A stretch of DNA of 63,536 bases from Desulfuromonas sp. (GCA_028685815.1 JAQUDG010000001.1:1-63536), one strand, 5' to 3'. Shown: positions 1 to 63,536, counted from the first letter of the stretch. The notes: a model not told the origin generated them from the sequence alone. Numbers and translations: made by a program.

Positions 1-883
1 GGAATGCACCAGTTGCCATGCTCCCCATGCCAGCGCTTTCAAAGGGTTGCTCAAGGATCAACAGAAAGAGGTGTGCGCCGCGTGTCATACCAGCTTGAGC
101 GCCACGCAGGGAAAACAGCACGCCCCCTTTAAAAAAGGGCAGTGTGCCAGTTGCCATGCCGTCCACGGAAGCGAGCATCAGGGCTTGTTGCGGAGCGAGG
201 ATTCTAAATTGTGCCTCGGCTGCCATAAAACCAATTCTGCTTGGCAACAACGTCACAATGGGCGCAAGGCGCAGGGGATGAACTGTCTCGAATGTCACCA
301 CCCCCATGCCAGCACCAAAAAAGCCCTGCTGCGCCCCCTGCAACACAAGCCCTTTGCCGCTGGCAACTGCTCTGCATGTCACACCGGCTCTAGCGCAGAT
401 GGACGCTGCCTCTCCTGTCACTCTCAAGTGTTGCCCCAGTTTCAGCGGGTGCATACCCATCTGCAAGGCAAAGGGGCTTCAAACTGTACCGCATGCCACA
501 GTCCTCATGTCAGCAGCCAGGTTGGGCTCTTGAAAGGGATTGCCGGCAGCGTGTGCCGCGATTGTCATGCCGATAAACTCGAACGGCGCAAGCAGGCGCT
601 TTACGTCCATCCGCAGGCCAACCACTGTAGCGACTGCCACGCCGGGCATGGCTCCGATGAGCCCTATATGTTGCGTGGCGGCATGGCTGGGGCCTGCGAA
701 TCCTGCCACGGTGAGCACAGCACCTTTACCCATCCCATCGGCGACGATGTCCTCGATCCGCGCACCGGCACCCCGATGGATTGCATCTCGTGCCACGCGC
801 CGTGCACCGGTACCATGTTTGAACATAATCTGCGCGGTGGACGCGAGCGCGGCCTGTGCCTGCCGTGCCATCCAGGATATTAA
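1..883 (+). CDS. Multihaem c-type cytochrome (5' end outside window; at least 13 CXXCH)
   Basis: Frame 2 is open from nt 2 (ECTSCHAPHAS...) to TAA 881-883, so the tracked start at 47 is internal. 13 CXXCH in ~294 aa, mostly in a repeated CxxCH-x-[PV]H-[AG]S pattern typical of Geobacter-type polyhaem proteins. Confidence 0.9.
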   Translation, partial: ECTSCHAPHASAFKGLLKDQQKEVCAACHTSLSATQGKQHAPFKKGQCASCHAVHGSEHQGLLRSEDSKLCLGCHKTNSAWQQRHNGRKAQGMNCLECHHPHASTKKALLRPLQHKPFAAGNCSACHTGSSADGRCLSCHSQVLPQFQRVHTHLQGKGASNCTACHSPHVSSQVGLLKGIAGSVCRDCHADKLERRKQALYVHPQANHCSDCHAGHGSDEPYMLRGGMAGACESCHGEHSTFTHPIGDDVLDPRTGTPMDCISCHAPCTGTMFEHNLRGGRERGLCLPCHPGY

Positions 884-893
884 AGGTAAGACT

Positions 894-1775
894 ATGCGAT
901 ATACACAGGTCATAATCACCCTGCTAATTTACTGTTGCACCTTTCCGCTGTCGGCCTCCGCTGCCGTGTGGATTAGTCAGTGGCGCGCCCCTGATCCGCA
1001 ATCCGGCGTGCGTCTTGAATCCGTCCTGGCGATGGTTTTTGATCCACAGCGCGAGCGCATCTATGTAGCAGACGGACTGGCAGGAAAACTGCATGCCTTC
1101 GATCTCGACGGGCAGCACCTCTCCGACTTCGACGCCGGTGGCGACCTTGGCACCCCAGTCTCCATCACCCTACAGCGCACCGGACGCTTCTGGTTCGTAG
1201 ACCGCAAGGCCAATGCGTTGGTGCGGCTAGTCCCCGAAGAGCAGCGCCTAGAACGTTTTCCTTTTTCCCTCACGGGGGCAGAAGCCATGCTGCCAGAGAA
1301 GGTGGTGTGGCATCCGGAAGCGGGTTTGATGGTACTCGACCGCCTCAGCGGTAATGTCCTCGCGCTCGATGACAACCTCAACGTGCGCGGACGCTATGGG
1401 AGCAATTGCATTGATGTTGTGAGCGCAGCGGGAAAACTCTGGATATTACAGGCTGACGCCAGTGTTGTGCAGGTCGATCCCAGCGACGCAAGCGAAAGCA
1501 AAGGGAAGCGCATCGCATTACAGTACGATCTTAAACGACCGTCCGCGCTGGAGCGCAGCCCGCAGGGGCAATTGTTCATAGCCGATCGCGGGTTGTGTCA
1601 GGTGCTGGTTTTTTCCCCTGCAGGGCGCCACTTGTACAGCATCGGGGCACGCGGTAACCGGCTCGGGCGTTTCAGTGCCCCGCGTCAGATCCTGTTTCTC
1701 GATTCCGCTCAAGGCAGCGGTGCTCTGGCGGTCCTCGACGAGGTTAATCGCTGCGTGGATCTGTTCAGGCGCTAA
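894..1775 (+). CDS. NHL-repeat beta-propeller protein with signal peptide
   Basis: ATG 894 lies 11 nt after the cytochrome stop. The 540-893 part of the tracked ORF overlaps the cytochrome frame and is discounted. N-terminus MRYTQVIITLLIYCCTFPLSASA is signal-like. Repeated blade-like motifs (YVADGLAGKLHAFD, FIADRGLCQVLVF, GRFSAPRQILF). Confidence 0.75.
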   Translation: MRYTQVIITLLIYCCTFPLSASAAVWISQWRAPDPQSGVRLESVLAMVFDPQRERIYVADGLAGKLHAFDLDGQHLSDFDAGGDLGTPVSITLQRTGRFWFVDRKANALVRLVPEEQRLERFPFSLTGAEAMLPEKVVWHPEAGLMVLDRLSGNVLALDDNLNVRGRYGSNCIDVVSAAGKLWILQADASVVQVDPSDASESKGKRIALQYDLKRPSALERSPQGQLFIADRGLCQVLVFSPAGRHLYSIGARGNRLGRFSAPRQILFLDSAQGSGALAVLDEVNRCVDLFRR

Positions 1776-1820
1776 TAGTGCTTGGGCAATATGAAATTTA
1801 AGGAGCTTAAGGGAGTGCTT

Positions 1821-2966
1821 ATGCCTGCTTCTGGCACACACATAAACGGAGACCAGCGTGTCGACGCGGCGCTACGGGTGAGCGCAGGCTTTGTGGTTAG
1901 CGTGCTCGCCCTCCTTGTGTTTCTGCTCTGTTGGGTTGCCCCGGTGCATGCACGCGTCACTGGTCCATGCTCCAACTGTCACACCATGCACTATAGTCAG
2001 AACAATAGTATCCTCTCTGAGTGGGATGAAGGGGGACCGCACCAGGCGTTACTGCGCACCGATTGTGGTGGATGCCATACCGGCACCAATGAGTTTGGCG
2101 GCAAGACCCCTTTTGTAATGTCTGATGCCCCCGAATATGGCGAAAGTGGTATCGAGGCTAATGCCACTACCCTGGCGGGAGGGAGTTTCTACTGGGTAAA
2201 CCAGCCCGCTAACAAAGCTGTTGGCGGAGAAGCAACAGGGCACAATGTCGCCGGTTTGACCACAGCTGACAGTATCCTTCATACGCCCCCCGGCTTTGAC
2301 GGTGGACGTGCTGCTGCTGATGGCAGTAGACCGGGCGGAGGAACATGGCCGAGCGGGCAGCAAGTTACCTGCGCGGGTGTCTATGGTTGTCACGGCACCC
2401 ATAGCGAAGCGGCGCAGACCAGTGCCATCCACGGGGCGCATCATGGCGATCTCGGTGGGGCGCGTATTAATCCTGGTAATGCTCCCGCAGCGGGATATCG
2501 TTTCCTAGTAGGGATAGAGGGCTATGAAGACCCAAACTGGGAGATCCGCCCGACCGCGGATGCGCATAATCAGTATAAAGGGTTGAATAATCCTGGGGGC
2601 AGCAACACCAGCACCATCAGTAGCTTATGTGCGCGCTGCCACGGTGCGTATCACAGTGGTACGGGAAATACGGGAACCTCCTCGCCGTGGTTGCGGCATC
2701 CGACTGATTACGATATGGGCAACGCTAGCTCAAGCGAGTACCGCAATTATGGTGGCATGGGCAATAGCTACAATCCGGCCGTGCCGCTGGCGAGTGAAAC
2801 TGTGACCAGCGTAAAAAATAAAGTGACATTTAGCAACGATACCATTGTCACCTGCCTATCTTGCCACCGCGCCCACGGCAGTAAATACTACAAGGCTATG
2901 CGCTGGAATTACGCTGGCAGTGTAAATGGTGGACTGTGTACCGAATGTCATAGCAGTAAGAAGTGA
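1821..2966 (+). CDS. OmcS-family hexahaem c-type cytochrome, paralogue A
   Basis: Motif-by-motif match to my recollection of G. sulfurreducens OmcS: CSNCHTMH, GGSFYWV, GHNV, YRFLVG, CARCH...WLRHPTD, CLSCHRAHGS, C-terminal CTECH. ATG 1821 has GGGAG 5 nt upstream; alternative starts are 1791 and 1782. Signal peptide ends VHA. Confidence 0.8.
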   Translation: MPASGTHINGDQRVDAALRVSAGFVVSVLALLVFLLCWVAPVHARVTGPCSNCHTMHYSQNNSILSEWDEGGPHQALLRTDCGGCHTGTNEFGGKTPFVMSDAPEYGESGIEANATTLAGGSFYWVNQPANKAVGGEATGHNVAGLTTADSILHTPPGFDGGRAAADGSRPGGGTWPSGQQVTCAGVYGCHGTHSEAAQTSAIHGAHHGDLGGARINPGNAPAAGYRFLVGIEGYEDPNWEIRPTADAHNQYKGLNNPGGSNTSTISSLCARCHGAYHSGTGNTGTSSPWLRHPTDYDMGNASSSEYRNYGGMGNSYNPAVPLASETVTSVKNKVTFSNDTIVTCLSCHRAHGSKYYKAMRWNYAGSVNGGLCTECHSSKK

Positions 2967-2979
2967 TAAGGATTTATAT

Positions 2980-4347
2980 ATGTTCAAACATACTGTGCGC
3001 GTGTTTATCGGTCATACAATCTGCCTCGGCGTGGCTGCGTTCCTTTCAGGCATCACTTGTGTTCATGCCCTAGAGGTAAACTATACAAATTCAGCCCATG
3101 GGAATGCAACCTATGGGGTAAATCGTTCAGATATGCCGGATGCCTATGCCGTCGGCAACTGCGCGCATTGCCATGTGCAACATGGCAGTGTAGATGGGAG
3201 CGCTGGAGCAGTGCATGGATTTGCCCTTTTCAGTGCCAATTTAGTAGAAGGTGCGGACATTACATATAAGTCGACGGACAGTGTGTGTTTTCAGTGCCAT
3301 ACTACGTCGAATTCTCGGCAGCAGGGGGGATCGGTGCCTAATCCAGATTATGCCGAAACCTTTGGTGGTTTTTCTGAGAATTCAGATCAAGGAGTTTTAG
3401 AGCAGTACAACCCAGACACACAATTAGAAGATTCCTACCATAATCTGGACGAGGTTCGAATCTATGCAGCACAAAACTTTGCTTGGTTTAAAGAGTATAC
3501 TACCCCATGCGAGGCATGTCACAATCCGCATATAGCACGGCGCAATAAAGCCCATGTTAAGGATCCAACGTATACTGCAATATCTCTACCTTCCGACCAC
3601 GGAAATTTGTGGGGCGATGACGCCGGCGAGACCATGGCAAGGTATGGCGGCGATTATCAGGCACCGTTTTACTACAATTCCACTACCAGCTATGAACCTG
3701 GCGGCCTTCTAAATTCAGATCCAAGTAAAGTTCCCGACTACGTCACCTTTTGTAATGAATGCCACGGTTCAGAAAAAGCGCCAATTTACAGCACTAGGCG
3801 AGAGCGCAATTTGGTTATGGTTAACTGGAGCGCCGCTGGTGACAAGCACGGAGCAAGGGGGCGTGATGGGAAAACTTGGTTGCGCGAGCCCTACGCAACA
3901 ATTGGGGGTAAAAGTAACTATGTGCTCAGCTGCGTCGATTGTCATGAGCCCCACGCTTCGCCCTATCCATTCCTGATGCGACGTTCCATCAATGGGCAGC
4001 CGCTAAACCTTAATGAGCCCGGCTTGGGTCCAGATAAGCGGGGGTTTCAGTGTCTGCAATGTCATCAGGATGACAACGCGATGGGTTATGGAGGTGTAAA
4101 TGACTGGGCTCGTCAACACCATGGCCTAGGAGGTGACAGCCCATATTCCGGACGGAATAATATAGGTCCGTCGGGGAAACCACTGGCCAACTGCGATTGT
4201 CATGGCGCGTTTGAAGGTGATATCGGTAGTGGGAAAAATCCCATTCGCTGCGAGATATGTCACTATCACGGCTCGTCTGTGCCTAACCCTGCTGGAGAAT
4301 GGCCTGCAACGGTGACGCCTAAGAATGGTGAGCAGAAGACTTTTTAA
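2980..4347 (+). CDS. Multihaem c-type cytochrome (7 CXXCH plus one CXCH), secreted
   Basis: ATG 2980 lies 14 nt after the previous stop and is followed by a hydrophobic signal (FIGHTICLGVAAFLSGITCVHA). Motifs CAHCH, CFQCH, CEACH, CNECH, CVDCH, CLQCH, CEICH and NCDCH. Confidence 0.8.
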   Translation: MFKHTVRVFIGHTICLGVAAFLSGITCVHALEVNYTNSAHGNATYGVNRSDMPDAYAVGNCAHCHVQHGSVDGSAGAVHGFALFSANLVEGADITYKSTDSVCFQCHTTSNSRQQGGSVPNPDYAETFGGFSENSDQGVLEQYNPDTQLEDSYHNLDEVRIYAAQNFAWFKEYTTPCEACHNPHIARRNKAHVKDPTYTAISLPSDHGNLWGDDAGETMARYGGDYQAPFYYNSTTSYEPGGLLNSDPSKVPDYVTFCNECHGSEKAPIYSTRRERNLVMVNWSAAGDKHGARGRDGKTWLREPYATIGGKSNYVLSCVDCHEPHASPYPFLMRRSINGQPLNLNEPGLGPDKRGFQCLQCHQDDNAMGYGGVNDWARQHHGLGGDSPYSGRNNIGPSGKPLANCDCHGAFEGDIGSGKNPIRCEICHYHGSSVPNPAGEWPATVTPKNGEQKTF

Positions 4348-4353
4348 AGAGGA

Positions 4354-5853
4354 ATGATATCTATGCGCCTAATCTATCTCGGTGCTCTGCTCCTTACGTT
4401 GGGTTGCCTCGGCTGCAATCAGGCCGGGCTTATCCGCCACAGCGATATCTCCTTCTTCAGTACCGATACGGCCTTGGAGCAGGCAGGGATATATCTGTAT
4501 TTAAATGGCGCGGAAAGACAGATTGCCCCCCTTGCAGCCGCTATCCGCACGTTGGAAGTGTATGACGCCACGGCGGAGGTGTGGTTGCCGTTGGAACGCT
4601 CCCCCGCCGGAGAGAATCACCCTGACGGGCAGCGCTATTTAGCCGGCAGCTTGCTGGCGCCGGGGCTGTATCCACACCTACGCATCACCATGGCCGAAGG
4701 CGACACAACCACACCCCAGAATGTGCCCACGGGATTGGCGCGCCTCGAAGCGGGAGAGCGCGTGTGTTTGCAGTTGTGGCTCAATGCGTCATCTGCGGGC
4801 GCACGTACGCAGGAAGGTACGCCAACGTCAAACTTGAACGGTTCGTGGCACGTGAATGTAGCGCAACCACCCTACACTGGTGATCTGCTTGCGGTTTTGG
4901 GTGGAGGGGGAACCGAAGTGCTGCTCCTGCGCAGCGACAACCTCCACACTCGGGCTGCCATTGGGCTGCAGGAACAGTGGAACGATTGGCATCTGCTCGA
5001 AGGTGAGGGAATCTGGGGACTGGCCCCTACCTCCATGACCCTGCGCGAACGGGGAAGTTGGCGCGTGCTGGATCGCCTCGGCTTGCCGTTGGTTGAGCAC
5101 GCCACCGAATTCGCTCCCGCCATGGCGGCGACAGCGGCCTCTGGCGCCGATCCCACCTTTTTTATTACCGACAGCGGCGGCAACCGCCTAGTAAGCATCG
5201 GGCGCCGCAATGGGGCGCAGAATATATATGCTGCGGGTTTTTCTCCCACCCAAATTCTGCTACAGCGCTATGCTTCTGGCAGCGGAACCTTCAGCAATGG
5301 AGGAGACGGTGAGCTCATAGTGGTGAGCGCCGCTGATGGCGTGTATCTATTCGACCCGCAGAGTGGCGCCAATCGCCGCCATAGCAGCGCGTATCGCGTC
5401 GCGGATATGGCTGGTTCGTTTGAATACGATATCGACAGCGCCAGCAACCGCGTAATTTTGGCGCTGGAACGGATAAATGAGGTGCATAGCTATGCGCTGC
5501 CGGAGTTCAGCCTGCAGGCACAGTATCTATGTGCGGCACCGCCACAGCAAGTACTGGTGGTGCGTAACCAGGTGCTGGTCGCAACTGGAAGCGGCACGCG
5601 CAACACTCTGATCTGGCTTAACCTGCGGGATATGACCCGAATGGGGCAACTCCCCCTGCCTTTCCCTGTGGCAGACATGCTTTATAGCCCAGTTACCTCC
5701 AGTGTTTATGCCCTTTCGCGCGACGGGGTACACCTTTTGCAGATTGATTCAATATCTAGGCGCATTGACCGCCACATAACCTTGCCCACTCCGGGCCGAC
5801 GCCTACTTCTGCTTGAACAGCGTCGTGCCGAATCTGGTGTTTTTCACCCTTGA
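4354..5853 (+). CDS. Probable lipoprotein with beta-propeller-like repeats
   Basis: N-terminus MISMRLIYLGALLLTLGCLGCNQ (signal plus LGC lipobox-like Cys). No haem motifs. Repeated strand-rich segments (e.g. VLVATGSG...LIWLNL, VYALSRDGVHLLQID) resemble YVTN/NHL-type blades. The fold call is by eye only. Confidence 0.55.
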   Translation: MISMRLIYLGALLLTLGCLGCNQAGLIRHSDISFFSTDTALEQAGIYLYLNGAERQIAPLAAAIRTLEVYDATAEVWLPLERSPAGENHPDGQRYLAGSLLAPGLYPHLRITMAEGDTTTPQNVPTGLARLEAGERVCLQLWLNASSAGARTQEGTPTSNLNGSWHVNVAQPPYTGDLLAVLGGGGTEVLLLRSDNLHTRAAIGLQEQWNDWHLLEGEGIWGLAPTSMTLRERGSWRVLDRLGLPLVEHATEFAPAMAATAASGADPTFFITDSGGNRLVSIGRRNGAQNIYAAGFSPTQILLQRYASGSGTFSNGGDGELIVVSAADGVYLFDPQSGANRRHSSAYRVADMAGSFEYDIDSASNRVILALERINEVHSYALPEFSLQAQYLCAAPPQQVLVVRNQVLVATGSGTRNTLIWLNLRDMTRMGQLPLPFPVADMLYSPVTSSVYALSRDGVHLLQIDSISRRIDRHITLPTPGRRLLLLEQRRAESGVFHP

Positions 5854-5878
5854 ACCATTTTACTGAGGAATGACATGC

Positions 5879-7096
5879 ATGCAACGTATGGTAGCAATTT
5901 TGATTGTCATCATATTTATAATGAGTGTAATCTTCTGGGTTAACACGCGCACGGCCAGTGGGTCTGATGCTGGCTGTCTGGCTTGTCACGCAGAAGAGGT
6001 AGAGATGGCTCAATCTCGACTGTTTGTGCATGCGCCGTATCGTGATGGGGCCTGTGGTGCCTGTCATGTGCAGGAGCGTGATTCGACCAAGAATGAGACC
6101 GCATCAGGTACGCCAGCGGCGCCACTGTCAGCATTTGAGCCCTCACAGATACGCGCGCTGGATGTGCACTGGGTGCAGGAATGCTACGAGCCCTCTCGCC
6201 ATCTGGTTCTTCCAGTCAGCGATGTTGAAGGCCACAGCATGCTGGTGGTAGAGATTTGGGATCAGTGCCGCGAAGAGCACCAGTATGTCATGCCCATCCT
6301 CCCCCTTGAGCAACTAACGACCATCCCACCCCAAGGGATAGCCCCTTTGCCCTTGCCAAAGGTAACGCTGCGGCGCGATCCCATCTATCCTGATGCTCTG
6401 ATGGTAGATTGCAACGCTAGCATCCCGGTGCGGGGAAAAATATACCTGCAGCGCGCCGGCGCTCCGGTACGCGTGGTGGAGACTGGCTCTATTTATCAGA
6501 CTGAAATAAGGGTGAGTATTTCAAGTCTGGAGCGTAATGCCAGTTACAGTTTGTATCTGGAGACTGTGGACACCAGCGACCGGCAGCAGCGTTCCCCAGT
6601 GTATGAATTTGTCCCAGCGCAGCTAGCTATTTCTGCGGAAGTCGCGCGCAGCGAAGGCTGCACCCTCGAGACCGAAATGGCCCTGTATCGTGGCAGCTGC
6701 GCAGGTGGACCATGCTACCTCCTTGCCGTTGAAGCGAGTCAGTCCATCACTCTTTCAATCGGAACGCTCAAAAGCGGCGCGTCGGCTCCGGCGCACCAGC
6801 GTGGGGGTAAATCGACTGTCTCTAGGCGGCCGGACTACCATCCCGATATTGCAGATCCGCGCTTCACCAATCACTCCGCCTGTCGCACCTGTCATCCCGA
6901 TTCATTCGGCCCTATGTCGCATCCGGTGGATATAGTCCCCCCCGAAGGGATGAACGTCTCTGAGGAACTGCATTTGCTCCCTGATGGACGCATAAGCTGC
7001 ATGACCTGCCACGAATTTCATGCCGGGGAAGACCACTATCGCCTCCGCTTTAAGTCCAGACAGAAGCTGTGCAATGCCTGTCACGCACACTATTAA
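5879..7096 (+). CDS. Membrane-anchored pentahaem c-type cytochrome with a long haem-free central domain
   Basis: GAGGA lies 9 nt upstream of ATG 5879 (alternative ATG 5870). N-terminal TM helix (VAILIVIIFIMSVIFWV). CLACH and CGACH near the N-terminus, CRTCH, CMTCH and CNACH near the C-terminus, with ~270 aa between them lacking Cys-X2-Cys-His. Confidence 0.8.
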   Translation: MQRMVAILIVIIFIMSVIFWVNTRTASGSDAGCLACHAEEVEMAQSRLFVHAPYRDGACGACHVQERDSTKNETASGTPAAPLSAFEPSQIRALDVHWVQECYEPSRHLVLPVSDVEGHSMLVVEIWDQCREEHQYVMPILPLEQLTTIPPQGIAPLPLPKVTLRRDPIYPDALMVDCNASIPVRGKIYLQRAGAPVRVVETGSIYQTEIRVSISSLERNASYSLYLETVDTSDRQQRSPVYEFVPAQLAISAEVARSEGCTLETEMALYRGSCAGGPCYLLAVEASQSITLSIGTLKSGASAPAHQRGGKSTVSRRPDYHPDIADPRFTNHSACRTCHPDSFGPMSHPVDIVPPEGMNVSEELHLLPDGRISCMTCHEFHAGEDHYRLRFKSRQKLCNACHAHY

Positions 7097-7127
7097 AGTT
7101 AAACAACAACCATCGGCGGAGAAAAAA

Positions 7128-7706
7128 ATGTTTTCCACAGACGACAAAAATGAAACGCATCCTGCGTATCGGCGCAAATCACTGAATCTTGGAGTTAAGA
7201 CGGAATTCCAGCGCTGGCTCATGTGGCGCATCTTCGGGGTGGTGCTGCTTAGCGCACTAGTGGCGGCTTTGGTGCTGTACTTCTATGCGCGGCACGAAAC
7301 CATCACCACCTTTTACGATGCCCACATCAAGCTGCGCCGCGTCAGTGATCTGCTCCTACCCGTGGTTCTGTCAGGGGTCGGGGTGAGCTTGCTCGGGGGG
7401 TTGTTGCTGGCGTTGTTTTTACCCCAGAAGATTGCGGGCCCCCTCTATAATATCGAGCGCACCCTCGAGCGTGTTCGGAGCGGAAGCCTGAAACCGCGGG
7501 TTAAGTTACGCCAGCATGACTGCCTCGAAGAGATGGCGAACGAGGTAAACCTCACCCTCGATTTTATGCATGAGCGCATTGTCGCCGCCGCAGAATTGCT
7601 TGATGAGATCCATGCGGCCCTGGATATTTCGGATGACGCACGCGTTCGCGAGATGTTGCAGCGTCAGCAGGAGCTGCTGCGCAGCTTACTTGATCCCCCG
7701 CTGTGA
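7128..7706 (+). CDS. Small membrane protein with HAMP-like domain and no output domain
   Basis: ATG 7128; the upstream part of the tracked ORF overlaps the cytochrome gene. Two TM segments flank a short loop, then PQKIAGPLYNIERTLERVRSGSL...LEEMANEVNLTLDF, a HAMP-type amphipathic pair. The protein ends ~60 aa later. Confidence 0.6.
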   Translation: MFSTDDKNETHPAYRRKSLNLGVKTEFQRWLMWRIFGVVLLSALVAALVLYFYARHETITTFYDAHIKLRRVSDLLLPVVLSGVGVSLLGGLLLALFLPQKIAGPLYNIERTLERVRSGSLKPRVKLRQHDCLEEMANEVNLTLDFMHERIVAAAELLDEIHAALDISDDARVREMLQRQQELLRSLLDPPL

Positions 7707-7842
7707 GTTTTGCCCCATACTGATGTGCCAATTGGGGCACCTGCCCCAGACTCAAAGGGTAGGACGTGATATCCCTACCAGCAGCCCCACCCGAAATGGA
7801 TGGTTGGACGGGTAAGTTGTTGTAATTAAAGAAATTTTGGTT

Positions 7843-7856
7843 TTTGTTTAAACAAA
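7843..7856. promoter_or_regulatory. Perfect 14-bp palindrome TTTGTTTAAACAAA
   Basis: Read directly from the sequence. Lies 20 bp upstream of the sigma-54-like -24 element. Could be a regulator or IHF-type site; no function is shown. Confidence 0.3.
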
Positions 7857-7875
7857 CATCGTGGATGCGCACGTT

Positions 7876-7891
7876 TGGCACAGGTTTGGCA
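7876..7891 (+). promoter_or_regulatory. Sigma-54 (RpoN) type -24/-12 promoter
   Basis: TGGCACaggttTgGCA versus consensus TGGCAC-N5-TTGCW. GG and GC are at the correct 10-nt offset with one mismatch in the -12 box. Lies ~320 nt upstream of ATG 8210. Confidence 0.5.
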
Positions 7892-8209
7892 AGGTATATC
7901 CAAGAGACACAAACTTTTAAGTTGATAAGCCTAAAAGATGTAAATGGAAACGTTGCGTCGGTAATTGCGGAAACTGCCACAACCACGGTAAAAAGTTAGG
8001 AACCAAGCCCCGCGAGGGATTGGCGAGTGCATCTGAAGTCGAACGTTCATTCGTTCGCGCCCGTGTGAGAACACCAAAAAAGACCGCGACCCGCGCAAAG
8101 AATCTAGGTTGCCACCCAATTTGCGTAGCCACATATATTCACCTGCTCGCTGCCGTGCTGCGTGGAAGTGAATACAAAAACCAACACAAGAAGAGGAAGG
8201 AGAATTACC

Positions 8210-9352
8210 ATGAATATCAAATTTTTATTATCCCTACTACTGACTCTGGCGCTTGTCGTCAGCGGCTCTACCGCTTGGGCCAAGGTGCAAGGAGCGTGTT
8301 CTGACTGTCACACCATGCATAATTCACAAGATGGTAGCGATGTTGTGGCAGAGCTAGGCCGTTCATTGACCAAAGGTGATTGCGTGGGTTGTCATACCGG
8401 CGCTAACGCAGCAGGTGGGAATATCCCGTATATTACCGACACCTCGGAACCTACCTACACTTCGGCAGATGGTACCTCAGGCACCACGTTGGCCGGTGGA
8501 AGTTTCTACTGGGTGGCGAACGGTGGAGATGCAAAAGGGCATAACGTCCTTAATATAGCTGCTGGGAAAGATGCCAATATGCCCAACCTGGATCCGCCAG
8601 GATGGAATCCGGCAGTCAGCAACAATGTTATTGCTGGTGGCGATGCAACTTGGAGCAATCAGCTTACCTGCGCGGGAACATATGGTTGTCATGGACCGCA
8701 TGGCGCCGCTGATGACTTTCAGGATATCGCTGGCGCGCACCACGGGGATGATTCCGTTATCGATGGTAGTACAGCGGCAAAAAGTTATCGCTTCTTAAAT
8801 GGCATCATCGGGTATGAAGCTGCGGATTGGGAGTTAAGTCCTAGCGCGACCAATCGCAATGAGTATCATGGGGTAGCAAGAAAAAGCATAACCACGGGCG
8901 GTGGTGAGTCAGATCAGAAAACCATTAGTTACTTCTGTGCTACTTGCCATGGAAACTACCACTCAGGGGATGGCATCTCCAGCGCGGCGCAAGAAGCCAG
9001 CATCGGCGAGAACCCCTGGTTACGTCACCCCACAGATTATGATATGGCGGATACCGCAGTTGGCTCTGAATACCGCTCATACAATCAAGACGGAACCTAC
9101 AGTGTAGAGGCACCGGTTGCCTTTGACCTTGGAGCTAGTGTGACTAAAGCTTCGCATGCGCTTAACTCGGTCGCATTCACTGGTGGCAAGGCTATTGTAA
9201 CCTGTATCTCATGTCACCGTGCACATGGCTCGCCTCATGATGACCTGCTGCGCTGGGCCTACAGCCCAACCAATGACACTGGCGCAGTTATGTCAGCAGG
9301 TAGTGGAGCCGGTAACGTTGGATGTTTTGTGTGCCATACGACCAAAAATTAA
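8210..9352 (+). CDS. OmcS-family hexahaem c-type cytochrome, paralogue B
   Basis: GGAAGGAG RBS before ATG 8210. Signal peptide MNIKFLLSLLLTLALVVSGSTAWA. Same motif series as paralogue A: CSDCHTMHNS, CVGCH, GGSFYWV, KGHNV, TCAGTYGCHG, YRFLNG, CATCH...WLRHPTD, CISCHRAHGS, CFVCH. Confidence 0.85.
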   Translation: MNIKFLLSLLLTLALVVSGSTAWAKVQGACSDCHTMHNSQDGSDVVAELGRSLTKGDCVGCHTGANAAGGNIPYITDTSEPTYTSADGTSGTTLAGGSFYWVANGGDAKGHNVLNIAAGKDANMPNLDPPGWNPAVSNNVIAGGDATWSNQLTCAGTYGCHGPHGAADDFQDIAGAHHGDDSVIDGSTAAKSYRFLNGIIGYEAADWELSPSATNRNEYHGVARKSITTGGGESDQKTISYFCATCHGNYHSGDGISSAAQEASIGENPWLRHPTDYDMADTAVGSEYRSYNQDGTYSVEAPVAFDLGASVTKASHALNSVAFTGGKAIVTCISCHRAHGSPHDDLLRWAYSPTNDTGAVMSAGSGAGNVGCFVCHTTKN

Positions 9353-9425
9353 GAAAAAACATAAGTTTTAATTCACCCTGTCTGACCTTCCGGGGTGTTG
9401 TGTAATCATTATATGTATTGGCCAT

Positions 9426-9457
9426 GGGCGTCAGTTTCGGCTGACGCCCTTTTTTTA
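9426..9457 (+). terminator. Rho-independent terminator
   Basis: GGGCGTCAG-tttcgg-CTGACGCCC followed by TTTTTTT, 74 nt after the stop of the cytochrome gene. Confidence 0.85.
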
Positions 9458-9509
9458 CCTGTTACGTTAGCGTGACTGAGGATTCATGTGTTGGCATGAA
9501 CGTTAAGGT

Positions 9510-10619
9510 ATGAGTCAAAAAACTTGGAACTATCGCGGTCATCTTCTTTTAGGGATAGCAGCGCTGTTCTTTATGCTGATGGCGGTCTATGTTCTTGAAC
9601 GCCGTATTGCCGGGGTGTCTGAGGTTTGGCGCTGCGTCAGTGGGTATGGTCTTGGGCTAGGTCTGGGGCTAAACAGTCTGGCCTTGGTTTTTTTGCTGAA
9701 TCGTAAGCAAGGAGCCAAGGGGGGTGCTGCCCTCCCTGTGCCCAACTTTTCCTATGAAGAAGTGTTTCACAAAGGAGAGATTCTGATCCATGTGGTTGAT
9801 CTGGAAGGGCGGATTCTGTATGTAAATCAGGCGTGGAAGGATCTGCTGGGTTATGCTGATACCGACTTGATGCATAAGAATATTTTCAGTGTGATTGATG
9901 CTGAATTTCAGGATATCTGCCGCAAGCGCATGCAGGCGCTGGTGCAAAATAAGGAAGATAAGGATCTGTTTCAGATCACTGTACGCGCCAAGAGCGGGGC
10001 AAAGGTGACGCTGGAAGGGAACTGCTCCCTTGGCTATGTAAATGGAGTCCCCCAGAGTGTGCGCGGCCTGTTTCGCGATATCAGTGATCGTAAGGCGCGG
10101 GAGCAGCATCTGCTCCGCTTGGCGTATTATGATGGCCTCACCGGCTTGCCCAACCGCCATCTCCTGCCGGACCGTTTGCGCCAAGCCATGGCATGCGCTG
10201 CGCGTTATGGGCAGTACTGCGCCGTGGTGTTTCTTGATCTCGACGGGTTCAAGCAGGTCAATGACACCCTTGGACACGCACAGGGCGATTTTCTTCTGCG
10301 TCAGGTAGGTCAGCGTCTGTCTCAGGCGTTGCGTGAAAATGACACCGTAAGTCGAATCGGCGGGGATGAGTTTGTCGTAGTGATAACCGGCCTGCGCGAG
10401 CTCACACATATCACCGGGATTGTGCATAAACTGCAGCGCCGTATCGAGGAACCCTTTGCGCTAGAAGAGATGGAGTTTATTATGCAAGCTAGTTTTGGTG
10501 TCGCGGTGTACCCCGATGATGGCACTACGGTGGATGAACTGCTTGCGTGCGCGGATCAAGCCATGTACGCAGCTAAAGAGAACGATAAGGGCGGCTATCG
10601 TATGTACGCAGCCCGTTAA
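9510..10619 (+). CDS. Membrane-associated PAS-GGDEF diguanylate cyclase
   Basis: N-terminal TM segments and a PAS-like region (HVVDLEGRILYVNQAWKDLLGY). GGDEF domain with RIGGDEFVV active site, RxxD I-site (RENDtvsriGGDEF) and the canonical FKQVND...GHAQGD guanine-binding residues. Confidence 0.9.
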   Translation: MSQKTWNYRGHLLLGIAALFFMLMAVYVLERRIAGVSEVWRCVSGYGLGLGLGLNSLALVFLLNRKQGAKGGAALPVPNFSYEEVFHKGEILIHVVDLEGRILYVNQAWKDLLGYADTDLMHKNIFSVIDAEFQDICRKRMQALVQNKEDKDLFQITVRAKSGAKVTLEGNCSLGYVNGVPQSVRGLFRDISDRKAREQHLLRLAYYDGLTGLPNRHLLPDRLRQAMACAARYGQYCAVVFLDLDGFKQVNDTLGHAQGDFLLRQVGQRLSQALRENDTVSRIGGDEFVVVITGLRELTHITGIVHKLQRRIEEPFALEEMEFIMQASFGVAVYPDDGTTVDELLACADQAMYAAKENDKGGYRMYAAR

Positions 10620-10858
10620 GGATCGCCCGCGCCCTTTAAACCACCGCCACGGTCTGTCCCTATGCTTTGCTCCGTACAACTGTAACCCCGGTGCAGCCAA
10701 AGCTTGCGCACGCGTGCTAAGGGAGGGTATATGGTACATAGCGGGTACAAGTGGTTGTTCTGTATACGCCTATCCACGTGCTGAAGGTTTTGGGCAAAAG
10801 CTAAACCTCTCTGAAACGGCAGGCCATTCTTTCAGGGGTTCGGAGGTGTTTTTACGGT

Positions 10859-13087
10859 ATGAAGCTCAGTATCCAGGTCAAAATGATTTTGACCATTATT
10901 GTTGGGGTGTTGGTGTGGGGCTGGTTCCACTATTATATCCAGCAGCGCGAGATTCTGCCGAGCTATCATCGCCAGGAAGAACTTCTTATTCAAGCACAGA
11001 CCCTGCATGTGCGTGAGCTTTTAAGTTATGAGCTTGAAGCCCTCGACCAGTTTTGTTACGACTGGGCCGCCTGGGACGATTCCTACGCCTTTATCCGCAA
11101 TCACAACCTTGAGTACATAGAATCCAATCTAGTTTACACCTCTTTTGAGCACAATAATCTGAGCCTTATCTACTATGTCGATACCTCCGGACGTAAGGTC
11201 TGGCACAATTTCTATGATTTAAATCGCAGTGAAGCATACGCAGATGATACCTTCTGGTCGCGGCCACAATTGGGCCCAGACGAGCCATTTCTGCAGATTG
11301 AGGGGGTGGAAGATTCGCTCTCAGGGCTGGTTGGGCTTAAACAAGGGGTTTTGCTCATAGCAGTACGCCCCATAATACCCAGCTCGGGGGTAGGTGTGAT
11401 ACGCGGGTACCTGATCATGGGGCGTATGCTTGAGGGTGAGGTTACCAAGCGGATTAATCACCATTTGCGCAGCAGGGTTGATTTTATTCCCTGGAGCGAA
11501 GTTAAGGCAACCCTCGGAGCGGATGACCTGAAACTGTTGCGCCAAGATAAAGTATTAAATCGCCCTGATCCCGAAGCTAAAAATATTATGCAAGGCTACG
11601 TAGCCTTGTTTGATCTGTGGGGGAAGCCGGTTGCGGTAGCACGGATGCATATGGAGCGCACGTTGATGCAGCAGGGGGAAAGGGCTCTGCTACGCAACGT
11701 GCAGGGTAATCTTATTGCGGGCAGTATTGTTTTGTTCTTGATGCTGCTGATGCTGCATAGATTTGTGGTGCTGCCGCTACGTCACCTTACTTCTAGTGTG
11801 CAGCAAGTTGGCGCCGATAATGCCAAATGGACGGAATTGCCCCGAAACCTCAAAGGGGAAGATGAGATCGGCATGCTGGCGCACGAATTTGAGCGTATGT
11901 TGAGCCGGATCAAAACCCAGATCGAATTCAAAGACGAAATAGCGCTCAAACTGGAGCGCAGTAAAGCCAGGACTCGCCTAGTTCTGGATACCACGCCGGA
12001 TGCTATTTTAAGCGTCGGCGCTGACGGAACCATAACTGCGAGCAACAGAGGTGCAGATCTCATGCTCGGTTATGCGGACGGCTCTCTGGCGGGAGAAAAA
12101 ATTTACAATGTTCTGGCCTCACCGTTCAGCGAACGCTTGCGCGAACGCCTGCGTACAGATGCTAATTCATGTCGCTGCTTCACTGCTGGTTGCGAAGCGC
12201 GCGCACGGCGGCGTGATGGCAGTGAGTTATACGTACATGTGCGTGGTTGTCCTATGGAGGACAATCCTGAGTCCATGTTTTTATGGACCATGCGAGACAT
12301 CTCGGAGCTGAAAGAGATGCATGAACAAGTGTCCCACCACGAACGTCTTGCAGCTATCGGGCAGATGGGGGCATCGGTGGCGCATGATGTGCGCAACCCT
12401 CTGACGGGGATCAGTGGTGGAATTCAATTACTCCTCAAGCAGGGAGGGCTAACCTCGGTACAACACACGGTGCTGGAGGAGATGCTGATACTTGCGGATC
12501 GTATCGAGTATACCGTGGCCCAGATGCTGGCGTTTTCGAAGCGCTGGGAGCCCTCCACCCAGAAAATCAATCTAGTTGATTTCCTGCAGCAGATCGGCGA
12601 AGAGCTCTCCGGACGCAAGGAGTTCGCCAACGTAACCTTTGCTTTTGGCGGCGAGCGGCGCTTGTATGTAAAGGCCGACCCCGAGTTAATGCGTCAGGTG
12701 TTCAACAACTTGTACCAGAATGCGAAGGAGTCTATGGATAATGGCGGTTCCATAGGTTCCGTAGTAACCCGCGCCGAGGGTGTAGCCAAGGTGCTTATAA
12801 AAGATAGCGGAACAGGGATGGATCAGGACGTCGTCGGTAGAGTGCTTGAACCTTTTTACAGCACTAAGCGAGAGGGAACCGGTCTTGGTTTGGCCATCTG
12901 TCGCAAGATTGTGGAGGCGCACGACGGCACCATGCAACTTGAAAGTATGCCTGGTGTAGGAACTACGGTGACCATTACCCTTCCCTTGGGTAACCAGGAA
13001 CTGCTGGGACAGCACAATGGGTTAAGGGGGCAGAAAAATGTTGCGCTCAATATTTTAGCCGAGGGTGAGGTCGACCAGCTCCAGTAG
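10859..13087 (+). CDS. Sensor histidine kinase: CHASE4 - HAMP - PAS - HisKA - HATPase_c
   Basis: CHASE4-type signature CYDWAAWDDSYAF after an N-terminal TM helix. H-box AHDVRNPLTGI, N-box NLYQNAKES, G-boxes DSGTGM and GTGLGLAI. No receiver domain, and no cognate response regulator in the window. Confidence 0.85.
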   Translation: MKLSIQVKMILTIIVGVLVWGWFHYYIQQREILPSYHRQEELLIQAQTLHVRELLSYELEALDQFCYDWAAWDDSYAFIRNHNLEYIESNLVYTSFEHNNLSLIYYVDTSGRKVWHNFYDLNRSEAYADDTFWSRPQLGPDEPFLQIEGVEDSLSGLVGLKQGVLLIAVRPIIPSSGVGVIRGYLIMGRMLEGEVTKRINHHLRSRVDFIPWSEVKATLGADDLKLLRQDKVLNRPDPEAKNIMQGYVALFDLWGKPVAVARMHMERTLMQQGERALLRNVQGNLIAGSIVLFLMLLMLHRFVVLPLRHLTSSVQQVGADNAKWTELPRNLKGEDEIGMLAHEFERMLSRIKTQIEFKDEIALKLERSKARTRLVLDTTPDAILSVGADGTITASNRGADLMLGYADGSLAGEKIYNVLASPFSERLRERLRTDANSCRCFTAGCEARARRRDGSELYVHVRGCPMEDNPESMFLWTMRDISELKEMHEQVSHHERLAAIGQMGASVAHDVRNPLTGISGGIQLLLKQGGLTSVQHTVLEEMLILADRIEYTVAQMLAFSKRWEPSTQKINLVDFLQQIGEELSGRKEFANVTFAFGGERRLYVKADPELMRQVFNNLYQNAKESMDNGGSIGSVVTRAEGVAKVLIKDSGTGMDQDVVGRVLEPFYSTKREGTGLGLAICRKIVEAHDGTMQLESMPGVGTTVTITLPLGNQELLGQHNGLRGQKNVALNILAEGEVDQLQ

Positions 13088-13112
13088 ATATCTTTGGTTG
13101 TGTGGAAAAATA

Positions 13113-13158
13113 AAACTGCCTGAAGCGCTCGGTGTGAGTGAAGTGCTTCAGGCAGTTT
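13113..13158. terminator. Bidirectional terminator hairpin between convergent genes
   Basis: AAACTGCCTGAAGC...GCTTCAGGCAGTTT, a 14-bp stem with A/T runs on both flanks, between the kinase stop (13087) and the tkt stop (13191). Confidence 0.75.
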
Positions 13159-13190
13159 AAATTAACCCCTTGTTAGCTTTGTTGTAGGGC

Positions 13191-15185
13191 TCAGTTTTTA
13201 GCCAAGAGTTGGCGCGCCTGCTTGACCACATTGGCGCTGGTAAAACCAAAATGTTGCATCAGTTCGTCACCGGGGGCGCTGGCGCCGAACCCTTCCATGC
13301 CAATTATAGCTCCATCTAGGCCGACATAACGCTCCCAGCCAAAAGTCAATCCGGCCTCGATAGCAAGGCGCTTGCGGCAAGCTCGCGGGAGGACCTTCTC
13401 CTTGTAAGCGGCATCCTGGGCTTCAAACAGCTCCCACGAGGGGATAGAGACCACTCGGGTGCCGATGCCATCTTTCTCCAGCTCTTGTCTAGCCTCCATG
13501 GCATGCTGCACTTCTGAACCGCTGGCGATGAGGATGAGACTCAAGGGATGCTGTTCTGCGGCAAGAATGTAGGCACCTTTATGCAATAGCTCGGCGCTGT
13601 TAGCTTCGGTACGCTCTAGGGTGGGCAAGCCCTGGCGGGTGAGGATCAGTGCGGTGGGGCCAGTGCGCTTTAGTAGGGCGGCCTTCCAAGCTTGAGCGGT
13701 CTCATTTGCGTCACACGGACGGATCACCGTGAGGTTAGGTACGCTGCGCAGACTACTGAGTTGTTCAATAGGCTGATGCGTAGGACCATCCTCACCTACC
13801 CCAATGGAGTCGTGGGTAAAGATGTATATCGGGGCAATCCCCATCAGGGCGGCCATCCGCATGGGGGGGCGCATATAGTCGGAGAAAATCATGAAGGTGG
13901 CACCGAACGGTAACAGCCCCTTGGTGTGGCACAGGCCGTTGAGGATAGACCCCATGGCGTGCTCACGGATGCCGAAGTGGATGTTGCGCCCGGCGTGGCA
14001 TGGACTGAACGCGTCCGCCCCGTTGAGGTGGGAGTTGTTGGACGGCGCTAGGTCCGCTGAGCCGCCAAGCATCAGCGGCAGGCCCGCAGCTAGCGCATTC
14101 AGGGTCGCTCCACTGGCGGAGCGGGTGGCGACACTCTTTCCGGCTTCGAAGCGAGGTATGAGTTTGTCAAGAGCGGCGCTATCGGGCGCGGTAGAGTCGA
14201 TCCAGTCGGCCAGTTTTGGATTGACCTTGGCTTTGGCGGTACATTTTTGCTGCCACTGTTGTTCTAGTTCAACACCCCGTGTTTTCAGTCCGGCCATGTG
14301 GGTGTATACCGCTGCGGGGACAGAGAAATGCTCATCAGGATTGCGCCCCAAGGCTTGCTTGGTCAGCTTCAGCTCTTCGCTTCCCAGCGGCGCGCCGTGA
14401 GCGGCAGCCGTCCCCTGTTTGTTCGGAGATCCCTGCCCGATGTTGGTGCGCGTTATGATCAGGGATGGCCGTGGGTCGCATTTGGCGCGTTCGATGGCAG
14501 CATCTACTTCAAGAAGATTTTCCCCGGTGACCCGTTCTACGTGCCAGCCGTAGGCGAGATAGCGCGTGGCCACCTCTTCGCTGAAGGCCAACGAGGTATC
14601 CCCCTCGATGGAGATTTTATTGTCTAGGTATAGATAAATGAGATTGCCGAGGCGCAGGTGTCCGGCGAGGGATGCGGCTTCAGCTGAAACCCCCTCCATC
14701 ATATCGCCATCCGAGCACAAGGCGTAGATAGTGTAATTGAACAGCTCAGGGTCTACTTTTTCCGCCAGAAACCTAGCCCCCATGGCCATCCCGGTTCCGA
14801 CGGCAATCCCTTGCCCTAGAGGCCCAGTGGTGGTTTCAACTCCAGGGGTGTGCCCGAACTCTGGGTGACCTGGAGTTTTGCTCCCAAACTGACGAAATTG
14901 CTTGATGTCATCGAGACTAAGATCGTACCCACACAGGTGGAGGGTGCTGTACAGCAGCATGGAGCCATGCCCACAGGAGAGAATGAAGCGGTCGCGGCCG
15001 GCCCAGTCCGGATTCGCCGGATTGTAGCGCATATGTCTGGTGTACAGTAGGTACGCCAGCGGCGCGCCTTCCATCGGAGTGCCCGGATGTCCGGAGTTGG
15101 CTTGTTCTACCGCATCGGCGGACAGAAGGCGGATGGTGTCGATGGTCAGTGCTGCCTGGTTGAGGTCAATCTCGGGTGCTTGCAT
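13191..15185 (-). CDS. tkt: Transketolase
   Basis: 664 aa. N-terminal [25 protein letters not shown] and GDGDMMEGV-type ([11 protein letters not shown]) ThDP motifs; full-length similarity to bacterial Tkt. Confidence 0.95.
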
Positions 15186-15221
15186 GTAAACAGGGCTCCT
15201 TGGCTGCTGCAGCCGGTTTTG

Positions 15222-16532
15222 TCAGGAATTAGATTTCAGGTAAGCGGTAATGCTTTTTGCAATAAGCTTAAAGATACTGGTGAATACTTTTTCATCGCGC
15301 TCTAATAGGGTGATCCTGAACCCTTGCTCAGGGGTAGAAAATGAGCTCAGGGGCACGGTGCATATCCCCGTGGACGCAAGCAGATAGTAGACAAAGCGCT
15401 TGTCAGGTGAGGTGCCCGGCTCCTGCACTAGTTTTTCGATCATAGTGCGTACTTCTGCATTCTCAATGGGTAGGGTGCCAGTATTGCTGAGCAGATCGCG
15501 CTGGAAGGCAATACTCATATAAAACGCGCCATTGGTGCGGTTGACCTTGATCCCGGGGACTTCCTTGAGAATGTTATAAGCAATATTAGAGTGTTTTTCG
15601 TACCTTGTGGTGCGTTCATTTAGATATACAGGGTATTGCTCGTGACTCAGGATTAGCGGAATCGCCTTTTGTGGCAGGGTGGTGGAGCACACCTCAACCA
15701 TCTTGGAGTTTACGATGGACTGTATGTACTGCGCAAACATCGGATCTTTGTTGCGATTATATATTTCGATCCAGCCGCAGCGTGAGCCAGGCCAAGGCAG
15801 GTCTTTGCTGATCCCCTTCATGGCGATGGCGGGGATATCCCCGATCAGGTCTGAAATGGGGCGCGTCGATTCTCCGTTATAGATAATATTGTGGTAAATC
15901 TCGTCGCAGATAACAAATAGGTCATACTTGCGTGCCAACTCGAGCATTTCCACCAAAATACGCTCTGGGTACACCGCTCCGGTCGGATTATCTGGGTTGA
16001 TGATCAGTAAGCCACAGATGGCCGGGTTGTATTTGATCGACAGGCGCAGATCGTCAAGATCGGGATACCAGTAGTTGTCTGGGTCTAGACGGTATGACAC
16101 GGGCGGCTGTCCAGCATGGGCTGCTTCACCGGAAGAGTGGGTGGAGTAGGTGGGAGAGGGGCCGATGACGCGTGCTTCGCGTTTCAGAAATCCGTACACC
16201 TTCTGGATGGCGTCGCCCAGACCGTTGAAAAAGACAATATCTTCTGGAGTTATTTGGGCCTTGCCTCGGCTGTTAGTGCGCTCTGCGAGGAACTTACGCG
16301 TCTCAAGAACTCCTTTGGTAGCGCAATAGCCATACGAACAGTCCTGCATGGCTAGGTCTGCGACAATCTGCTTCATCCAGTCGGGAATTTTCTCCCCTTT
16401 GGCGATGGGATCACCGATGTTCTCCATGTTGGTTTTAATGCCAAGCTCTGAAAGTTTCTCGGCGATATCCACGATAGCGCGAATTTCATAGGTGAGCTTG
16501 CCTGCACCGATATGCACGATGTTGTTACGCAT
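15222..16532 (-). CDS. PLP-dependent aminotransferase, class I/II (alanine/aspartate aminotransferase-like)
   Basis: Start placed at MRNNIVHIG (AAGGA RBS upstream). INPDNPTG and the KGISKDLPWPGSRCGW Lys motif are typical of fold-type I aminotransferases. Confidence 0.85.
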   Translation of the reverse strand: MRNNIVHIGAGKLTYEIRAIVDIAEKLSELGIKTNMENIGDPIAKGEKIPDWMKQIVADLAMQDCSYGYCATKGVLETRKFLAERTNSRGKAQITPEDIVFFNGLGDAIQKVYGFLKREARVIGPSPTYSTHSSGEAAHAGQPPVSYRLDPDNYWYPDLDDLRLSIKYNPAICGLLIINPDNPTGAVYPERILVEMLELARKYDLFVICDEIYHNIIYNGESTRPISDLIGDIPAIAMKGISKDLPWPGSRCGWIEIYNRNKDPMFAQYIQSIVNSKMVEVCSTTLPQKAIPLILSHEQYPVYLNERTTRYEKHSNIAYNILKEVPGIKVNRTNGAFYMSIAFQRDLLSNTGTLPIENAEVRTMIEKLVQEPGTSPDKRFVYYLLASTGICTVPLSSFSTPEQGFRITLLERDEKVFTSIFKLIAKSITAYLKSNS

Positions 16533-16750
16533 GTTGTGTCGTCCTTTGTTCTTCGCGCCGATATGCTGCCGCAGCAGGAAATCAGCAGGGGCTTTGGATG
16601 TGGAGGAGTTGAGTGTGAGTTTAAGCGAATAAACCAAATATGTGTGCGCTATTTTTCAGTAAACTTGAACATTTTCGCGCAGCTAACGTGCGTATCATGC
16701 GCAGGGGTGGGAAGTCAAATAATTTTAAAATGCTGCGCGCCGTTACCGAG

Positions 16751-16775
16751 TAAAAAAGCCTATTGAATAGGCCAG
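16751..16775 (-). terminator. Orphan terminator-like hairpin plus T-run (minus strand)
   Basis: The minus strand reads GGCCTATTCAATAGGC followed by TTTTTT. No annotated minus-strand gene ends here, and the aminotransferase start is ~220 nt further downstream. Confidence 0.4.
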
Positions 16776-16965
16776 AATTGAGTTTTATCAAGTTTTATTG
16801 GCCTAAACTGGTGGTTGCCCGTCCGTGAAGGGCCGTATGATAATTGTATACAGTATCCAATGGGACAAGTAGGTACAGACAGCGAATAAGCGAAAAAAAG
16901 CACCTTGTTACAGCATGTTATGCGATTAAATGTTTGACCGCGCACTTTTGTTTCTATTATTGATC

Positions 16966-16994
16966 TTGACAATGTTTTACCGTTTCGATACAAG
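16966..16994 (+). promoter_or_regulatory. Candidate sigma-70 promoter for the nuo operon
   Basis: TTGACA-N17-TACAAG, ~160 nt upstream of nuoA. The -10 box matches 4/6, so this is weak. Confidence 0.3.
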
Positions 16995-17151
16995 ATGCAG
17001 GTCGGCGCTGTGCTCTGTTCCATTGGGGTAGACACGCTGAAACAGGAGTGCTGCTGGCCACGCGGTCTGGTGGCTAGGCAGGAGTTTTTTAGATTCGCAC
17101 ACTGCTTTTGATATGCAGCGTGTGTTCCCATTCAGGGAGGCAAATGTAGGT

Positions 17152-17544
17152 ATGGTCGAACATCATCTAGTCGATTACATGTATGTCTTGGTGTTTCTGA
17201 CGGTCGGGGTGGTAAGTGCCCTTGGAATGTTACTGATCGCCCGTCTGATCGCGCCAAGGGGAGGGTTCGGAAAGACGCGGGACACGTATGAGTGCGGAAT
17301 GGACACCTACGATTCAGCGTGGAATGTGCGTTTTGATATTTCATACTATCTGTATGCGCTGATCTTTCTGGCGTTTGACGTTGACGTTCTGTATTTGTTT
17401 CCCGTAGCGACAGCTTTTGACAGGGTGTCGGCAGCGCGGGGCATTACTGAGCTGTTCATATTTGTTGGTATTTTGTCTCTGGCGATTGTGTACGCCTGGG
17501 TCAAGGGAGTCTTTACGTGGCCGAACAGAAAAAAAGTTTGTTAA
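17152..17544 (+). CDS. nuoA: Complex I subunit A
   Basis: 130 aa with three TM segments. YECGMD...[24 protein letters not shown] is the NuoA/ND3 signature. Confidence 0.9.
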
Positions 17545-18113
17545 GGGTTCACTCCTACGCCAAGGAGTGTCATGAGCGGAGCGAGCAGGGTTACTCTGAC
17601 GCTGCTCTAGCTGGGGGCCATCAGCCCGGCCTGATCCAGCTGGAACTAGCCGATAAAATCCTCAATGCATGTCGGGCCAACTCACTGTGGCCCATGACGT
17701 TCGGCATTGCCTGCTGTGCGATTGAGATGATGGTCTGTGGTATGGCGCGCTTTGACATATCGCGTTTTGGGTCAGAGGTATTCCGTCCCTCACCGCGCCA
17801 GTCTGACCTGATGATCGTGGCTGGAACTGTCAATAGAAAGCTGGCACCCGTTCTGCTGACTCTATATGAGCAGATGCCTGCACCGCGCTACGTTATCGCA
17901 CTGGGTAACTGTGCTGTTTCCGGTGGTCCGTTTGACGTTGAGGCCAATTATGATGTTGTGCTTGGGGTCGATAAGCTTATCCCTGTTGACGTTTATGTCC
18001 CTGGATGCCCTCCGAGACCGGAAGCACTCATCGAGGGGATACTTCAATTGCAGGAGAAGATTGCCGGTAAGCGCAACCCGTTCCCGCAGAACAGAATGCC
18101 GAAGGGAGCCTGA
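17517..18113 (+). CDS. nuoB: Complex I subunit B (N2 cluster subunit)
   Basis: [26 protein letters not shown] and PGCPPRPEA Cys motifs. GTG 17517 overlaps the nuoA end; TTG 17535 is an alternative start. Confidence 0.9.
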
Positions 18114-18119
18114 TGCGCT

Positions 18120-18683
18120 ATGAATGTTAAAGCTATGCAGAAAAAATGGCTCGAGCTCGGTGTTGAAGTAGAAGAGACCGAATACGCTAAAACGGGCTAT
18201 GACTTCAGTCTCACCCTGCCTGCGGAAAAGGTCCACGCGCTCGCCGAGGTGATGCTTGCCGATGGATTCTATTTAGTGTTTGTTACGGCGGTACACGCTC
18301 TGCCTGCTATTGAGGTAGTTTATCAGTTCGCTCTCGCCAGTTCGCCCCGTTGCAGAGTGATGGCGCGCACCGCAGTCAGAGCTGATGGTACCGTGCCTAC
18401 GATTTCAGATATCTATCAGGGTGCCAATTGGCACGAGCGGGAAGCGCGCGACTTTTACGGTGTTGTGTTCGCCGGACACCCCAACCTTGTCCCCTTGATC
18501 CTTGCGGAAGAGGATGTAGACCTGAAGCCGCTGCTCAAGGAAGAAAAGAACCTGAAGGATATTTCCGCATTGCGACACCTGCCAGCTGAGGCGGAGCCAA
18601 AGGAAGAAAAGGCTCCTGCAGCTGCCAAAAAGGAGCCCGCTGCCACCGATAAAAAGGCAGCTAAACCCCAAGCTTCCAACTAG
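18120..18683 (+). CDS. nuoC: Complex I subunit C with Lys/Ala/Pro/Glu-rich C-terminal tail
   Basis: NWHEREARDFYGVVFAGHPN is the NuoC/30-kDa signature. The last ~40 aa are low complexity (AEAEPKEEKAPAAAKKEPAATDKKAAKPQASN). Confidence 0.9.
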   Translation: MNVKAMQKKWLELGVEVEETEYAKTGYDFSLTLPAEKVHALAEVMLADGFYLVFVTAVHALPAIEVVYQFALASSPRCRVMARTAVRADGTVPTISDIYQGANWHEREARDFYGVVFAGHPNLVPLILAEEDVDLKPLLKEEKNLKDISALRHLPAEAEPKEEKAPAAAKKEPAATDKKAAKPQASN

Positions 18684-18704
18684 CCCGGAGCTGAGCTAAT
18701 TGCT

Positions 18705-19826
18705 ATGAATGTAGATGTGATAGAAGACGAAAGGCAGCATCAATTCGTCCTGAATATGGGACCTCAGCATCCCAGTACTCACGGAGTATTGCGCGTGCTG
18801 TTGAAGATGGAAGGGGAGTATGTTCTCGATCCCCAGCCTGTATTAGGTTATGTGCACCGTTGTCACGAAAAAATTGGAGAATATAAGCCGGCTAGAGCGT
18901 TTATGCCGAATACGGCCCGCATGGACTACCTTGGTGCGCTGATTTATAACCAGGGTTACGCCATGTTGCTTGAGCGTGCCGCCGGAATAGAGGTGCCGCG
19001 ACGCGCGGAATATATCCGTGTCATCACCAGCGAGTTGAATAGAATTCAGAGTCATTTGCTCTGGTATGGTGCATATCTGCTCGACTTGGGCGCGTTTACC
19101 CCCATTATGTACGCGTTTGATGACCGCGAGCATATCCTTGATACCCTCGAAGACATATGCGGTTCGCGCCTAACCTACTGCTACTGCAGGGTTGGCGGCG
19201 TGTGCAAAGACATCGACGATAAATTCATCGAGCGTACCCGAGCATTCATTGAGCGTCTGCGCGGACGTTTGCCCATGTACGAGAAGCTGGTTAATGGCAA
19301 CATCATTGTGCAGAAGCGTATGAAGTCGGTAGGAAATTATACTCCTGAACTGTGCGCGCGCTATGGGGTGACCGGTCCTTTGCTACGTGCTGCTGGGGTC
19401 GAGTATGATCTGCGCAAAGCTGAGCCGTACTCTGTATATTCAGAGTTCGATTTTGAAGTGCCCACCGAGCAGCAAGGTGATGCCTGGGCGGCGTTTAATG
19501 TGCGCTACCGCGAGATCGAACAAAGTCTCCGCATTGTAGAACAGGCTTTGGACAAGCTGCCGGAAGGAGAAGTGATGGAGGCCAAGGTGCCGAAAAAGCT
19601 GAGGCTTCCCCAGGGTGATTACAACTGTTCAGTTGAAGCCCCGCGCGGCGAATTGTCCTATTATCTGGTATCCGATGGTAGTGACATTCCCTACCGCATC
19701 AAGGTCCGTACCCCCTCTTACAGTAATCTCAGTGTCGTACCCGAGGTGTGCAAAGGGATGATGATAGCCGATGTGGTTACAAGTATGGGTGCACTTGACC
19801 TCGTTATCCCCGAGATTGACAGGTAG
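18705..19826 (+). CDS. nuoD: Complex I subunit D
   Basis: LNMGPQHPSTHGVLRV near the N-terminus and DLVIPEIDR at the C-terminus are NuoD/49-kDa signatures. No [NiFe] CxxC pairs. Confidence 0.9.
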   Translation: MNVDVIEDERQHQFVLNMGPQHPSTHGVLRVLLKMEGEYVLDPQPVLGYVHRCHEKIGEYKPARAFMPNTARMDYLGALIYNQGYAMLLERAAGIEVPRRAEYIRVITSELNRIQSHLLWYGAYLLDLGAFTPIMYAFDDREHILDTLEDICGSRLTYCYCRVGGVCKDIDDKFIERTRAFIERLRGRLPMYEKLVNGNIIVQKRMKSVGNYTPELCARYGVTGPLLRAAGVEYDLRKAEPYSVYSEFDFEVPTEQQGDAWAAFNVRYREIEQSLRIVEQALDKLPEGEVMEAKVPKKLRLPQGDYNCSVEAPRGELSYYLVSDGSDIPYRIKVRTPSYSNLSVVPEVCKGMMIADVVTSMGALDLVIPEIDR

Positions 19827-19831
19827 TGAAT

Positions 19832-20812
19832 ATGCAGACTCTTAATTCTTACGCCCCGGAAATTATCCGGATTGTCATGGCGGTTGTCGGCGGTGCAGTG
19901 GTGGTGTTTGGCAACGCCCTGGTTATGGGCTACATGGAGCGAAAACTGGCGGGCCATTTTCAGCGGCGAACCGGTCCCATGGAAGTAGGCTTTCACGGCC
20001 TTCTTCAGTTGGTGATTGACGGCATTAAGCTGATGTCAAAGCAGTTGGTGATTCCAGCCAAAGCAGACAAACCGCTGTTCATGTTGGCACCTATCATTTC
20101 ATTCGCTCCAGTTTTTCTTCCGCTGCTGGTGATTCCGTTCAGCGACCGCATTCAGGGATTCGATTTGGATGTTGGGTTGTTGTTCGTTCTTGCTATTGCG
20201 TCTATCAACGTACTGGCTGTGCTGGTCGCTGGCTGGGCTTCGAACAACAAGTATTCAATGTTTGGGGCGTTTCGTGCAGTAGCGCAGAATGTCGCATATG
20301 AAATACCGATGTTGCTTTCGCTGCTGGCCATTGTGTTTATGACCAATACCTTCAGCTTGCGCGGCATTGTCGAAGCGCAGACTGTATGGTTCATTGTGTT
20401 GCAACCGGTTGCCTTTATTATCTACCTGATCTGTATGGTTGCCGAGACAAACCGTGCGCCATTCGACTTGGCTGAAGCCGAGAGTGAGCTTACCGCAGGG
20501 TTTCATACAGAATACAGTGGCATGAGTTTCAGCCTGTTTATGATGGCTGAATACACCAACATGTTTATTGTTAGCTGTATTGCTACGGTATTCTTCTTGG
20601 GTGGGACCTCTGGGATCCCGCTACCATACTTTGAGTATACTGGCATCATCTGGTTCCTGCTTAAAGTTTACCTTTTTATGTTCTTTCTCGTTTGGATCCG
20701 CTGGACCTACCCTCGGACCCGTTTCGACCAGTTGATGAACCTGTGCTGGAAATATCTGCTGCCGATATCACTGGTTAATCTCCTTATTACTGTTGTGGTT
20801 GTGAAGCTATGA
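19832..20812 (+). CDS. nuoH: Complex I subunit H
   Basis: MERKLAGHFQRRTGP, AETNRAPFDLAEAESEL and RWTYPRTRFDQLM are NuoH/ND1 signatures. It follows nuoD directly; GTG 19826 is an alternative start. Confidence 0.92.
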   Translation: MQTLNSYAPEIIRIVMAVVGGAVVVFGNALVMGYMERKLAGHFQRRTGPMEVGFHGLLQLVIDGIKLMSKQLVIPAKADKPLFMLAPIISFAPVFLPLLVIPFSDRIQGFDLDVGLLFVLAIASINVLAVLVAGWASNNKYSMFGAFRAVAQNVAYEIPMLLSLLAIVFMTNTFSLRGIVEAQTVWFIVLQPVAFIIYLICMVAETNRAPFDLAEAESELTAGFHTEYSGMSFSLFMMAEYTNMFIVSCIATVFFLGGTSGIPLPYFEYTGIIWFLLKVYLFMFFLVWIRWTYPRTRFDQLMNLCWKYLLPISLVNLLITVVVVKL

Positions 20813-21249
20813 AAGCGTATTTTACAGAACTGTTTACGGGAGCTTGGAGCCTCATAGTTGGCCTTACTGTTACACTTAAGGCCCTGTTTTCCCCGGTGGT
20901 TACTGTTCAGTACCCTAGACAGAAGATCGATGTTACCCCGAACTATCGTGGCCACATCGACCTGATCAAGGATCCTGAAACCGGTACCCACAGATGTATA
21001 ACTTGCGGCATGTGCATGCGCGATTGTCCGTCTGACTGTATTTACCTTGAGGGGGAAAAACAAGAAGGGGTGAAGGGCAAAGTGCTGACGCTGTATACGC
21101 TGGACTACACCAAGTGCAGTCACTGCGGCGCCTGTGTTGAAGTATGTCCTACCCAGGCCTTAGACTACTGCGATGATTACGAAGTCGCAGGGTTTGCACG
21201 TGAAGACTTTCATTACGATTTGCTCAAGAGAGTGGAGGAACGGGAATGA
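20809..21249 (+). CDS. nuoI: Complex I subunit I (2x[4Fe-4S])
   Basis: CITCGMCMRDCP and CSHCGACVEVCP ferredoxin motifs. ATGA overlap with nuoH. Confidence 0.92.
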   Translation: MKAYFTELFTGAWSLIVGLTVTLKALFSPVVTVQYPRQKIDVTPNYRGHIDLIKDPETGTHRCITCGMCMRDCPSDCIYLEGEKQEGVKGKVLTLYTLDYTKCSHCGACVEVCPTQALDYCDDYEVAGFAREDFHYDLLKRVEERE

Positions 21250-21770
21250 TTCTATATCGGTACATAGCCGAGGCCCTGTTTTACGCCTTCATGATTCTGA
21301 CATTTATGGGCGCGTTTATGGCAGTGCGCTCTCAGTTGTTGATGCATGCTGTTATCGGTCTTGCGGTATCCCTGCTGGGGATAGCAGGTTTGTATTTTCA
21401 TCTGGGCAGTACATTCCTGGCCGTTATGCAGGTACTCATTTATGTTGGCGCAGTATGTATCATGATTGCCATGGGGATTATGCTGGGCAATACGCCGAGC
21501 CAGTTGGCGGAGAAAAACCTTAAAGGGAGAAACTTGCTGCTGGCAATTGGCTCTTGTGCGGCCGTTTTCTTAGCGCTGTTTGCCACCTTGTCGCGGACTG
21601 GTTTTGCTCCTGCTGCAGAGCGCATCGGTGACATGTCTATCCAATTTGTGGGTGAGAACCTGCTGCTGCAGTATTGCCTGGCCTTTGAGCTGATCTCACT
21701 TATTCTGCTGACAGCCATCATAGGTTCAATAATTCTTGCACGTGGCGGACGCGATGGAGCAGTAAAATGA
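21246..21770 (+). CDS. nuoJ: Complex I subunit J
   Basis: 174-aa polytopic membrane protein in the conserved position. VMQVLIYVGAVCIM is a NuoJ/ND6-like motif. Confidence 0.85.
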   Translation: MILYRYIAEALFYAFMILTFMGAFMAVRSQLLMHAVIGLAVSLLGIAGLYFHLGSTFLAVMQVLIYVGAVCIMIAMGIMLGNTPSQLAEKNLKGRNLLLAIGSCAAVFLALFATLSRTGFAPAAERIGDMSIQFVGENLLLQYCLAFELISLILLTAIIGSIILARGGRDGAVK

Positions 21771-22084
21771 TTATTAGTGATAATCTAAACACCTACCTGA
21801 TTATTGCAGCACTTCTGCTGGTAATTGGCCTTTACGGTATGATTCAGCACCGCTCGTTGATTGGGATGCTTATCTCCAGTGAATTTATACTGAATGGGGC
21901 TGCCCTGAACTTCATGGCGTTCAATACCTTTACAGCCCCGAATCCGGCGGTCGGTCAGATCTATGCCCTGTTTATAATGGGACTGGCGGCAGCCGAGGCA
22001 GCAATAGCTGTGAGTATTATTATTGTTGTCTACAGGCGGTTCCGTAATGAAGATCCAGCCATAATACAGGATATGAAATACTGA
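21767..22084 (+). CDS. nuoK: Complex I subunit K
   Basis: 105 aa with three TM segments. GLAAAEAAIAVSIIIVVYR is the NuoK/ND4L signature. Confidence 0.9.
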   Translation: MIISDNLNTYLIIAALLLVIGLYGMIQHRSLIGMLISSEFILNGAALNFMAFNTFTAPNPAVGQIYALFIMGLAAAEAAIAVSIIIVVYRRFRNEDPAIIQDMKY

Positions 22085-22166
22085 TTTGTCGTATTGAGGA
22101 TTTAGGAAACTGTAACGGCTGTTTCAAAACATCAGTTGAAACACACCACCTGAGAAAGCGCTTGCA

Positions 22167-23660
22167 ATGAACACGATAATCACAAGCAAGATAATTATAA
22201 CAATGCTTATTCCCATGATTACAGGCCTGTTGGTCATGTTCTCTGGGAAAAAGCCGAATTTGCGGGACAGTTGGTCAACCCTGGGTGCGATCCTTACCTT
22301 TGCATCGGTGCTGAGCTTTGTACCCACAATATTGAATGGAACGCAGCTCAAGTACACCTTGTTTGAGTTGTATCCCGGCGTCTCGGTCATGCTCAATCTC
22401 GATGGGCTTGGGGTGATATTTGCGCTGGTTGCTTCCTTTTTATGGATTCTAGCAAGCCTATACTGTGTCGGGTATATGCGCGGACTCAACGAGCACGCCC
22501 AGACGCGGTTTTATGTCTGCTATGCAGTCTCGGTCGGGGCAGCTATGGGTGCGGCGTTCGCCGGCAACCTTTTTACCCTGTACCTGTTCTACGAGATTGT
22601 ATCCATCTTCACCTATCCGCTGGTCATGCACCATCAGGATGAAGAGGGGTATGCTGGAGCCAAAAAGTACATTGTATACCTCATGTTTACTTCTAAGGCA
22701 TTCCTCCTCCCGGCGATGGTTATTATCTACGTGCTTGCAGGAACCCTTGATTTCCAGACGGCAAACATTGCCCAAGGTATTTTTCCTGCCGACGCGAGTA
22801 GACTTGCGATTGGGGTTGCTTACCTGTTGTGTCTGTTCGGCTTTGCTAAGGCTGGTATCATGCCTCTGCACAACTGGCTGCCAGATGCGATGGTTGCACC
22901 TACGCCAGTCAGTGCTTTGCTCCATGCCGTTGTCGTAGTTAAGGTTGGCGTATTTTCTATCTGCCGCGTCATGCTGTCGGTGTTTGGAGTCAATGTCCTT
23001 GCTGAAACTGGGCTTGGGCTGTTTACGGCGTACTTCGTTTCCTTTACCATTCTCACCGCTTCCATAATCGCCTTGACTAAAACCAACCTCAAGGCGCGTC
23101 TTGCGTATTCTACGGTGAGCCAGTTGTCGTACATTGTGCTTGGTGTCGCGATGTTGACGCCAAACTCAATCACCGGTGGTTTGATCCATATCGCAAACCA
23201 CGCATTCGCTAAAATCACCTTGTTCTTCGCGGCTGGGTGTATCTTTGTAGCCACTGGGAAAAAAGATATCAAAGAACTGGGAGGGCTAGGCTATCGGATG
23301 CCTTGGACCATGCTTGCATTCGGTGTTGCCTCTTTGAGTATGATTGGGATCCCCCCCGTAGGTGGATTCGTCACCAAATGGTACCTGGCGCTAGGTACTA
23401 TTGATATCCATAATTGGATTCTACTGAGCGTGTTGCTTATAAGTAGTTTGCTAAACGCTGGTTATTTTGTCCCAATTTTTCTGCAAGGATTCTTCGGGAA
23501 ACCTGTGCCAGAAGATGTTGGGGTCACAGGAAGCTTGGAAAAGCAGCCTCTGATTTTATTTATGGTGGTGCCTCTGGTTATAACAGCAACTATTTCAGTG
23601 CTGATTGGTATCTATCCCAATTTGTTCCTCGATCTTATTAATCTTATGGTGAAATCATGA
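22167..23660 (+). CDS. Extra antiporter-like (NuoL/MrpA-core type) subunit without lateral helix
   Basis: 497 aa. FYEIVS (TM5 Glu), FAKAGIMPLHNWLPDAMVAPTPVSALLHA (TM7 Lys), AYSTVSQLSYIVLG and HAFAKITLFFAAG (TM12 Lys) match the NuoL/MrpA/MrpD pump core. It ends right after the core, with no amphipathic helix. Confidence 0.85.
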   Translation: MNTIITSKIIITMLIPMITGLLVMFSGKKPNLRDSWSTLGAILTFASVLSFVPTILNGTQLKYTLFELYPGVSVMLNLDGLGVIFALVASFLWILASLYCVGYMRGLNEHAQTRFYVCYAVSVGAAMGAAFAGNLFTLYLFYEIVSIFTYPLVMHHQDEEGYAGAKKYIVYLMFTSKAFLLPAMVIIYVLAGTLDFQTANIAQGIFPADASRLAIGVAYLLCLFGFAKAGIMPLHNWLPDAMVAPTPVSALLHAVVVVKVGVFSICRVMLSVFGVNVLAETGLGLFTAYFVSFTILTASIIALTKTNLKARLAYSTVSQLSYIVLGVAMLTPNSITGGLIHIANHAFAKITLFFAAGCIFVATGKKDIKELGGLGYRMPWTMLAFGVASLSMIGIPPVGGFVTKWYLALGTIDIHNWILLSVLLISSLLNAGYFVPIFLQGFFGKPVPEDVGVTGSLEKQPLILFMVVPLVITATISVLIGIYPNLFLDLINLMVKS

Positions 23661-23905
23661 TCGCACAGGTGATAACGTATCTGCGCGAGCGCCCGGCTAT
23701 GCTGAAGTGGCTTTTTATCGCATACCTGGGGTTTGCGTTAGTATTCGATTTTTTTGCAGATCGGAGCGATGCCCATTTCTGGGGAGACCAAATCATAGGC
23801 TTCTGGGCGATATTTGGCCTGCTCGGCTGTCTGCTGATGATTGTTTTCTGCAAAGGGCTGTCACACGTATGGCTGGAGAGGGACACGGATCATTATGACA
23901 AGTAG
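23657..23905 (+). CDS. 82-aa two-TM hypothetical protein embedded in the nuo operon
   Basis: ATGA overlap with the upstream gene and an 11-nt overlap with the downstream gene. Two hydrophobic helices (WLFIAYLGFALVFDFF, IIGFWAIFGLLGCLLMIVF). I recognise no family. Confidence 0.6.
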   Translation: MIAQVITYLRERPAMLKWLFIAYLGFALVFDFFADRSDAHFWGDQIIGFWAIFGLLGCLLMIVFCKGLSHVWLERDTDHYDK

Positions 23906-25661
23906 TATCTTTATGCACCCGGCGGCGCTTTTTATTGTCGGCGCGTTGCTGCTGCCCTTATTCAGAAAGTTCAACGCGCAGAAGATCTGGCTGGTAGTGG
24001 TACCTTTGCTGGCGTTTATTCAGATCAGATACCTGCCCGCCTCATTCGGTACAGTTGAATGGATGGGCTTCGAACTTCAGTTTGGTCGCGTCGATCAGTT
24101 GACCATGGTGTTTCTCCATGTATTTACCTTGATGGCACTGATAGGCAGCATTTTTGGCTTACACGTTAAAGAAAGTGGCCAACATGCTGCGGCGTGGTTG
24201 TACGTCGCTGGCTCGCTTGGTACAACTTTAGCTGGCGACTATTTGACTGTCTTCGTATTTTGGGAACTGATGGCGTTCGCCTCAGTATTCCTTATCTGGT
24301 ATCGGAAGCGCACGCGTTCTATAGAGGCCGGTTACCGTTATCTACTGGTCCACGTCGTTGGTGGCCTAATATTGATGGCCGGTATCTTCCTGCGTTATCA
24401 GAATGTGCATGATCTGAGTTTCAATCTCATCGCTCCAGACACTGCTACTCTGGGAGACTACCTCATCATGATTGGGTTCATGTTGAATGCCGCTGTCCCC
24501 CCAATTCATGCGTGGCTTCCAGATGCCTATCCAGAAGCAACTGTTACTGGCGCAGTATTTATGTGCGCGTTCACCACAAAAACAGCGGTATATGTCCTAG
24601 CTCGCGGCTTTGCAGGTTATGAAGTGCTGGCGATACTTGGCGCGATCATGACTCTGTACGGGGTTGGATACGCGGTAATTGAAAATGATGCGCGTCGAAT
24701 TCTTGCCTATCATATTGTAAGTCAGGTCGGATATATGGTGTGTGGTATTGGTATAGGCACCCATATGGCGCTTAATGGTGCTTGTGCTCACGCCTATGCG
24801 CATATTCTCTACAAGGCGTTGCTGTTTATGGGTGTAGGCTGCGTACTTGAAATGACAGGGCGCTCCAAGTTGAGTGAGCTTGGCGGCTTGTATAAGTATA
24901 TGCCGTTATCGCTCGTATTTACGGTAATCGGTGGCATTGCAATCTCCGGCTTCCCTCTTACCAGTGGTTTTGTAAGTAAATCCATGATCATTACTGCTGC
25001 CGGTGCAGATCACCAAACAATTATTATGCTTATGCTGTCCCTTGCTGCGGTGGGAACGTTCCTGTCGGTTGGAATAAAGTTGCCGTACTACATCTGGTTT
25101 GGTCCCAACGATCCTGGCATTAAACCCAAAGAAGCTCATTGGAATATGCAGGTAGGGATGTTCATGGCTGCATTCATGTGCATCTTCCTCGGAGTTTATC
25201 CGGATTATCTGTACAACATGCTGCCGTATGCGGTCGAGTATAATCCTTACACCAGCTATCACCTTGCAGAAACGTTCCATCTGCTCGGTTTTACCGGCTT
25301 GGGCTTTTATGTCATGGTAAAATACCTTAAGCCCCACGATGTATCCAATCTCGATTTAGACTGGTTTTATCGTAAAGGCGCGTTGGTGTTCATGTGGGTT
25401 GCTAAGAAGCCTATTAATGCAGCCAACGAGTGGGTAAGTAACGTGTATCAGAATATAGGTCTGCGTTTTACCATGGCCACCGCGCGGGCACTCTCCTGGT
25501 TTGATTGGGAGGGAATTGACTGGGCTCTAGATGGTAGCGCCAAAAGTGTGGTTAAAGCCGGTGAACAGGCCCGACAATTACAGACCGGAAAACTGCAACA
25601 TTATATCGGGGCAGCAGCTGGTCTGGTGTTCGTTGTTCTGATTGTGGTTGTATTGGTGTGA
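23895..25661 (+). CDS. nuoL: NuoL-like antiporter subunit with long C-terminal lateral helix and terminal TM anchor
   Basis: 588 aa from ATG 23895. Pump core (FWELMAF, IHAWLPDAYPEA, AYHIVSQVGYM, HILYKALLFMG), then LDWFYRKG...IDWALDGSAKS...QLQTGKLQHY and a final TM helix. This is the architecture unique to NuoL. Confidence 0.8.
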   Translation: MTSSIFMHPAALFIVGALLLPLFRKFNAQKIWLVVVPLLAFIQIRYLPASFGTVEWMGFELQFGRVDQLTMVFLHVFTLMALIGSIFGLHVKESGQHAAAWLYVAGSLGTTLAGDYLTVFVFWELMAFASVFLIWYRKRTRSIEAGYRYLLVHVVGGLILMAGIFLRYQNVHDLSFNLIAPDTATLGDYLIMIGFMLNAAVPPIHAWLPDAYPEATVTGAVFMCAFTTKTAVYVLARGFAGYEVLAILGAIMTLYGVGYAVIENDARRILAYHIVSQVGYMVCGIGIGTHMALNGACAHAYAHILYKALLFMGVGCVLEMTGRSKLSELGGLYKYMPLSLVFTVIGGIAISGFPLTSGFVSKSMIITAAGADHQTIIMLMLSLAAVGTFLSVGIKLPYYIWFGPNDPGIKPKEAHWNMQVGMFMAAFMCIFLGVYPDYLYNMLPYAVEYNPYTSYHLAETFHLLGFTGLGFYVMVKYLKPHDVSNLDLDWFYRKGALVFMWVAKKPINAANEWVSNVYQNIGLRFTMATARALSWFDWEGIDWALDGSAKSVVKAGEQARQLQTGKLQHYIGAAAGLVFVVLIVVVLV

Positions 25662-25708
25662 TCGTTTTTACGCCATACACTTTAACTCATTTGAGACAGT
25701 AGGAAGTC

Positions 25709-27298
25709 ATGGAAAAGTATCTAATACTGAACACGTTGAATTACCCGATCCTCTCAATGCTGTTGATTGTGCCGGTTGTCGGGGCTATTATCGCTATGTT
25801 TTTACGCGGCGATACCTTGCAGAAATACTGGAGTCTTGCTGTAACTCTAATTACGGCTCTGATCTCTGTTCCCTTGTGGACCTGTTTCGACAAATCCACA
25901 GCCAAGTATCAGTTTGTAGAGTTGCGCCGCTGGTTCCCTGATCTCAACCTCGACTATGTTGTCGGTGTTGATGGGATCAGTATGTTGCTGGTGTTGCTTA
26001 CTACATTCGTAATGCCGCTGTGCGTACTGTGCTCGTGGAATTACATCAAGATCCGCATTAAAGAATTCATGGTAGTTATGCTTCTTATGGAAGCAGCCAT
26101 GATCGGGGTCTTTATAAGCATGAACACCGTGCTGTTTTATATTTTCTGGGAAGGTATGTTGGTTCCCATGTACCTCATCATCGCTATCTGGGGTGGGGAC
26201 CGAAAAGATTATGCTTCAATTAAGTTTTTCCTCTATACCTTCGCAGGCAGTATCTTCCTGCTGGTTTCTATTATTGCTCTGTATATCAATACCGGGACGT
26301 TCTTTATCCCTGAATTGATGGCACATACCTACAGTTTCTCGTTCCAAATGTGGGTTTTTATTGCCTGCGCTTTGGGCTTCGCCATCAAAATGCCCATGTT
26401 CCCGTTCCATACATGGCTGCCTGCCGCTCACGTACAGGCGCCTACTGCGGGTTCCGTTATACTGGCCAGTATCTTGCTGAAGATGGGTGGCTACGGTTTT
26501 CTCCGTTTCTGTCTCCCCATTACACCAGCTGCTACATATTACTGCGTGCCAATCCTGCTGGTTATGTCACTGATCAGCATCATCGTAGGTGGCTACCTAG
26601 CGCTGGGACAAACTGATATAAAGAAACTGATAGCTTATTCCTCCGTTGGACATATGGGCTTTGTAACCTTGGGTATCTTCCTCCTCAATACTGGGGGAAT
26701 CAAAGGGGCAATGCTACAGATGATTAACCACGGGGTAACCACAGGGGCCTTGTTTATCCTGATTGGGCTAATTTACGAGCGCACCCATAGTCGCGAAATT
26801 AGCGACAATAGCAAGCTTGGTATGATAATGCCGATTTATGTAACGTTTCTCGGTATCTTCTCTCTTTCATCCTTGGCGTTCCCCGGCACCAACAGTTTCG
26901 TAGGCGAGTTTCTGGTCTTGTTTGGCGCCTTTGAAAAGTATCCTTTGGTTGGAGCTCTTGCTATCCCAGGTGCAATTTTGGCAGCGGCTTACATGCTGCG
27001 TCTCTTGCAGAAGATGGTATGGGATGACTCCGATGGGCATGCGCATCACGGTGATGACAGTCGTTCCATTGCTGACTGTAATGCACGCGAGTTTGTCCAA
27101 CTTGCTTTTCTGACCGTGTTTGTGTTCTGGATTGGCTTGCATCCAACGCCGCTGCTTGACGTAATGGATACCAGTGTTGCTCATCTGATCAGTCAGGTGG
27201 AAGCTGGCAGTGTTATCCCTGAAGTGGTACGTACGGGTGAGCACCACGCGCTGCTTCACGATGCAGGTGTGTGGATTAAAAGTATCGTAAGTTTCTAA
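25709..27298 (+). CDS. nuoM: Complex I subunit M
   Basis: FWEGMLVPMY, AIKMPMFPFHTWLPAAHVQAPTAGSVILA and AYSSVGHMGF are NuoM/ND4 signatures. Confidence 0.9.
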   Translation: MEKYLILNTLNYPILSMLLIVPVVGAIIAMFLRGDTLQKYWSLAVTLITALISVPLWTCFDKSTAKYQFVELRRWFPDLNLDYVVGVDGISMLLVLLTTFVMPLCVLCSWNYIKIRIKEFMVVMLLMEAAMIGVFISMNTVLFYIFWEGMLVPMYLIIAIWGGDRKDYASIKFFLYTFAGSIFLLVSIIALYINTGTFFIPELMAHTYSFSFQMWVFIACALGFAIKMPMFPFHTWLPAAHVQAPTAGSVILASILLKMGGYGFLRFCLPITPAATYYCVPILLVMSLISIIVGGYLALGQTDIKKLIAYSSVGHMGFVTLGIFLLNTGGIKGAMLQMINHGVTTGALFILIGLIYERTHSREISDNSKLGMIMPIYVTFLGIFSLSSLAFPGTNSFVGEFLVLFGAFEKYPLVGALAIPGAILAAAYMLRLLQKMVWDDSDGHAHHGDDSRSIADCNAREFVQLAFLTVFVFWIGLHPTPLLDVMDTSVAHLISQVEAGSVIPEVVRTGEHHALLHDAGVWIKSIVSF

Positions 27299-27317
27299 TC
27301 AAAGAAGCGGATCAATT

Positions 27318-28736
27318 ATGCTAAACACAGTTTTTTTGCCGGAAATGGCGCTGATGTTCATGGTCTTGGTTATGTTCTTCATGACCTTGGGCAATTTGCG
27401 CACAGGAGTGATCCAGGGAGTGACCCTGGCTATGTCAGCCGTGGTGCTGGTGGTAGCTTTTGCTAGTTACGGCGCCAACGGCTTGTTGTTCTACGATGCG
27501 TATCAGGTTGATATGCTGTCACAGCTGTTTAAGATCATCATCTTAAGCGGTCTGTTTCTGATCTATGCTCTTGGGCGTGGATTGGTCGGAATCGAGCCAA
27601 AGCTGCATGCCGAATACAACATGTTTCTCGGAATCAGCGCCTTGGGGCTGGTTTTCCTCAGCAGCTCCGTTGAGCTCTTGGCCATTCTGCTGAGCCTTGA
27701 AATCTCATCATATGCTCTATATGTGGTGATTCCGTTTCGCCAGGGACAGGGGCGCATGTCTGCTGAGGCCTGCATCAAGTACATCATGTTTGGTGCAATT
27801 GCGACCGGTTTGACCCTGTACGGTATGGGATATATTTTCGGTCTTGCCCATACAACGTACTTGAATGAGCTGGCAGTGGTAATTCCATCGTTGGTTGCAA
27901 CACAACCACTGGGTGTTATTGCCATGGTTCTGGTGCTGATATGCTTTTTGTACAAGCTGGCGATGTTCCCCATGCATTTCTGGACACCTGATGTGTATCA
28001 GGGGGCAGCCAACGAAACCACCAGCATTATTGCAACCCTGCCAAAAGTTGGCGCGGTGTTGCTCCTGCTGCGTCTCGTTGCTGTTGCCGGCGCGGACATC
28101 ACCCAGTATACCTGGGTACTTGCAACGTTTGCGGTAATGTCCATGACATTTGGTAATCTCACCGCGCTGGTTCAAACTGACCTCAAGCGTTTGCTGGCAT
28201 ATTCCAGTATCGCCCACGCGGGTTATGTCATGCTTGGTATTATGACTGCAGATCTGTTGGGTATGGCAGCAGCAGTATTCTACATCATCGGTTACCTGCT
28301 CATGAACCTTGGTTGTTTCTACGTTATTTATAACGTTGCGCCTGAGGGGCAGAACGTTACCTTTGACGACCTTAAAGGGCTGTCTCGCCGCTCACCGCTA
28401 CTTGCTATGACTTTGCTGGTAGCAGCTTTCGGTATGGCAGGCATCCCCCCGACTATTGGCTTTGTGGGTAAGTTTGTAGTTTTTACCGGAGCTATCAACA
28501 AGGGTTTTTATGCCCTGGTTATTATCGGGGTTATCAACGCAGCCATAGCTATGTTCTACTACCTAAAGATGGCACGTGCTGCATACTGTGGCGCTGACGA
28601 TGAAAAAGATCCTATCCTGATGCCGATTGGTTCAAAAGCGTTGGGTGTGTTCTTTATTCTAGCTATAATCCTTATCGGGGTGTTGCCACAGGAATTTATG
28701 GCGGCCGCGAAAGAGGCTGTCGCGCTGCTATTATAA
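27318..28736 (+). CDS. nuoN: Complex I subunit N
   Basis: LEISSYALY, YKLAMFPMHFWTPDVYQGA and AYSSIAHAGYV are NuoN/ND2 signatures. Last gene of the operon. Confidence 0.9.
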   Translation: MLNTVFLPEMALMFMVLVMFFMTLGNLRTGVIQGVTLAMSAVVLVVAFASYGANGLLFYDAYQVDMLSQLFKIIILSGLFLIYALGRGLVGIEPKLHAEYNMFLGISALGLVFLSSSVELLAILLSLEISSYALYVVIPFRQGQGRMSAEACIKYIMFGAIATGLTLYGMGYIFGLAHTTYLNELAVVIPSLVATQPLGVIAMVLVLICFLYKLAMFPMHFWTPDVYQGAANETTSIIATLPKVGAVLLLLRLVAVAGADITQYTWVLATFAVMSMTFGNLTALVQTDLKRLLAYSSIAHAGYVMLGIMTADLLGMAAAVFYIIGYLLMNLGCFYVIYNVAPEGQNVTFDDLKGLSRRSPLLAMTLLVAAFGMAGIPPTIGFVGKFVVFTGAINKGFYALVIIGVINAAIAMFYYLKMARAAYCGADDEKDPILMPIGSKALGVFFILAIILIGVLPQEFMAAAKEAVALLL

Positions 28737-28760
28737 TTAGTTGTCGGAACTAAAGAATGC

Positions 28761-28797
28761 AAAAAGCCCGCAGCGTATAAACGTTGCGGGCTTTTTG
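28761..28797. terminator. Bidirectional Rho-independent terminator
   Basis: AAAAAGCCCGCAgcgtataaacgtTGCGGGCTTTTT between nuoN (+) and ilvC (-). Confidence 0.85.
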
Positions 28798-28883
28798 CTT
28801 TGTTACGTGCTCTACTTTTAAATTACATATATAGCCAGAAGTGTAGCTGTATGCTGCGTGTGCTGGCTATGCAAAACGTCGTT

Positions 28884-30365
28884 TTAGTCCTGCTGGTCGA
28901 TAGCCTGCATTCCACACATGGCAGCGCGTAACTCAGCACCAACGTCTTCAATAAAATGACCACGAATAGCATCGTTGATGCACACCAGAGTCCTGTTATC
29001 TACGCTGGTGTCATCGCAGTCCAATCCCTTGCCGATGACCTCGGTAGTGACCTCGTGCATGAAATCACGCAGGAGGGGGATGCAGGCATGGGCAAAGAGG
29101 TAGCATCCATATTCAGCGGTGTCAGAGATTATGCGGTTCATTTCATAGAGCTTCTTACGCGCAATAGTGTTGGCAATAAGAGGAGTTTCATGGAGGGACT
29201 CATAATAGGCAGATTCAGGTTCAATGCCGACTTCGAGCATTGATTCGAAAGCTAGTTCTACTCCTGCTTTAACCATCGCCACCATCAGAATACCTTTATC
29301 AAAGTATTCCTGCTCGCTGATTTTCCCGTTGGCCTCGGTCTGTTCAAAAGCGGACTGTCCGGTCTCTTCGCGCCAGCGCAGAAGATCCTTATCATCATTC
29401 GCCCAGTCTTGCATCATAGTGGCAGAAAACTTGCCGGTGATGATGTCGTCCATATGTTTCTGGAACAATGAACGCATAATCTCCTTGAGTTCGTCTGCTA
29501 ACACAAAGGCGCGAATCTTAGCTGGGTTGGAGAGGCGGTCCAGCATGTTGGTGATTCCGCCCTGTTTCAAGGCTTCAGTGATAGTCTCCCAGCCGTATTG
29601 GATCAACTTAGCGGCATAACCTGGCTCGATTCCTTCTCCCACCATTTTGTCAAAACACAGGAGTGAGCCTGTCTGCAGCATGCCACACAGGATAGTCTGC
29701 TCTCCCATGAGGTCGGATTTAACTTCGGCGATAAAGGAAGATTCTAGAACGCCGGCACGATCTCCGCCTTGAGCAGAGCACAAGCCTTTAGCAATTTCGA
29801 GCCCGTCACCCTTGGGATCATTTTCGCGATGCACAGCAATGAGTGTTGGTACGCCAAAACCTCGCGTATACTCGGCACGTACCTCTGATCCAGGGCACTT
29901 GGGCGCTACCATGATTACCGTGAGATCAGCGCGAATTTGGACCCCCTCCTCAACAATATTAAAACCGTGGGCGTAGCAGAACACGGCTCCGTTTTTCATC
30001 AGAGGAACTACGGTGTTGACCACATCGGTATGTTGCTTGTCGGGGGCCAGGTTCATCACGATGTCTGCTTGAGGCAATAACTCCTCGTAACTGCCAACGC
30101 TGAAATTGTTTTCTATTGCATTTTTGTATGACTGGCGCTCCTCAGCGATGGCTTCTTTACGTAAGGTGTAAGCTACGTCAAGACCACTGTCGCGCATGTT
30201 GAGTCCTTGGTTTAGTCCTTGCGCGCCACAGCCAACTATGACTATTTTCTTCCCTTTGACATAATCGCATCCGTTATTGAACTCATCAGCCTCCATAAAA
30301 CGACAGGTGCCAAGCTCTTCGAGCTGACTCCGCAGAGGCAGTGTGTTGAAATAATTTTGACCCAT
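28884..30365 (-). CDS. ilvC: Ketol-acid reductoisomerase, class II (long form)
   Basis: From [24 protein letters not shown] onward it is near-collinear with my recollection of E. coli IlvC ([52 protein letters not shown]). Confidence 0.95.
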
Positions 30366-30552
30366 ACCTGATACTCCTTTACATGGTTTGCTTAGAAAGG
30401 TTTGCATAGAAACACCAACCTGAATGATCGGCGGAAAATGTTAAGCGCCTATGTTATCCCATAACGCATTGGAGGTAAAACGATTATATAGGACTACGCT
30501 TGGTCTTAGGGGACGGATTGGGTAGCGAGGCGAAACTAGAATTGAATAATAA

Positions 30553-30582
30553 AAAACCCGACCACTTTCGTAGTCGGGTTAT
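30553..30582 (-). terminator. Rho-independent terminator after tRNA-Leu
   Basis: The minus strand reads AACCCGACTACGAAAGTGGTCGGGTTTTTTATT. Confidence 0.8.
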
Positions 30583-30592
30583 AGCGTGCTTT

Positions 30593-30679
30593 TGGTGCCG
30601 AAGGCGAGAATCGAACTCGCACGACCGTTTGGTCACCACCCCCTCAAGATGGCGTGTCTACCAATTCCACCACTTCGGC
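30593..30679 (-). tRNA. tRNA-Leu (anticodon GAG), CCA encoded
   Basis: Reverse complement GCCGAAGTGGTGGAATTGGTAGACACGCCATCTTGAGGGGGTGGTGACCAAACGGTCGTGCGAGTTCGATTCTCGCCTTCGGCACCA. It has a 7-bp acceptor stem, anticodon loop TTGAGGG, a long variable arm and T-arm GCGAG-TTCGATT-CTCGC. Confidence 0.93.
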
Positions 30680-30728
30680 AATGCAGGGCTCTTTATACGT
30701 ATTTACTCTATCACTGTCAACATAGAAA

Positions 30729-31067
30729 TTAATCGGTTCCGGGGCCAGGGGTCTCTGATGTAGTGGCAGCAGGCATTTGGGGTAATGGTGCTGCTTCCTG
30801 TACCTTTATCTGCTCGGGCATAATACTCGCAGCTCCGTCTTGGTCGTGGAAATATGCCAGAGAGAGGCTGGTGAGCATGAAGACTGCAGCCATCAGAGTG
30901 GTTGATTTGCTCAGGAATGACTGTCCCCCGCTGGCTCCAAACATGGTCTGGCTCGCTCCACCACCGAATGATGCGCCAGTTTCTGCGCCCTTGCCGGCTT
31001 GAAGTAGAACGATGATTACCAATGATATGGAAACCATAACGTGGATTATCAGAAGTACAGTGGTCAT
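30729..31067 (-). CDS. secG: Preprotein translocase subunit SecG
   Basis: 112 aa. IIVLLQAGKGAETGASFGGGASQTMFG is the SecG signature. Lies downstream of tpiA, as in many bacteria. Confidence 0.9.
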   Translation of the reverse strand: MTTVLLIIHVMVSISLVIIVLLQAGKGAETGASFGGGASQTMFGASGGQSFLSKSTTLMAAVFMLTSLSLAYFHDQDGAASIMPEQIKVQEAAPLPQMPAATTSETPGPGTD

Positions 31068-31219
31068 GTGATTAGTTTGCTCCGATTGTTAGTGAAAATG
31101 CTGTACTGCGTGCTCGTTACGTGTGTTGCGTGCGCGTTTTTTGCGATTAACTAATGTTTCTACAACAACTGACCGGTAAACTTAGCATACTAGCGCTTAG
31201 TGCGCTAGCTGTTTTCTGT

Positions 31220-32002
31220 TTATCTGTGGGTGTCCGCCATGTGCAGTGGACGCGGAAAGTTGGCGATTGCAGCAAAATCAGCGGCGTTGAGGCTGGCTCC
31301 GCCGACGAGGGCCCCGTCGATATCGGCTTGCGCCATAAGCTCACTGATGTTGTCTGGCTTAACGCTGCCACCGTATATAATGCGCGTATTTTGCGCTACG
31401 GCTGGGGAAAAGACCCCCTGCAGCAAGCCGCGGATATAGGCGTGTACTTCCGCAGCGTCATCACTACTGGCGGTTTTACCTGTACCAATAGCCCATATCG
31501 GTTCATAGGCTATAACTACATGCTCCATCTGGGTGTCATTCACGTCCTTTAAGCCATTCCGGACTTGAGCGCCGAGCACCTCAAATAGATCCCCCTGTTC
31601 ACGTTGCTCTAGGGTCTCTCCTACACACAAAATGGCACTCATGCCCGCACGCAATACCGCATGTATTTTTGCATTTATAAATGCGTCATCTTCACCAAAA
31701 AGTTGGCGCCGTTCTGAGTGCCCTAGGATGACGTATGTACATCCAGCGTCGTTGAGTTGCGCGGCGGACACTTCGCCCGTAAATGCCCCTTGCGGCTCAG
31801 GGAAACAATTCTGCCCTCCAACCTTAATAGTGCTCTCTTGGCAGATTTCAGCGACGGCAGATATGGCGGTGAAGGATGGGGCTAACACGATGTCAGTATT
31901 GTGCACATCTGCGAGTTTGGTACACAGAGTTTTGGCCAGATCTTTGGCCTCATTTATAGTTTTATGCAGTTTCCAGTTTCCGGCGATCAGAGGTTTGCGC
32001 AT
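31220..32002 (-). CDS. tpiA: Triosephosphate isomerase
   Basis: IAGNWKLHKT, ILGHSERR and AYEPIWAIGTGKTAS catalytic motifs. Confidence 0.95.
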   Translation of the reverse strand: MRKPLIAGNWKLHKTINEAKDLAKTLCTKLADVHNTDIVLAPSFTAISAVAEICQESTIKVGGQNCFPEPQGAFTGEVSAAQLNDAGCTYVILGHSERRQLFGEDDAFINAKIHAVLRAGMSAILCVGETLEQREQGDLFEVLGAQVRNGLKDVNDTQMEHVVIAYEPIWAIGTGKTASSDDAAEVHAYIRGLLQGVFSPAVAQNTRIIYGGSVKPDNISELMAQADIDGALVGGASLNAADFAAIANFPRPLHMADTHR

Positions 32003-32018
32003 GTTCTCTCCTACTTTA

Positions 32019-33212
32019 TTATTCTTTGTCGGTCAGGGCCGCCACTCCAGGTAGGGTTTTACCTTCTAGCAGTTCTAGCGAGGCTCCTCCACCAGTGGAC
32101 ATATGGGTCATGGCTGTATTGAGGCCGGCTTTGTTTACTGCCGCGACAGAATCACCACCACCGATGATGGTAACCGCGTCAGAATCGGCCATGGCGCGAG
32201 CTACCCCCATGGTGCCTTTTGCGAAGTTGTCCATTTCGAACACCCCCATGGGTCCATTCCATACTACGGTAGCTGCCTTCTGGATGGCTTCGGCATAAAT
32301 TATCAGAGTTTTGGGACCGATATCCATCCCCATGTACGCTGTCGGGATGTTGGCATCGCCTGTTATTTGTACCTGCGCATCGTTGCTAAATTCCGCGGCG
32401 ACGATGTGGTCGATAGGGAGTTTAATCTCAACTCCTTTTGCTTCTGCCTGCTTTAATAAAGAAGCAGCCAGTTCCACCTGCTCTTTCTCCAGCAGGGACT
32501 TACCCACCTCGAAACCCTTAGCATGTAAAAAGGTGTAAGCCATCCCCCCCCCGATGAGGAGCGTATCCACCTTGTCGAGTAGGTTGGTTATGACAGGAAT
32601 TTTGTCGTGAACCTTGGCCCCGCCGAGGATTGCAACAAAAGGACGCTTTGGGCTCTCTAAGGCTTTGCCCAGATACTCAAGTTCTTCTGCCATTAGGAAC
32701 CCAGCAGCAGCTGGCTTAAGCAGATGTGCAATCCCCTCGGTTGAGGCGTGAGCACGGTGGGCCGTGCCGAAGGCGTCGTTGACATACACATCAGCGAGGC
32801 GCGCAAGCTGTGCATAAAACTCCGGCGCGTTTTTCTCCTCCTTAGGATGAAAGCGCACATTTTCAAGTAGCACGACATCACCGTCGCTCATATTGGCAAC
32901 CAGTTTTTCCACCTCGGCGCCAACACAGTCCGGTGCCATTGTCACTGGGTGCTCAAGAAGTTTAGCGAGGTGAGGAGCTACAGGTGCCAAGCTGAACTCT
33001 GGCTTGCGCGTTCCCTTGGGGCGTCCTAGGTGGGATGCCAGAATTAGTCGCCCTCCCTGCGCCATGATATGGCGAATGGTGGGCAGGGCGGCGACTATAC
33101 GGGTGTCGTCAGCGACAGTACCGTCGTTATTCAGGGGCACATTGAAGTCAACCCTGCAAAATACGCGTTTACCGCGCAGATCCAAGTCAGTAACGGAACA
33201 TTTATTGAGCAT
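32019..33212 (-). CDS. pgk: Phosphoglycerate kinase
   Basis: [24 protein letters not shown] and STGGGASLE motifs; 397 aa. Confidence 0.95.
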
Positions 33213-33261
33213 CGAATCAATTACTCCATATAGAGAAAATAACGACGGCTTTGCCTCGCTG

Positions 33262-34272
33262 CTATTTTTTAGTCGCTACCAGATTCAGCAGATCGACAAT
33301 GCGTGCCGAGTAGCCCCATTCGTTGTCGTACCATAGTAGCACTTTGACCATCCGCTCTTGTAGTACCGCGGTGCTCAGGGCATCAAAGATGCCTGAAGCA
33401 GGATTGCCGTTGAAATCTACGGATACAAGAGGCTCATCGCAGTATTCAATAATCCCTTTAAGTTCGCCATTGGCTGCTTCCAGCATCAATGCCTTAACTT
33501 CTTCAACCGTAGTGTCTCTCTCGGTTTCAATTACAAAGTCAATCAGGGATACGTTAGGGGTTGGAACGCGAATAGCTATCCCAGCGAGACGCCCCTTGAG
33601 CTCCGGAACTACCATGGCCACTGCGTTGGTTGCACCGGTTGTGGTCGGAATCATGGAGACTGCGGCAGCGCGGGCGCGGCGCAGGTCTTTATGGGGTAGG
33701 TCAAGAATCTTCTGATCGTTGGTGTAAGAGTGGATGGTAGTCATGCTCCCACGCTTGATCCCCAGTTTTTTATGTAGCAGGTATGCTGCGGGAGCAAGGC
33801 AGTTGGTTGTGCAGGAAGCGTTGGAGATGACTTGGTGCTTGGCCGGATCGTAATCGGAAAAATTAACTCCCTTTACCACGGTTATATCAGCGTTCTTCCC
33901 TGGCGCGCTGAGTACAACACGTTTCGCGCCAGCTTCAAGGTGTTTTGCTGCAGCTTCGCGATTATTAAACATGCCGGTCGACTCAAGGACAACCTCTACA
34001 CCATCTTGTTTCCAGGGCAATGCTGCCGGATCTCTTTCGCTGTAAATTTTTATGGCGTGGCCATCAACAATAATGCTGGAGCCACTTACTTCCACCTTCC
34101 CGGGGTAAATTCCATGAACGGAGTCGTATTTGAACAGGTGGGCCATGGTTTTTGCATCGGTCAGATCATTTATAGCTGTAACTTCAAAATTAGTTGACTG
34201 CATGGCAATGCGCAGGACATTTCGACCAATACGCCCAAAACCATTGATAGCTACTTTTACAGACATAGACAT
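33262..34272 (-). CDS. gap: Glyceraldehyde-3-phosphate dehydrogenase (type I)
   Basis: INGFGRIGR Rossmann motif and the [12 protein letters not shown] active site; 336 aa. Confidence 0.95.
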
Positions 34273-34374
34273 ACGCTCCTTTAAGAATTAAGAAAGACTA
34301 CATAAACATGCAGAACCACACCAGAACGTAAGCCGACAGCAGGCCGACAGGCTGGGTTGTTCATCTAGGATGAA

Positions 34375-34403
34375 AGGATAAACGTCCGCTGGGTAAGCGT
34401 CAA
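34375..34403 (-). promoter_or_regulatory. Candidate sigma-70 promoter for the gap operon
   Basis: The minus strand reads TTGACG-N17-TATCCT, ~95 nt upstream of the gap ATG. Sequence match only. Confidence 0.3.
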
Positions 34404-34626
34404 GAGGTATGCCACCTTGCCAGCACGAAGTAAGCGCTAAAGGACATCTTTAGGCTCAAGCAGTTCCGGCAGGGGTGGGTCTAGACGGCATGGGTGACCC
34501 ATTAAGGGCATTGTTTTATGTGTACTACAGTCACAAGATAGTAGCAAGGGCATGCGAGGCTTGCCCAGCTCGGATTGGCAAAGTTTGCCGTATCCTTTCG
34601 GTAGAGGCGGCAGTGCAAAAATTGTG

Positions 34627-34658
34627 GGGCGAGACCGCGCCGGCGTTCTTGCCCTTTT
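34627..34658 (+). terminator. Orphan terminator-like hairpin in the gap/MBL intergenic region
   Basis: GGGCGAGA-ccgcgccggcgt-TCTTGCCC (8 bp including one G-U) followed by TTTT. No plus-strand gene lies upstream. Confidence 0.35.
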
Positions 34659-34843
34659 ACTGCGCCTGTGTTATGAAAGCGCGAGCGGCAAAGGCTGAGT
34701 TTGTCTGCCTGCGCCAGCTGGATGGCTACAGGCTAAGGGTGGCGTCAATCTCATTATAATTGCTCAGATTTACTCCACTCATCTGCATATAAGCTGTATA
34801 TGAAATTACATAAAAGCAGACAAAAAGCGGCGGGAGAAAGCCG

Positions 34844-35617
34844 GTGCGTATTTGCCAGATTGCCAGTGGAAGCAAGGGCAATTCCATATATGTAGAGAGT
34901 GACAGCAGTAGGGTATTGATCGACGCGGGTCTTTCCGCGCGTGAGCTTACCCGACGTCTGCTAGCGATAGGAGTCGCGGCGCAGGACCTTGACGCCGTTA
35001 TTATAAGCCACGAACATCGAGATCACTGCAGCGGCGCCGGACCTCTGTGCAGACGCTACAATTTACCTCTATATTGTTTGCCTCAGACCTATGCAGCGCT
35101 GCCGTCCATTGGAGCTGTAGACTACTGCGCCTTGGAAACGGCTGGAGTGTTGCGCTTGCGTGATCTGGAGGTGGAGACGTTCCCAGTTACCCACGATGCT
35201 GTCGCTCCTGTCGGGTTTATCCTGACGGCGGGGCGCGTTCGAGTGGGGATTGCCACCGATCTTGGTGTGGTTACCCGTCTGGTGCGTGAGCGCCTGCAAC
35301 GCTGCCAGGTGCTGGTGCTAGAGACCAATCACGATGAGCAGATGTTGCAAGATGGGCCATATCCGTGGTCCTTAAAGCAGCGAATCCGCGGGCGTCATGG
35401 TCATCTTTCCAACAACCAGGCTGCCGAATTACTCGGAGATTTGTTATGGCCTGAACTGCAGGCGGTATTTATGGCCCATATTAGTGAAACCAACAACACG
35501 GTGGAACTGGCCCGGCAGAGGATAGATCGGGTGTTGAATGGGCAAAATAGCTGTAACCCACAGCTGATTGTTGGACAGGTGGCGGTTGCCAGCGAGAGCT
35601 TCGAGTGTCGAACCTGA
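34844..35617 (+). CDS. MBL-fold metallo-hydrolase (YycJ-like)
   Basis: GTG start. SGSKGNSIYVE...LIDAGLS...ISHEHRDH metallo-beta-lactamase motif; 257 aa. Confidence 0.85.
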   Translation: MRICQIASGSKGNSIYVESDSSRVLIDAGLSARELTRRLLAIGVAAQDLDAVIISHEHRDHCSGAGPLCRRYNLPLYCLPQTYAALPSIGAVDYCALETAGVLRLRDLEVETFPVTHDAVAPVGFILTAGRVRVGIATDLGVVTRLVRERLQRCQVLVLETNHDEQMLQDGPYPWSLKQRIRGRHGHLSNNQAAELLGDLLWPELQAVFMAHISETNNTVELARQRIDRVLNGQNSCNPQLIVGQVAVASESFECRT

Positions 35618-35738
35618 ATTAAGATACACCGCGTTATAAATTATTTTACATGGAAGGTCTGCGTTTGGATTCTGCGCTTACGCAGGCACTTCAGTGGGTA
35701 TACATCCCCTAAAGGGGAGGACTGAATGAGGAGAAAAT

Positions 35739-38720
35739 ATGGCCAACAGGATTGTTGTAGGTCTTAAAGACGGGGTTCGTGACGCGCGCGCAGAACGGGT
35801 GCGTCAGGATATCAGCAACCACCTCGGGATTGAATTGCAACAGGTGCGTACGCTTGATGTCTACACTGTAGACGCGCAGCTCAGTGACGCGGAACTGCAA
35901 GCGGCAGCTCAAGGGCCATTTTCCGACCCGATAATCCAGGAATATGGCGTAGATAAAGCCCTGGCGCAGGATTTCGATATGCTGATCGAAATCGGTTTCC
36001 GCCCTGGAGTTACCGATAATACCGGGCGTACCGCGCGCGAGGCATTGGAGTATCTGCTGGGGCGGAAGTTTGCCGGCGACGAGGCCGTGTATACCTCGGT
36101 GCAGTATCTGCTTAGCGGGGATGTGGATAAGCAAAAGGCCGAACAGATCGCCGCTGGAGTTCTTGCCAATGGACTGATTCAGCGCTGGACTATCGTCAGT
36201 CGCGCAGAATTTGATCCAAAAACCGGACTGGCACCGCAAGTGGCCAAGGTAATGACCACCGGACAGCCGGGAATCCGCGAAATGGATCTGGGTGTGGACG
36301 ACGACACGCTGATGCAGATTAGCCGTGATGGGATGCTGGCGCTTAGCTTGGAGGAAATGAAGACCATTCAGGCCTTTATTGCCACCCCGGCAGTGCAGCA
36401 GCAACGCAAAACAGTGGGACTGGGGGGGTGCATCACTGACGCTGAACTGGAGGCGTTGGCGCAAACCTGGAGCGAGCATTGTAAACACAAAATATTTGCT
36501 GCCCGTATTGATTACGAAGATGAATACGGCCAGAAAGAGAGTATCGATTCACTGTTTAAAAGCTACATCATGGAGACAACCAGCGAAGTTCGCAGACAAA
36601 AGGGAGCGGATGATATTTGTCTGTCGGTATTCAAGGATAACGCTGGCGTTGTCCGCTTTACCGATGACTGGAGTATGGTCTACAAGGTTGAGACCCATAA
36701 CTCCCCTAGTGCGCTTGATCCGTACGGTGGTGCGTTGACTGGCATTGTTGGAGTAAACCGCGACCCTTTCGGTACTGGCCGCGGCGCACGCCTGATCTTC
36801 AACACCGATGTATTCTGCTTTGCCTCACCTTTTTATGCCGAACCTTTGCCGCCGCGTCTGCTGCATCCGCGCCGGATCTTTGAAGGTGTGGTCGAAGGTG
36901 TAGAGCATGGAGGTAATAAAAGCGGCGTTCCAACCATTAACGGTTCGCTGGTGTTCGACCGCCGCTTTGTCGGAAAACCACTGGTGTACTGTGGCAGTGC
37001 TGCCCTTATGCCGGCGCAATTGCATGGGCGCCCAGGGCATGAAAAAAAAGCACTGGTAGGGGATCACATCATCATGGTGGGTGGACGTATCGGTAAGGAC
37101 GGAATCCACGGGGCCACGTTCTCCTCGGAAGAATTGCACGAGAATTCACCGGTAACCGCGGTACAGATAGGCGACCCCATCACCCAGCGGCGCATGTTTG
37201 ACTTTCTCCTTATCGCGCGCGATAAGGGCTTGTACACCTCCATCACCGACAACGGTGCCGGCGGTCTGTCGTCCTCCGTAGGAGAGATGGCCGAGGATAC
37301 TGGCGGTTTTGAAATGCACTTGGATCGGGCACCGCTCAAATATGCCGGACTTCAGCCGTGGGAGATCTTGATCTCCGAGGCACAGGAGCGTATGACTCTG
37401 GCCGTCCCCCCTGAACATGTGGAGGAGTTTATTCGCCTAGGGGAGAGCATGAACGTTGAGTCCACTGACCTTGGAGTCTTCACCGACTCGGGTTACTTTC
37501 ACTGCCTGTACCACGGTCAGACTGCAACCTATCTGCCCATGGATTTCCTGCATAATGCCAATCCGCAGATGAAAATCCCGGCGCGCTGGGAAATCAAGAC
37601 CCACCGCCAGCCGGCGGAAACGGATCTGCCTAAAGCGCAGGAGGCCCTGCTTAAGTTGCTGGGCTCGCTCAACGTATGCTCCAAAGAAGTTGTAGTGCGG
37701 CGTTTCGACCATGAGGTGCAGGGCAACACCGTGCTAAAACCTCTGACCGGAGAAGCCAACGATGGCCCCGCTGATGCAGCTGTAGTGCGTCCGTTGCCCG
37801 ACTCCTTCGCTGGAATTACCGTGGCGCACGGCATTTGTCCGCGTTACAGTGATATCGATACCTACCATATGACCGCTTGCGCCATTGACGAAGCTCTGCG
37901 CAACTACGTGAGTGTCGGCGGCAATGTCGACCATGTTGCGGGGTTGGATAACTTCTGCTGGTGCGACCCAGTTCTGAGTGAGCGCACTCCCGATGGGCCG
38001 TTCAAGGCGGCGCAGCTGGTGCGGGCAAACAAGGCACTGTATGATTATTGCGTCGCCTTTGGGGTCCCGCTTATCTCCGGCAAGGATTCGATGAAAAATG
38101 ACTACCACATCGACGGGAAGAAGATTTCTATCCCGCCTACGCTGTTGTTCTCGGTAATTGGCAAAGTAGACGATGTGCGTCTGTGCACCACAATGGACGT
38201 AAAGCGCCCGCAGGATAAAGTCTATCTACTGGGCAGTACCAGTGCGGAGCTCGGAGGTTCTGAACTCTTTAATATTCTCGGGTTTACCGGCAACCATGTT
38301 CCACAGGTTGATGCCGATAGCGCCTTGCGGCGCTATCGCACCTTGAATCGGGCTCAGAAGGCTGGGTTGGTGGCCTCATGCCACGACCTGTCAGATGGCG
38401 GTCTGGGGGTAGCTCTGGCCGAAAGTGCCTTTGCCGGCGGGTTCGGCATGGATATTAACTTAGGGAATCTGCGTACCCAAGGGGAGCTCTCAGTCCTTGA
38501 AATGCTCTACTCCGAATCACAGAGTCGGCTGCTGGTTACAGTGGCGCCCGCCAATGCGGAGGAGTTTGAAAAGCTTTTCAGTGGGCAGGAGATCTGTTGC
38601 CTGGGCAAGGTTACCAGTGCTCCCACTTTACGCATCCTCGCCAGCGATGAGACCCTGATTATCGAGGAAAATATCTACGTATTGAAAGAGGCCTGGCAGG
38701 CCACATTGAAGGAGCTTTGA
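35739..38720 (+). CDS. purL: Phosphoribosylformylglycinamidine synthase, synthetase subunit with N-terminal PurS-like/linker region
   Basis: 993 aa. The N-terminal ~230 aa resemble the N-domain and linker of large PurL. The AIR-synthase-like duplicated core follows (SEHCKHKIF, VETHNSPSALDPYGGA, GGNKSGVP, DNGAGGLSS). There is no C-terminal amidotransferase domain. Confidence 0.9.
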   Translation: MANRIVVGLKDGVRDARAERVRQDISNHLGIELQQVRTLDVYTVDAQLSDAELQAAAQGPFSDPIIQEYGVDKALAQDFDMLIEIGFRPGVTDNTGRTAREALEYLLGRKFAGDEAVYTSVQYLLSGDVDKQKAEQIAAGVLANGLIQRWTIVSRAEFDPKTGLAPQVAKVMTTGQPGIREMDLGVDDDTLMQISRDGMLALSLEEMKTIQAFIATPAVQQQRKTVGLGGCITDAELEALAQTWSEHCKHKIFAARIDYEDEYGQKESIDSLFKSYIMETTSEVRRQKGADDICLSVFKDNAGVVRFTDDWSMVYKVETHNSPSALDPYGGALTGIVGVNRDPFGTGRGARLIFNTDVFCFASPFYAEPLPPRLLHPRRIFEGVVEGVEHGGNKSGVPTINGSLVFDRRFVGKPLVYCGSAALMPAQLHGRPGHEKKALVGDHIIMVGGRIGKDGIHGATFSSEELHENSPVTAVQIGDPITQRRMFDFLLIARDKGLYTSITDNGAGGLSSSVGEMAEDTGGFEMHLDRAPLKYAGLQPWEILISEAQERMTLAVPPEHVEEFIRLGESMNVESTDLGVFTDSGYFHCLYHGQTATYLPMDFLHNANPQMKIPARWEIKTHRQPAETDLPKAQEALLKLLGSLNVCSKEVVVRRFDHEVQGNTVLKPLTGEANDGPADAAVVRPLPDSFAGITVAHGICPRYSDIDTYHMTACAIDEALRNYVSVGGNVDHVAGLDNFCWCDPVLSERTPDGPFKAAQLVRANKALYDYCVAFGVPLISGKDSMKNDYHIDGKKISIPPTLLFSVIGKVDDVRLCTTMDVKRPQDKVYLLGSTSAELGGSELFNILGFTGNHVPQVDADSALRRYRTLNRAQKAGLVASCHDLSDGGLGVALAESAFAGGFGMDINLGNLRTQGELSVLEMLYSESQSRLLVTVAPANAEEFEKLFSGQEICCLGKVTSAPTLRILASDETLIIEENIYVLKEAWQATLKEL

Positions 38721-38722
38721 TT

Positions 38723-39550
38723 ATGTCCGCTGAAGTTAAAGCTATCGTGGTTTCCGGCAACGGCACTAACTGCGAGCGTGAGGTGGCCAATGCCTGTCGT
38801 CTGGCTGGGGCCGAACATGTCGATATAGTGCACCTTTCACGCCTGCTCTCCGGCGAAGTAAGCCTGCACGATTACCATTTTCTTAATTTTGCTGGGGGTT
38901 TTCTCGACGGGGACGACCTGGGCGGTGCCATAGCTGGGGCGAATCGACTGCGACATGCCAAGATAAAAACCAGCGGGCGCTCCTTGCTCGACGAAATTCT
39001 GCTGTTTGTGGAGAATGGTAATCTGGTTATGGGGGTGTGTAACGGTTTTCAGCTCATGGTCAAGATGGGCTTACTCCCGGGGTTCGATCATGATTATCGC
39101 ACCCAGAGAGCAACCCTGACCTTCAACGATCGCGGTCGGTTTGAAAATCGCTGGGTATACCTGAAGGTTGATCAGAAGTCCCCCTGTGTGTTTACTCGCG
39201 GTCTTACTGGCATGTATCTGCCGGTGCGCCATGGGGAAGGGAAGTTTGTGGTTGAAGATCCGCAGGTGCTGGAAAGAATTGAAGCCGAACATCTGTCAGT
39301 GCTGAAATATAGCGATGCCGCTTACATCTCCCCGACGATGGAGTTTCCCCTTAATACCAATGGGTCGATGGCTGCCATCGCCGGACTAACCGACCCAAGT
39401 GGGCGTGTGTTTGGCCTCATGCCCCATCCAGAAGCGTATTTGCACCGCACCCATCATCCACGCTGGACCCGCGAAGAGTTGCCCGAAGAGGGAATGGGAC
39501 TGTGGCTGTATAAGAATGCCATCAATTTTATTCGTGAACAGGTGCTTTAG
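38723..39550 (+). CDS. purQ: Phosphoribosylformylglycinamidine synthase, glutamine amidotransferase subunit
   Basis: GAAGGAG RBS. GVCNGFQ nucleophile elbow and the MPHPE His motif of class I GATases. Adjacent to purL. Confidence 0.9.
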   Translation: MSAEVKAIVVSGNGTNCEREVANACRLAGAEHVDIVHLSRLLSGEVSLHDYHFLNFAGGFLDGDDLGGAIAGANRLRHAKIKTSGRSLLDEILLFVENGNLVMGVCNGFQLMVKMGLLPGFDHDYRTQRATLTFNDRGRFENRWVYLKVDQKSPCVFTRGLTGMYLPVRHGEGKFVVEDPQVLERIEAEHLSVLKYSDAAYISPTMEFPLNTNGSMAAIAGLTDPSGRVFGLMPHPEAYLHRTHHPRWTREELPEEGMGLWLYKNAINFIREQVL

Positions 39551-39596
39551 TCGGCGATTAAGAAACATCACACCCTAAGAAGGAAGTAATAAAAAC

Positions 39597-41027
39597 ATGT
39601 TTGATAAACTGAAGGAAGAATGTGGTGTTTTCGGTATTTATGGGCACCCCGAAGCTGCTAATCTTACCTATCTAGGGTTGTACGCTCTGCAGCATCGTGG
39701 GCAGGAAAGCTGTGGCATTGTTGCCTCCGACGGCTCTACGTTGCGCGCCCATCGCAGAAATGGGCTGGTATCTGACGTATTCCGTGATCCGCAGATATTT
39801 GAGCGCCTGCCCGGACGCAGCGCGATTGGACACGTGCGCTACGCCACCGCCGGCAGCAGTGATGTGAAAAACTGTCAACCGATTATGGTCGACTATGCCC
39901 GCGGCAGCATTGCGGTGGCACACAACGGTAATCTAGTTAATGCGCAGGAATTGCGCAACGATCTTGAGCAGTTGGGGTCTATCTTCTCTAGCACCTCCGA
40001 TGCGGAAGTGATTATTCACCTGCTGGCCAGAAGCCATGCAGATAGTCTTTCCGAACGCATCACTACAGCCCTTGAGCGTGTGGATGGGGCCTACAGTCTA
40101 CTCTTCCTCACCGAGACTCGGATAGTGGCGGTGCGCGATCCGCGCGGGTTCCGTCCTCTGGTGCTGGGGAAACTTGAGGGGGGCTATGTAGTCGCCTCTG
40201 AAACCTGCGCCCTTGATCTGATCGAGGCGGAATTTATCCGGGAGCTCGAACCAGGGGAGATGGTGATTATCGATGATAAAGGGGTGCATTCCATGTTCCC
40301 CTTGGAGAAACGCTCCCCCTGTCCGTGTATTTTTGAGTTTGTCTATTTTGCGCGCCCAGATAGCACTATCTTCGGACGTGAGGTTTATTCTGTGCGCAAG
40401 GAATACGGGCGTGAATTGGCGCGCGAGTTTCCTGTAGACGCGGATGTGGTTGTGCCTATCCCTGATTCTGGGGTGCCGGCCTCCATCGGGTATGCAGAAG
40501 AATCGGGTATCCCTTTTGAACTCGGTCTCATCCGTAACCACTATGTAGGACGGACCTTCATCGAGCCGCAACAGGCGATCCGCCACTTCGGGGTAAAGAT
40601 AAAACTCAACCCGGTGCGCGAAGTGATTGAAGGTAAACGCGTGGTGATTGTGGATGACTCCGTTGTACGCGGAACCACGGCACGCAAGATTGTCAAGATG
40701 CTGAAGAACGCCGGCGCAAAAGAGGTGCATATGCGGGTATCCAGTCCGCCGACTAGCTACCCGTGTTATTACGGTATCGATACTCCCACGCGGAATGAAC
40801 TCATCTCCTCGTCCCATAGTATCGAGGAGATAAATCGCTATATCACTTCAGATTCTCTGGGTTATCTTTCGATCGAAGGCTTGCTCAAGGCCACCTATGG
40901 TCAGGAAAGTAGAGATCCAGAAAACAAAGATATGTGCAGGTTCTGCACCGCCTGTTTTACGGGTAAATATCCGATAAAATTTCCACACCTGAAGGCAGAT
41001 AATCAATTGGGTTTGTTCGAGCGCTAG
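39597..41027 (+). CDS. purF: Amidophosphoribosyltransferase
   Basis: N-terminal [14 protein letters not shown] (Ntn Cys), PRTase motif [13 protein letters not shown] and C-terminal Cys ligands (CPCIFE, CRFCTAC) for a [4Fe-4S] cluster. Confidence 0.95.
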
Positions 41028-41139
41028 GCTCGGCGACTCATGTGTTTCGGGCAGGGAATAGCTCGAAAATGACGCAAGAACAGGTAAAAGAAGAGCGAGT
41101 AACGTCGAGTAGAATATATACACGCAGAGGGGAAAGAAA

Positions 41140-41697
41140 ATGACCGCACAGGAACGTAGTGAACTGATGGATATTATTCGGCTTCTTTCGTACGAAGAGC
41201 GTGAAGTCACTCTGGCTTCAGGGCGTAAAAGTAACTTTTACTTCGATGGTAAGCAGACCACCCTGCATCCACGCGGTTCTGTGCTAGTGGGTAAGGCGTT
41301 CCTCGACGCTGCACGCTCTTTTGGGTGCAAGGTTGACGGTGTAGGCGGCCTCACCCTTGGGGCCGACCCCATTGCAACGGCGACCTCCCTGATAAGTTCA
41401 CTTGAGGGTGAGCCCATTCCGGCCTTTATTATTCGTAAAGAACCTAAAGGGCATGGCACCGGCCAGTGGCTCGAAGGGCGCAAAAACCTCGCGCCAGGAG
41501 CCAAGGTGGTGATTGTTGAAGACGTCGTGACCACTGGCGGCTCCTCCATGAAGGCGATTGAGCGCGCGCGCGAGGAGGGGCTCAAAGTTATCGGTGTTGT
41601 CACCCTGGTTGATCGCGAAGAGGGGGGGAGTGAGTGTTTTACTGCGGCCAGCATTCCATTCAAGGCGATTTTCACCAAGACCCAAGTGGCCGCCTAA
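41140..41697 (+). CDS. pyrE: Orotate phosphoribosyltransferase
   Basis: 185 aa. SGRKSNFYFD and the VVIVEDVVTTGGS PRPP-binding loop. Confidence 0.9.
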   Translation: MTAQERSELMDIIRLLSYEEREVTLASGRKSNFYFDGKQTTLHPRGSVLVGKAFLDAARSFGCKVDGVGGLTLGADPIATATSLISSLEGEPIPAFIIRKEPKGHGTGQWLEGRKNLAPGAKVVIVEDVVTTGGSSMKAIERAREEGLKVIGVVTLVDREEGGSECFTAASIPFKAIFTKTQVAA

Positions 41698-41720
41698 AGT
41701 TTGACACTTACGCAAGTAGC

Positions 41721-42050
41721 ATGACCTATATTTATCTTACCATCGCTATTGTCGCCGAGGTTGTTGCAACCTCGGCGCTTAAGGCTTCGGAGCAGTTCAG
41801 CCGCGCATGTCCCAGCGTAATTGTAGTGCTAGGGTATGGAGTGTCGTTTTACTTCCTTGCGCGTGTCTTGCAGGAACTTCCCGTCGGGATAACCTATGCA
41901 GTCTGGTCCGGAGTAGGGATAGTGCTTGTAACCCTGCTATCAATGCTGCTTTATCAGCAGATCCCGGACCTCGCGGCCATTGTCGGTATGGGACTAATCA
42001 TCACCGGCGTGGCCGTCATCCACCTCTTTTCTTCCAGCGTTAGTAAGTAG
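41721..42050 (+). CDS. SMR-family small multidrug efflux protein (EmrE/SugE-like)
   Basis: 109 aa with four TM segments. The conserved membrane Glu lies in IAIVAEVVATSALK. Confidence 0.85.
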   Translation: MTYIYLTIAIVAEVVATSALKASEQFSRACPSVIVVLGYGVSFYFLARVLQELPVGITYAVWSGVGIVLVTLLSMLLYQQIPDLAAIVGMGLIITGVAVIHLFSSSVSK

Positions 42051-42235
42051 ATAACACCTCTTGTAACCATCTTTTTCTAGCACCTCCAATACACTCCAGC
42101 GCTCATTCCCTCCTCGGTACAACACATATCGAACGAATGCCAAGGTATGGCAGGTTTGGATCTATTCAAAGGCGCGCATCAGGCGCTCAAAGCTGTCGGG
42201 GCAGATGTGGCATTGTTTGCCCATAGCGCTGAGCC

Positions 42236-42838
42236 TTACTTTCGGCTCTTGCCGGCAAAAACACCCGCGAAAGGGTTCTTTTTTTTGAGTAAGGGATGTG
42301 TAGGCATGGTCTCATGGAAGAAGCGGACGTCTTCGATGGTATAGAAGGCGTTGGGGTCAAACTCCTTGATGAGGTTGATCACTTTTTCGAGGTTACGCCG
42401 TTTGGCGATAGTGAAGACAATCTTTACTGGGCCCGTTTCCCCGCGCGCATCAACAGTAGTGACGCCGAATCCCGCCTGCCACAGGGCGTTGGTTAATCCT
42501 GGAGCTTGTTGATGCGGGGTGATGGTGCGGATGATGTGGCTTCCCACCGCGAGGCGCTCTTCAAGCAGTAGCCCCACATAATTGCCCACTGCGAAACCAA
42601 GGGCGTAAGCGATGTAAGTAACCCAACTGTTGAGGTGTTGCATTACTTGGGAGATAGCTATCACCCAGATCAGAATTTCGATAAAACCCAGCGGAGCGGC
42701 AATATACTTCATCCCTCTGGAGACGAAGGTGATGCGGAGTGTCCCGATAGAGACGTCGAGGATACGCGCAAGAAAAATCAAAAAAGGAATGCCCAGCGTA
42801 GACATAAGTCCTGGATCCACGGCAGATGCTGTGATCAT
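42236..42838 (-). CDS. UPF0316/DUF2179 family membrane protein
   Basis: FLARILDVSIGTLRITFVSRG N-terminal motif, three TM segments and a C-terminal soluble DUF2179-like domain. Confidence 0.75.
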   Translation of the reverse strand: MITASAVDPGLMSTLGIPFLIFLARILDVSIGTLRITFVSRGMKYIAAPLGFIEILIWVIAISQVMQHLNSWVTYIAYALGFAVGNYVGLLLEERLAVGSHIIRTITPHQQAPGLTNALWQAGFGVTTVDARGETGPVKIVFTIAKRRNLEKVINLIKEFDPNAFYTIEDVRFFHETMPTHPLLKKKNPFAGVFAGKSRK

Positions 42839-43111
42839 GATGCACTCCTGAAAATCGAGGTGGGAATTGGGTTGATAACACCATGGCTCATGGTGTGCGA
42901 AACGTAGCAGGCAGATATGTAAGAGTCAAGCTTGGAACGGGTGTCGAGGGGGCTCCACCTATATTACCTGCAATCAAGTGCTTATACTGGTGTACTCGGT
43001 TGTGTAGAAATGTTTTGAGCAAATAATTCACCTTATGTTGTTGTCTGTTTGCCACCCTGTTACACTACGATAGTTAGTTTGACATAATTATCTTAAATCC
43101 ACGGGTGAAGT

Positions 43112-44635
43112 ATGCTTGCAAATTTGTATTCAGGGGCACTAATAGGTATCGATGCGTACCGGGTTGAAGTCGAAGTAGATGTTAGCCAGGGTATGCCGCA
43201 ATTTGCTACGGTTGGCCTACCGGAAGGCGCTGTCAGAGAGAGCAAGGACAGAGTTAAGTCGGCTATCAAGAACAGCGGTTATCAATTTCCAGTGCGGCGT
43301 ATCACCGTCAATCTGGCTCCCGCAGATATCCGCAAAGATGCCGCTTCTCTCGACCTGCCGGTGGCAGTGGGGATTCTGCAGGCAACAGGAGTGCTGAAAG
43401 AAAATGCCAAGCGTTACCTGTATATGGGGGAATTATCCCTTGATGGCAGGATTAAGCCGGTGCGTGGAGCTCTGGCGGTAGCGTGTGAAGCGCATAAATG
43501 GGAGGTAGACGGCATTATTCTACCTCAAGAAAATGCCGCAGAAGGGGCAGTGGTAGATAATCTGCCGGTATATCCAGTACGGGATCTGGCCGAAGTGGTG
43601 GGGTTCCTCAATGGGGAGCACCAGATTAAGCCGGAACCGGTACCCTCGATGCTTGCGCCGGAAACTGAAAAAGGGATGGCCGATTTTTCCGAGGTGCGGG
43701 GGCAGCAGCATGTCAAACGCGCGCTGGAGGTAGCCGCAGCGGGGGGACATAATATGCTGATGGTGGGACCGCCGGGCAGCGGGAAGACCATGTTAGCGCG
43801 CCGCATTCCCACCATTCTTCCCCCTCTTGAGTTCAGCGAGGCCCTGGAAACCACCAAGATCCATTCAGTCAGCGGTTTGCTCGCCCGGCGCGATGCGCTG
43901 GTCAAGGTGCGGCCGTTTCGTTCTCCACATCACAGTATCTCCGACGCCGGCATGATAGGTGGTGGCAGTATCCCGCGCCCCGGGGAAACGTCTTTAGCCC
44001 ATTGCGGGGTCTTGTTTTTAGATGAATTGACCGAGTTCAAGAAGAATGTCCTCGAAATGCTGCGCCAGCCCCTTGAAGATGGAAAAGTGGTGATCAGCCG
44101 CGCGAGCATGAGTTTGACCTATCCGGCTTCGTTTATGCTGGTGGCGGCCATGAACCCCTGCCCGTGCGGATACCTGGGGGACAGCCAGCACCAGTGTACC
44201 TGCACGGCGGCGAATCTGGAGCGCTATCGGAACCGCTTATCCGGCCCCTTGCTTGATCGCATCGACTTGCACGTTGAGGTGCCCCGTATCCCTTATCAGC
44301 AACTTTCCGGCAAAGATACCCAGGAGAGCTCCGCAACGGTGCGTGCACGCGTGGAAGCAGCGCGCCAAATCCAGCAGCAGCGGTTTACCACCCTCAAACT
44401 TCACTCCAACAGCCAGATGGAAGCGCGCCACATTCGCAAATTCTGCGCCATAGACAGCGAAGGGGACAAACTCCTCGCGTTGGTAACCGAGCGCCTTGGA
44501 TTGTCTGCCCGCAGTTATGCGCGTATTCTGAAGGTGGCGCGCACCATTGCCGATCTCGCCGGGGAAGACAATATCCGTCAACCACATCTGGCTGAGGCGG
44601 TGCAGTATCGCGCGTTCGACCGGAAGGTTTTTTAA
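43112..44635 (+). CDS. comM: YifB/ComM family Mg-chelatase-like AAA+ ATPase
   Basis: Lon-protease-like N-domain, Walker [10 protein letters not shown], Walker B VLFLDEL and the Zn-ribbon-like insert NPCPCGY...CTC. Confidence 0.9.
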
Positions 44636-45702
44636 CCGGGTTTGTGCAGCAATCCATTCTTTGGATAGAATTTCTTCTGCAACCAGAATGCTACGTTCAC
44701 CAAGCCGATCAACGCTGGCACCTCGACCAGCGGACCGATAACGGCGGTGAAGGCAACGGCTGAATCGAGGCCAAAGACTGCCACCGCCACGGCAATAGCC
44801 AATTCGAAGTTGTTACCTGCGGCGGTAAAGGCAACGGTGGTGGTCTGGCTATAGTCTGCACCCACCTTGACCCCCATCCAGAAACTGACTAAGAACATCA
44901 CTACGAAGTAGATCAACAGCGGAATGGCGATGCGTACCACATCGAGCGGAATCGACACAATTAATTCACCTTTGAGGCTGAACATCACCAAGATGGTGAA
45001 CAGCAGCGCCACCAGCGTAACCGGGCTGATTTTGGGGATGAATATCTGCTCATACCAGTCACGCCCCTTTACCCTAAGCAGAACGAAACGGGTGAGCATA
45101 CCAGCAGCGAAGGGGATGCCAAGGTAGACGGCTACGCTCTTGGCGATCTGGCCAATGGAGACCTGCACCACCGCTCCTTCCAAACCGAACAGCGGTGGCA
45201 GTACGGTGACAAAGAACCAGGCATAGAGCGAATAAAAAAGTACCTGAAAAACCGAGTTGAAAGCGACCAGTCCAGCGCAGTAATCGGTATTACCTTTGGC
45301 CAGTTCGTTCCAGACAATTACCATGGCGATGCAGCGCGCCAACCCGATCATGATGAGGCCAACCATGTATTCGGGATAATTGTGCAGAAAGACAACGGCG
45401 AGGATAAACATCAGCACTGGACCAATAACCCAGTTCTGCAGTAGCGAGATGCCGAGGATTTTTTTGTTGGCAAACACTTCGCCCAATTCCTCGTAACGCA
45501 CCTTTGCCAGCGGCGGGTACATCATTAGAATCAGGCCGATAGCGATAGGAATATTGGTGGCGCCAACCGAGAAGGCGTTGACAACATTTTTCACTCCTGG
45601 GAAAAGCCAGCCGGTGCCAACACCAATAAACATGGCGAGAAAAATCCACAGGGTCAGATAACGATCGAGAAACGAGAGTCTCTTAGTCAGCCTCTGTGCC
45701 AT
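44632..45702 (-). CDS. acr3: ACR3-family arsenite efflux transporter
   Basis: 356 aa. The N-terminal [13 protein letters not shown] motif and 10-TM BART-superfamily layout are typical of ACR3. Its stop overlaps the comM stop by 4 nt (convergent genes). Confidence 0.85.
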
Positions 45703-45788
45703 TTTGGCCTCCTCCTTTTAGATAGCTGGTTTCTGACTAAAAATCGCTAAACTGGCGGTGGGTTGCAGGTCAGACAGTGACCTTTAGC

Positions 45789-46493
45789 TCAGACTGCGGT
45801 GTAGAGTAGCCAGATGCCACCGAGCATGACCAGCAGACCGCAGATCCGTTTGAGCCAGATTGTCCCCTTGGAACCCTCACTCCAGTTCAGGTAGCGCTGG
45901 ATTTTTTCGGTAAAGGTGCCGGCAAAGACAATCACCGCACAGTGGCCAAGGCCGTAGGCGAGTAACAGGGAGACGGCGAAGAGCAGATTGTTGTTCGCTT
46001 CGGTAAAGGCGACGCCTAGAACCGGGCCCATATACGCAAAGGTACAAGGTCCAAGAGCGATGCCGAACACCAGCCCCAGGATAAGGGCGGCGAACAGCCC
46101 CTTGCGCTGCATACCGATCTGCCCTGGCCCTGACCAAGGCATGGGGATGAGCCCCCACAGATGCAGACCGAAGAGAAAAAAGATCCCCGCAACCAACCAG
46201 TTACCCCAAGGGCCAAGATCGCCCAGCATCCGCCCAGCCAGCGCGGTGAGCAGGCCAATCAGGGCAATAGAGAGCAAAATGCCGATGGCGAACAAGTTTG
46301 AGATGCCAAAAGCCCGCCATATGCTCATGCGCCCTTGACCGTCAATAAACCCGACAATCAGCGGGATGCTCGCCAGATGACAGGGGGAAAGCAGAATGCT
46401 GAGAACGCCCCAACCCGCTGCGGCTGCCAACGCGACAGCTGGGGCTGCATAAACCGCCTGACTCAAACTGGTCATCAGCTGCTCAACCATCAA
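45789..46493 (-). CDS. ccdA: CcdA/DsbD-family thiol:disulfide transmembrane electron transporter
   Basis: 234 aa with six TM segments. Conserved Cys residues in LSPCHLASIP and ALGPCTFAY. Confidence 0.85.
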   Translation of the reverse strand: MMVEQLMTSLSQAVYAAPAVALAAAAGWGVLSILLSPCHLASIPLIVGFIDGQGRMSIWRAFGISNLFAIGILLSIALIGLLTALAGRMLGDLGPWGNWLVAGIFFLFGLHLWGLIPMPWSGPGQIGMQRKGLFAALILGLVFGIALGPCTFAYMGPVLGVAFTEANNNLLFAVSLLLAYGLGHCAVIVFAGTFTEKIQRYLNWSEGSKGTIWLKRICGLLVMLGGIWLLYTAV

Positions 46494-46852
46494 TCTTTTC
46501 CCTTGAAGGTGTAGCCCAGTTCATTCCACTTGTTGAGAATATCCTCGCGCCCATAAAAACCGGTATGACGGTAAAGTTCAGTGCCATCCGCAGCATAAAA
46601 TATCTGCGTCGGGATCATCCGCACCCCATACGCAGAGGCCTTGTCTTTGTATTTCCAGACATCCACAAACTCGACTTCCAGCTGTCCGGCATAATCGGCG
46701 CGCAGGGCATCGAGGATCGGGGCCATCTTGATGCACGGGATGCACTTGTCGGCACCGACATCAACCAGTTTCGGCAGGTCGGCGGCGAAAAGGTTGCTGC
46801 TCAATAACAGCAGAAGCAAAGCGATACTATAGCGGGTCAATAATTTCATCAT
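46490..46852 (-). CDS. Exported thioredoxin-fold protein (CIPC active site)
   Basis: Signal peptide MMKLLTRYSIALLLLLLSSNLFA, then DKCIPCIKMAP. ATGA overlap with ccdA; the start lies 1 nt after the upstream stop. Confidence 0.85.
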   Translation of the reverse strand: MMKLLTRYSIALLLLLLSSNLFAADLPKLVDVGADKCIPCIKMAPILDALRADYAGQLEVEFVDVWKYKDKASAYGVRMIPTQIFYAADGTELYRHTGFYGREDILNKWNELGYTFKGKD

Positions 46853-46853
46853 C

Positions 46854-47090
46854 TCACCCCAGTAGTTTCTCAAGTTCGGCAGGGTTTGGCACTTTCCCTA
46901 CAACCAATACCTTGCCATCGACCGCCAAAGCGGGGGTGGACATCACCCCGAATTCCATGATCTGATTAAGTTCTGTGACCTTTTCCATTTCGTAATTGAG
47001 CCCAAGGTTATCAGCCGCCTTTTTTGCGTTTGCGGCAAGTTTTTCACATTTGGGGCAACCGGTGCCGAGAATCTGAATTTTCATCATCAT
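46854..47090 (-). CDS. Small thioredoxin-fold protein (redox-active disulfide protein 2 type, CPKC)
   Basis: 78 aa. KIQILGTGCPKCEKL...STPALAVDGKVLVVGKVP is typical of the TM0996/MTH895 glutaredoxin-like family. GAGGAG RBS. Confidence 0.85.
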   Translation of the reverse strand: MMMKIQILGTGCPKCEKLAANAKKAADNLGLNYEMEKVTELNQIMEFGVMSTPALAVDGKVLVVGKVPNPAELEKLLG

Positions 47091-47103
47091 GTTTCTCCTC
47101 TGG

Positions 47104-48411
47104 TTAAAAAAATGCTCCATAGATCAAACCACTGATAGTCGCCATTATCACCACCAGCAGCACAAAGACGCTGGTTCTTTTAGTCCCCATGATACTGCGT
47201 ATCACCAGCATGTTCGGCAGGCTAAGCGCCGGCCCGGCCAACAGCAGCGCCAATGCCGGGCCTTTGCCCATTCCTGCTCCGAGCAAGCCTTGCAGGATAG
47301 GCACCTCGGTGAGGGTAGCGAAGTACATGAAAGCGCCGAAAACCGAAGCGAACAGATTGGCAGACACCGAGTTACCCCCGACCAGGGATTCGACCCATTG
47401 GGACGGGATCAGTCCCTCATGTCCTGGACGCCCAAGCAAGACCCCAGCGATCAGCACGCCTATCAGCAACAGTGGTAGGATTTGTTTGGCAAAACACCAG
47501 CTTTCGCTGAACCAGGCGCCCATTTCACCATCGCGGGTGCTTTTTAAATTGCCCAGAACCGACAGCCCCACAACTCCAAAGGTAAAGGCAAGTTCGGGGT
47601 GCTGCGGCAGGATAATAGCGCTCAGCAGTGCAGGGATGGTTGCCAGCAAAATGCGGGGGAAGCCGAGCTGAAACCAGGTGGCGAGCATCAGCCCTAGAGC
47701 AAGGGAGAGGCCGCTGGTGATCCACCACTTGGCGGCGTAGAGTGTGTACCATAAACCGGTCGGCTGATCGGGCTTTCCCCAGTTGGCGAAGACCAGGATG
47801 CCGACCATGCTCGCAAAGTAGAGTGCCGTCTGCCACAGAGGTCGGCCTTCCTCTTCGTCTCCCATCACCGGAGCAGTGGACGCTTTTGCAGCTTCTTCGT
47901 GGCGAAAGAAGAAGTGCATGGCCAGCCCGATGATTATGGCAAACAAAATTGCGCCAACGGCGCGGGCGATCCCCATTTCAAGACCAAGTATGCGCGCGGT
48001 AAGTACGATGGCCAGAATGTTGATCGCAGGTCCGGAGTAGAGAAAAGCGCAGGCAGGTCCAAGGCCCGCACCCATGCGGTAGATTCCGGCGAAGAGGGGC
48101 AGAATGGTGCAGGAGCACACCGCAAGGATACTGCCTGAGACCGAGGCCACCCCGTAGGCGAGGACCTTGTTTGCCTTGGGCCCCAGGTACTTCATCACCG
48201 CAGTCTGGCTGACGAAGACCGCCACCGCTCCGGCAATAAAAAAGGCTGGCACCAGGCAGAGCAGCACATGCTCTTGAGCATACCACTTGACCAGATAGAG
48301 TGACTCAATAACGGCACTCTGGACACGCGGGGCTTCCACCGGGAGAAAAAAACATGCGGCAAAGACGGCAATAATCCAGAAAAGTGGCTTCCATTCTGCT
48401 TTCCAGTCCAT
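47104..48411 (-). CDS. Polytopic permease, UPF0718/YraQ (ArsP-related) family
   Basis: 435 aa with ~10 TM segments. The Cys pair in SILAVCSCTILPLFAG resembles the family motif. Commonly partnered with the small CPxC protein and an ArsR regulator (my recollection). Confidence 0.7.
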   Translation of the reverse strand: MDWKAEWKPLFWIIAVFAACFFLPVEAPRVQSAVIESLYLVKWYAQEHVLLCLVPAFFIAGAVAVFVSQTAVMKYLGPKANKVLAYGVASVSGSILAVCSCTILPLFAGIYRMGAGLGPACAFLYSGPAINILAIVLTARILGLEMGIARAVGAILFAIIIGLAMHFFFRHEEAAKASTAPVMGDEEEGRPLWQTALYFASMVGILVFANWGKPDQPTGLWYTLYAAKWWITSGLSLALGLMLATWFQLGFPRILLATIPALLSAIILPQHPELAFTFGVVGLSVLGNLKSTRDGEMGAWFSESWCFAKQILPLLLIGVLIAGVLLGRPGHEGLIPSQWVESLVGGNSVSANLFASVFGAFMYFATLTEVPILQGLLGAGMGKGPALALLLAGPALSLPNMLVIRSIMGTKRTSVFVLLVVIMATISGLIYGAFF

Positions 48412-48490
48412 CTTATTTCCTTTTCTATTTGGCCATACAGCCAAGTACATAGGTAAGAAAAAACGCCTACAAAAGACTTCCGGAGTCTTT

Positions 48491-48805
48491 TCAGCAGGCG
48501 CAGGTAGTGGTTGAGGTTTCGCTGTTAATGACCCCCTCGATGCACCCCAGGAAGTTCAGGATGCAGGGGGTGCGCAGTTGGTAGAAAACTTGGTTGCCGC
48601 GTTTGTCATCTACGACGATCCCAGCATGTTTAAGCACACGCAGATGTTTCGATACGGTCGAGATATCGAACCCGACCATCTCGGTCAGTTCGCGCACGCA
48701 GTACTCCTGATGCGCAAGTTTCTCGACAAAAAACAAGCGCACCGGATGTGCGATAGCTTTAATAATATGAGCGCGTACCGTGTAATGTTTTTCCGCGTAG
48801 AGCAT
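48491..48805 (-). CDS. ArsR/SmtB-family transcriptional regulator with Cys-rich C-terminus
   Basis: IIKAIAHPVRLFFVEKL...CVRELTEMVGFDISTVSKHLRVLKHAGIV winged-helix core. C-terminal Cys residues (PCILNFLGC...TTTCAC). GGAGGG RBS before ATG 48805. Confidence 0.85.
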   Translation of the reverse strand: MLYAEKHYTVRAHIIKAIAHPVRLFFVEKLAHQEYCVRELTEMVGFDISTVSKHLRVLKHAGIVVDDKRGNQVFYQLRTPCILNFLGCIEGVINSETSTTTCAC

Positions 48806-48822
48806 ATGTTCCCTCCATCTGT

Positions 48823-48838
48823 TTGGCAATATAGCCAA
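48823..48838. promoter_or_regulatory. Inverted repeat TTGGC-aatata-GCCAA upstream of the ArsR-family gene (candidate operator)
   Basis: Read from the sequence; lies 18-33 nt upstream of the regulator ATG. Function is inferred only from position. Confidence 0.3.
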
Positions 48839-48919
48839 GCAGATTGTTGCTGTCAATTGCCATTAAACGGTTTTTTCAACATGGCAGCAACGCAGCTGTC
48901 TGACAAATGTAGGATAACT

Positions 48920-49321
48920 CTATAACTTCCAGGTTACTTTGGGTTTTGTAACTAGAGGAAGAATACGTTCAATTTCGAAAAACACCAGAAAGCAGGTCTG
49001 GTTAATAAATTTACCTTTGCCGCGCTCTTCCAGACATTCCTTCACCCTTTGGGTGTTGCGTTCTTCGTCAACTTTTTTAAGGTGATGGCGTACCCCTTCA
49101 TAGCCTTTCCCTTCTTCAATAAATAGATAGGCTGCGCGTGGGTTGCTCTGTAGATTCGCATGGCTGAGGTGATCTAGCATTATAAACCCAATACGTCCAT
49201 CGGGGAAAAAGCGCGGGCGCGCATATACCGCAGAATTAACCTGCCCATCGCTGTCGCAGGTGGACAGCACGGAAGTGCCAGTCGTGGTTTTGAAATATTC
49301 CGGTAGTTGGGCTATATCCAT
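48920..49321 (-). CDS. Pyridoxamine 5'-phosphate oxidase-like FMN-binding split-barrel protein
   Basis: 133 aa. LSTCDSDGQVNSAVYARPRF...NLQSNPRAAYLF resembles the PNPOx-like family. Confidence 0.65.
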   Translation of the reverse strand: MDIAQLPEYFKTTTGTSVLSTCDSDGQVNSAVYARPRFFPDGRIGFIMLDHLSHANLQSNPRAAYLFIEEGKGYEGVRHHLKKVDEERNTQRVKECLEERGKGKFINQTCFLVFFEIERILPLVTKPKVTWKL

Positions 49322-49605
49322 GATTTTAACTCCTAATGGGTTGTGTATCCTTATGGTGCCGCAATATGTGCAGGTAACTATGGCAGGAAGGGGTGGGATA
49401 AAACATGATTCAGATCAAAAAACAAAGGGTGGTTTACTCTTTCTTGATAAAAGCTGCTTAGAATGTATAGTGATGAAGTAAATGTGGATACTAATTGAGG
49501 GGCCGCCCTTCCGCAATCTGTCACGATCTATCAAGCAAGGGGCGGTGTTGTCCATTCACGGTGGATGGGTTTTATCAGGTTTAACAGCATAAAGGAGGCA
49601 AGGTA

Positions 49606-50889
49606 ATGAAGAGGACCTTAGTATTAATGTGGATCGCCTGTATGGGGCTCATTCTGAGTACTACATTGGCGCTGGCCAACAACGGCTGTATTGACTGCCA
49701 CAGCGAGAATTCGCCGGGACAGGTCATGGATTGGGAAGCTAGCAGGCACTCTCAGGTAGGTATAACCTGCGATGTGTGCCATGGTAACGCCCATCAGAAT
49801 GCGGAGGACTACAAAAAAGCCATCCTGCCGGACGAGAAGAAATGTGCTCAGTGCCATCGCAAACAATTTAGCGAATTCGAGAAGGGCAAGCACAACCATG
49901 GCTGGTCGGTGCTCAATGCCATCCCGGCTACCCACATGGCGCCTGACGAGTTGATCGAAGGTGGACGTGGCTGCGGTGGTTGTCATAATATGGGGATTAA
50001 GACCGAAGAACAAAGAGCCGATCAGGTGGCTAAAGGGTATCGCTACCAGAACAATTCCTGTGATGAATGTCATACCCGGCATGCATTTTCTCTGAAAGAA
50101 GCGCAGAATCCCCAGGCCTGCCAACAGTGTCATATGGGTTATGACCATCCCCAGTGGGAGATGTGGTCTAGCTCTAAGCATGGGATGCGCTATTTTGTTA
50201 AGAAGAGTGGCGATCTGCCGGAGAAAGCCGCTGCACCCACCTGTCAGACCTGCCATCTGCCTGATGGCACCCATGAAAACCACACTGCCTGGGGTTTTCT
50301 CGGTGTGCGTCTGCCCCTGCCCGAAGATCCACAGGCGGCTGCGGACCGTGTGACCATCCTTAAGGCCCTTGGTGTTCTTGATCCTGAAACGGGTGAGCCT
50401 ACACCTATTTTGGATGCGGTTAAGGCATACGACATGGCAAGACTGGATCAGGCTTCTTGGGAAAAACAGCGCAACAAAATGCTCGATACCTGTACCCAGT
50501 GCCACTCGCGCCAATACGCCAAAGAGCAACTCGATATGGGTGATGCCATTCTGACCAAGGCCGACCGTCTGATGGCAGATGCAATTGAAACCGTCGCCGC
50601 GTTGTACAAAGATGGAATCATTCAGAAGCCCGAAGGCTATCCGCACAACTATCCATTCCTTCTCTCTTTCATGCACACCAACGGGGCAAACTGGGATGAG
50701 AACCTTGATGAATTGTCCTATATTGATCAAGTTCTGTTGCGCATGTTCATGAAACACCGGATGCGCGCTTATCAGGCATTCTTCCACGTTAATCCAGACT
50801 ATGCTTACTGGTATGGCTGGAACATGATGACTGAGGATTTAGGTGAGATTAAATCTTTGGCTAAACAGATGCGTAAGTTGAATAATTAA
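49606..50889 (+). CDS. Octahaem cytochrome c of the hydroxylamine oxidoreductase (HAO) family
   Basis: Signal peptide. Eight CXXCH (CIDCH, CDVCH, CAQCH, CGGCH, CDECH, CQQCH, CQTCH, CTQCH). HAO-family spacing and the CHMGYDHPQWEMWSSSKHG motif. Confidence 0.8.
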   Translation: MKRTLVLMWIACMGLILSTTLALANNGCIDCHSENSPGQVMDWEASRHSQVGITCDVCHGNAHQNAEDYKKAILPDEKKCAQCHRKQFSEFEKGKHNHGWSVLNAIPATHMAPDELIEGGRGCGGCHNMGIKTEEQRADQVAKGYRYQNNSCDECHTRHAFSLKEAQNPQACQQCHMGYDHPQWEMWSSSKHGMRYFVKKSGDLPEKAAAPTCQTCHLPDGTHENHTAWGFLGVRLPLPEDPQAAADRVTILKALGVLDPETGEPTPILDAVKAYDMARLDQASWEKQRNKMLDTCTQCHSRQYAKEQLDMGDAILTKADRLMADAIETVAALYKDGIIQKPEGYPHNYPFLLSFMHTNGANWDENLDELSYIDQVLLRMFMKHRMRAYQAFFHVNPDYAYWYGWNMMTEDLGEIKSLAKQMRKLNN

Positions 50890-50905
50890 ACAGGGATGAG
50901 CATAC

Positions 50906-50937
50906 AAAAGGCGGGTGCTTTTAAGCGCCCGCCTTTT
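50906..50937. terminator. Bidirectional Rho-independent terminator
   Basis: AAAAGGCGGGTGC-ttttaa-GCGCCCGCCTTTT between the HAO-family gene (+) and the ferredoxin gene (-). Confidence 0.85.
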
Positions 50938-50986
50938 GTTGTCTGTTAGACCCCTGCCGAGAGTCTGGCGGGTTGTGTGAGCTAAA

Positions 50987-51181
50987 TCATTCCTCCCAGT
51001 GGATACATTCCGACGGACACTGATCTATGGCTTCGCTCTGAATATCCTCTTCACTGGCTCCGGCGCTGTCATACGCCTCCGCCTTGTTATCGTCGTCAAA
51101 CTGGAAAACATCCGGCAGATTATCCACGCACAAGCCGCAGCTTATACATTCTTCCTTATCTACATACACTATTCTAGCCAT
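50987..51181 (-). CDS. Small single-cluster ferredoxin
   Basis: 64 aa from MARIVYVDKEECISCGLCVDN...IDQCPSECI (CxxCxxC...CP). Confidence 0.85.
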   Translation of the reverse strand: MARIVYVDKEECISCGLCVDNLPDVFQFDDDNKAEAYDSAGASEEDIQSEAIDQCPSECIHWEE

Positions 51182-51551
51182 AATCGTTTCTCCTTGCGAT
51201 GAAGTGAATAAGTACACACCACAAACCCTTTAGCGTTTATATAGGGACAGGTGCTGCGGACAGGCGCCGCTTATTTTGTTTCAACCATAACGTAATTACA
51301 TCCTTTGGCAACATTTGTAATGTAGTTCCAACGTGCTGCCCATACGTCTTTTTAGCATAAAATAAAATAATGGACAGAAAATTGATTTGTATCAATCCAC
51401 TTCAACTTTTTTTCTTTTAAATAAGAATACATACTCACAAGGATGCTATCTGATCTTCCGGTCTATCTGGTTGGTGCTTCAGAATGCTTTGGGTTTTGAG
51501 AGAAACAGTGGCACAGCAAGTAGGTAATCCTTCCCGTGCTAGGCAAATATT

Positions 51552-51776
51552 CTATGCACTGAAATGTTCTACCAATTCATCCAATTCGGGGTAACGGCGT
51601 TGCTCCAAGCGTGAAAATATCTGCTTGCCATCAACGAATACGGCAAATTCGCTTTTCTGGGTGCCAGCCTCGATTTCGACTTTTGCTCCACCGAGTTGTT
51701 TGCTCAAATCTGCGGCGAGACTCGCCGCTCTGGGCTGATGCCCTCAGGATGCGCAGTAAACAATGTTTATTTCCAT
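51552..51776 (-). CDS. SelW/SelT/SelH (Rdx) family selenoprotein with in-frame UGA (Sec11)
   Basis: ATG 51776 (AAGGAAAG RBS). MEINIVYCAS-TGA(51746-51744)-GHQPRAASLAADL...FAVFVDGKQIFSRLEQRRYPELDELVEHFSA, ending at TAG 51554-51552. The CxxU redox motif and the downstream PRA...L and VDG...FS...RFP-like motifs fit the family. The frame stays open for 63 codons after the TGA. Confidence 0.8.
51712..51728 (-). promoter_or_regulatory. Putative bacterial SECIS hairpin
   Basis: GCGGCGA-GUC-UCGCCGC (7-bp GC-rich stem) starts 15 nt after the UGA, which puts the apical loop ~23 nt downstream, inside the range I recall for bacterial SECIS elements. Confidence 0.6.
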
Positions 51777-52089
51777 GAGATACTTTCCTTTTATGTGGTG
51801 TAAGTCTGCTTCGGACTGTTTGCTTGAATACCTATATAATGCCCATGTAAAAGATATATATGAGCATATATGCATAATTTGCGCAACCCCAAGCGGAATT
51901 GTTATGTGAAGCTTTTCCCAAGCCCTCGTAGCAGACTTTCTTTGCATTTTTGGTATACTGCTGCACATATCACAGCAAATACTAGGCTACCCAAGGTGCA
52001 GCTAAACAAAAAACGATACTTTCGCGCAGGAATATTCTTATATTGGAGCACAAGCACTGTGATGATATTCACATCCTAGGGAGGAACTT

Positions 52090-52530
52090 ATGACCATGAA
52101 GCTCACGTGCAGGGAATACACGCAGATCATCGACACTGCGCCAGATGCCATACTTTTATCGGACCGCGAAGGGCTTATCCAGCTCTGGAACGAGGGGGCG
52201 GAACACATCTTCGGCTACAGCCATGCGGAAGCGATGGGTCAATCCCTCGATATCATTATCCCTCCCCGTTTGCGCGAGCGGCACTGGGAAGGATATTATC
52301 GCGCCATTGAAACAGGAGAATTCCGCTACGGCAAATACGAGCTTCTCTCGGTACCGGCCATGTGCAAGGATGGCAGCCAGATTTCCTGTGCCTTTTCCAT
52401 GATAATACTTCGGGATGAAGATAATAAAATTATCGGCATGGCCTCTATCCTGCGCGACGGCACCAAGGCATGGAACAAAGAAAAGGAGCTCAAGCAGCAA
52501 ATCGCAGAGTTGAAAAAGGAGCAACCCTAG
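52090..52530 (+). CDS. Stand-alone PAS domain protein
   Basis: GGGAGG RBS. IIDTAPDAILLSDREGLIQLWNEGAEHIFGYSHAEAMGQSLDIIIP is a PAS S-box. 146 aa with no output domain. Confidence 0.8.
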   Translation: MTMKLTCREYTQIIDTAPDAILLSDREGLIQLWNEGAEHIFGYSHAEAMGQSLDIIIPPRLRERHWEGYYRAIETGEFRYGKYELLSVPAMCKDGSQISCAFSMIILRDEDNKIIGMASILRDGTKAWNKEKELKQQIAELKKEQP

Positions 52531-52557
52531 AGCGCTGATTGGCATGGAGGTGGTTTT

Positions 52558-52905
52558 ATGCAGATTCAAACAAAGCGTGCATATGAAAGCCCTGCGCCGG
52601 AGGATGGCTATCGAGTGCTGGTAGATCGCCTGTGGCCGCGTGGTGTGTCCAAGCAGAAGTTGGCTGTGGATGAGTGGAACAAGGAGATAGCTCCGTCGAC
52701 AGAGCTGCGCAAGTGGTTCAACCACGATCCAGAGAAATGGGGGCAGTTCAGGGAGCGCTATCTTGTGGAGTTAAGAGAAAACCAGTTGGGGAAAGAGCTG
52801 CTGAAAGCAGTCAAGCAGAAGCGCCTTACTCTGGTTTATGGCGCGCGCGATACAGAGCATAATCAGGCGCTGGTGTTGAAGGAATATTTGGAGGGATGTC
52901 TTTAA
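52558..52905 (+). CDS. DUF488 (YeaO-like) family protein
   Basis: KRAYESPAPEDGYRVLVDRLWPRGVSK...WNKEIAPSTELRKWF...LVYGARD are DUF488 signatures. Confidence 0.85.
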   Translation: MQIQTKRAYESPAPEDGYRVLVDRLWPRGVSKQKLAVDEWNKEIAPSTELRKWFNHDPEKWGQFRERYLVELRENQLGKELLKAVKQKRLTLVYGARDTEHNQALVLKEYLEGCL

Positions 52906-53036
52906 CTCTAGCATTGTGCCTGTGTACTGCAACTCAAGTCATTTTCTGCGCATTGATGTGGTGCTGTGAGCGTAATGTTGCGGCAGTTTCAACCCTGATC
53001 TGTTGAGACTAGGCAGGTTGATTTGTAAGGGAACGT

Positions 53037-54266
53037 ATGCCCAAAAAAAATGAATCAGTTTCAAAGCCGGACGGAAGTAAGCTGCATGCGCTGTGGGAAG
53101 TTGTCGCCCTGGATGCGTTTTCAGCTCCGAAAAGCAGCTCGGAGCAAATCGTGCGCAAGTGGGATGCACTCAAGCGCCTGTTTCAGCGTAGTACAACTGT
53201 CGGCGAGAGCCCGTTTAAGCCGGAGTCTGAGCTCCAACAGCTGCCGCATGAGTTTGTGGAACACCTGACCGGACCGGTGGATTGGAGTGCTCCATTAAGC
53301 GCTTTTGCCGCAACCATTAACGGTTGGAGCGGCACCGCCGGGGAGCCTGCAGTGGTTTTCATGGTTGGGCCACCCTGGAGCGGCCATGCCAAAGTTCTGC
53401 ATGCTTGGGCGGCCGCACTCAACGTTCCCTGCATTAAACCGCCCACTACGCAAGATATTTTACGCAACAATCTAGATTGGATGGCGCCATCCCCTGAGCG
53501 TAGCCAATTTTGGATTATGCCAGAACTTGAGCGTTGTTACCTCCGGCATGCCGAAGGATTGGAGATGGTTCGCTCTTTTTTAGAACAGGCGATGCGCGGA
53601 ATATACGGGCCAGGGATAATCGGTTGTGACAGCTGGGCTTGGGCTTATCTGCAATACGTATGGCCGGTTCCGTGCTCCAATGTGCTGACCCTGCAAGCTT
53701 TTGACGCCAGCCGCTTGACGCGCCTGCTTCGGCAGTTGAGTATCGCTAGGAGCAGTAGCAGGTACTGTTTTAAGAACGCTAGTAACGGCAAGACCGTATT
53801 GTGTAGTGATGATGCAAGCACAGAGATAAATGCGACTGTCCACCAGATAGCAGCGCGATGTTGTGGCAACGTCGGCCTTGCCTTGAGTTACTGGCGCGCA
53901 GCGTTGCGGTCTGAGCCGGAAGTCCCTGATGAGGAAGAAAGCAAGAAGGGGGCGGATAGTTCAGGCGATGAGCATATCGTATGGCTGGGGCGTTTGCCTA
54001 CGAGTCCGGTTCTGCCTGACGAGTGCAATGAAGAGATCGCGCTTTTGCTCCATACGCTGTTACTGCACAATGGGCTAGAGGAAGAGTTACTGCATAAGGT
54101 GTTGCCCATGCCACATTTGCATATTATGGCGTTGCTGTTGCGTTTGCTGGAGTTGAGAATTGTCGAGCAGGTTGCTGGGCGTTGGCATATCGCCCCACTG
54201 GCCTACAGCGGTGTCTGTACCTATCTGCGCGCACGTAATTATTTGCTGGACCACTTTCAGGGGTAG
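53037..54266 (+). CDS. Hypothetical protein (degenerate P-loop-like core, helical C-terminus)
   Basis: 409 aa; I recognise no family. VVFMVGPPWSGHAKVL resembles a degraded Walker A and FWIMPELE a Walker B-like strand. The C-terminal LLRLLELRIVEQVAGRWHI is winged-helix-like. These are by-eye impressions only. Confidence 0.5.
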   Translation: MPKKNESVSKPDGSKLHALWEVVALDAFSAPKSSSEQIVRKWDALKRLFQRSTTVGESPFKPESELQQLPHEFVEHLTGPVDWSAPLSAFAATINGWSGTAGEPAVVFMVGPPWSGHAKVLHAWAAALNVPCIKPPTTQDILRNNLDWMAPSPERSQFWIMPELERCYLRHAEGLEMVRSFLEQAMRGIYGPGIIGCDSWAWAYLQYVWPVPCSNVLTLQAFDASRLTRLLRQLSIARSSSRYCFKNASNGKTVLCSDDASTEINATVHQIAARCCGNVGLALSYWRAALRSEPEVPDEEESKKGADSSGDEHIVWLGRLPTSPVLPDECNEEIALLLHTLLLHNGLEEELLHKVLPMPHLHIMALLLRLLELRIVEQVAGRWHIAPLAYSGVCTYLRARNYLLDHFQG

Positions 54267-54271
54267 GGATC

Positions 54272-55078
54272 ATGGAAGACGTCAAAATCGCAGACATCTT
54301 CAATACGTTGGATGCCTCTGTGCTATTGCACCTGGCTTTTATAGTGGGGATTGCTGTTTTATGTATCATGCTGATCCAGAAGATTCTCCCTTGGCTGGGA
54401 GGGCAGCTACATGATCAGCGGCGGCACTATGTCCTGGCGCTCGTTCCCCTGTTGCGGTTGGTAATTGTTGTTGGCGCTTTCCTCCTCAGCTTACCGTTGA
54501 TTATTGAACCATCGCTGCAAAACATGGTGGCTCTGCTAGGTACGCTGGGGTTGGCGTTGGGATTTGCCCTCAAAGACTATGTCAGTAGTCTAATTGCTGG
54601 GATCGTCGCCACCGCTGAGCGCCCGTATCGCAGCGGCGACTGGATCGAAATTGACGGCGTGTACGGTGAAGTTACCCATGTAGGGTTGCGCACTGTGCAG
54701 ATAATTTCTCCGGATGACACCCTGTATCATATCCCGCATCTGAAGATATGGAATGAGTTGATTAGCAACGCCAATAACGGTACGCCGCGCTTGCAGACGG
54801 TAGCCGATTTTTATCTTGATTCCTGTCACGATGGGGCTATTGCACGCCATATTTTGTATGATGTTGCCCTGAGTAGTGCTTATGTCGCACATAGGGAGCC
54901 TATCCAAGTGATTCTCGAGGAAAAACCCTGGGGAACCCACTATCAGCTAAAAGCCTATCCTGTTGATCCGCAACAGCAGTTTCGCTTCAGAAGTGATTTG
55001 AATATCCGTGGGCGCGCGGTACTGGTGAGCCAAGGCTTCAAGTTTGCCTCGGCTGCATGGGCGACTGCATCGGAATAG
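54272..55078 (+). CDS. Small-conductance mechanosensitive channel (MscS) family protein
   Basis: GLALGFALKDYVSSLIAGIVATAERPYRSGDWIEIDGVYGEVTHVGLRTVQI is the MscS TM3/beta-domain signature. Starts 5 nt after the upstream stop. Confidence 0.85.
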   Translation: MEDVKIADIFNTLDASVLLHLAFIVGIAVLCIMLIQKILPWLGGQLHDQRRHYVLALVPLLRLVIVVGAFLLSLPLIIEPSLQNMVALLGTLGLALGFALKDYVSSLIAGIVATAERPYRSGDWIEIDGVYGEVTHVGLRTVQIISPDDTLYHIPHLKIWNELISNANNGTPRLQTVADFYLDSCHDGAIARHILYDVALSSAYVAHREPIQVILEEKPWGTHYQLKAYPVDPQQQFRFRSDLNIRGRAVLVSQGFKFASAAWATASE

Positions 55079-55108
55079 AAACATACCCGAGTTCAAAACT
55101 GCGGCGTA

Positions 55109-55972
55109 TCAGGCCACGGCACCTTTCCAACGGAGGGATTCGATGGTGACTGCAGGGGTAGAAACAGACGTGGCCGGCGCGAGTTGTTGAGATTCCGCGT
55201 TTCCGTTGGAGCTATCGGTAGAGGATGTCGTTGAATTCTGCGTGGTGGATGATTCGGTGGAGCGTGTGCTGCTCTGTTCTGTGCGTAACTCCATCCGAGC
55301 CTGAGCTGCTATCTGGGTGGCGCGTGCGGCGACACGCCTGTCTTGGGCGGAGGGCTGCGCCGGTGCCAGCGCTGCGGCCCGAATCTGTTCCATTTTGGCG
55401 ATGGTTTCTTGCGGGCCAGCGCACTTGCTCAGATCGATACTGACCGCGCCGGCGACTGCATAGCGCTTTCCGTCGGGGCCAGTTGCGTAGTCCAGCGTTG
55501 GAGTGCCTGCGTGTTGCCCGCCGACAGCGGCATGGGATGCTTCATGAATGCGCACCTCCTGGTCGCGCAGTTTAAGCTCCTGCACTTTCTGCTGCTCTTG
55601 GGGGTCGAGGTTTGCACCAATAGTTGCGGAGGGTGGCGTTTTTTCTTCCGCCACTTCAGCCTCGGAGGCTGGCGTATCGTCCATCGCGCCCTGTTGCCTT
55701 TGTTCCACCGCCAGGGCCTGCTTCTCTTGGCTATTTTGCTGTGCCAGTTGGCGCGCCGCAGGGCTGAGTTTAACGGTATCTACACTAGGTAAAAACGTGG
55801 ATTTGGCTTGCGTTGAGGAGGTGTATTGGTCTTGAGCGACGCTTCCTACAGAGATCAATGCAGAAGTAGAGGCAGCGGCTGCACCACTGCGCTCTCCAGG
55901 GCCAGCCCCGCCACTGGCTCCTGCGCTTCCACCCGTGAGGCCTGAATTTATGTAAGCTGTGCTACTCAGCAT
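55109..55972 (-). CDS. SprA-related / putative metalloprotease CJM1_0395 family protein
   Basis: VQELKLRDQEVRIHEASHAAVGGQHAGTPTLDYATGPDGKRYAVAGAVSID is the family core. Gly/Ser/Ala-rich N-terminal half. Start at ATG 55972 (GGGAG RBS); GTG 56017 is an alternative. Confidence 0.7.
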   Translation of the reverse strand: MLSSTAYINSGLTGGSAGASGGAGPGERSGAAAASTSALISVGSVAQDQYTSSTQAKSTFLPSVDTVKLSPAARQLAQQNSQEKQALAVEQRQQGAMDDTPASEAEVAEEKTPPSATIGANLDPQEQQKVQELKLRDQEVRIHEASHAAVGGQHAGTPTLDYATGPDGKRYAVAGAVSIDLSKCAGPQETIAKMEQIRAAALAPAQPSAQDRRVAARATQIAAQARMELRTEQSSTRSTESSTTQNSTTSSTDSSNGNAESQQLAPATSVSTPAVTIESLRWKGAVA

Positions 55973-56044
55973 CTGTATCGCTCCCGGCTTGGTGGAGAGC
56001 CTGTTAGCATATTCCACCGCTGTTCCATTGATGGCGCCGCGCCT

Positions 56045-57493
56045 CTATCTAATCTTCCAGCTAGTCCCTTCTGAATTGTCCAGCAGCATAATTCCGCTTG
56101 TTTCGAGCTGATCACGGATGGAGTCGGACAGGGCAAAATCTTTATCTGCGCGCGCCTGTAGACGTTGGGCGATCTTGAGTTCTATCTCCTCAGCGCTGAT
56201 AGCCATATCCGCCAACGCCGCCATCTTCTGGCGCTCCAGCCATGTTGCAGGGTCAGAGCCGAATATCCCCAGGACCCCGCCGAGTTCGAGCAGAGTCTGG
56301 TGCAGACTGTTTACCGCCGCAACCTTGTCAGCCTTCTTGCGGAATTTCTTTTCGCTCATCAGACGGTTCATGGCGCGCGCCCCGTCGAACAAAAAGCCAA
56401 TGGCTTGCGCGGTGTTGAAGTCATCATCCATCGCGGTGCGGAAGCGCTCTTTGAGTTCCTCTCCCTCGGTAGTAGCTATGCTGGAGTCGATGTCGCACTG
56501 GCTTAGTACTTCGGCCGCTGCGTGCAGCCCTTCGTAGAAACGGCTCAAACCACTGCGCGATTCCTTGAGGTTCTGCTCGGAGAAGTCAATAGGAGAGCGA
56601 TAATGCGCCGAGAGGATGAAGAAGCGCACCACTTCGGGGTCGTACTGCTGCAGGATGTCGCGGATGGTGAAGAAGTTGCCCAGTGATTTGCTCATCTTCT
56701 CCTGATTGACATTGACGAAGCCGTTGTGGACCCAGTATTTGACGAAGGGCTTGCCGCTTGCTCCTTCACTCTGGGCGATTTCGTTTTCGTGATGTGGGAA
56801 GATGAGATCCTTGCCGCCGCCATGAATGTCGAATGATTCGCCAAGATAGCGGGTCGACATGGCCGAGCATTCTATGTGCCAACCGGGGCGTCCCTCTCCC
56901 CAAGGAGAACTCCACGAGGGTTCATCAGGTTTGGCTCCCTTCCACAGGGCAAAATCCATGGGGTCACGCTTTTTTTCTCCAGGGGCGATACGTGCACCAG
57001 CCTGCATGTCATCAAGATTGCGCTTGCTCAGTTTTAGATAGTTGTCAAAGCTGCGCACCGCAAAGTACACATCGCCATCCACCGCATAGGCCTTCCCCGC
57101 ATCGATCAGTTGCTGCACCATATTGATGATCTCATCAATATGTTCGGTGGCCTTGGGTTCGATGGTGGGTTTTTCCAGCCCTAGAGCGGCCATATCCTCA
57201 TCAAATGCTTGGATAAACTCTTGCGCCAACTCGGTTGAGCTGATACCGCGCTCGTTGGCGCGTTGGATAATTTTGTCGTCTACATCGGTATAGTTGCGCA
57301 CGTAGGTGACCGCATAGCCACTATATTTCAGGTAGCGGAAGATGATATCGAACACGATATTGGCGCGCGCATGGCCGATATGGCAGTAATCATAAACGGT
57401 AACTCCACACACATACATCCCCACCTTGCCGGGCTGGAGCGGAGTAAAAGGTTCTTTGGTGCTAGTCAGGGTATTGTAAAGGCGTAAGCTCAT
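56045..57493 (-). CDS. cysS: Cysteine--tRNA ligase
   Basis: [18 protein letters not shown] (HIGH motif) and KMSKSLGN (KMSKS motif); 482 aa. Confidence 0.95.
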
Positions 57494-57540
57494 AGCAGTA
57501 ACATCAGTCCTTGTGTGTGGTTCAGAGTTCGGGGTGAATT

Positions 57541-59214
57541 TTATTTATTCACCTTTACCCAAGAGTCGCGCAGGGTGACAGTGCGATTAAACACCGGCAG
57601 TTCTGCGGTGCTTTGGTGTGCATCAAGGCAGAAATAGCCGCAGCGTTCAAATTGATATGCCTGCGCTGGGGTTGCTTCGCTGATACAAGGTTCGGCTAGA
57701 CACCCTTCCAAGGTTTCAATGGAGTCTGGGTTGAGATCTTCCAGCCAGTTTTCCGCATGAGCACCTGCTCCCGGAGTTTCTACCTGAAACAGGCGGTCGT
57801 ACAGATGAACTCTGATTTTTACGGCGTGAGCGGCACTAACCCAATGGATAACCCCTTTGACTTTCCTCCCTTCAGGGGCTGCCCCTAAAGTAGCTGGGTC
57901 GTGGGTGCAGCGCAATTCCTTAATGCTGCCATCGTCGTTATACACCACCTCTTCACACTTGATTACATAGCCGTTGCGCAGACGTACCTCGCGTCCGGGT
58001 CCGAGGCGGAAAAACTTCGATGGCGGTTCGAGCATAAAGTCATCCTGCTCGATGAACAGCTCGCGCGTGAACTGGATATTGCGCTCCCCCATTTCGGGTT
58101 GCTGTGGGTGGTTGGGAGCGGCGAACTCCTCCTGCTTGTCTTCCGGATAATCGGTGATAACTACCTTCAGGGGGCGCAGAACACACATGGCGCGCGGGGC
58201 GGTCTCATTGAGTTCATCCCGCACGCAGTCTTCCAGTATGCTCATGTCGATCCAGCTGTCATTCTTGCTGATCCCGATGCGGGCGCAGAATTTGCGCAGT
58301 GCCTGCGGCGGGAAGCCGCGTCTGCGCATCCCCGCCAGTGTTGGCATGCGCGGGTCATCCCAGCCACTTACAACGGCGTTGCTTACCAACTCCTGGAGCT
58401 TACGCTTGCTCAGCACTGTATAGCCTAGATTCAGGCGCGAATACTCGAACTGTCGAGACTGATGCAATTCAAGTTTTTCGATGAACCAGTCGTACAGGGG
58501 GCGATGGTCGGCAAATTCAAGGGTGCACAAAGAATGAGTGATCCCCTCCAGCGCGTCTGACTGCCCATGGGCGAAGTCGTACATGGGGTAGATGCACCAT
58601 GTATCCCCAGTGCGGTGATGCGGTGTATGCAAGATGCGATACATAACTGGATCGCGCATATTCATATTGGGAGAGCTCATGTCTATTTTGGCACGCAGCA
58701 CTCTCTCGCCATTGCCAAATTCGCCAGCGCGCATGCGCTGAAACAGCTCCAAGTTCTCTTTCACGCTGCGGTCGCGGTGTGGGCTGTTTTGTCCCGGTTC
58801 GGTCAGGGTGCCACGCAGCGCGCGGATCTGTTCGGCACTGAGGTCATCGATATACGCCAGGCCGGCTTCAATCAACTTCAGCGCCATGTGGTAGAGATCG
58901 TCAAAGTAGTCGGAGGCGTAGAATTCATGCTTGCCCCAGCTAAAACCTAGCCAAGCCACATCATCGCGGATGGCGTCTGCATAGAGCACCTCTTCCTTCA
59001 CGGGGTTGGTGTCATCAAAGCGTAGATGACAGCGTCCGCCAAATTCCTGCGCGACATTGAAGTTCAGACAGATCGCCTTGGCATGACCGATGTGTAGAAA
59101 GCCGTTGGGCTCAGGTGGGAAGCGGGTAATTACCTGGCCAGCGTTTTTCCCTGCGCCAACGTCAGTAGCAATAATTTGGCGGATAAAGTCCTTGCCGGCG
59201 GCTTCTGTGTTCAT
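57541..59214 (-). CDS. glnS: Glutamine--tRNA ligase
   Basis: [18 protein letters not shown] (HIGH motif), VLSKRKL (KMSKS-like motif) and GlnRS-type C-terminal beta-barrel domains; 557 aa. Confidence 0.93.
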
Positions 59215-59254
59215 AGTGCGGATATATCCTTTATTAAGTTAGTCATGGAGTTGA

Positions 59255-59743
59255 TTACAGAGTTGATTGTGTGCGGGTCAACAGCACCACGGCGTGGGCA
59301 GATATCCCCTCTAGACGCCCTTCGAACCCCAGTTTTTCAGTGGTGGTGGCTTTTACATTGATGTGTCCACTACTGCACTGGCACAGAGAAGCGATGGTGG
59401 AGACCATTTCGGGGAGATGCTCAGTCAGGCGCGGTTTCTGGGCGACGATGGTAGCATCAAGGTTGCCGATTGTATAGTCACTCAGGTGGGCAAGAGAAAT
59501 TACACGGCGTAAGAGCTCGGTGCTGGCTATATCTTTGAATTCTATGGCGGTATCGGGGAAGTGACGGCCTAGATCGCCAAGCGCGAGGGCGCCGAGGATG
59601 GCATCGCACACAGCGTGAAGGAGGGCATCTGCATCGGAGTGCCCTAGCAGACCATGGCTGTGGGGGACGGTAACTCCGCCCAGAATCAGGGCGCGCTCCG
59701 GTACCAATTGGTGTACATCGTAACCATGGCCGATACGGATCAT
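59255..59743 (-). CDS. ispF: 2-C-methyl-D-erythritol 2,4-cyclodiphosphate synthase
   Basis: IRIGHGYDVHQL...LLGHSDADALLHA; 162 aa. Confidence 0.95.
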   Translation of the reverse strand: MIRIGHGYDVHQLVPERALILGGVTVPHSHGLLGHSDADALLHAVCDAILGALALGDLGRHFPDTAIEFKDIASTELLRRVISLAHLSDYTIGNLDATIVAQKPRLTEHLPEMVSTIASLCQCSSGHINVKATTTEKLGFEGRLEGISAHAVVLLTRTQSTL

Positions 59744-60477
59744 TTGTTTCTCTCCCTCTGCTCTAACAGTGCCTGGGCGAGTACGAGGTCTTCGGGGGTG
59801 GTGATCTTCAGGTTGGCGTAGCTGCCTTCAAGCATGACCACCGGGTGCCCGAGCCACTCAAGCACCGAGGCGTCATCGGTCGCGTTGAAACCGCCGGCCA
59901 GAGCCTGTTCGTGCGCCGCTGCAATGAGGCGGCACCTGAACCCTTGTGGCGTTTGCGCCGCCCATAATCCGCTTCGCTGCAAAGTGGAGTGGATTATGCC
60001 GTCCTGTACCACCTTAACGGTGTCTTTGAGCGGAACGCCGACAATGCAGGCGTTGTGTTTACGCACCCCGTCGATTACAGCGGTGATGGTTTCGGCCTCA
60101 ATTAACGGGCGCACTCCATCATGGATAAGGATGATGTCATCGGCGCTGCACTGGCACGCGCGCACGCCGTTGCGCACAGAATCTTGGCGCTGAGCGCCAC
60201 CACGAACCAGGGCGCTAACTTTGTCGATGTTGTAGGCGTGGACAATATCCCAGCGGCAGAAGTCTATTTGTTCCTCAGGGGCTACGATAATTATTTCGTC
60301 GATCTGTGGATGGGCGGCGAAGGTTCTCAGACAGTGGACCAGAATGGGGATCCCGCGCAGTTTTAGGTACTGCTTATGGGTTGTGCTACCCATGCGTTGC
60401 CCTAACCCAGCTGCGGGGATAACCGCAATGACTTTGTGGTCACGTTCGAATTCTGCTGTTATGGCGTTAGGTTTCAT
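59740..60477 (-). CDS. ispD: 2-C-methyl-D-erythritol 4-phosphate cytidylyltransferase
   Basis: VIAVIPAAGLGQRMG P-loop-like motif. ATGA overlap with ispF. The start is uncertain (ATG 60477 or GTG 60507). Confidence 0.9.
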   Translation of the reverse strand: MKPNAITAEFERDHKVIAVIPAAGLGQRMGSTTHKQYLKLRGIPILVHCLRTFAAHPQIDEIIIVAPEEQIDFCRWDIVHAYNIDKVSALVRGGAQRQDSVRNGVRACQCSADDIILIHDGVRPLIEAETITAVIDGVRKHNACIVGVPLKDTVKVVQDGIIHSTLQRSGLWAAQTPQGFRCRLIAAAHEQALAGGFNATDDASVLEWLGHPVVMLEGSYANLKITTPEDLVLAQALLEQRERNK

Positions 60478-60584
60478 GCCCAAACCAAAAATAAAAAGAC
60501 CAGGCACAACCTGGTCAATTGAATTTTATTGTGTAAATACGCACGGTGCAGTTTTGCATATAACTATGTGCAGCGCTGTTTGTT

Positions 60585-61076
60585 TTAGGAGGAAAAGGTC
60601 ATCTCCACGCGCGGACTAACTTTCTCTTCATCCAAGCCTTCTGCAAATGCTATCTCTTTTATTACCAGACGCCTAGCGAGGTCAAGCATCTTTTTCTCAC
60701 CGTATGAAAGCTCTTTCCCTTCGGCAATAACATACAGCTCGCGCAGCACCTGAGCTACTTCGTAGAGATCACCGGTTTTAATTTTTTCCGTATATTCCCG
60801 TTGACGTCTGCTCCATGAGGCCAGCCCCCTAGGTGCGTTCACTTCTGTCTCATTGAAGAGATCATAGATGCGGGTGAGGTTTTTCTTGTCCACCAGATTG
60901 CGCATCCCTACGCTTTTGACATTCCCCGTTGGAACCATGATAGTCATGTCGCTGTCACAGATGCGCAGCACGTAGAAATCATGTTTCTCACCAGAAAATT
61001 CTTTGGTTTCAATGGCCTCGATAATTCCCACACCCTGAGCTGGATAAACAGCCCTGTCTCCAATGTTGAACCCCAT
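60585..61076 (-). CDS. carD: CarD/CdnL-family RNA polymerase-binding regulator
   Basis: FNIGDRAVYPAQGVGIIEAIETKEFSGEKHDFYVLRI is the CarD N-terminal Tudor-like motif; 163 aa. Confidence 0.9.
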   Translation of the reverse strand: MGFNIGDRAVYPAQGVGIIEAIETKEFSGEKHDFYVLRICDSDMTIMVPTGNVKSVGMRNLVDKKNLTRIYDLFNETEVNAPRGLASWSRRQREYTEKIKTGDLYEVAQVLRELYVIAEGKELSYGEKKMLDLARRLVIKEIAFAEGLDEEKVSPRVEMTFSS

Positions 61077-61179
61077 AATTTCCCCACAATTCAGTGTATC
61101 GCAGTTTTAACAACTCTTTTGCCAGTTAGAGCGCGCAAATGCAGCACAGGTGCATTCGTAAGAATTGCATCAAAACGGT

Positions 61180-61208
61180 AATTTACAATAAAATTACATA
61201 AAAGTCAA
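61180..61208 (-). promoter_or_regulatory. Candidate sigma-70 promoter for carD
   Basis: The minus strand reads TTGACT-N17-TAAATT, ~100 nt upstream of the carD ATG. Confidence 0.4.
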
Positions 61209-61418
61209 TAAAACACTGGAGAGTGGATACACATCTGTGTTAGCGTGCAAAGTTTTTGTTTCCTGTGGCGGTGTTCCCATGAGGTGCGGTTAGGCTTAGC
61301 CGAAGCACCTGTGAAGTCCGAAACAGTACATAAAATTTCCAGTCGTGTTCTCAAACAAGGTTGTTTAAGGAGGGCAGTGAAAGCCCGTAAAGGCAGATAG
61401 GTTTGCGCACCAAAATTG

Positions 61419-62405
61419 CTACAGCTGCATGGTTACCGCTTGCTCGCGGCTCAAGGGGATAACCTGTAAAAATTGCGTCTGGGCTCCACAGTTTTCTATT
61501 CTGACCATGACGCTGTCTTCGTCTTTGCCCTTGCCGTAGGCGGCTATCAGAGCAGCAGCTAAGGCTAGATCTTCCTGGGTTGGGGTGCCGCAGAGTACTC
61601 CGGTTGGGCCGGAAAAATTCTCATTGCGCATGGTAGGCAATTCAGCGCCTGCAAAGCCGATCAGTCGCTCATTGTCGGATTTTTTGCGCCCTAGGCTCAG
61701 CATGGCTGTTGTGGATAGGCGAAAAGCGCGCCCATGTTTGAGCACCTCCACATCGCGGGGGGTGCATTCAGGCTGGTCCTTAAATAGATAACGCAGCCGG
61801 GCGGAGAAGGAGTTCTCCGTCAGCAGGCATCCCCCGCCAGAGGTAGGATATTTATCTACTCCAAGGTGTTCAGCCAGAGTTGCCTGCCCTTTGCGAGAGC
61901 GCCCCTGAATGTCCTCCAAGCGTTCCCGATCCACCAGTCCTTCTTCTTCCATGCGGGTTATGGGGAGACATTTGGCACTTAAGGGCCGCAGGATTTTATC
62001 TCCACAGCCCGAAGCCTTATTCACCGATTGCAGGGCGTCACGGTTCTGACTCTTGGGGCGCTGCCCGATCACCTCTCCAGAAAAGAGGAAATCGTAACCT
62101 TCTTGCTCCATGATGTGGGCGGCCATGGTAAACATCTGCGCATGGCAGTCGATGCAGGGATTCATGTTGCGTCCGTAGCCATAGCGTGGATTTTTTAGCA
62201 TCGCTAGGTGGGGAACGCTGATGTCTTGAATCTGCAGGGGCAGGTTGTAGTACGCCGCCATTTCTATGGCTTTTTCAGCATCGAAAAAGGGGGTGACGAA
62301 GGTGACACAGTAAACGTCTATCCCCTGTGCGCGCAGCAGCAGCGCCGCTAGTATGCTATCAAGGCCGCCGGAGAAGATGCCCAAGGCTTTTACGTTGGTA
62401 CTCAT
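61419..62405 (-). CDS. PP-loop ATP pyrophosphatase, MnmA/ThiI-like (probable tRNA sulfurtransferase)
   Basis: GIFSGGLDSILA PP-loop and NPCIDCH, which resembles the MnmA catalytic Cys motif. 328 aa; the exact family is not resolved. Confidence 0.65.
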   Translation of the reverse strand: MSTNVKALGIFSGGLDSILAALLLRAQGIDVYCVTFVTPFFDAEKAIEMAAYYNLPLQIQDISVPHLAMLKNPRYGYGRNMNPCIDCHAQMFTMAAHIMEQEGYDFLFSGEVIGQRPKSQNRDALQSVNKASGCGDKILRPLSAKCLPITRMEEEGLVDRERLEDIQGRSRKGQATLAEHLGVDKYPTSGGGCLLTENSFSARLRYLFKDQPECTPRDVEVLKHGRAFRLSTTAMLSLGRKKSDNERLIGFAGAELPTMRNENFSGPTGVLCGTPTQEDLALAAALIAAYGKGKDEDSVMVRIENCGAQTQFLQVIPLSREQAVTMQL

Positions 62406-62425
62406 TGCGTTTTTGAAACCTTTTT

Positions 62426-62463
62426 AAGAAAAAGAAGCAGGTGGTTTATATACCACCTGCTTC
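62426..62463 (-). terminator. Rho-independent terminator after the c7-type cytochrome gene
   Basis: The minus strand reads GAAGCAGGTGG-tatataaa-CCACCTGCTTC followed by TTTTTCTT. Confidence 0.8.
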
Positions 62464-62512
62464 CTGATTTAGTTTATGTGCTCAGCTGTTTAAAGCTTGA
62501 GATAGGAACTTC

Positions 62513-62839
62513 TTATTTGCGTACGTGACACTTGTTGCATGTGCCTTGAGCCGCAAATGCGTCTGTGCCGTTGTGACAGATGCCGCATTGCTCACCGGCA
62601 TAAATTTTCGCCATAGTGATAGTAACGCCGCCCTTTTTCATTTTTGGGAAGGTGTTGGGGTTGTGGCAGGTGGCACAGCCTTTATCCGCAGCTTTGTTGT
62701 GCAGGGTGCCTTCGAATTCAACGGGCCCGATGGCCGCTTTGTCAAAAGTGAGGCTTCTGCCCGCCGGTACGGCGAATGCGGGGATGGCTGAGATGAGTAT
62801 GAAGGCGCAGAGTAAAGTCAGGGTAAAGGGTCGCAGCAT
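62513..62839 (-). CDS. Periplasmic triheme cytochrome c7/c3 family (PpcA-like)
   Basis: Signal peptide (AIPAFA), then ~85 aa with CATCH, CGICH and CNKCH plus free His residues. Size and spacing match Geobacter c7 cytochromes. Confidence 0.8.
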   Translation of the reverse strand: MLRPFTLTLLCAFILISAIPAFAVPAGRSLTFDKAAIGPVEFEGTLHNKAADKGCATCHNPNTFPKMKKGGVTITMAKIYAGEQCGICHNGTDAFAAQGTCNKCHVRK

Positions 62840-62902
62840 GGTGGTTCTCCTTGTTCGTTATGTAGATAGAGGTTAAGTCAGGGCTGATTCGCTTTCGGGT
62901 TC

Positions 62903-63536
62903 TTAAGGTAGATCCCGGGCGATCAGCTCTAGGACATGACAGGCTTGTTTGTTCAGACCGGCATGATTGATGCTGTCTTGCAGCTGCATTATACAGCCGG
63001 GGCATGCAGATGCAACTAGTTCAGCACTGCTGTTTTTGATTCCATCGGCCTTGCGGGCACCGATGGTGAGACTGGTGTCGTAGTGGTAGACGGAGAAGGT
63101 TCCCCCCAGCCCACAGCAGCGATCCGCACCATCCATTTCGACAAATTCCACCCCCGGTAGAGCCTTGAGTAGCGCACGCGGCTGCGCGGTTATCCCCTGA
63201 GTACGCAGATGGCAGGGATCATGATAGGTAACTCTGGTTGGGTTCTCAACCCGAGGCAGGGCTTGTAGCTTCTCCACCAGCCCCATCCGCACCAGAAAAA
63301 CCAGGACATCTTCTGCCTGGTTGCCTAAGGCCGCATATTGATCCCCCATGTCGCGATAGTGTTTACCGATCCCAGCATTACACGAGGCGCACGCGGTTAT
63401 CACCGTATTCACCTTGCGCTGTGCAAAGGCCCCCACGTTGGTGTCCGCCAGTTGATCCACGGTGGCAGCATCCCCTGCGGCTTGGGCGGGCAAGCCACAG
63501 CAGCCTTGGGTCGCGGGAATCCACAGAGGCAGGTCG
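62903..63536 (-). CDS. (Fe-S)-binding CCG-domain protein (GlcF/HdrD/LldE-like), 5' end outside window
   Basis: The frame is open to the window edge (…DLPLWIPATQGCCGLPAQ…), so the tracked TTG start is internal. Two CCG-type motifs (GCCG, DRCCGLGG) and Cys motifs CASC and CPGC. Confidence 0.8.
   Translation of the reverse strand, partial: DLPLWIPATQGCCGLPAQAAGDAATVDQLADTNVGAFAQRKVNTVITACASCNAGIGKHYRDMGDQYAALGNQAEDVLVFLVRMGLVEKLQALPRVENPTRVTYHDPCHLRTQGITAQPRALLKALPGVEFVEMDGADRCCGLGGTFSVYHYDTSLTIGARKADGIKNSSAELVASACPGCIMQLQDSINHAGLNKQACHVLELIARDLP

Follow-up and report, generated by a model that had tools for sequence, protein, structure and literature searches.

Two genes near the start of the DNA analysed here, a stretch of 63,536 nucleotides that we call the window, encode distant homologues of OmcS, the paradigm cytochrome nanowire. 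Sequence and profile comparisons place the two proteins, A and B, both Sec-exported, in a large and divergent branch of the OmcS family, and show their neighbours to be homologues of the omcS-companion set. On our best reading the source is a Desulfuromonadaceae bacterium and the window holds the distal (downstream) half of an OmcS/osc-type extracellular electron-transfer cluster. We give a probability of about 0.68 to such a filament cluster, with A and B as its subunits. This kind of system, and the osc cluster, are already known; what is new is a member of the divergent branch. More than 1,700 members of that branch can be detected in Thermodesulfobacteriota, in hosts that include thermophiles reducing sulfur and sulfate and probably the bacteria that partner methane-oxidising archaea. 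Identity to OmcS is ~27%, and no structure has been solved in the branch; we know of only one structure for the whole OmcS family.

The cluster and its surroundings comprise:

2..883, + strand: G1, 3' part (293 codons) of a multihaem cytochrome gene that the window edge truncates (13 CXXCH here, 16 in 396-aa full-length relatives; Paired_CXXCH_1)
894..1775, + strand: G2, secreted NHL/SGL-like beta-propeller protein (sub-threshold propeller-model matches, ScyF NHL match)
1821..2966, + strand: paralogue A, OmcS-like cytochrome, 381 aa (5 CXXCH + CAGVYGCH; long signal peptide ending VHA)
2980..4347, + strand: G4, secreted cytochrome of an unnamed family (7 CXXCH)
4354..5853, + strand: G5, lipoprotein (lipobox LTLGC) with an N-terminal beta-sandwich, then an all-beta, probably propeller region
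5870..7096, + strand: G6, cytochrome whose N-terminus bears a hydrophobic anchor or signal (2 + 3 CXXCH around a ~260-aa haem-free middle domain)
7128..7706, + strand: G7, small protein with two TM segments and a HAMP-like stretch, lacking an output domain (start set by relatives; sub-threshold matches)
7707..8209, no strand: intergenic region of 503 nt before B (sequence inspection, Rfam, promoter search)
8210..9352, + strand: paralogue B, OmcS-like cytochrome, 380 aa (5 CXXCH + CAGTYGCH; canonical signal peptide ending AWA)
9426..9449, + strand: intrinsic terminator closing the cluster (10-bp stem with 7 GC pairs, then T7)
9510..10619, + strand: PAS-GGDEF diguanylate cyclase (Pfam)
10859..13087, + strand: CHASE4-HAMP-PAS histidine kinase (Pfam)

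Paralogues A and B in the OmcS family

A and B align over their full length (42-44% identity, E=8e-74). Against OmcS of Geobacter sulfurreducens (GSU2504; 6EF8, 6NEF), with a sequence identical to 6ef8_A, BLASTP gives E=4e-8 and 25% identity for A, in a colinear alignment, and E=3e-15 and 27% identity for B. OmcS was not listed when A and B were searched as single sequences against the PDB with phmmer, so a family profile is needed. A profile of 57 family members has OmcS as its sole match in the PDB (E=1.7e-16, positions 28-345), and hhalign of the family against 12 true OmcS homologues reaches 99.8% probability over 312 columns (E=1.7e-27). An earlier reading of the DNA, made from the sequence only, had named placement in a non-filament cytochrome family as grounds for giving up its proposal; the profile led to OmcS.

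The same reading had described two secreted proteins of ~380 aa carrying the OmcS motif series, and every motif is indeed found in A, B and OmcS. Common to all three are CS[ND]CHTMH[YN]S, GHNV, YRFL.G, C..CH...H...LRHP, C[LI]SCHRAHGS and a C-terminal CxxCH, while GGSFYWV of A and B has GGDFGWV as its OmcS counterpart. By inspection, the Sec signal peptides would be cleaved between APVHA and RVTGPCSNCH in A and between STAWA and KVQGACSDCH in B, with haem 1 near the mature N-terminus in both. They resemble OmcS in being secreted, in length (~380-410 aa) and in the colinear order of six haem sites; their first haem motif lies within ~10 residues of the mature N-terminus and continues into CHTMH, and the non-haem motifs and candidate distal histidines are held in common. 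They also form a paralogue pair in one cluster, as do omcS and omcT. Unlike OmcS, they have no ~45-residue insertion before the last haem.

The family has more than 1,739 members found, with homologues in Thermodesulfatator, Thermosulfuriphilus, Desulfobulbaceae and Desulfuromonas. In two relative loci, L004 and L089, each paralogue has its own counterpart: A is 82% and 70% identical, respectively, to the upstream copy, and B is 59-84% identical to the copies in its own position. An AF2 model of B, haem-free and mostly coil, is mediocre (pLDDT 68, pTM 0.74). A Foldseek search of the PDB with it gave no match at E<=10, which is uninformative and is not evidence against homology. OmcE (7TFS) is likewise a filament cytochrome with an inter-subunit His-haem bond (PMC12954529), but it is tetrahaem, 232 aa long and without significant homology to A or B; its weak C-terminal similarity to A has E=0.053.

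Haem sites and ligands

Each paralogue has five CXXCH motifs, colinear with sites 1, 2, 4, 5 and 6 of OmcS. At site 3, where OmcS has CSSCH, stands CAGxxGCH (CX5CH), invariant in 57/57 members, and in the alignment all six sites are colinear with those of OmcS. Both proteins had been called hexahaem: five haems are accounted for by CXXCH, and since the third site is CX5CH the sixth is inferred. Judged from the alignment, haem attachment at this site is plausible. Because the site is invariant, motif counting scores these proteins as pentahaem, and one survey does report 'pentaheme' OmcS homologues (PMC11492766). A literature search for a CX5CH or CXXXXXCH site found no papers. The site gives mass spectrometry and structural studies something concrete to aim at.

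Counterparts of OmcS H16, H110, H247, H257 and H335 are invariant in the alignment (57/57 members), and that of H147 is present in 51/57. CHTMH after haem 1 is invariant in the 57 members, as is the very short mature N-terminus before it. In OmcS the ligand given to the neighbouring subunit's haem 5 is His16. Axial ligation in OmcS is by 12 His, of which one reaches haem 5 from the adjacent subunit (PMC6584659; PMC12954529). The family differs from OmcS in an extra invariant HH (B positions 177/178) and a rebuilt haem-3 region. Every conserved Cys and His, CHTMH included, is kept in both A and B.

Neighbouring genes and their order

The paralogues had been said to bracket a co-directional, almost gap-free gene set. 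All eight cluster genes do lie on the + strand, but 503 nt separate G7 from B. Much of the proposed inventory stands: a cytochrome with at least 13 haems (G1, 13 CXXCH within the window), a 7-8-haem cytochrome (G4, 7 CXXCH), a lipoprotein (G5, from its lipobox) and a membrane-anchored pentahaem cytochrome (G6, five CXXCH and an N-terminal hydrophobic helix that may be an anchor or a signal). The NHL propeller and the HAMP-only protein hold in a weaker form. For G2, directly upstream of A, the matches to SGL, NHL and 6-bladed propeller models are sub-threshold, and the ScyF NHL match has an E-value of 1e-7. The HAMP assignment of G7 comes from sub-threshold matches only (HAMP_2 E=0.19; others, E 8e-4 to 0.05, all to the TM2-HAMP region of WalK, MtrB, BarA and DgcN). 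Its start is most likely at 7128, as in relatives, and ~195-aa ORFs resembling it occur upstream of omcS in loci L013 and L064 (E~1e-8).

G1 matches Pfam Paired_CXXCH_1 (E=2e-45), and the 396-aa representative of its cluster is 100% identical across the window part. Homologues of G1 were found in 38 loci, often with true omcS some 9-10 kb upstream of them. The G4 family counts 389 representative clusters at E<=1e-3, among them a Geoalkalibacter subterraneus protein; no relative of G4 was found in the PDB, and the PDB matches of G6 are insignificant. G4 and G6 were also considered as extra OmcS paralogues and rejected: iterated HMMs drifted onto OmcS, and hhalign covered only 36-92 columns of the doubled-CXXCH module (36-47 for G4 against OmcS or the OmcS-like family).

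G5 has no Pfam or NCBIfam match and only 9 homologues among 5.8 billion proteins. It is probably a remote homologue of the ~470-aa, OscD-like lipoprotein that follows omcS/omcT, to judge from an hhalign comparison with an alignment of the latter (92%, E=5e-7), in which most of the confident columns fall within the first ~100 residues. Gene order and sizes lead us to take that lipoprotein for OscD itself. AF2 models G5 with a pLDDT of 42, confidently only at residues ~44-145; the model's Foldseek matches to propellers, weak at TM ~0.1, are suggestive of a propeller region.

Two features claimed earlier, that the accessory proteins are a fixed set and that the module is complete, have to be given up. 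G4, G5, G6 and G7 are confined to a small Desulfuromonadaceae clade (G6 to close relatives), and the four genes between A and B are, on this distribution, lineage-restricted additions. As to completeness, the window starts inside G1, leaving the upstream cluster genes outside, and relatives have eight more cluster genes upstream. That region was judged from relatives 63-94% identical. In loci L088, L089, L007, L091 and L092 the genes upstream encode an OMP, an LpoB-like lipoprotein, a ~476-480-aa lipoprotein, a ~206-aa protein, a PpiC-type PPIase, 26-haem and 16-haem cytochromes and an NHL protein. The block of OMP, LpoB-like lipoprotein, ~450-aa lipoprotein and PPIase lies directly upstream of the G1 orthologue in L088 and from the PPIase onward in L089, and recurs in the more distant L007, L091 and L092. 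The 26-haem gene precedes the G1 orthologue in L001, L004, L088 and L089; its product is 33% identical over the full length (E~1e-105) to a 26-CXXCH ORF of omcS loci.

HMMs built solely from loci of the OmcS-like family were run on 78 omcS loci, only 53 of which reach 9 kb downstream; the genome scan with OmcS did not return G. sulfurreducens itself, its best match being 67% identical. Around true omcS the helper genes recur with their order kept, each in 38-56 of the 78: the OMP in 38 (at +3.1 kb), the LpoB-like lipoprotein in 56 (+5.3 kb), the 476-aa protein in 44 (+5.9 kb) and the PPIase in 46 (+7.2 kb). By single-pass HMM, 52 loci have a G2-type NHL gene directly upstream of omcS, at a median distance of 1.2 kb; phmmer alone finds it in 23. 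The statement that omcS/omcT sit beside NHL-repeat and lipoprotein genes is thereby supported, and the accessory linkage, whose lack had been offered as a ground for rejection, is kept both in the subfamily and around true omcS. The same assembly genes accompany both branches, which supports an ancient, portable nanowire machinery. Their synteny can serve as a signature for finding nanowire loci, in which automated annotation gives all these genes the label 'cytochrome c3 family'.

The partners are less obscure than 'essentially uncharacterised' would imply. According to PMC13194489, which relays Shen et al. (2025, Cell Chem Biol 32:239), the osc operon has assigned roles: folding for OscH, secretion for OscE/F/G and nanowire morphology for OscD. 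As summarised there, osc shares with the present lineage an NHL propeller gene beside the OmcS-like one. A ~470-500-aa lipoprotein follows the latter, and the series continues with OMP, LpoB-like lipoprotein, ~450-aa lipoprotein, PPIase, 26-haem cytochrome and one more multihaem cytochrome; homologues were detected in the same order. In osc the machinery block lies downstream; in this lineage it is upstream of the OmcS-like genes, and G4-G7 separate the paralogues.

The 503-nt region presumably holds B's own promoter and leader; it has no sigma-70 consensus site. GEMM/c-di-GMP-type riboswitches stand upstream of Geobacter cytochrome genes. Such an element was considered before B and rejected, the region having no Rfam match by gathering score or at E<=1. 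The diguanylate cyclase and histidine kinase beyond the terminator may be regulators of the cluster, and the pair also follows B in loci L001, L004, L008 and L089.

Possible functions of the cluster

If the cluster is of the OmcS/osc type, A and B would each receive six c-type haems in the periplasm, the third on the unusual CX5CH site. The machinery found upstream in relatives (OMP, LpoB-like lipoprotein, ~480-aa lipoprotein, PpiC-type prolyl isomerase) would fold and export them. The subunits might then polymerise head-to-tail as in OmcS, with the His in CHTMH ligating haem 5 of the next subunit; filament formation is here argued by analogy. The 26-haem and 16-haem (G1) cytochromes would deliver electrons to the filament base, G2 (the NHL propeller) and G5 (the OscD-like lipoprotein) would act on assembly or filament form, and G4, G6 and G7 would be lineage-specific additions. 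With its own promoter region, B would probably be regulated apart from A, perhaps via the adjacent c-di-GMP and histidine-kinase genes. Counted against this reading are the 25-27% identity to OmcS, the rebuilt haem-3 region, the mediocre model of B and the location of the machinery genes outside the window itself.

Several other explanations can be offered. That the OmcS resemblance is motif-level convergence among doubled-CXXCH cytochromes, with no common ancestry, is effectively refuted and to us very improbable: the null results of phmmer and Foldseek, and the local matches of G4 and G6 to OmcS through the Paired_CXXCH module, could be quoted for it, but the 312-column match includes the non-haem motifs GG.F.WV, GHN, YR.L.G and LRHP, those of G4 and G6 are far shorter, and the osc-type synteny is independent support for homology. 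A different question is whether both paralogues polymerise. Possibly only one builds the filament, probably B, which is more conserved and has its own promoter region and terminator; A would then form with G4-G7 a separate lineage-specific unit, e.g. a cap, a base or an anchor, or else another wire suited to a different redox window. The modest A-B identity, the orthology of each to the same-position copy in two relatives, the higher score of B against OmcS, the gap before B and the narrow range of G4-G7 all fit such a division, but both paralogues keep CHTMH and the other conserved Cys and His, and we regard it as somewhat doubtful. A further conjecture, the most novel one and in our view unlikely, is that the OmcS-like subfamily builds nanowires with the third haem on a previously unremarked CX5CH site in a ligand environment rebuilt by the extra HH, and that in this clade A/B and G4-G7 (7-haem cytochrome, OscD-like lipoprotein, anchored 5-haem cytochrome, HAMP-only protein) make a second, separately regulated wire or anchoring module.

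A and B might also form no filament. As monomeric or loosely associated outer-surface hexahaem cytochromes, they could dock on a porin-cytochrome conduit and act there as terminal reductases or oxidases; the OMP, the lipoproteins and the 26- and 16-haem cytochromes would then pass electrons through the outer membrane and would secrete no filament. This is how Murali et al. (2023, PMC10553843) interpret the homologous genes for the OMP and cytochromes, as the conduit OetABI rather than as secretion machinery; of OmcS and its three hexahaem paralogues in G. sulfurreducens, OmcS alone was identified as a filament subunit (PMC12954529); and the two large cytochromes are plausible trans-periplasmic wires. 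Yet the His of the putative inter-subunit ligand and the short mature N-terminus are invariant in the 57 members, a PpiC-type isomerase and LpoB/CsgG-like lipoproteins are better suited to assembly and secretion than to electron transfer, and OscE-H are reported to be genetically assigned to secretion and folding, as relayed in PMC13194489. We consider the conduit quite unlikely, and prefer the filament cluster.

The OmcS-like subfamily of the oetABI cassette is, by description, likely to be the family studied here. That cassette, from ANME-partner sulfate reducers, Desulfobulbia and Thermodesulfobacteria (PMC10553843), agrees with our cluster in taxonomic range and cassette logic, and filament formation was proposed for it, but it is read there as an electron conduit for uptake from ANME archaea. 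In Desulfovibrio ferrophilus, the predicted extracellular multihaem cytochromes DFE_0450 and DFE_0464 (Deng et al. 2018, PMC5815863; PMC9769857) adjoin, by description, NHL-repeat genes and larger multihaem cytochromes, and homologues are reported in Thermodesulfobacteria. If these cytochromes belong to the same family, it would count against the filament reading that mutants without DFE_0448-0450 or DFE_0464-0465 still reduced Fe(III) oxide.

The OmcS-like paralogues and their haem sites

The sequence-only reading saw an OmcS-type locus here, named for the nanowire cytochrome of Geobacter sulfurreducens, and this locus is real and was correctly recognised. It is a divergent OmcS-type system and no new kind of system. 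All eight of its genes lie co-directionally on the + strand (positions 1-9352).

Genes and terminator of the cluster
2-883, +, G1: 3' part of a multihaem cytochrome, 13 CXXCH (motif count)
894-1775, +, G2: secreted protein, sub-threshold NHL/SGL propeller matches
1821-2966, +, A: first OmcS-like paralogue
2980-4347, +, G4: 7 CXXCH (motif count)
4354-5853, +, G5: lipoprotein without family match
5870-7096, +, G6: hydrophobic N-terminus, 2+3 CXXCH
7128-7706, +, G7: start most likely at 7128
8210-9352, +, B: second OmcS-like paralogue
9426-9449, +, strong terminator 3' of B

A and B are 42% identical to each other (E=8e-74). In BLASTP against OmcS (reference sequence identical to PDB 6ef8_A) both align colinearly and nearly full-length at 25-27% identity (A, E=4e-8; B, E=3e-15); OmcS was absent from the PDB matches of either paralogue by single-sequence phmmer. 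When a profile of 57 family members is searched against PDB, OmcS is the sole significant entry (E=1.7e-16, profile positions 28-345), and comparing the family profile with one of 12 true OmcS homologues yields a probability of 99.8% over 312 columns (E=1.7e-27). The match includes the non-haem motifs that had first drawn attention to the locus (GG.F.WV, GHN, YR.L.G and LRHP). These matches establish that A and B are homologous to OmcS. Foldseek with an AF2 model of B, a weak one (pLDDT 68), returned zero matches. Over 1,739 homologues were found for B. The nearest (81-83% identical) are from Desulfuromonas or Desulfuromonadaceae metagenome-assembled genomes; those at about 50% identity belong to Thermodesulfatator, Thermosulfuriphilus, Desulfobulbaceae and other Thermodesulfobacteriota.

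In OmcS there are six CXXCH motifs and twelve histidine axial ligands, and haem 5 takes one of these ligands from the adjacent subunit (PMC6584659; PMC12954529). A and B, in contrast, have five CXXCH each, and at the third site, counted along OmcS, a C-A-G-x-x-G-C-H of CX5CH spacing, found in 57/57 family members. 'Pentaheme' OmcS homologues were reported in a survey of Desulfuromonadia cytochromes (PMC11492766), and this is the count that motif counting would yield for the A/B family. Our literature search for a CX5CH-type motif found no paper mentioning one. Histidines aligned to OmcS H16, H110, H247, H257 and H335 are invariant among the 57 members, as is an extra HH pair, and 51 of them have the H147 equivalent. 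H16 is reportedly the inter-subunit ligand (Wang et al. 2019). The second tandem OmcS-like paralogues of Thermosulfuriphilus (L007 11204-12331; 7 CXXCH) and Thermodesulfatator (L092 11135-12238; 6 CXXCH and a CX4CH) are without CX5CH and have canonical CXXCH or CX4CH motifs there. The site is evidently plastic, and the haem-3 region varies within the OmcS-like family.

Companion genes

At first sight the cluster looked like a complete module, which does not hold: the window begins within G1 and contains only part of the locus. The representative of the fragment's 90%-identity cluster is 396 aa long and 100% identical across the window part, and full-length G1 relatives have 16 CXXCH. A longer contig, of 126,685 bp, has identical G1 and G5. 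In relatives (L088, L089) G1 is preceded by genes for an outer-membrane-like protein (~680 aa), an LpoB/CsgG-like lipoprotein (~190 aa), a ~476-aa protein, a ~206-aa protein, a prolyl isomerase of PpiC type (~535 aa) and a cytochrome of 641 aa with 26 CXXCH. The same block adjoins OmcS-like genes of the subfamily in Thermosulfuriphilus ammonigenes (L007), Thermodesulfatator atlanticus (L092) and a metagenome contig (L091); L090 has an orphan OmcS-like copy without the cluster.

Single-pass HMMs built solely from window-type loci were searched against the surroundings of true omcS homologues (50-67% identical to OmcS) at 78 loci, 53 of which reach 9 kb downstream of omcS. The components matched downstream of omcS keep the same order.

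Companion matches in 78 omcS loci (loci matched; median distance from omcS start)
NHL propeller: 52/78; -1.2 kb
Outer-membrane protein: 38/78; +3.1 kb
LpoB-like lipoprotein: 56/78; +5.3 kb
~476-aa protein: 44/78; +5.9 kb
PPIase: 46/78; +7.2 kb

By tblastn the 26-haem cytochrome matched 40 omcS loci (best 31-34% identity, full length, E~1e-105), where G1 homologues come after it. Absence of conserved linkage, which would have spoken against the OmcS-type assignment, is therefore not what we see: accessory-gene linkage to OmcS homologues is conserved, and the companion genes are shown by sequence matching to be homologous to, and collinear with, those of omcS loci. When genome contigs were scanned with the exact OmcS sequence, none of the loci matched was from G. 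sulfurreducens (best match 67% identical); metagenome-assembled genomes with true OmcS homologues came from Nitrospirota, Anaeromyxobacter, Rokubacteria, Acidobacteriota and Bacteroidota.

Nor are such partners essentially uncharacterised, as had been supposed. According to PMC13194489, citing Shen et al. 2025, the omcS companion (osc) operon is published, with proposed roles in folding (OscH), secretion (OscE/F/G) and morphology (OscD), and omcT, oscC and omcJ are listed as OmcS-like paralogues. In the same taxa Murali et al. 2023 (PMC10553843) described 'OmcS-like' genes in an oetABI cassette, proposing filaments and taking the outer-membrane protein and cytochromes as an electron conduit. 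Extracellular cytochromes of D. ferrophilus, described as adjoining NHL genes (Deng et al. 2018, PMC5815863; PMC9769857), may belong to the A/B family.

Among all fetched loci, homologues of G4, G5, G6 and G7 occur in close relatives only. G5 has just nine homologues among 5.8 billion proteins; an hhalign comparison using these with the ~470-aa lipoprotein encoded after omcS/omcT gives 92% (E=5e-7), the match being strongest over the ~100 N-terminal residues. The start of the canonical cluster is thus mirrored here by NHL, OmcS-like, cytochrome and lipoprotein genes in that order. G4, from an unnamed cytochrome family (389 representative clusters), has only a doubled-CXXCH module in common with OmcS. 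Matches of G7 are all sub-threshold, yet all fall on the TM2-HAMP region of sensor kinases. In two Geobacteraceae genomes (L013 4374-5621, L064 3300-4571), a two-component system and omcS are preceded by pairs of G7-like TM-HAMP ORFs (~195 aa; tblastn E~1e-8). In ERZ21831004 contig_16 (L008/L088, locus 12104-16007) the A, G4 and G5 orthologues are each in two or three ORFs, either through assembly frameshifts or because the genes are decaying.

Possible function and other features of the window

Our overall reading, to which we give a probability of about 0.68, is an OmcS/osc-type extracellular electron-transfer cluster working as follows. Each A or B subunit would carry six haems, be exported and folded by the upstream-encoded machinery, and polymerise head-to-tail via the conserved CHTMH histidine. 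The 26-haem and 16-haem cytochromes would deliver electrons, and G2 and G5 may act in assembly or shape. That A and B actually form filaments we consider slightly favoured. B may be regulated separately, possibly via the two genes 3' of it (9510-13087, +), which encode a PAS-GGDEF diguanylate cyclase and a histidine kinase of CHASE4-HAMP-PAS type. Both genes stand 3' of B in each close relative (L001, L004, L008, L089), which suggests that c-di-GMP or a two-component system controls the cluster. The 503-nt gap 5' of B (7707-8209) matched nothing in Rfam, even with the cut-off relaxed to E<=1, and contains no sigma-70 consensus; in its equivalent in relatives a 43-codon ORF is called (L001 9754-9885). 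Further work would best address the CX5CH site and the four-gene insert specific to this lineage.

OmcS nanowires are reportedly charged by periplasmic PpcA-E (PMC10954620), and the window encodes a PpcA-like protein among its other features.

Other features
62513-62839, -, 108-aa c7-type trihaem cytochrome, PpcA-like (3 CXXCH; PF14522, E=5.5e-14)
49606-50889, +, 427-aa cytochrome c554-like protein (8 CXXCH; Multi-haem_cyto, E=4e-27), unlinked to the cluster
~17100-28740, +, long co-directional membrane-protein ORF run of lower GC (0.48) and strongly negative AT skew; an NADH dehydrogenase (nuo) operon, judged by synteny with L004 and L008 (Oxidored_q4/q6, Complex1_30kDa/49kDa)
45789-48856, -, ArsP-type permease (PF03773) with small membrane/periplasmic ORFs beside it
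44632-45702, sodium/bile-acid family transporter
30596-30679, -, lone tRNA gene with a long variable arm (Rfam, 50.3 bits)
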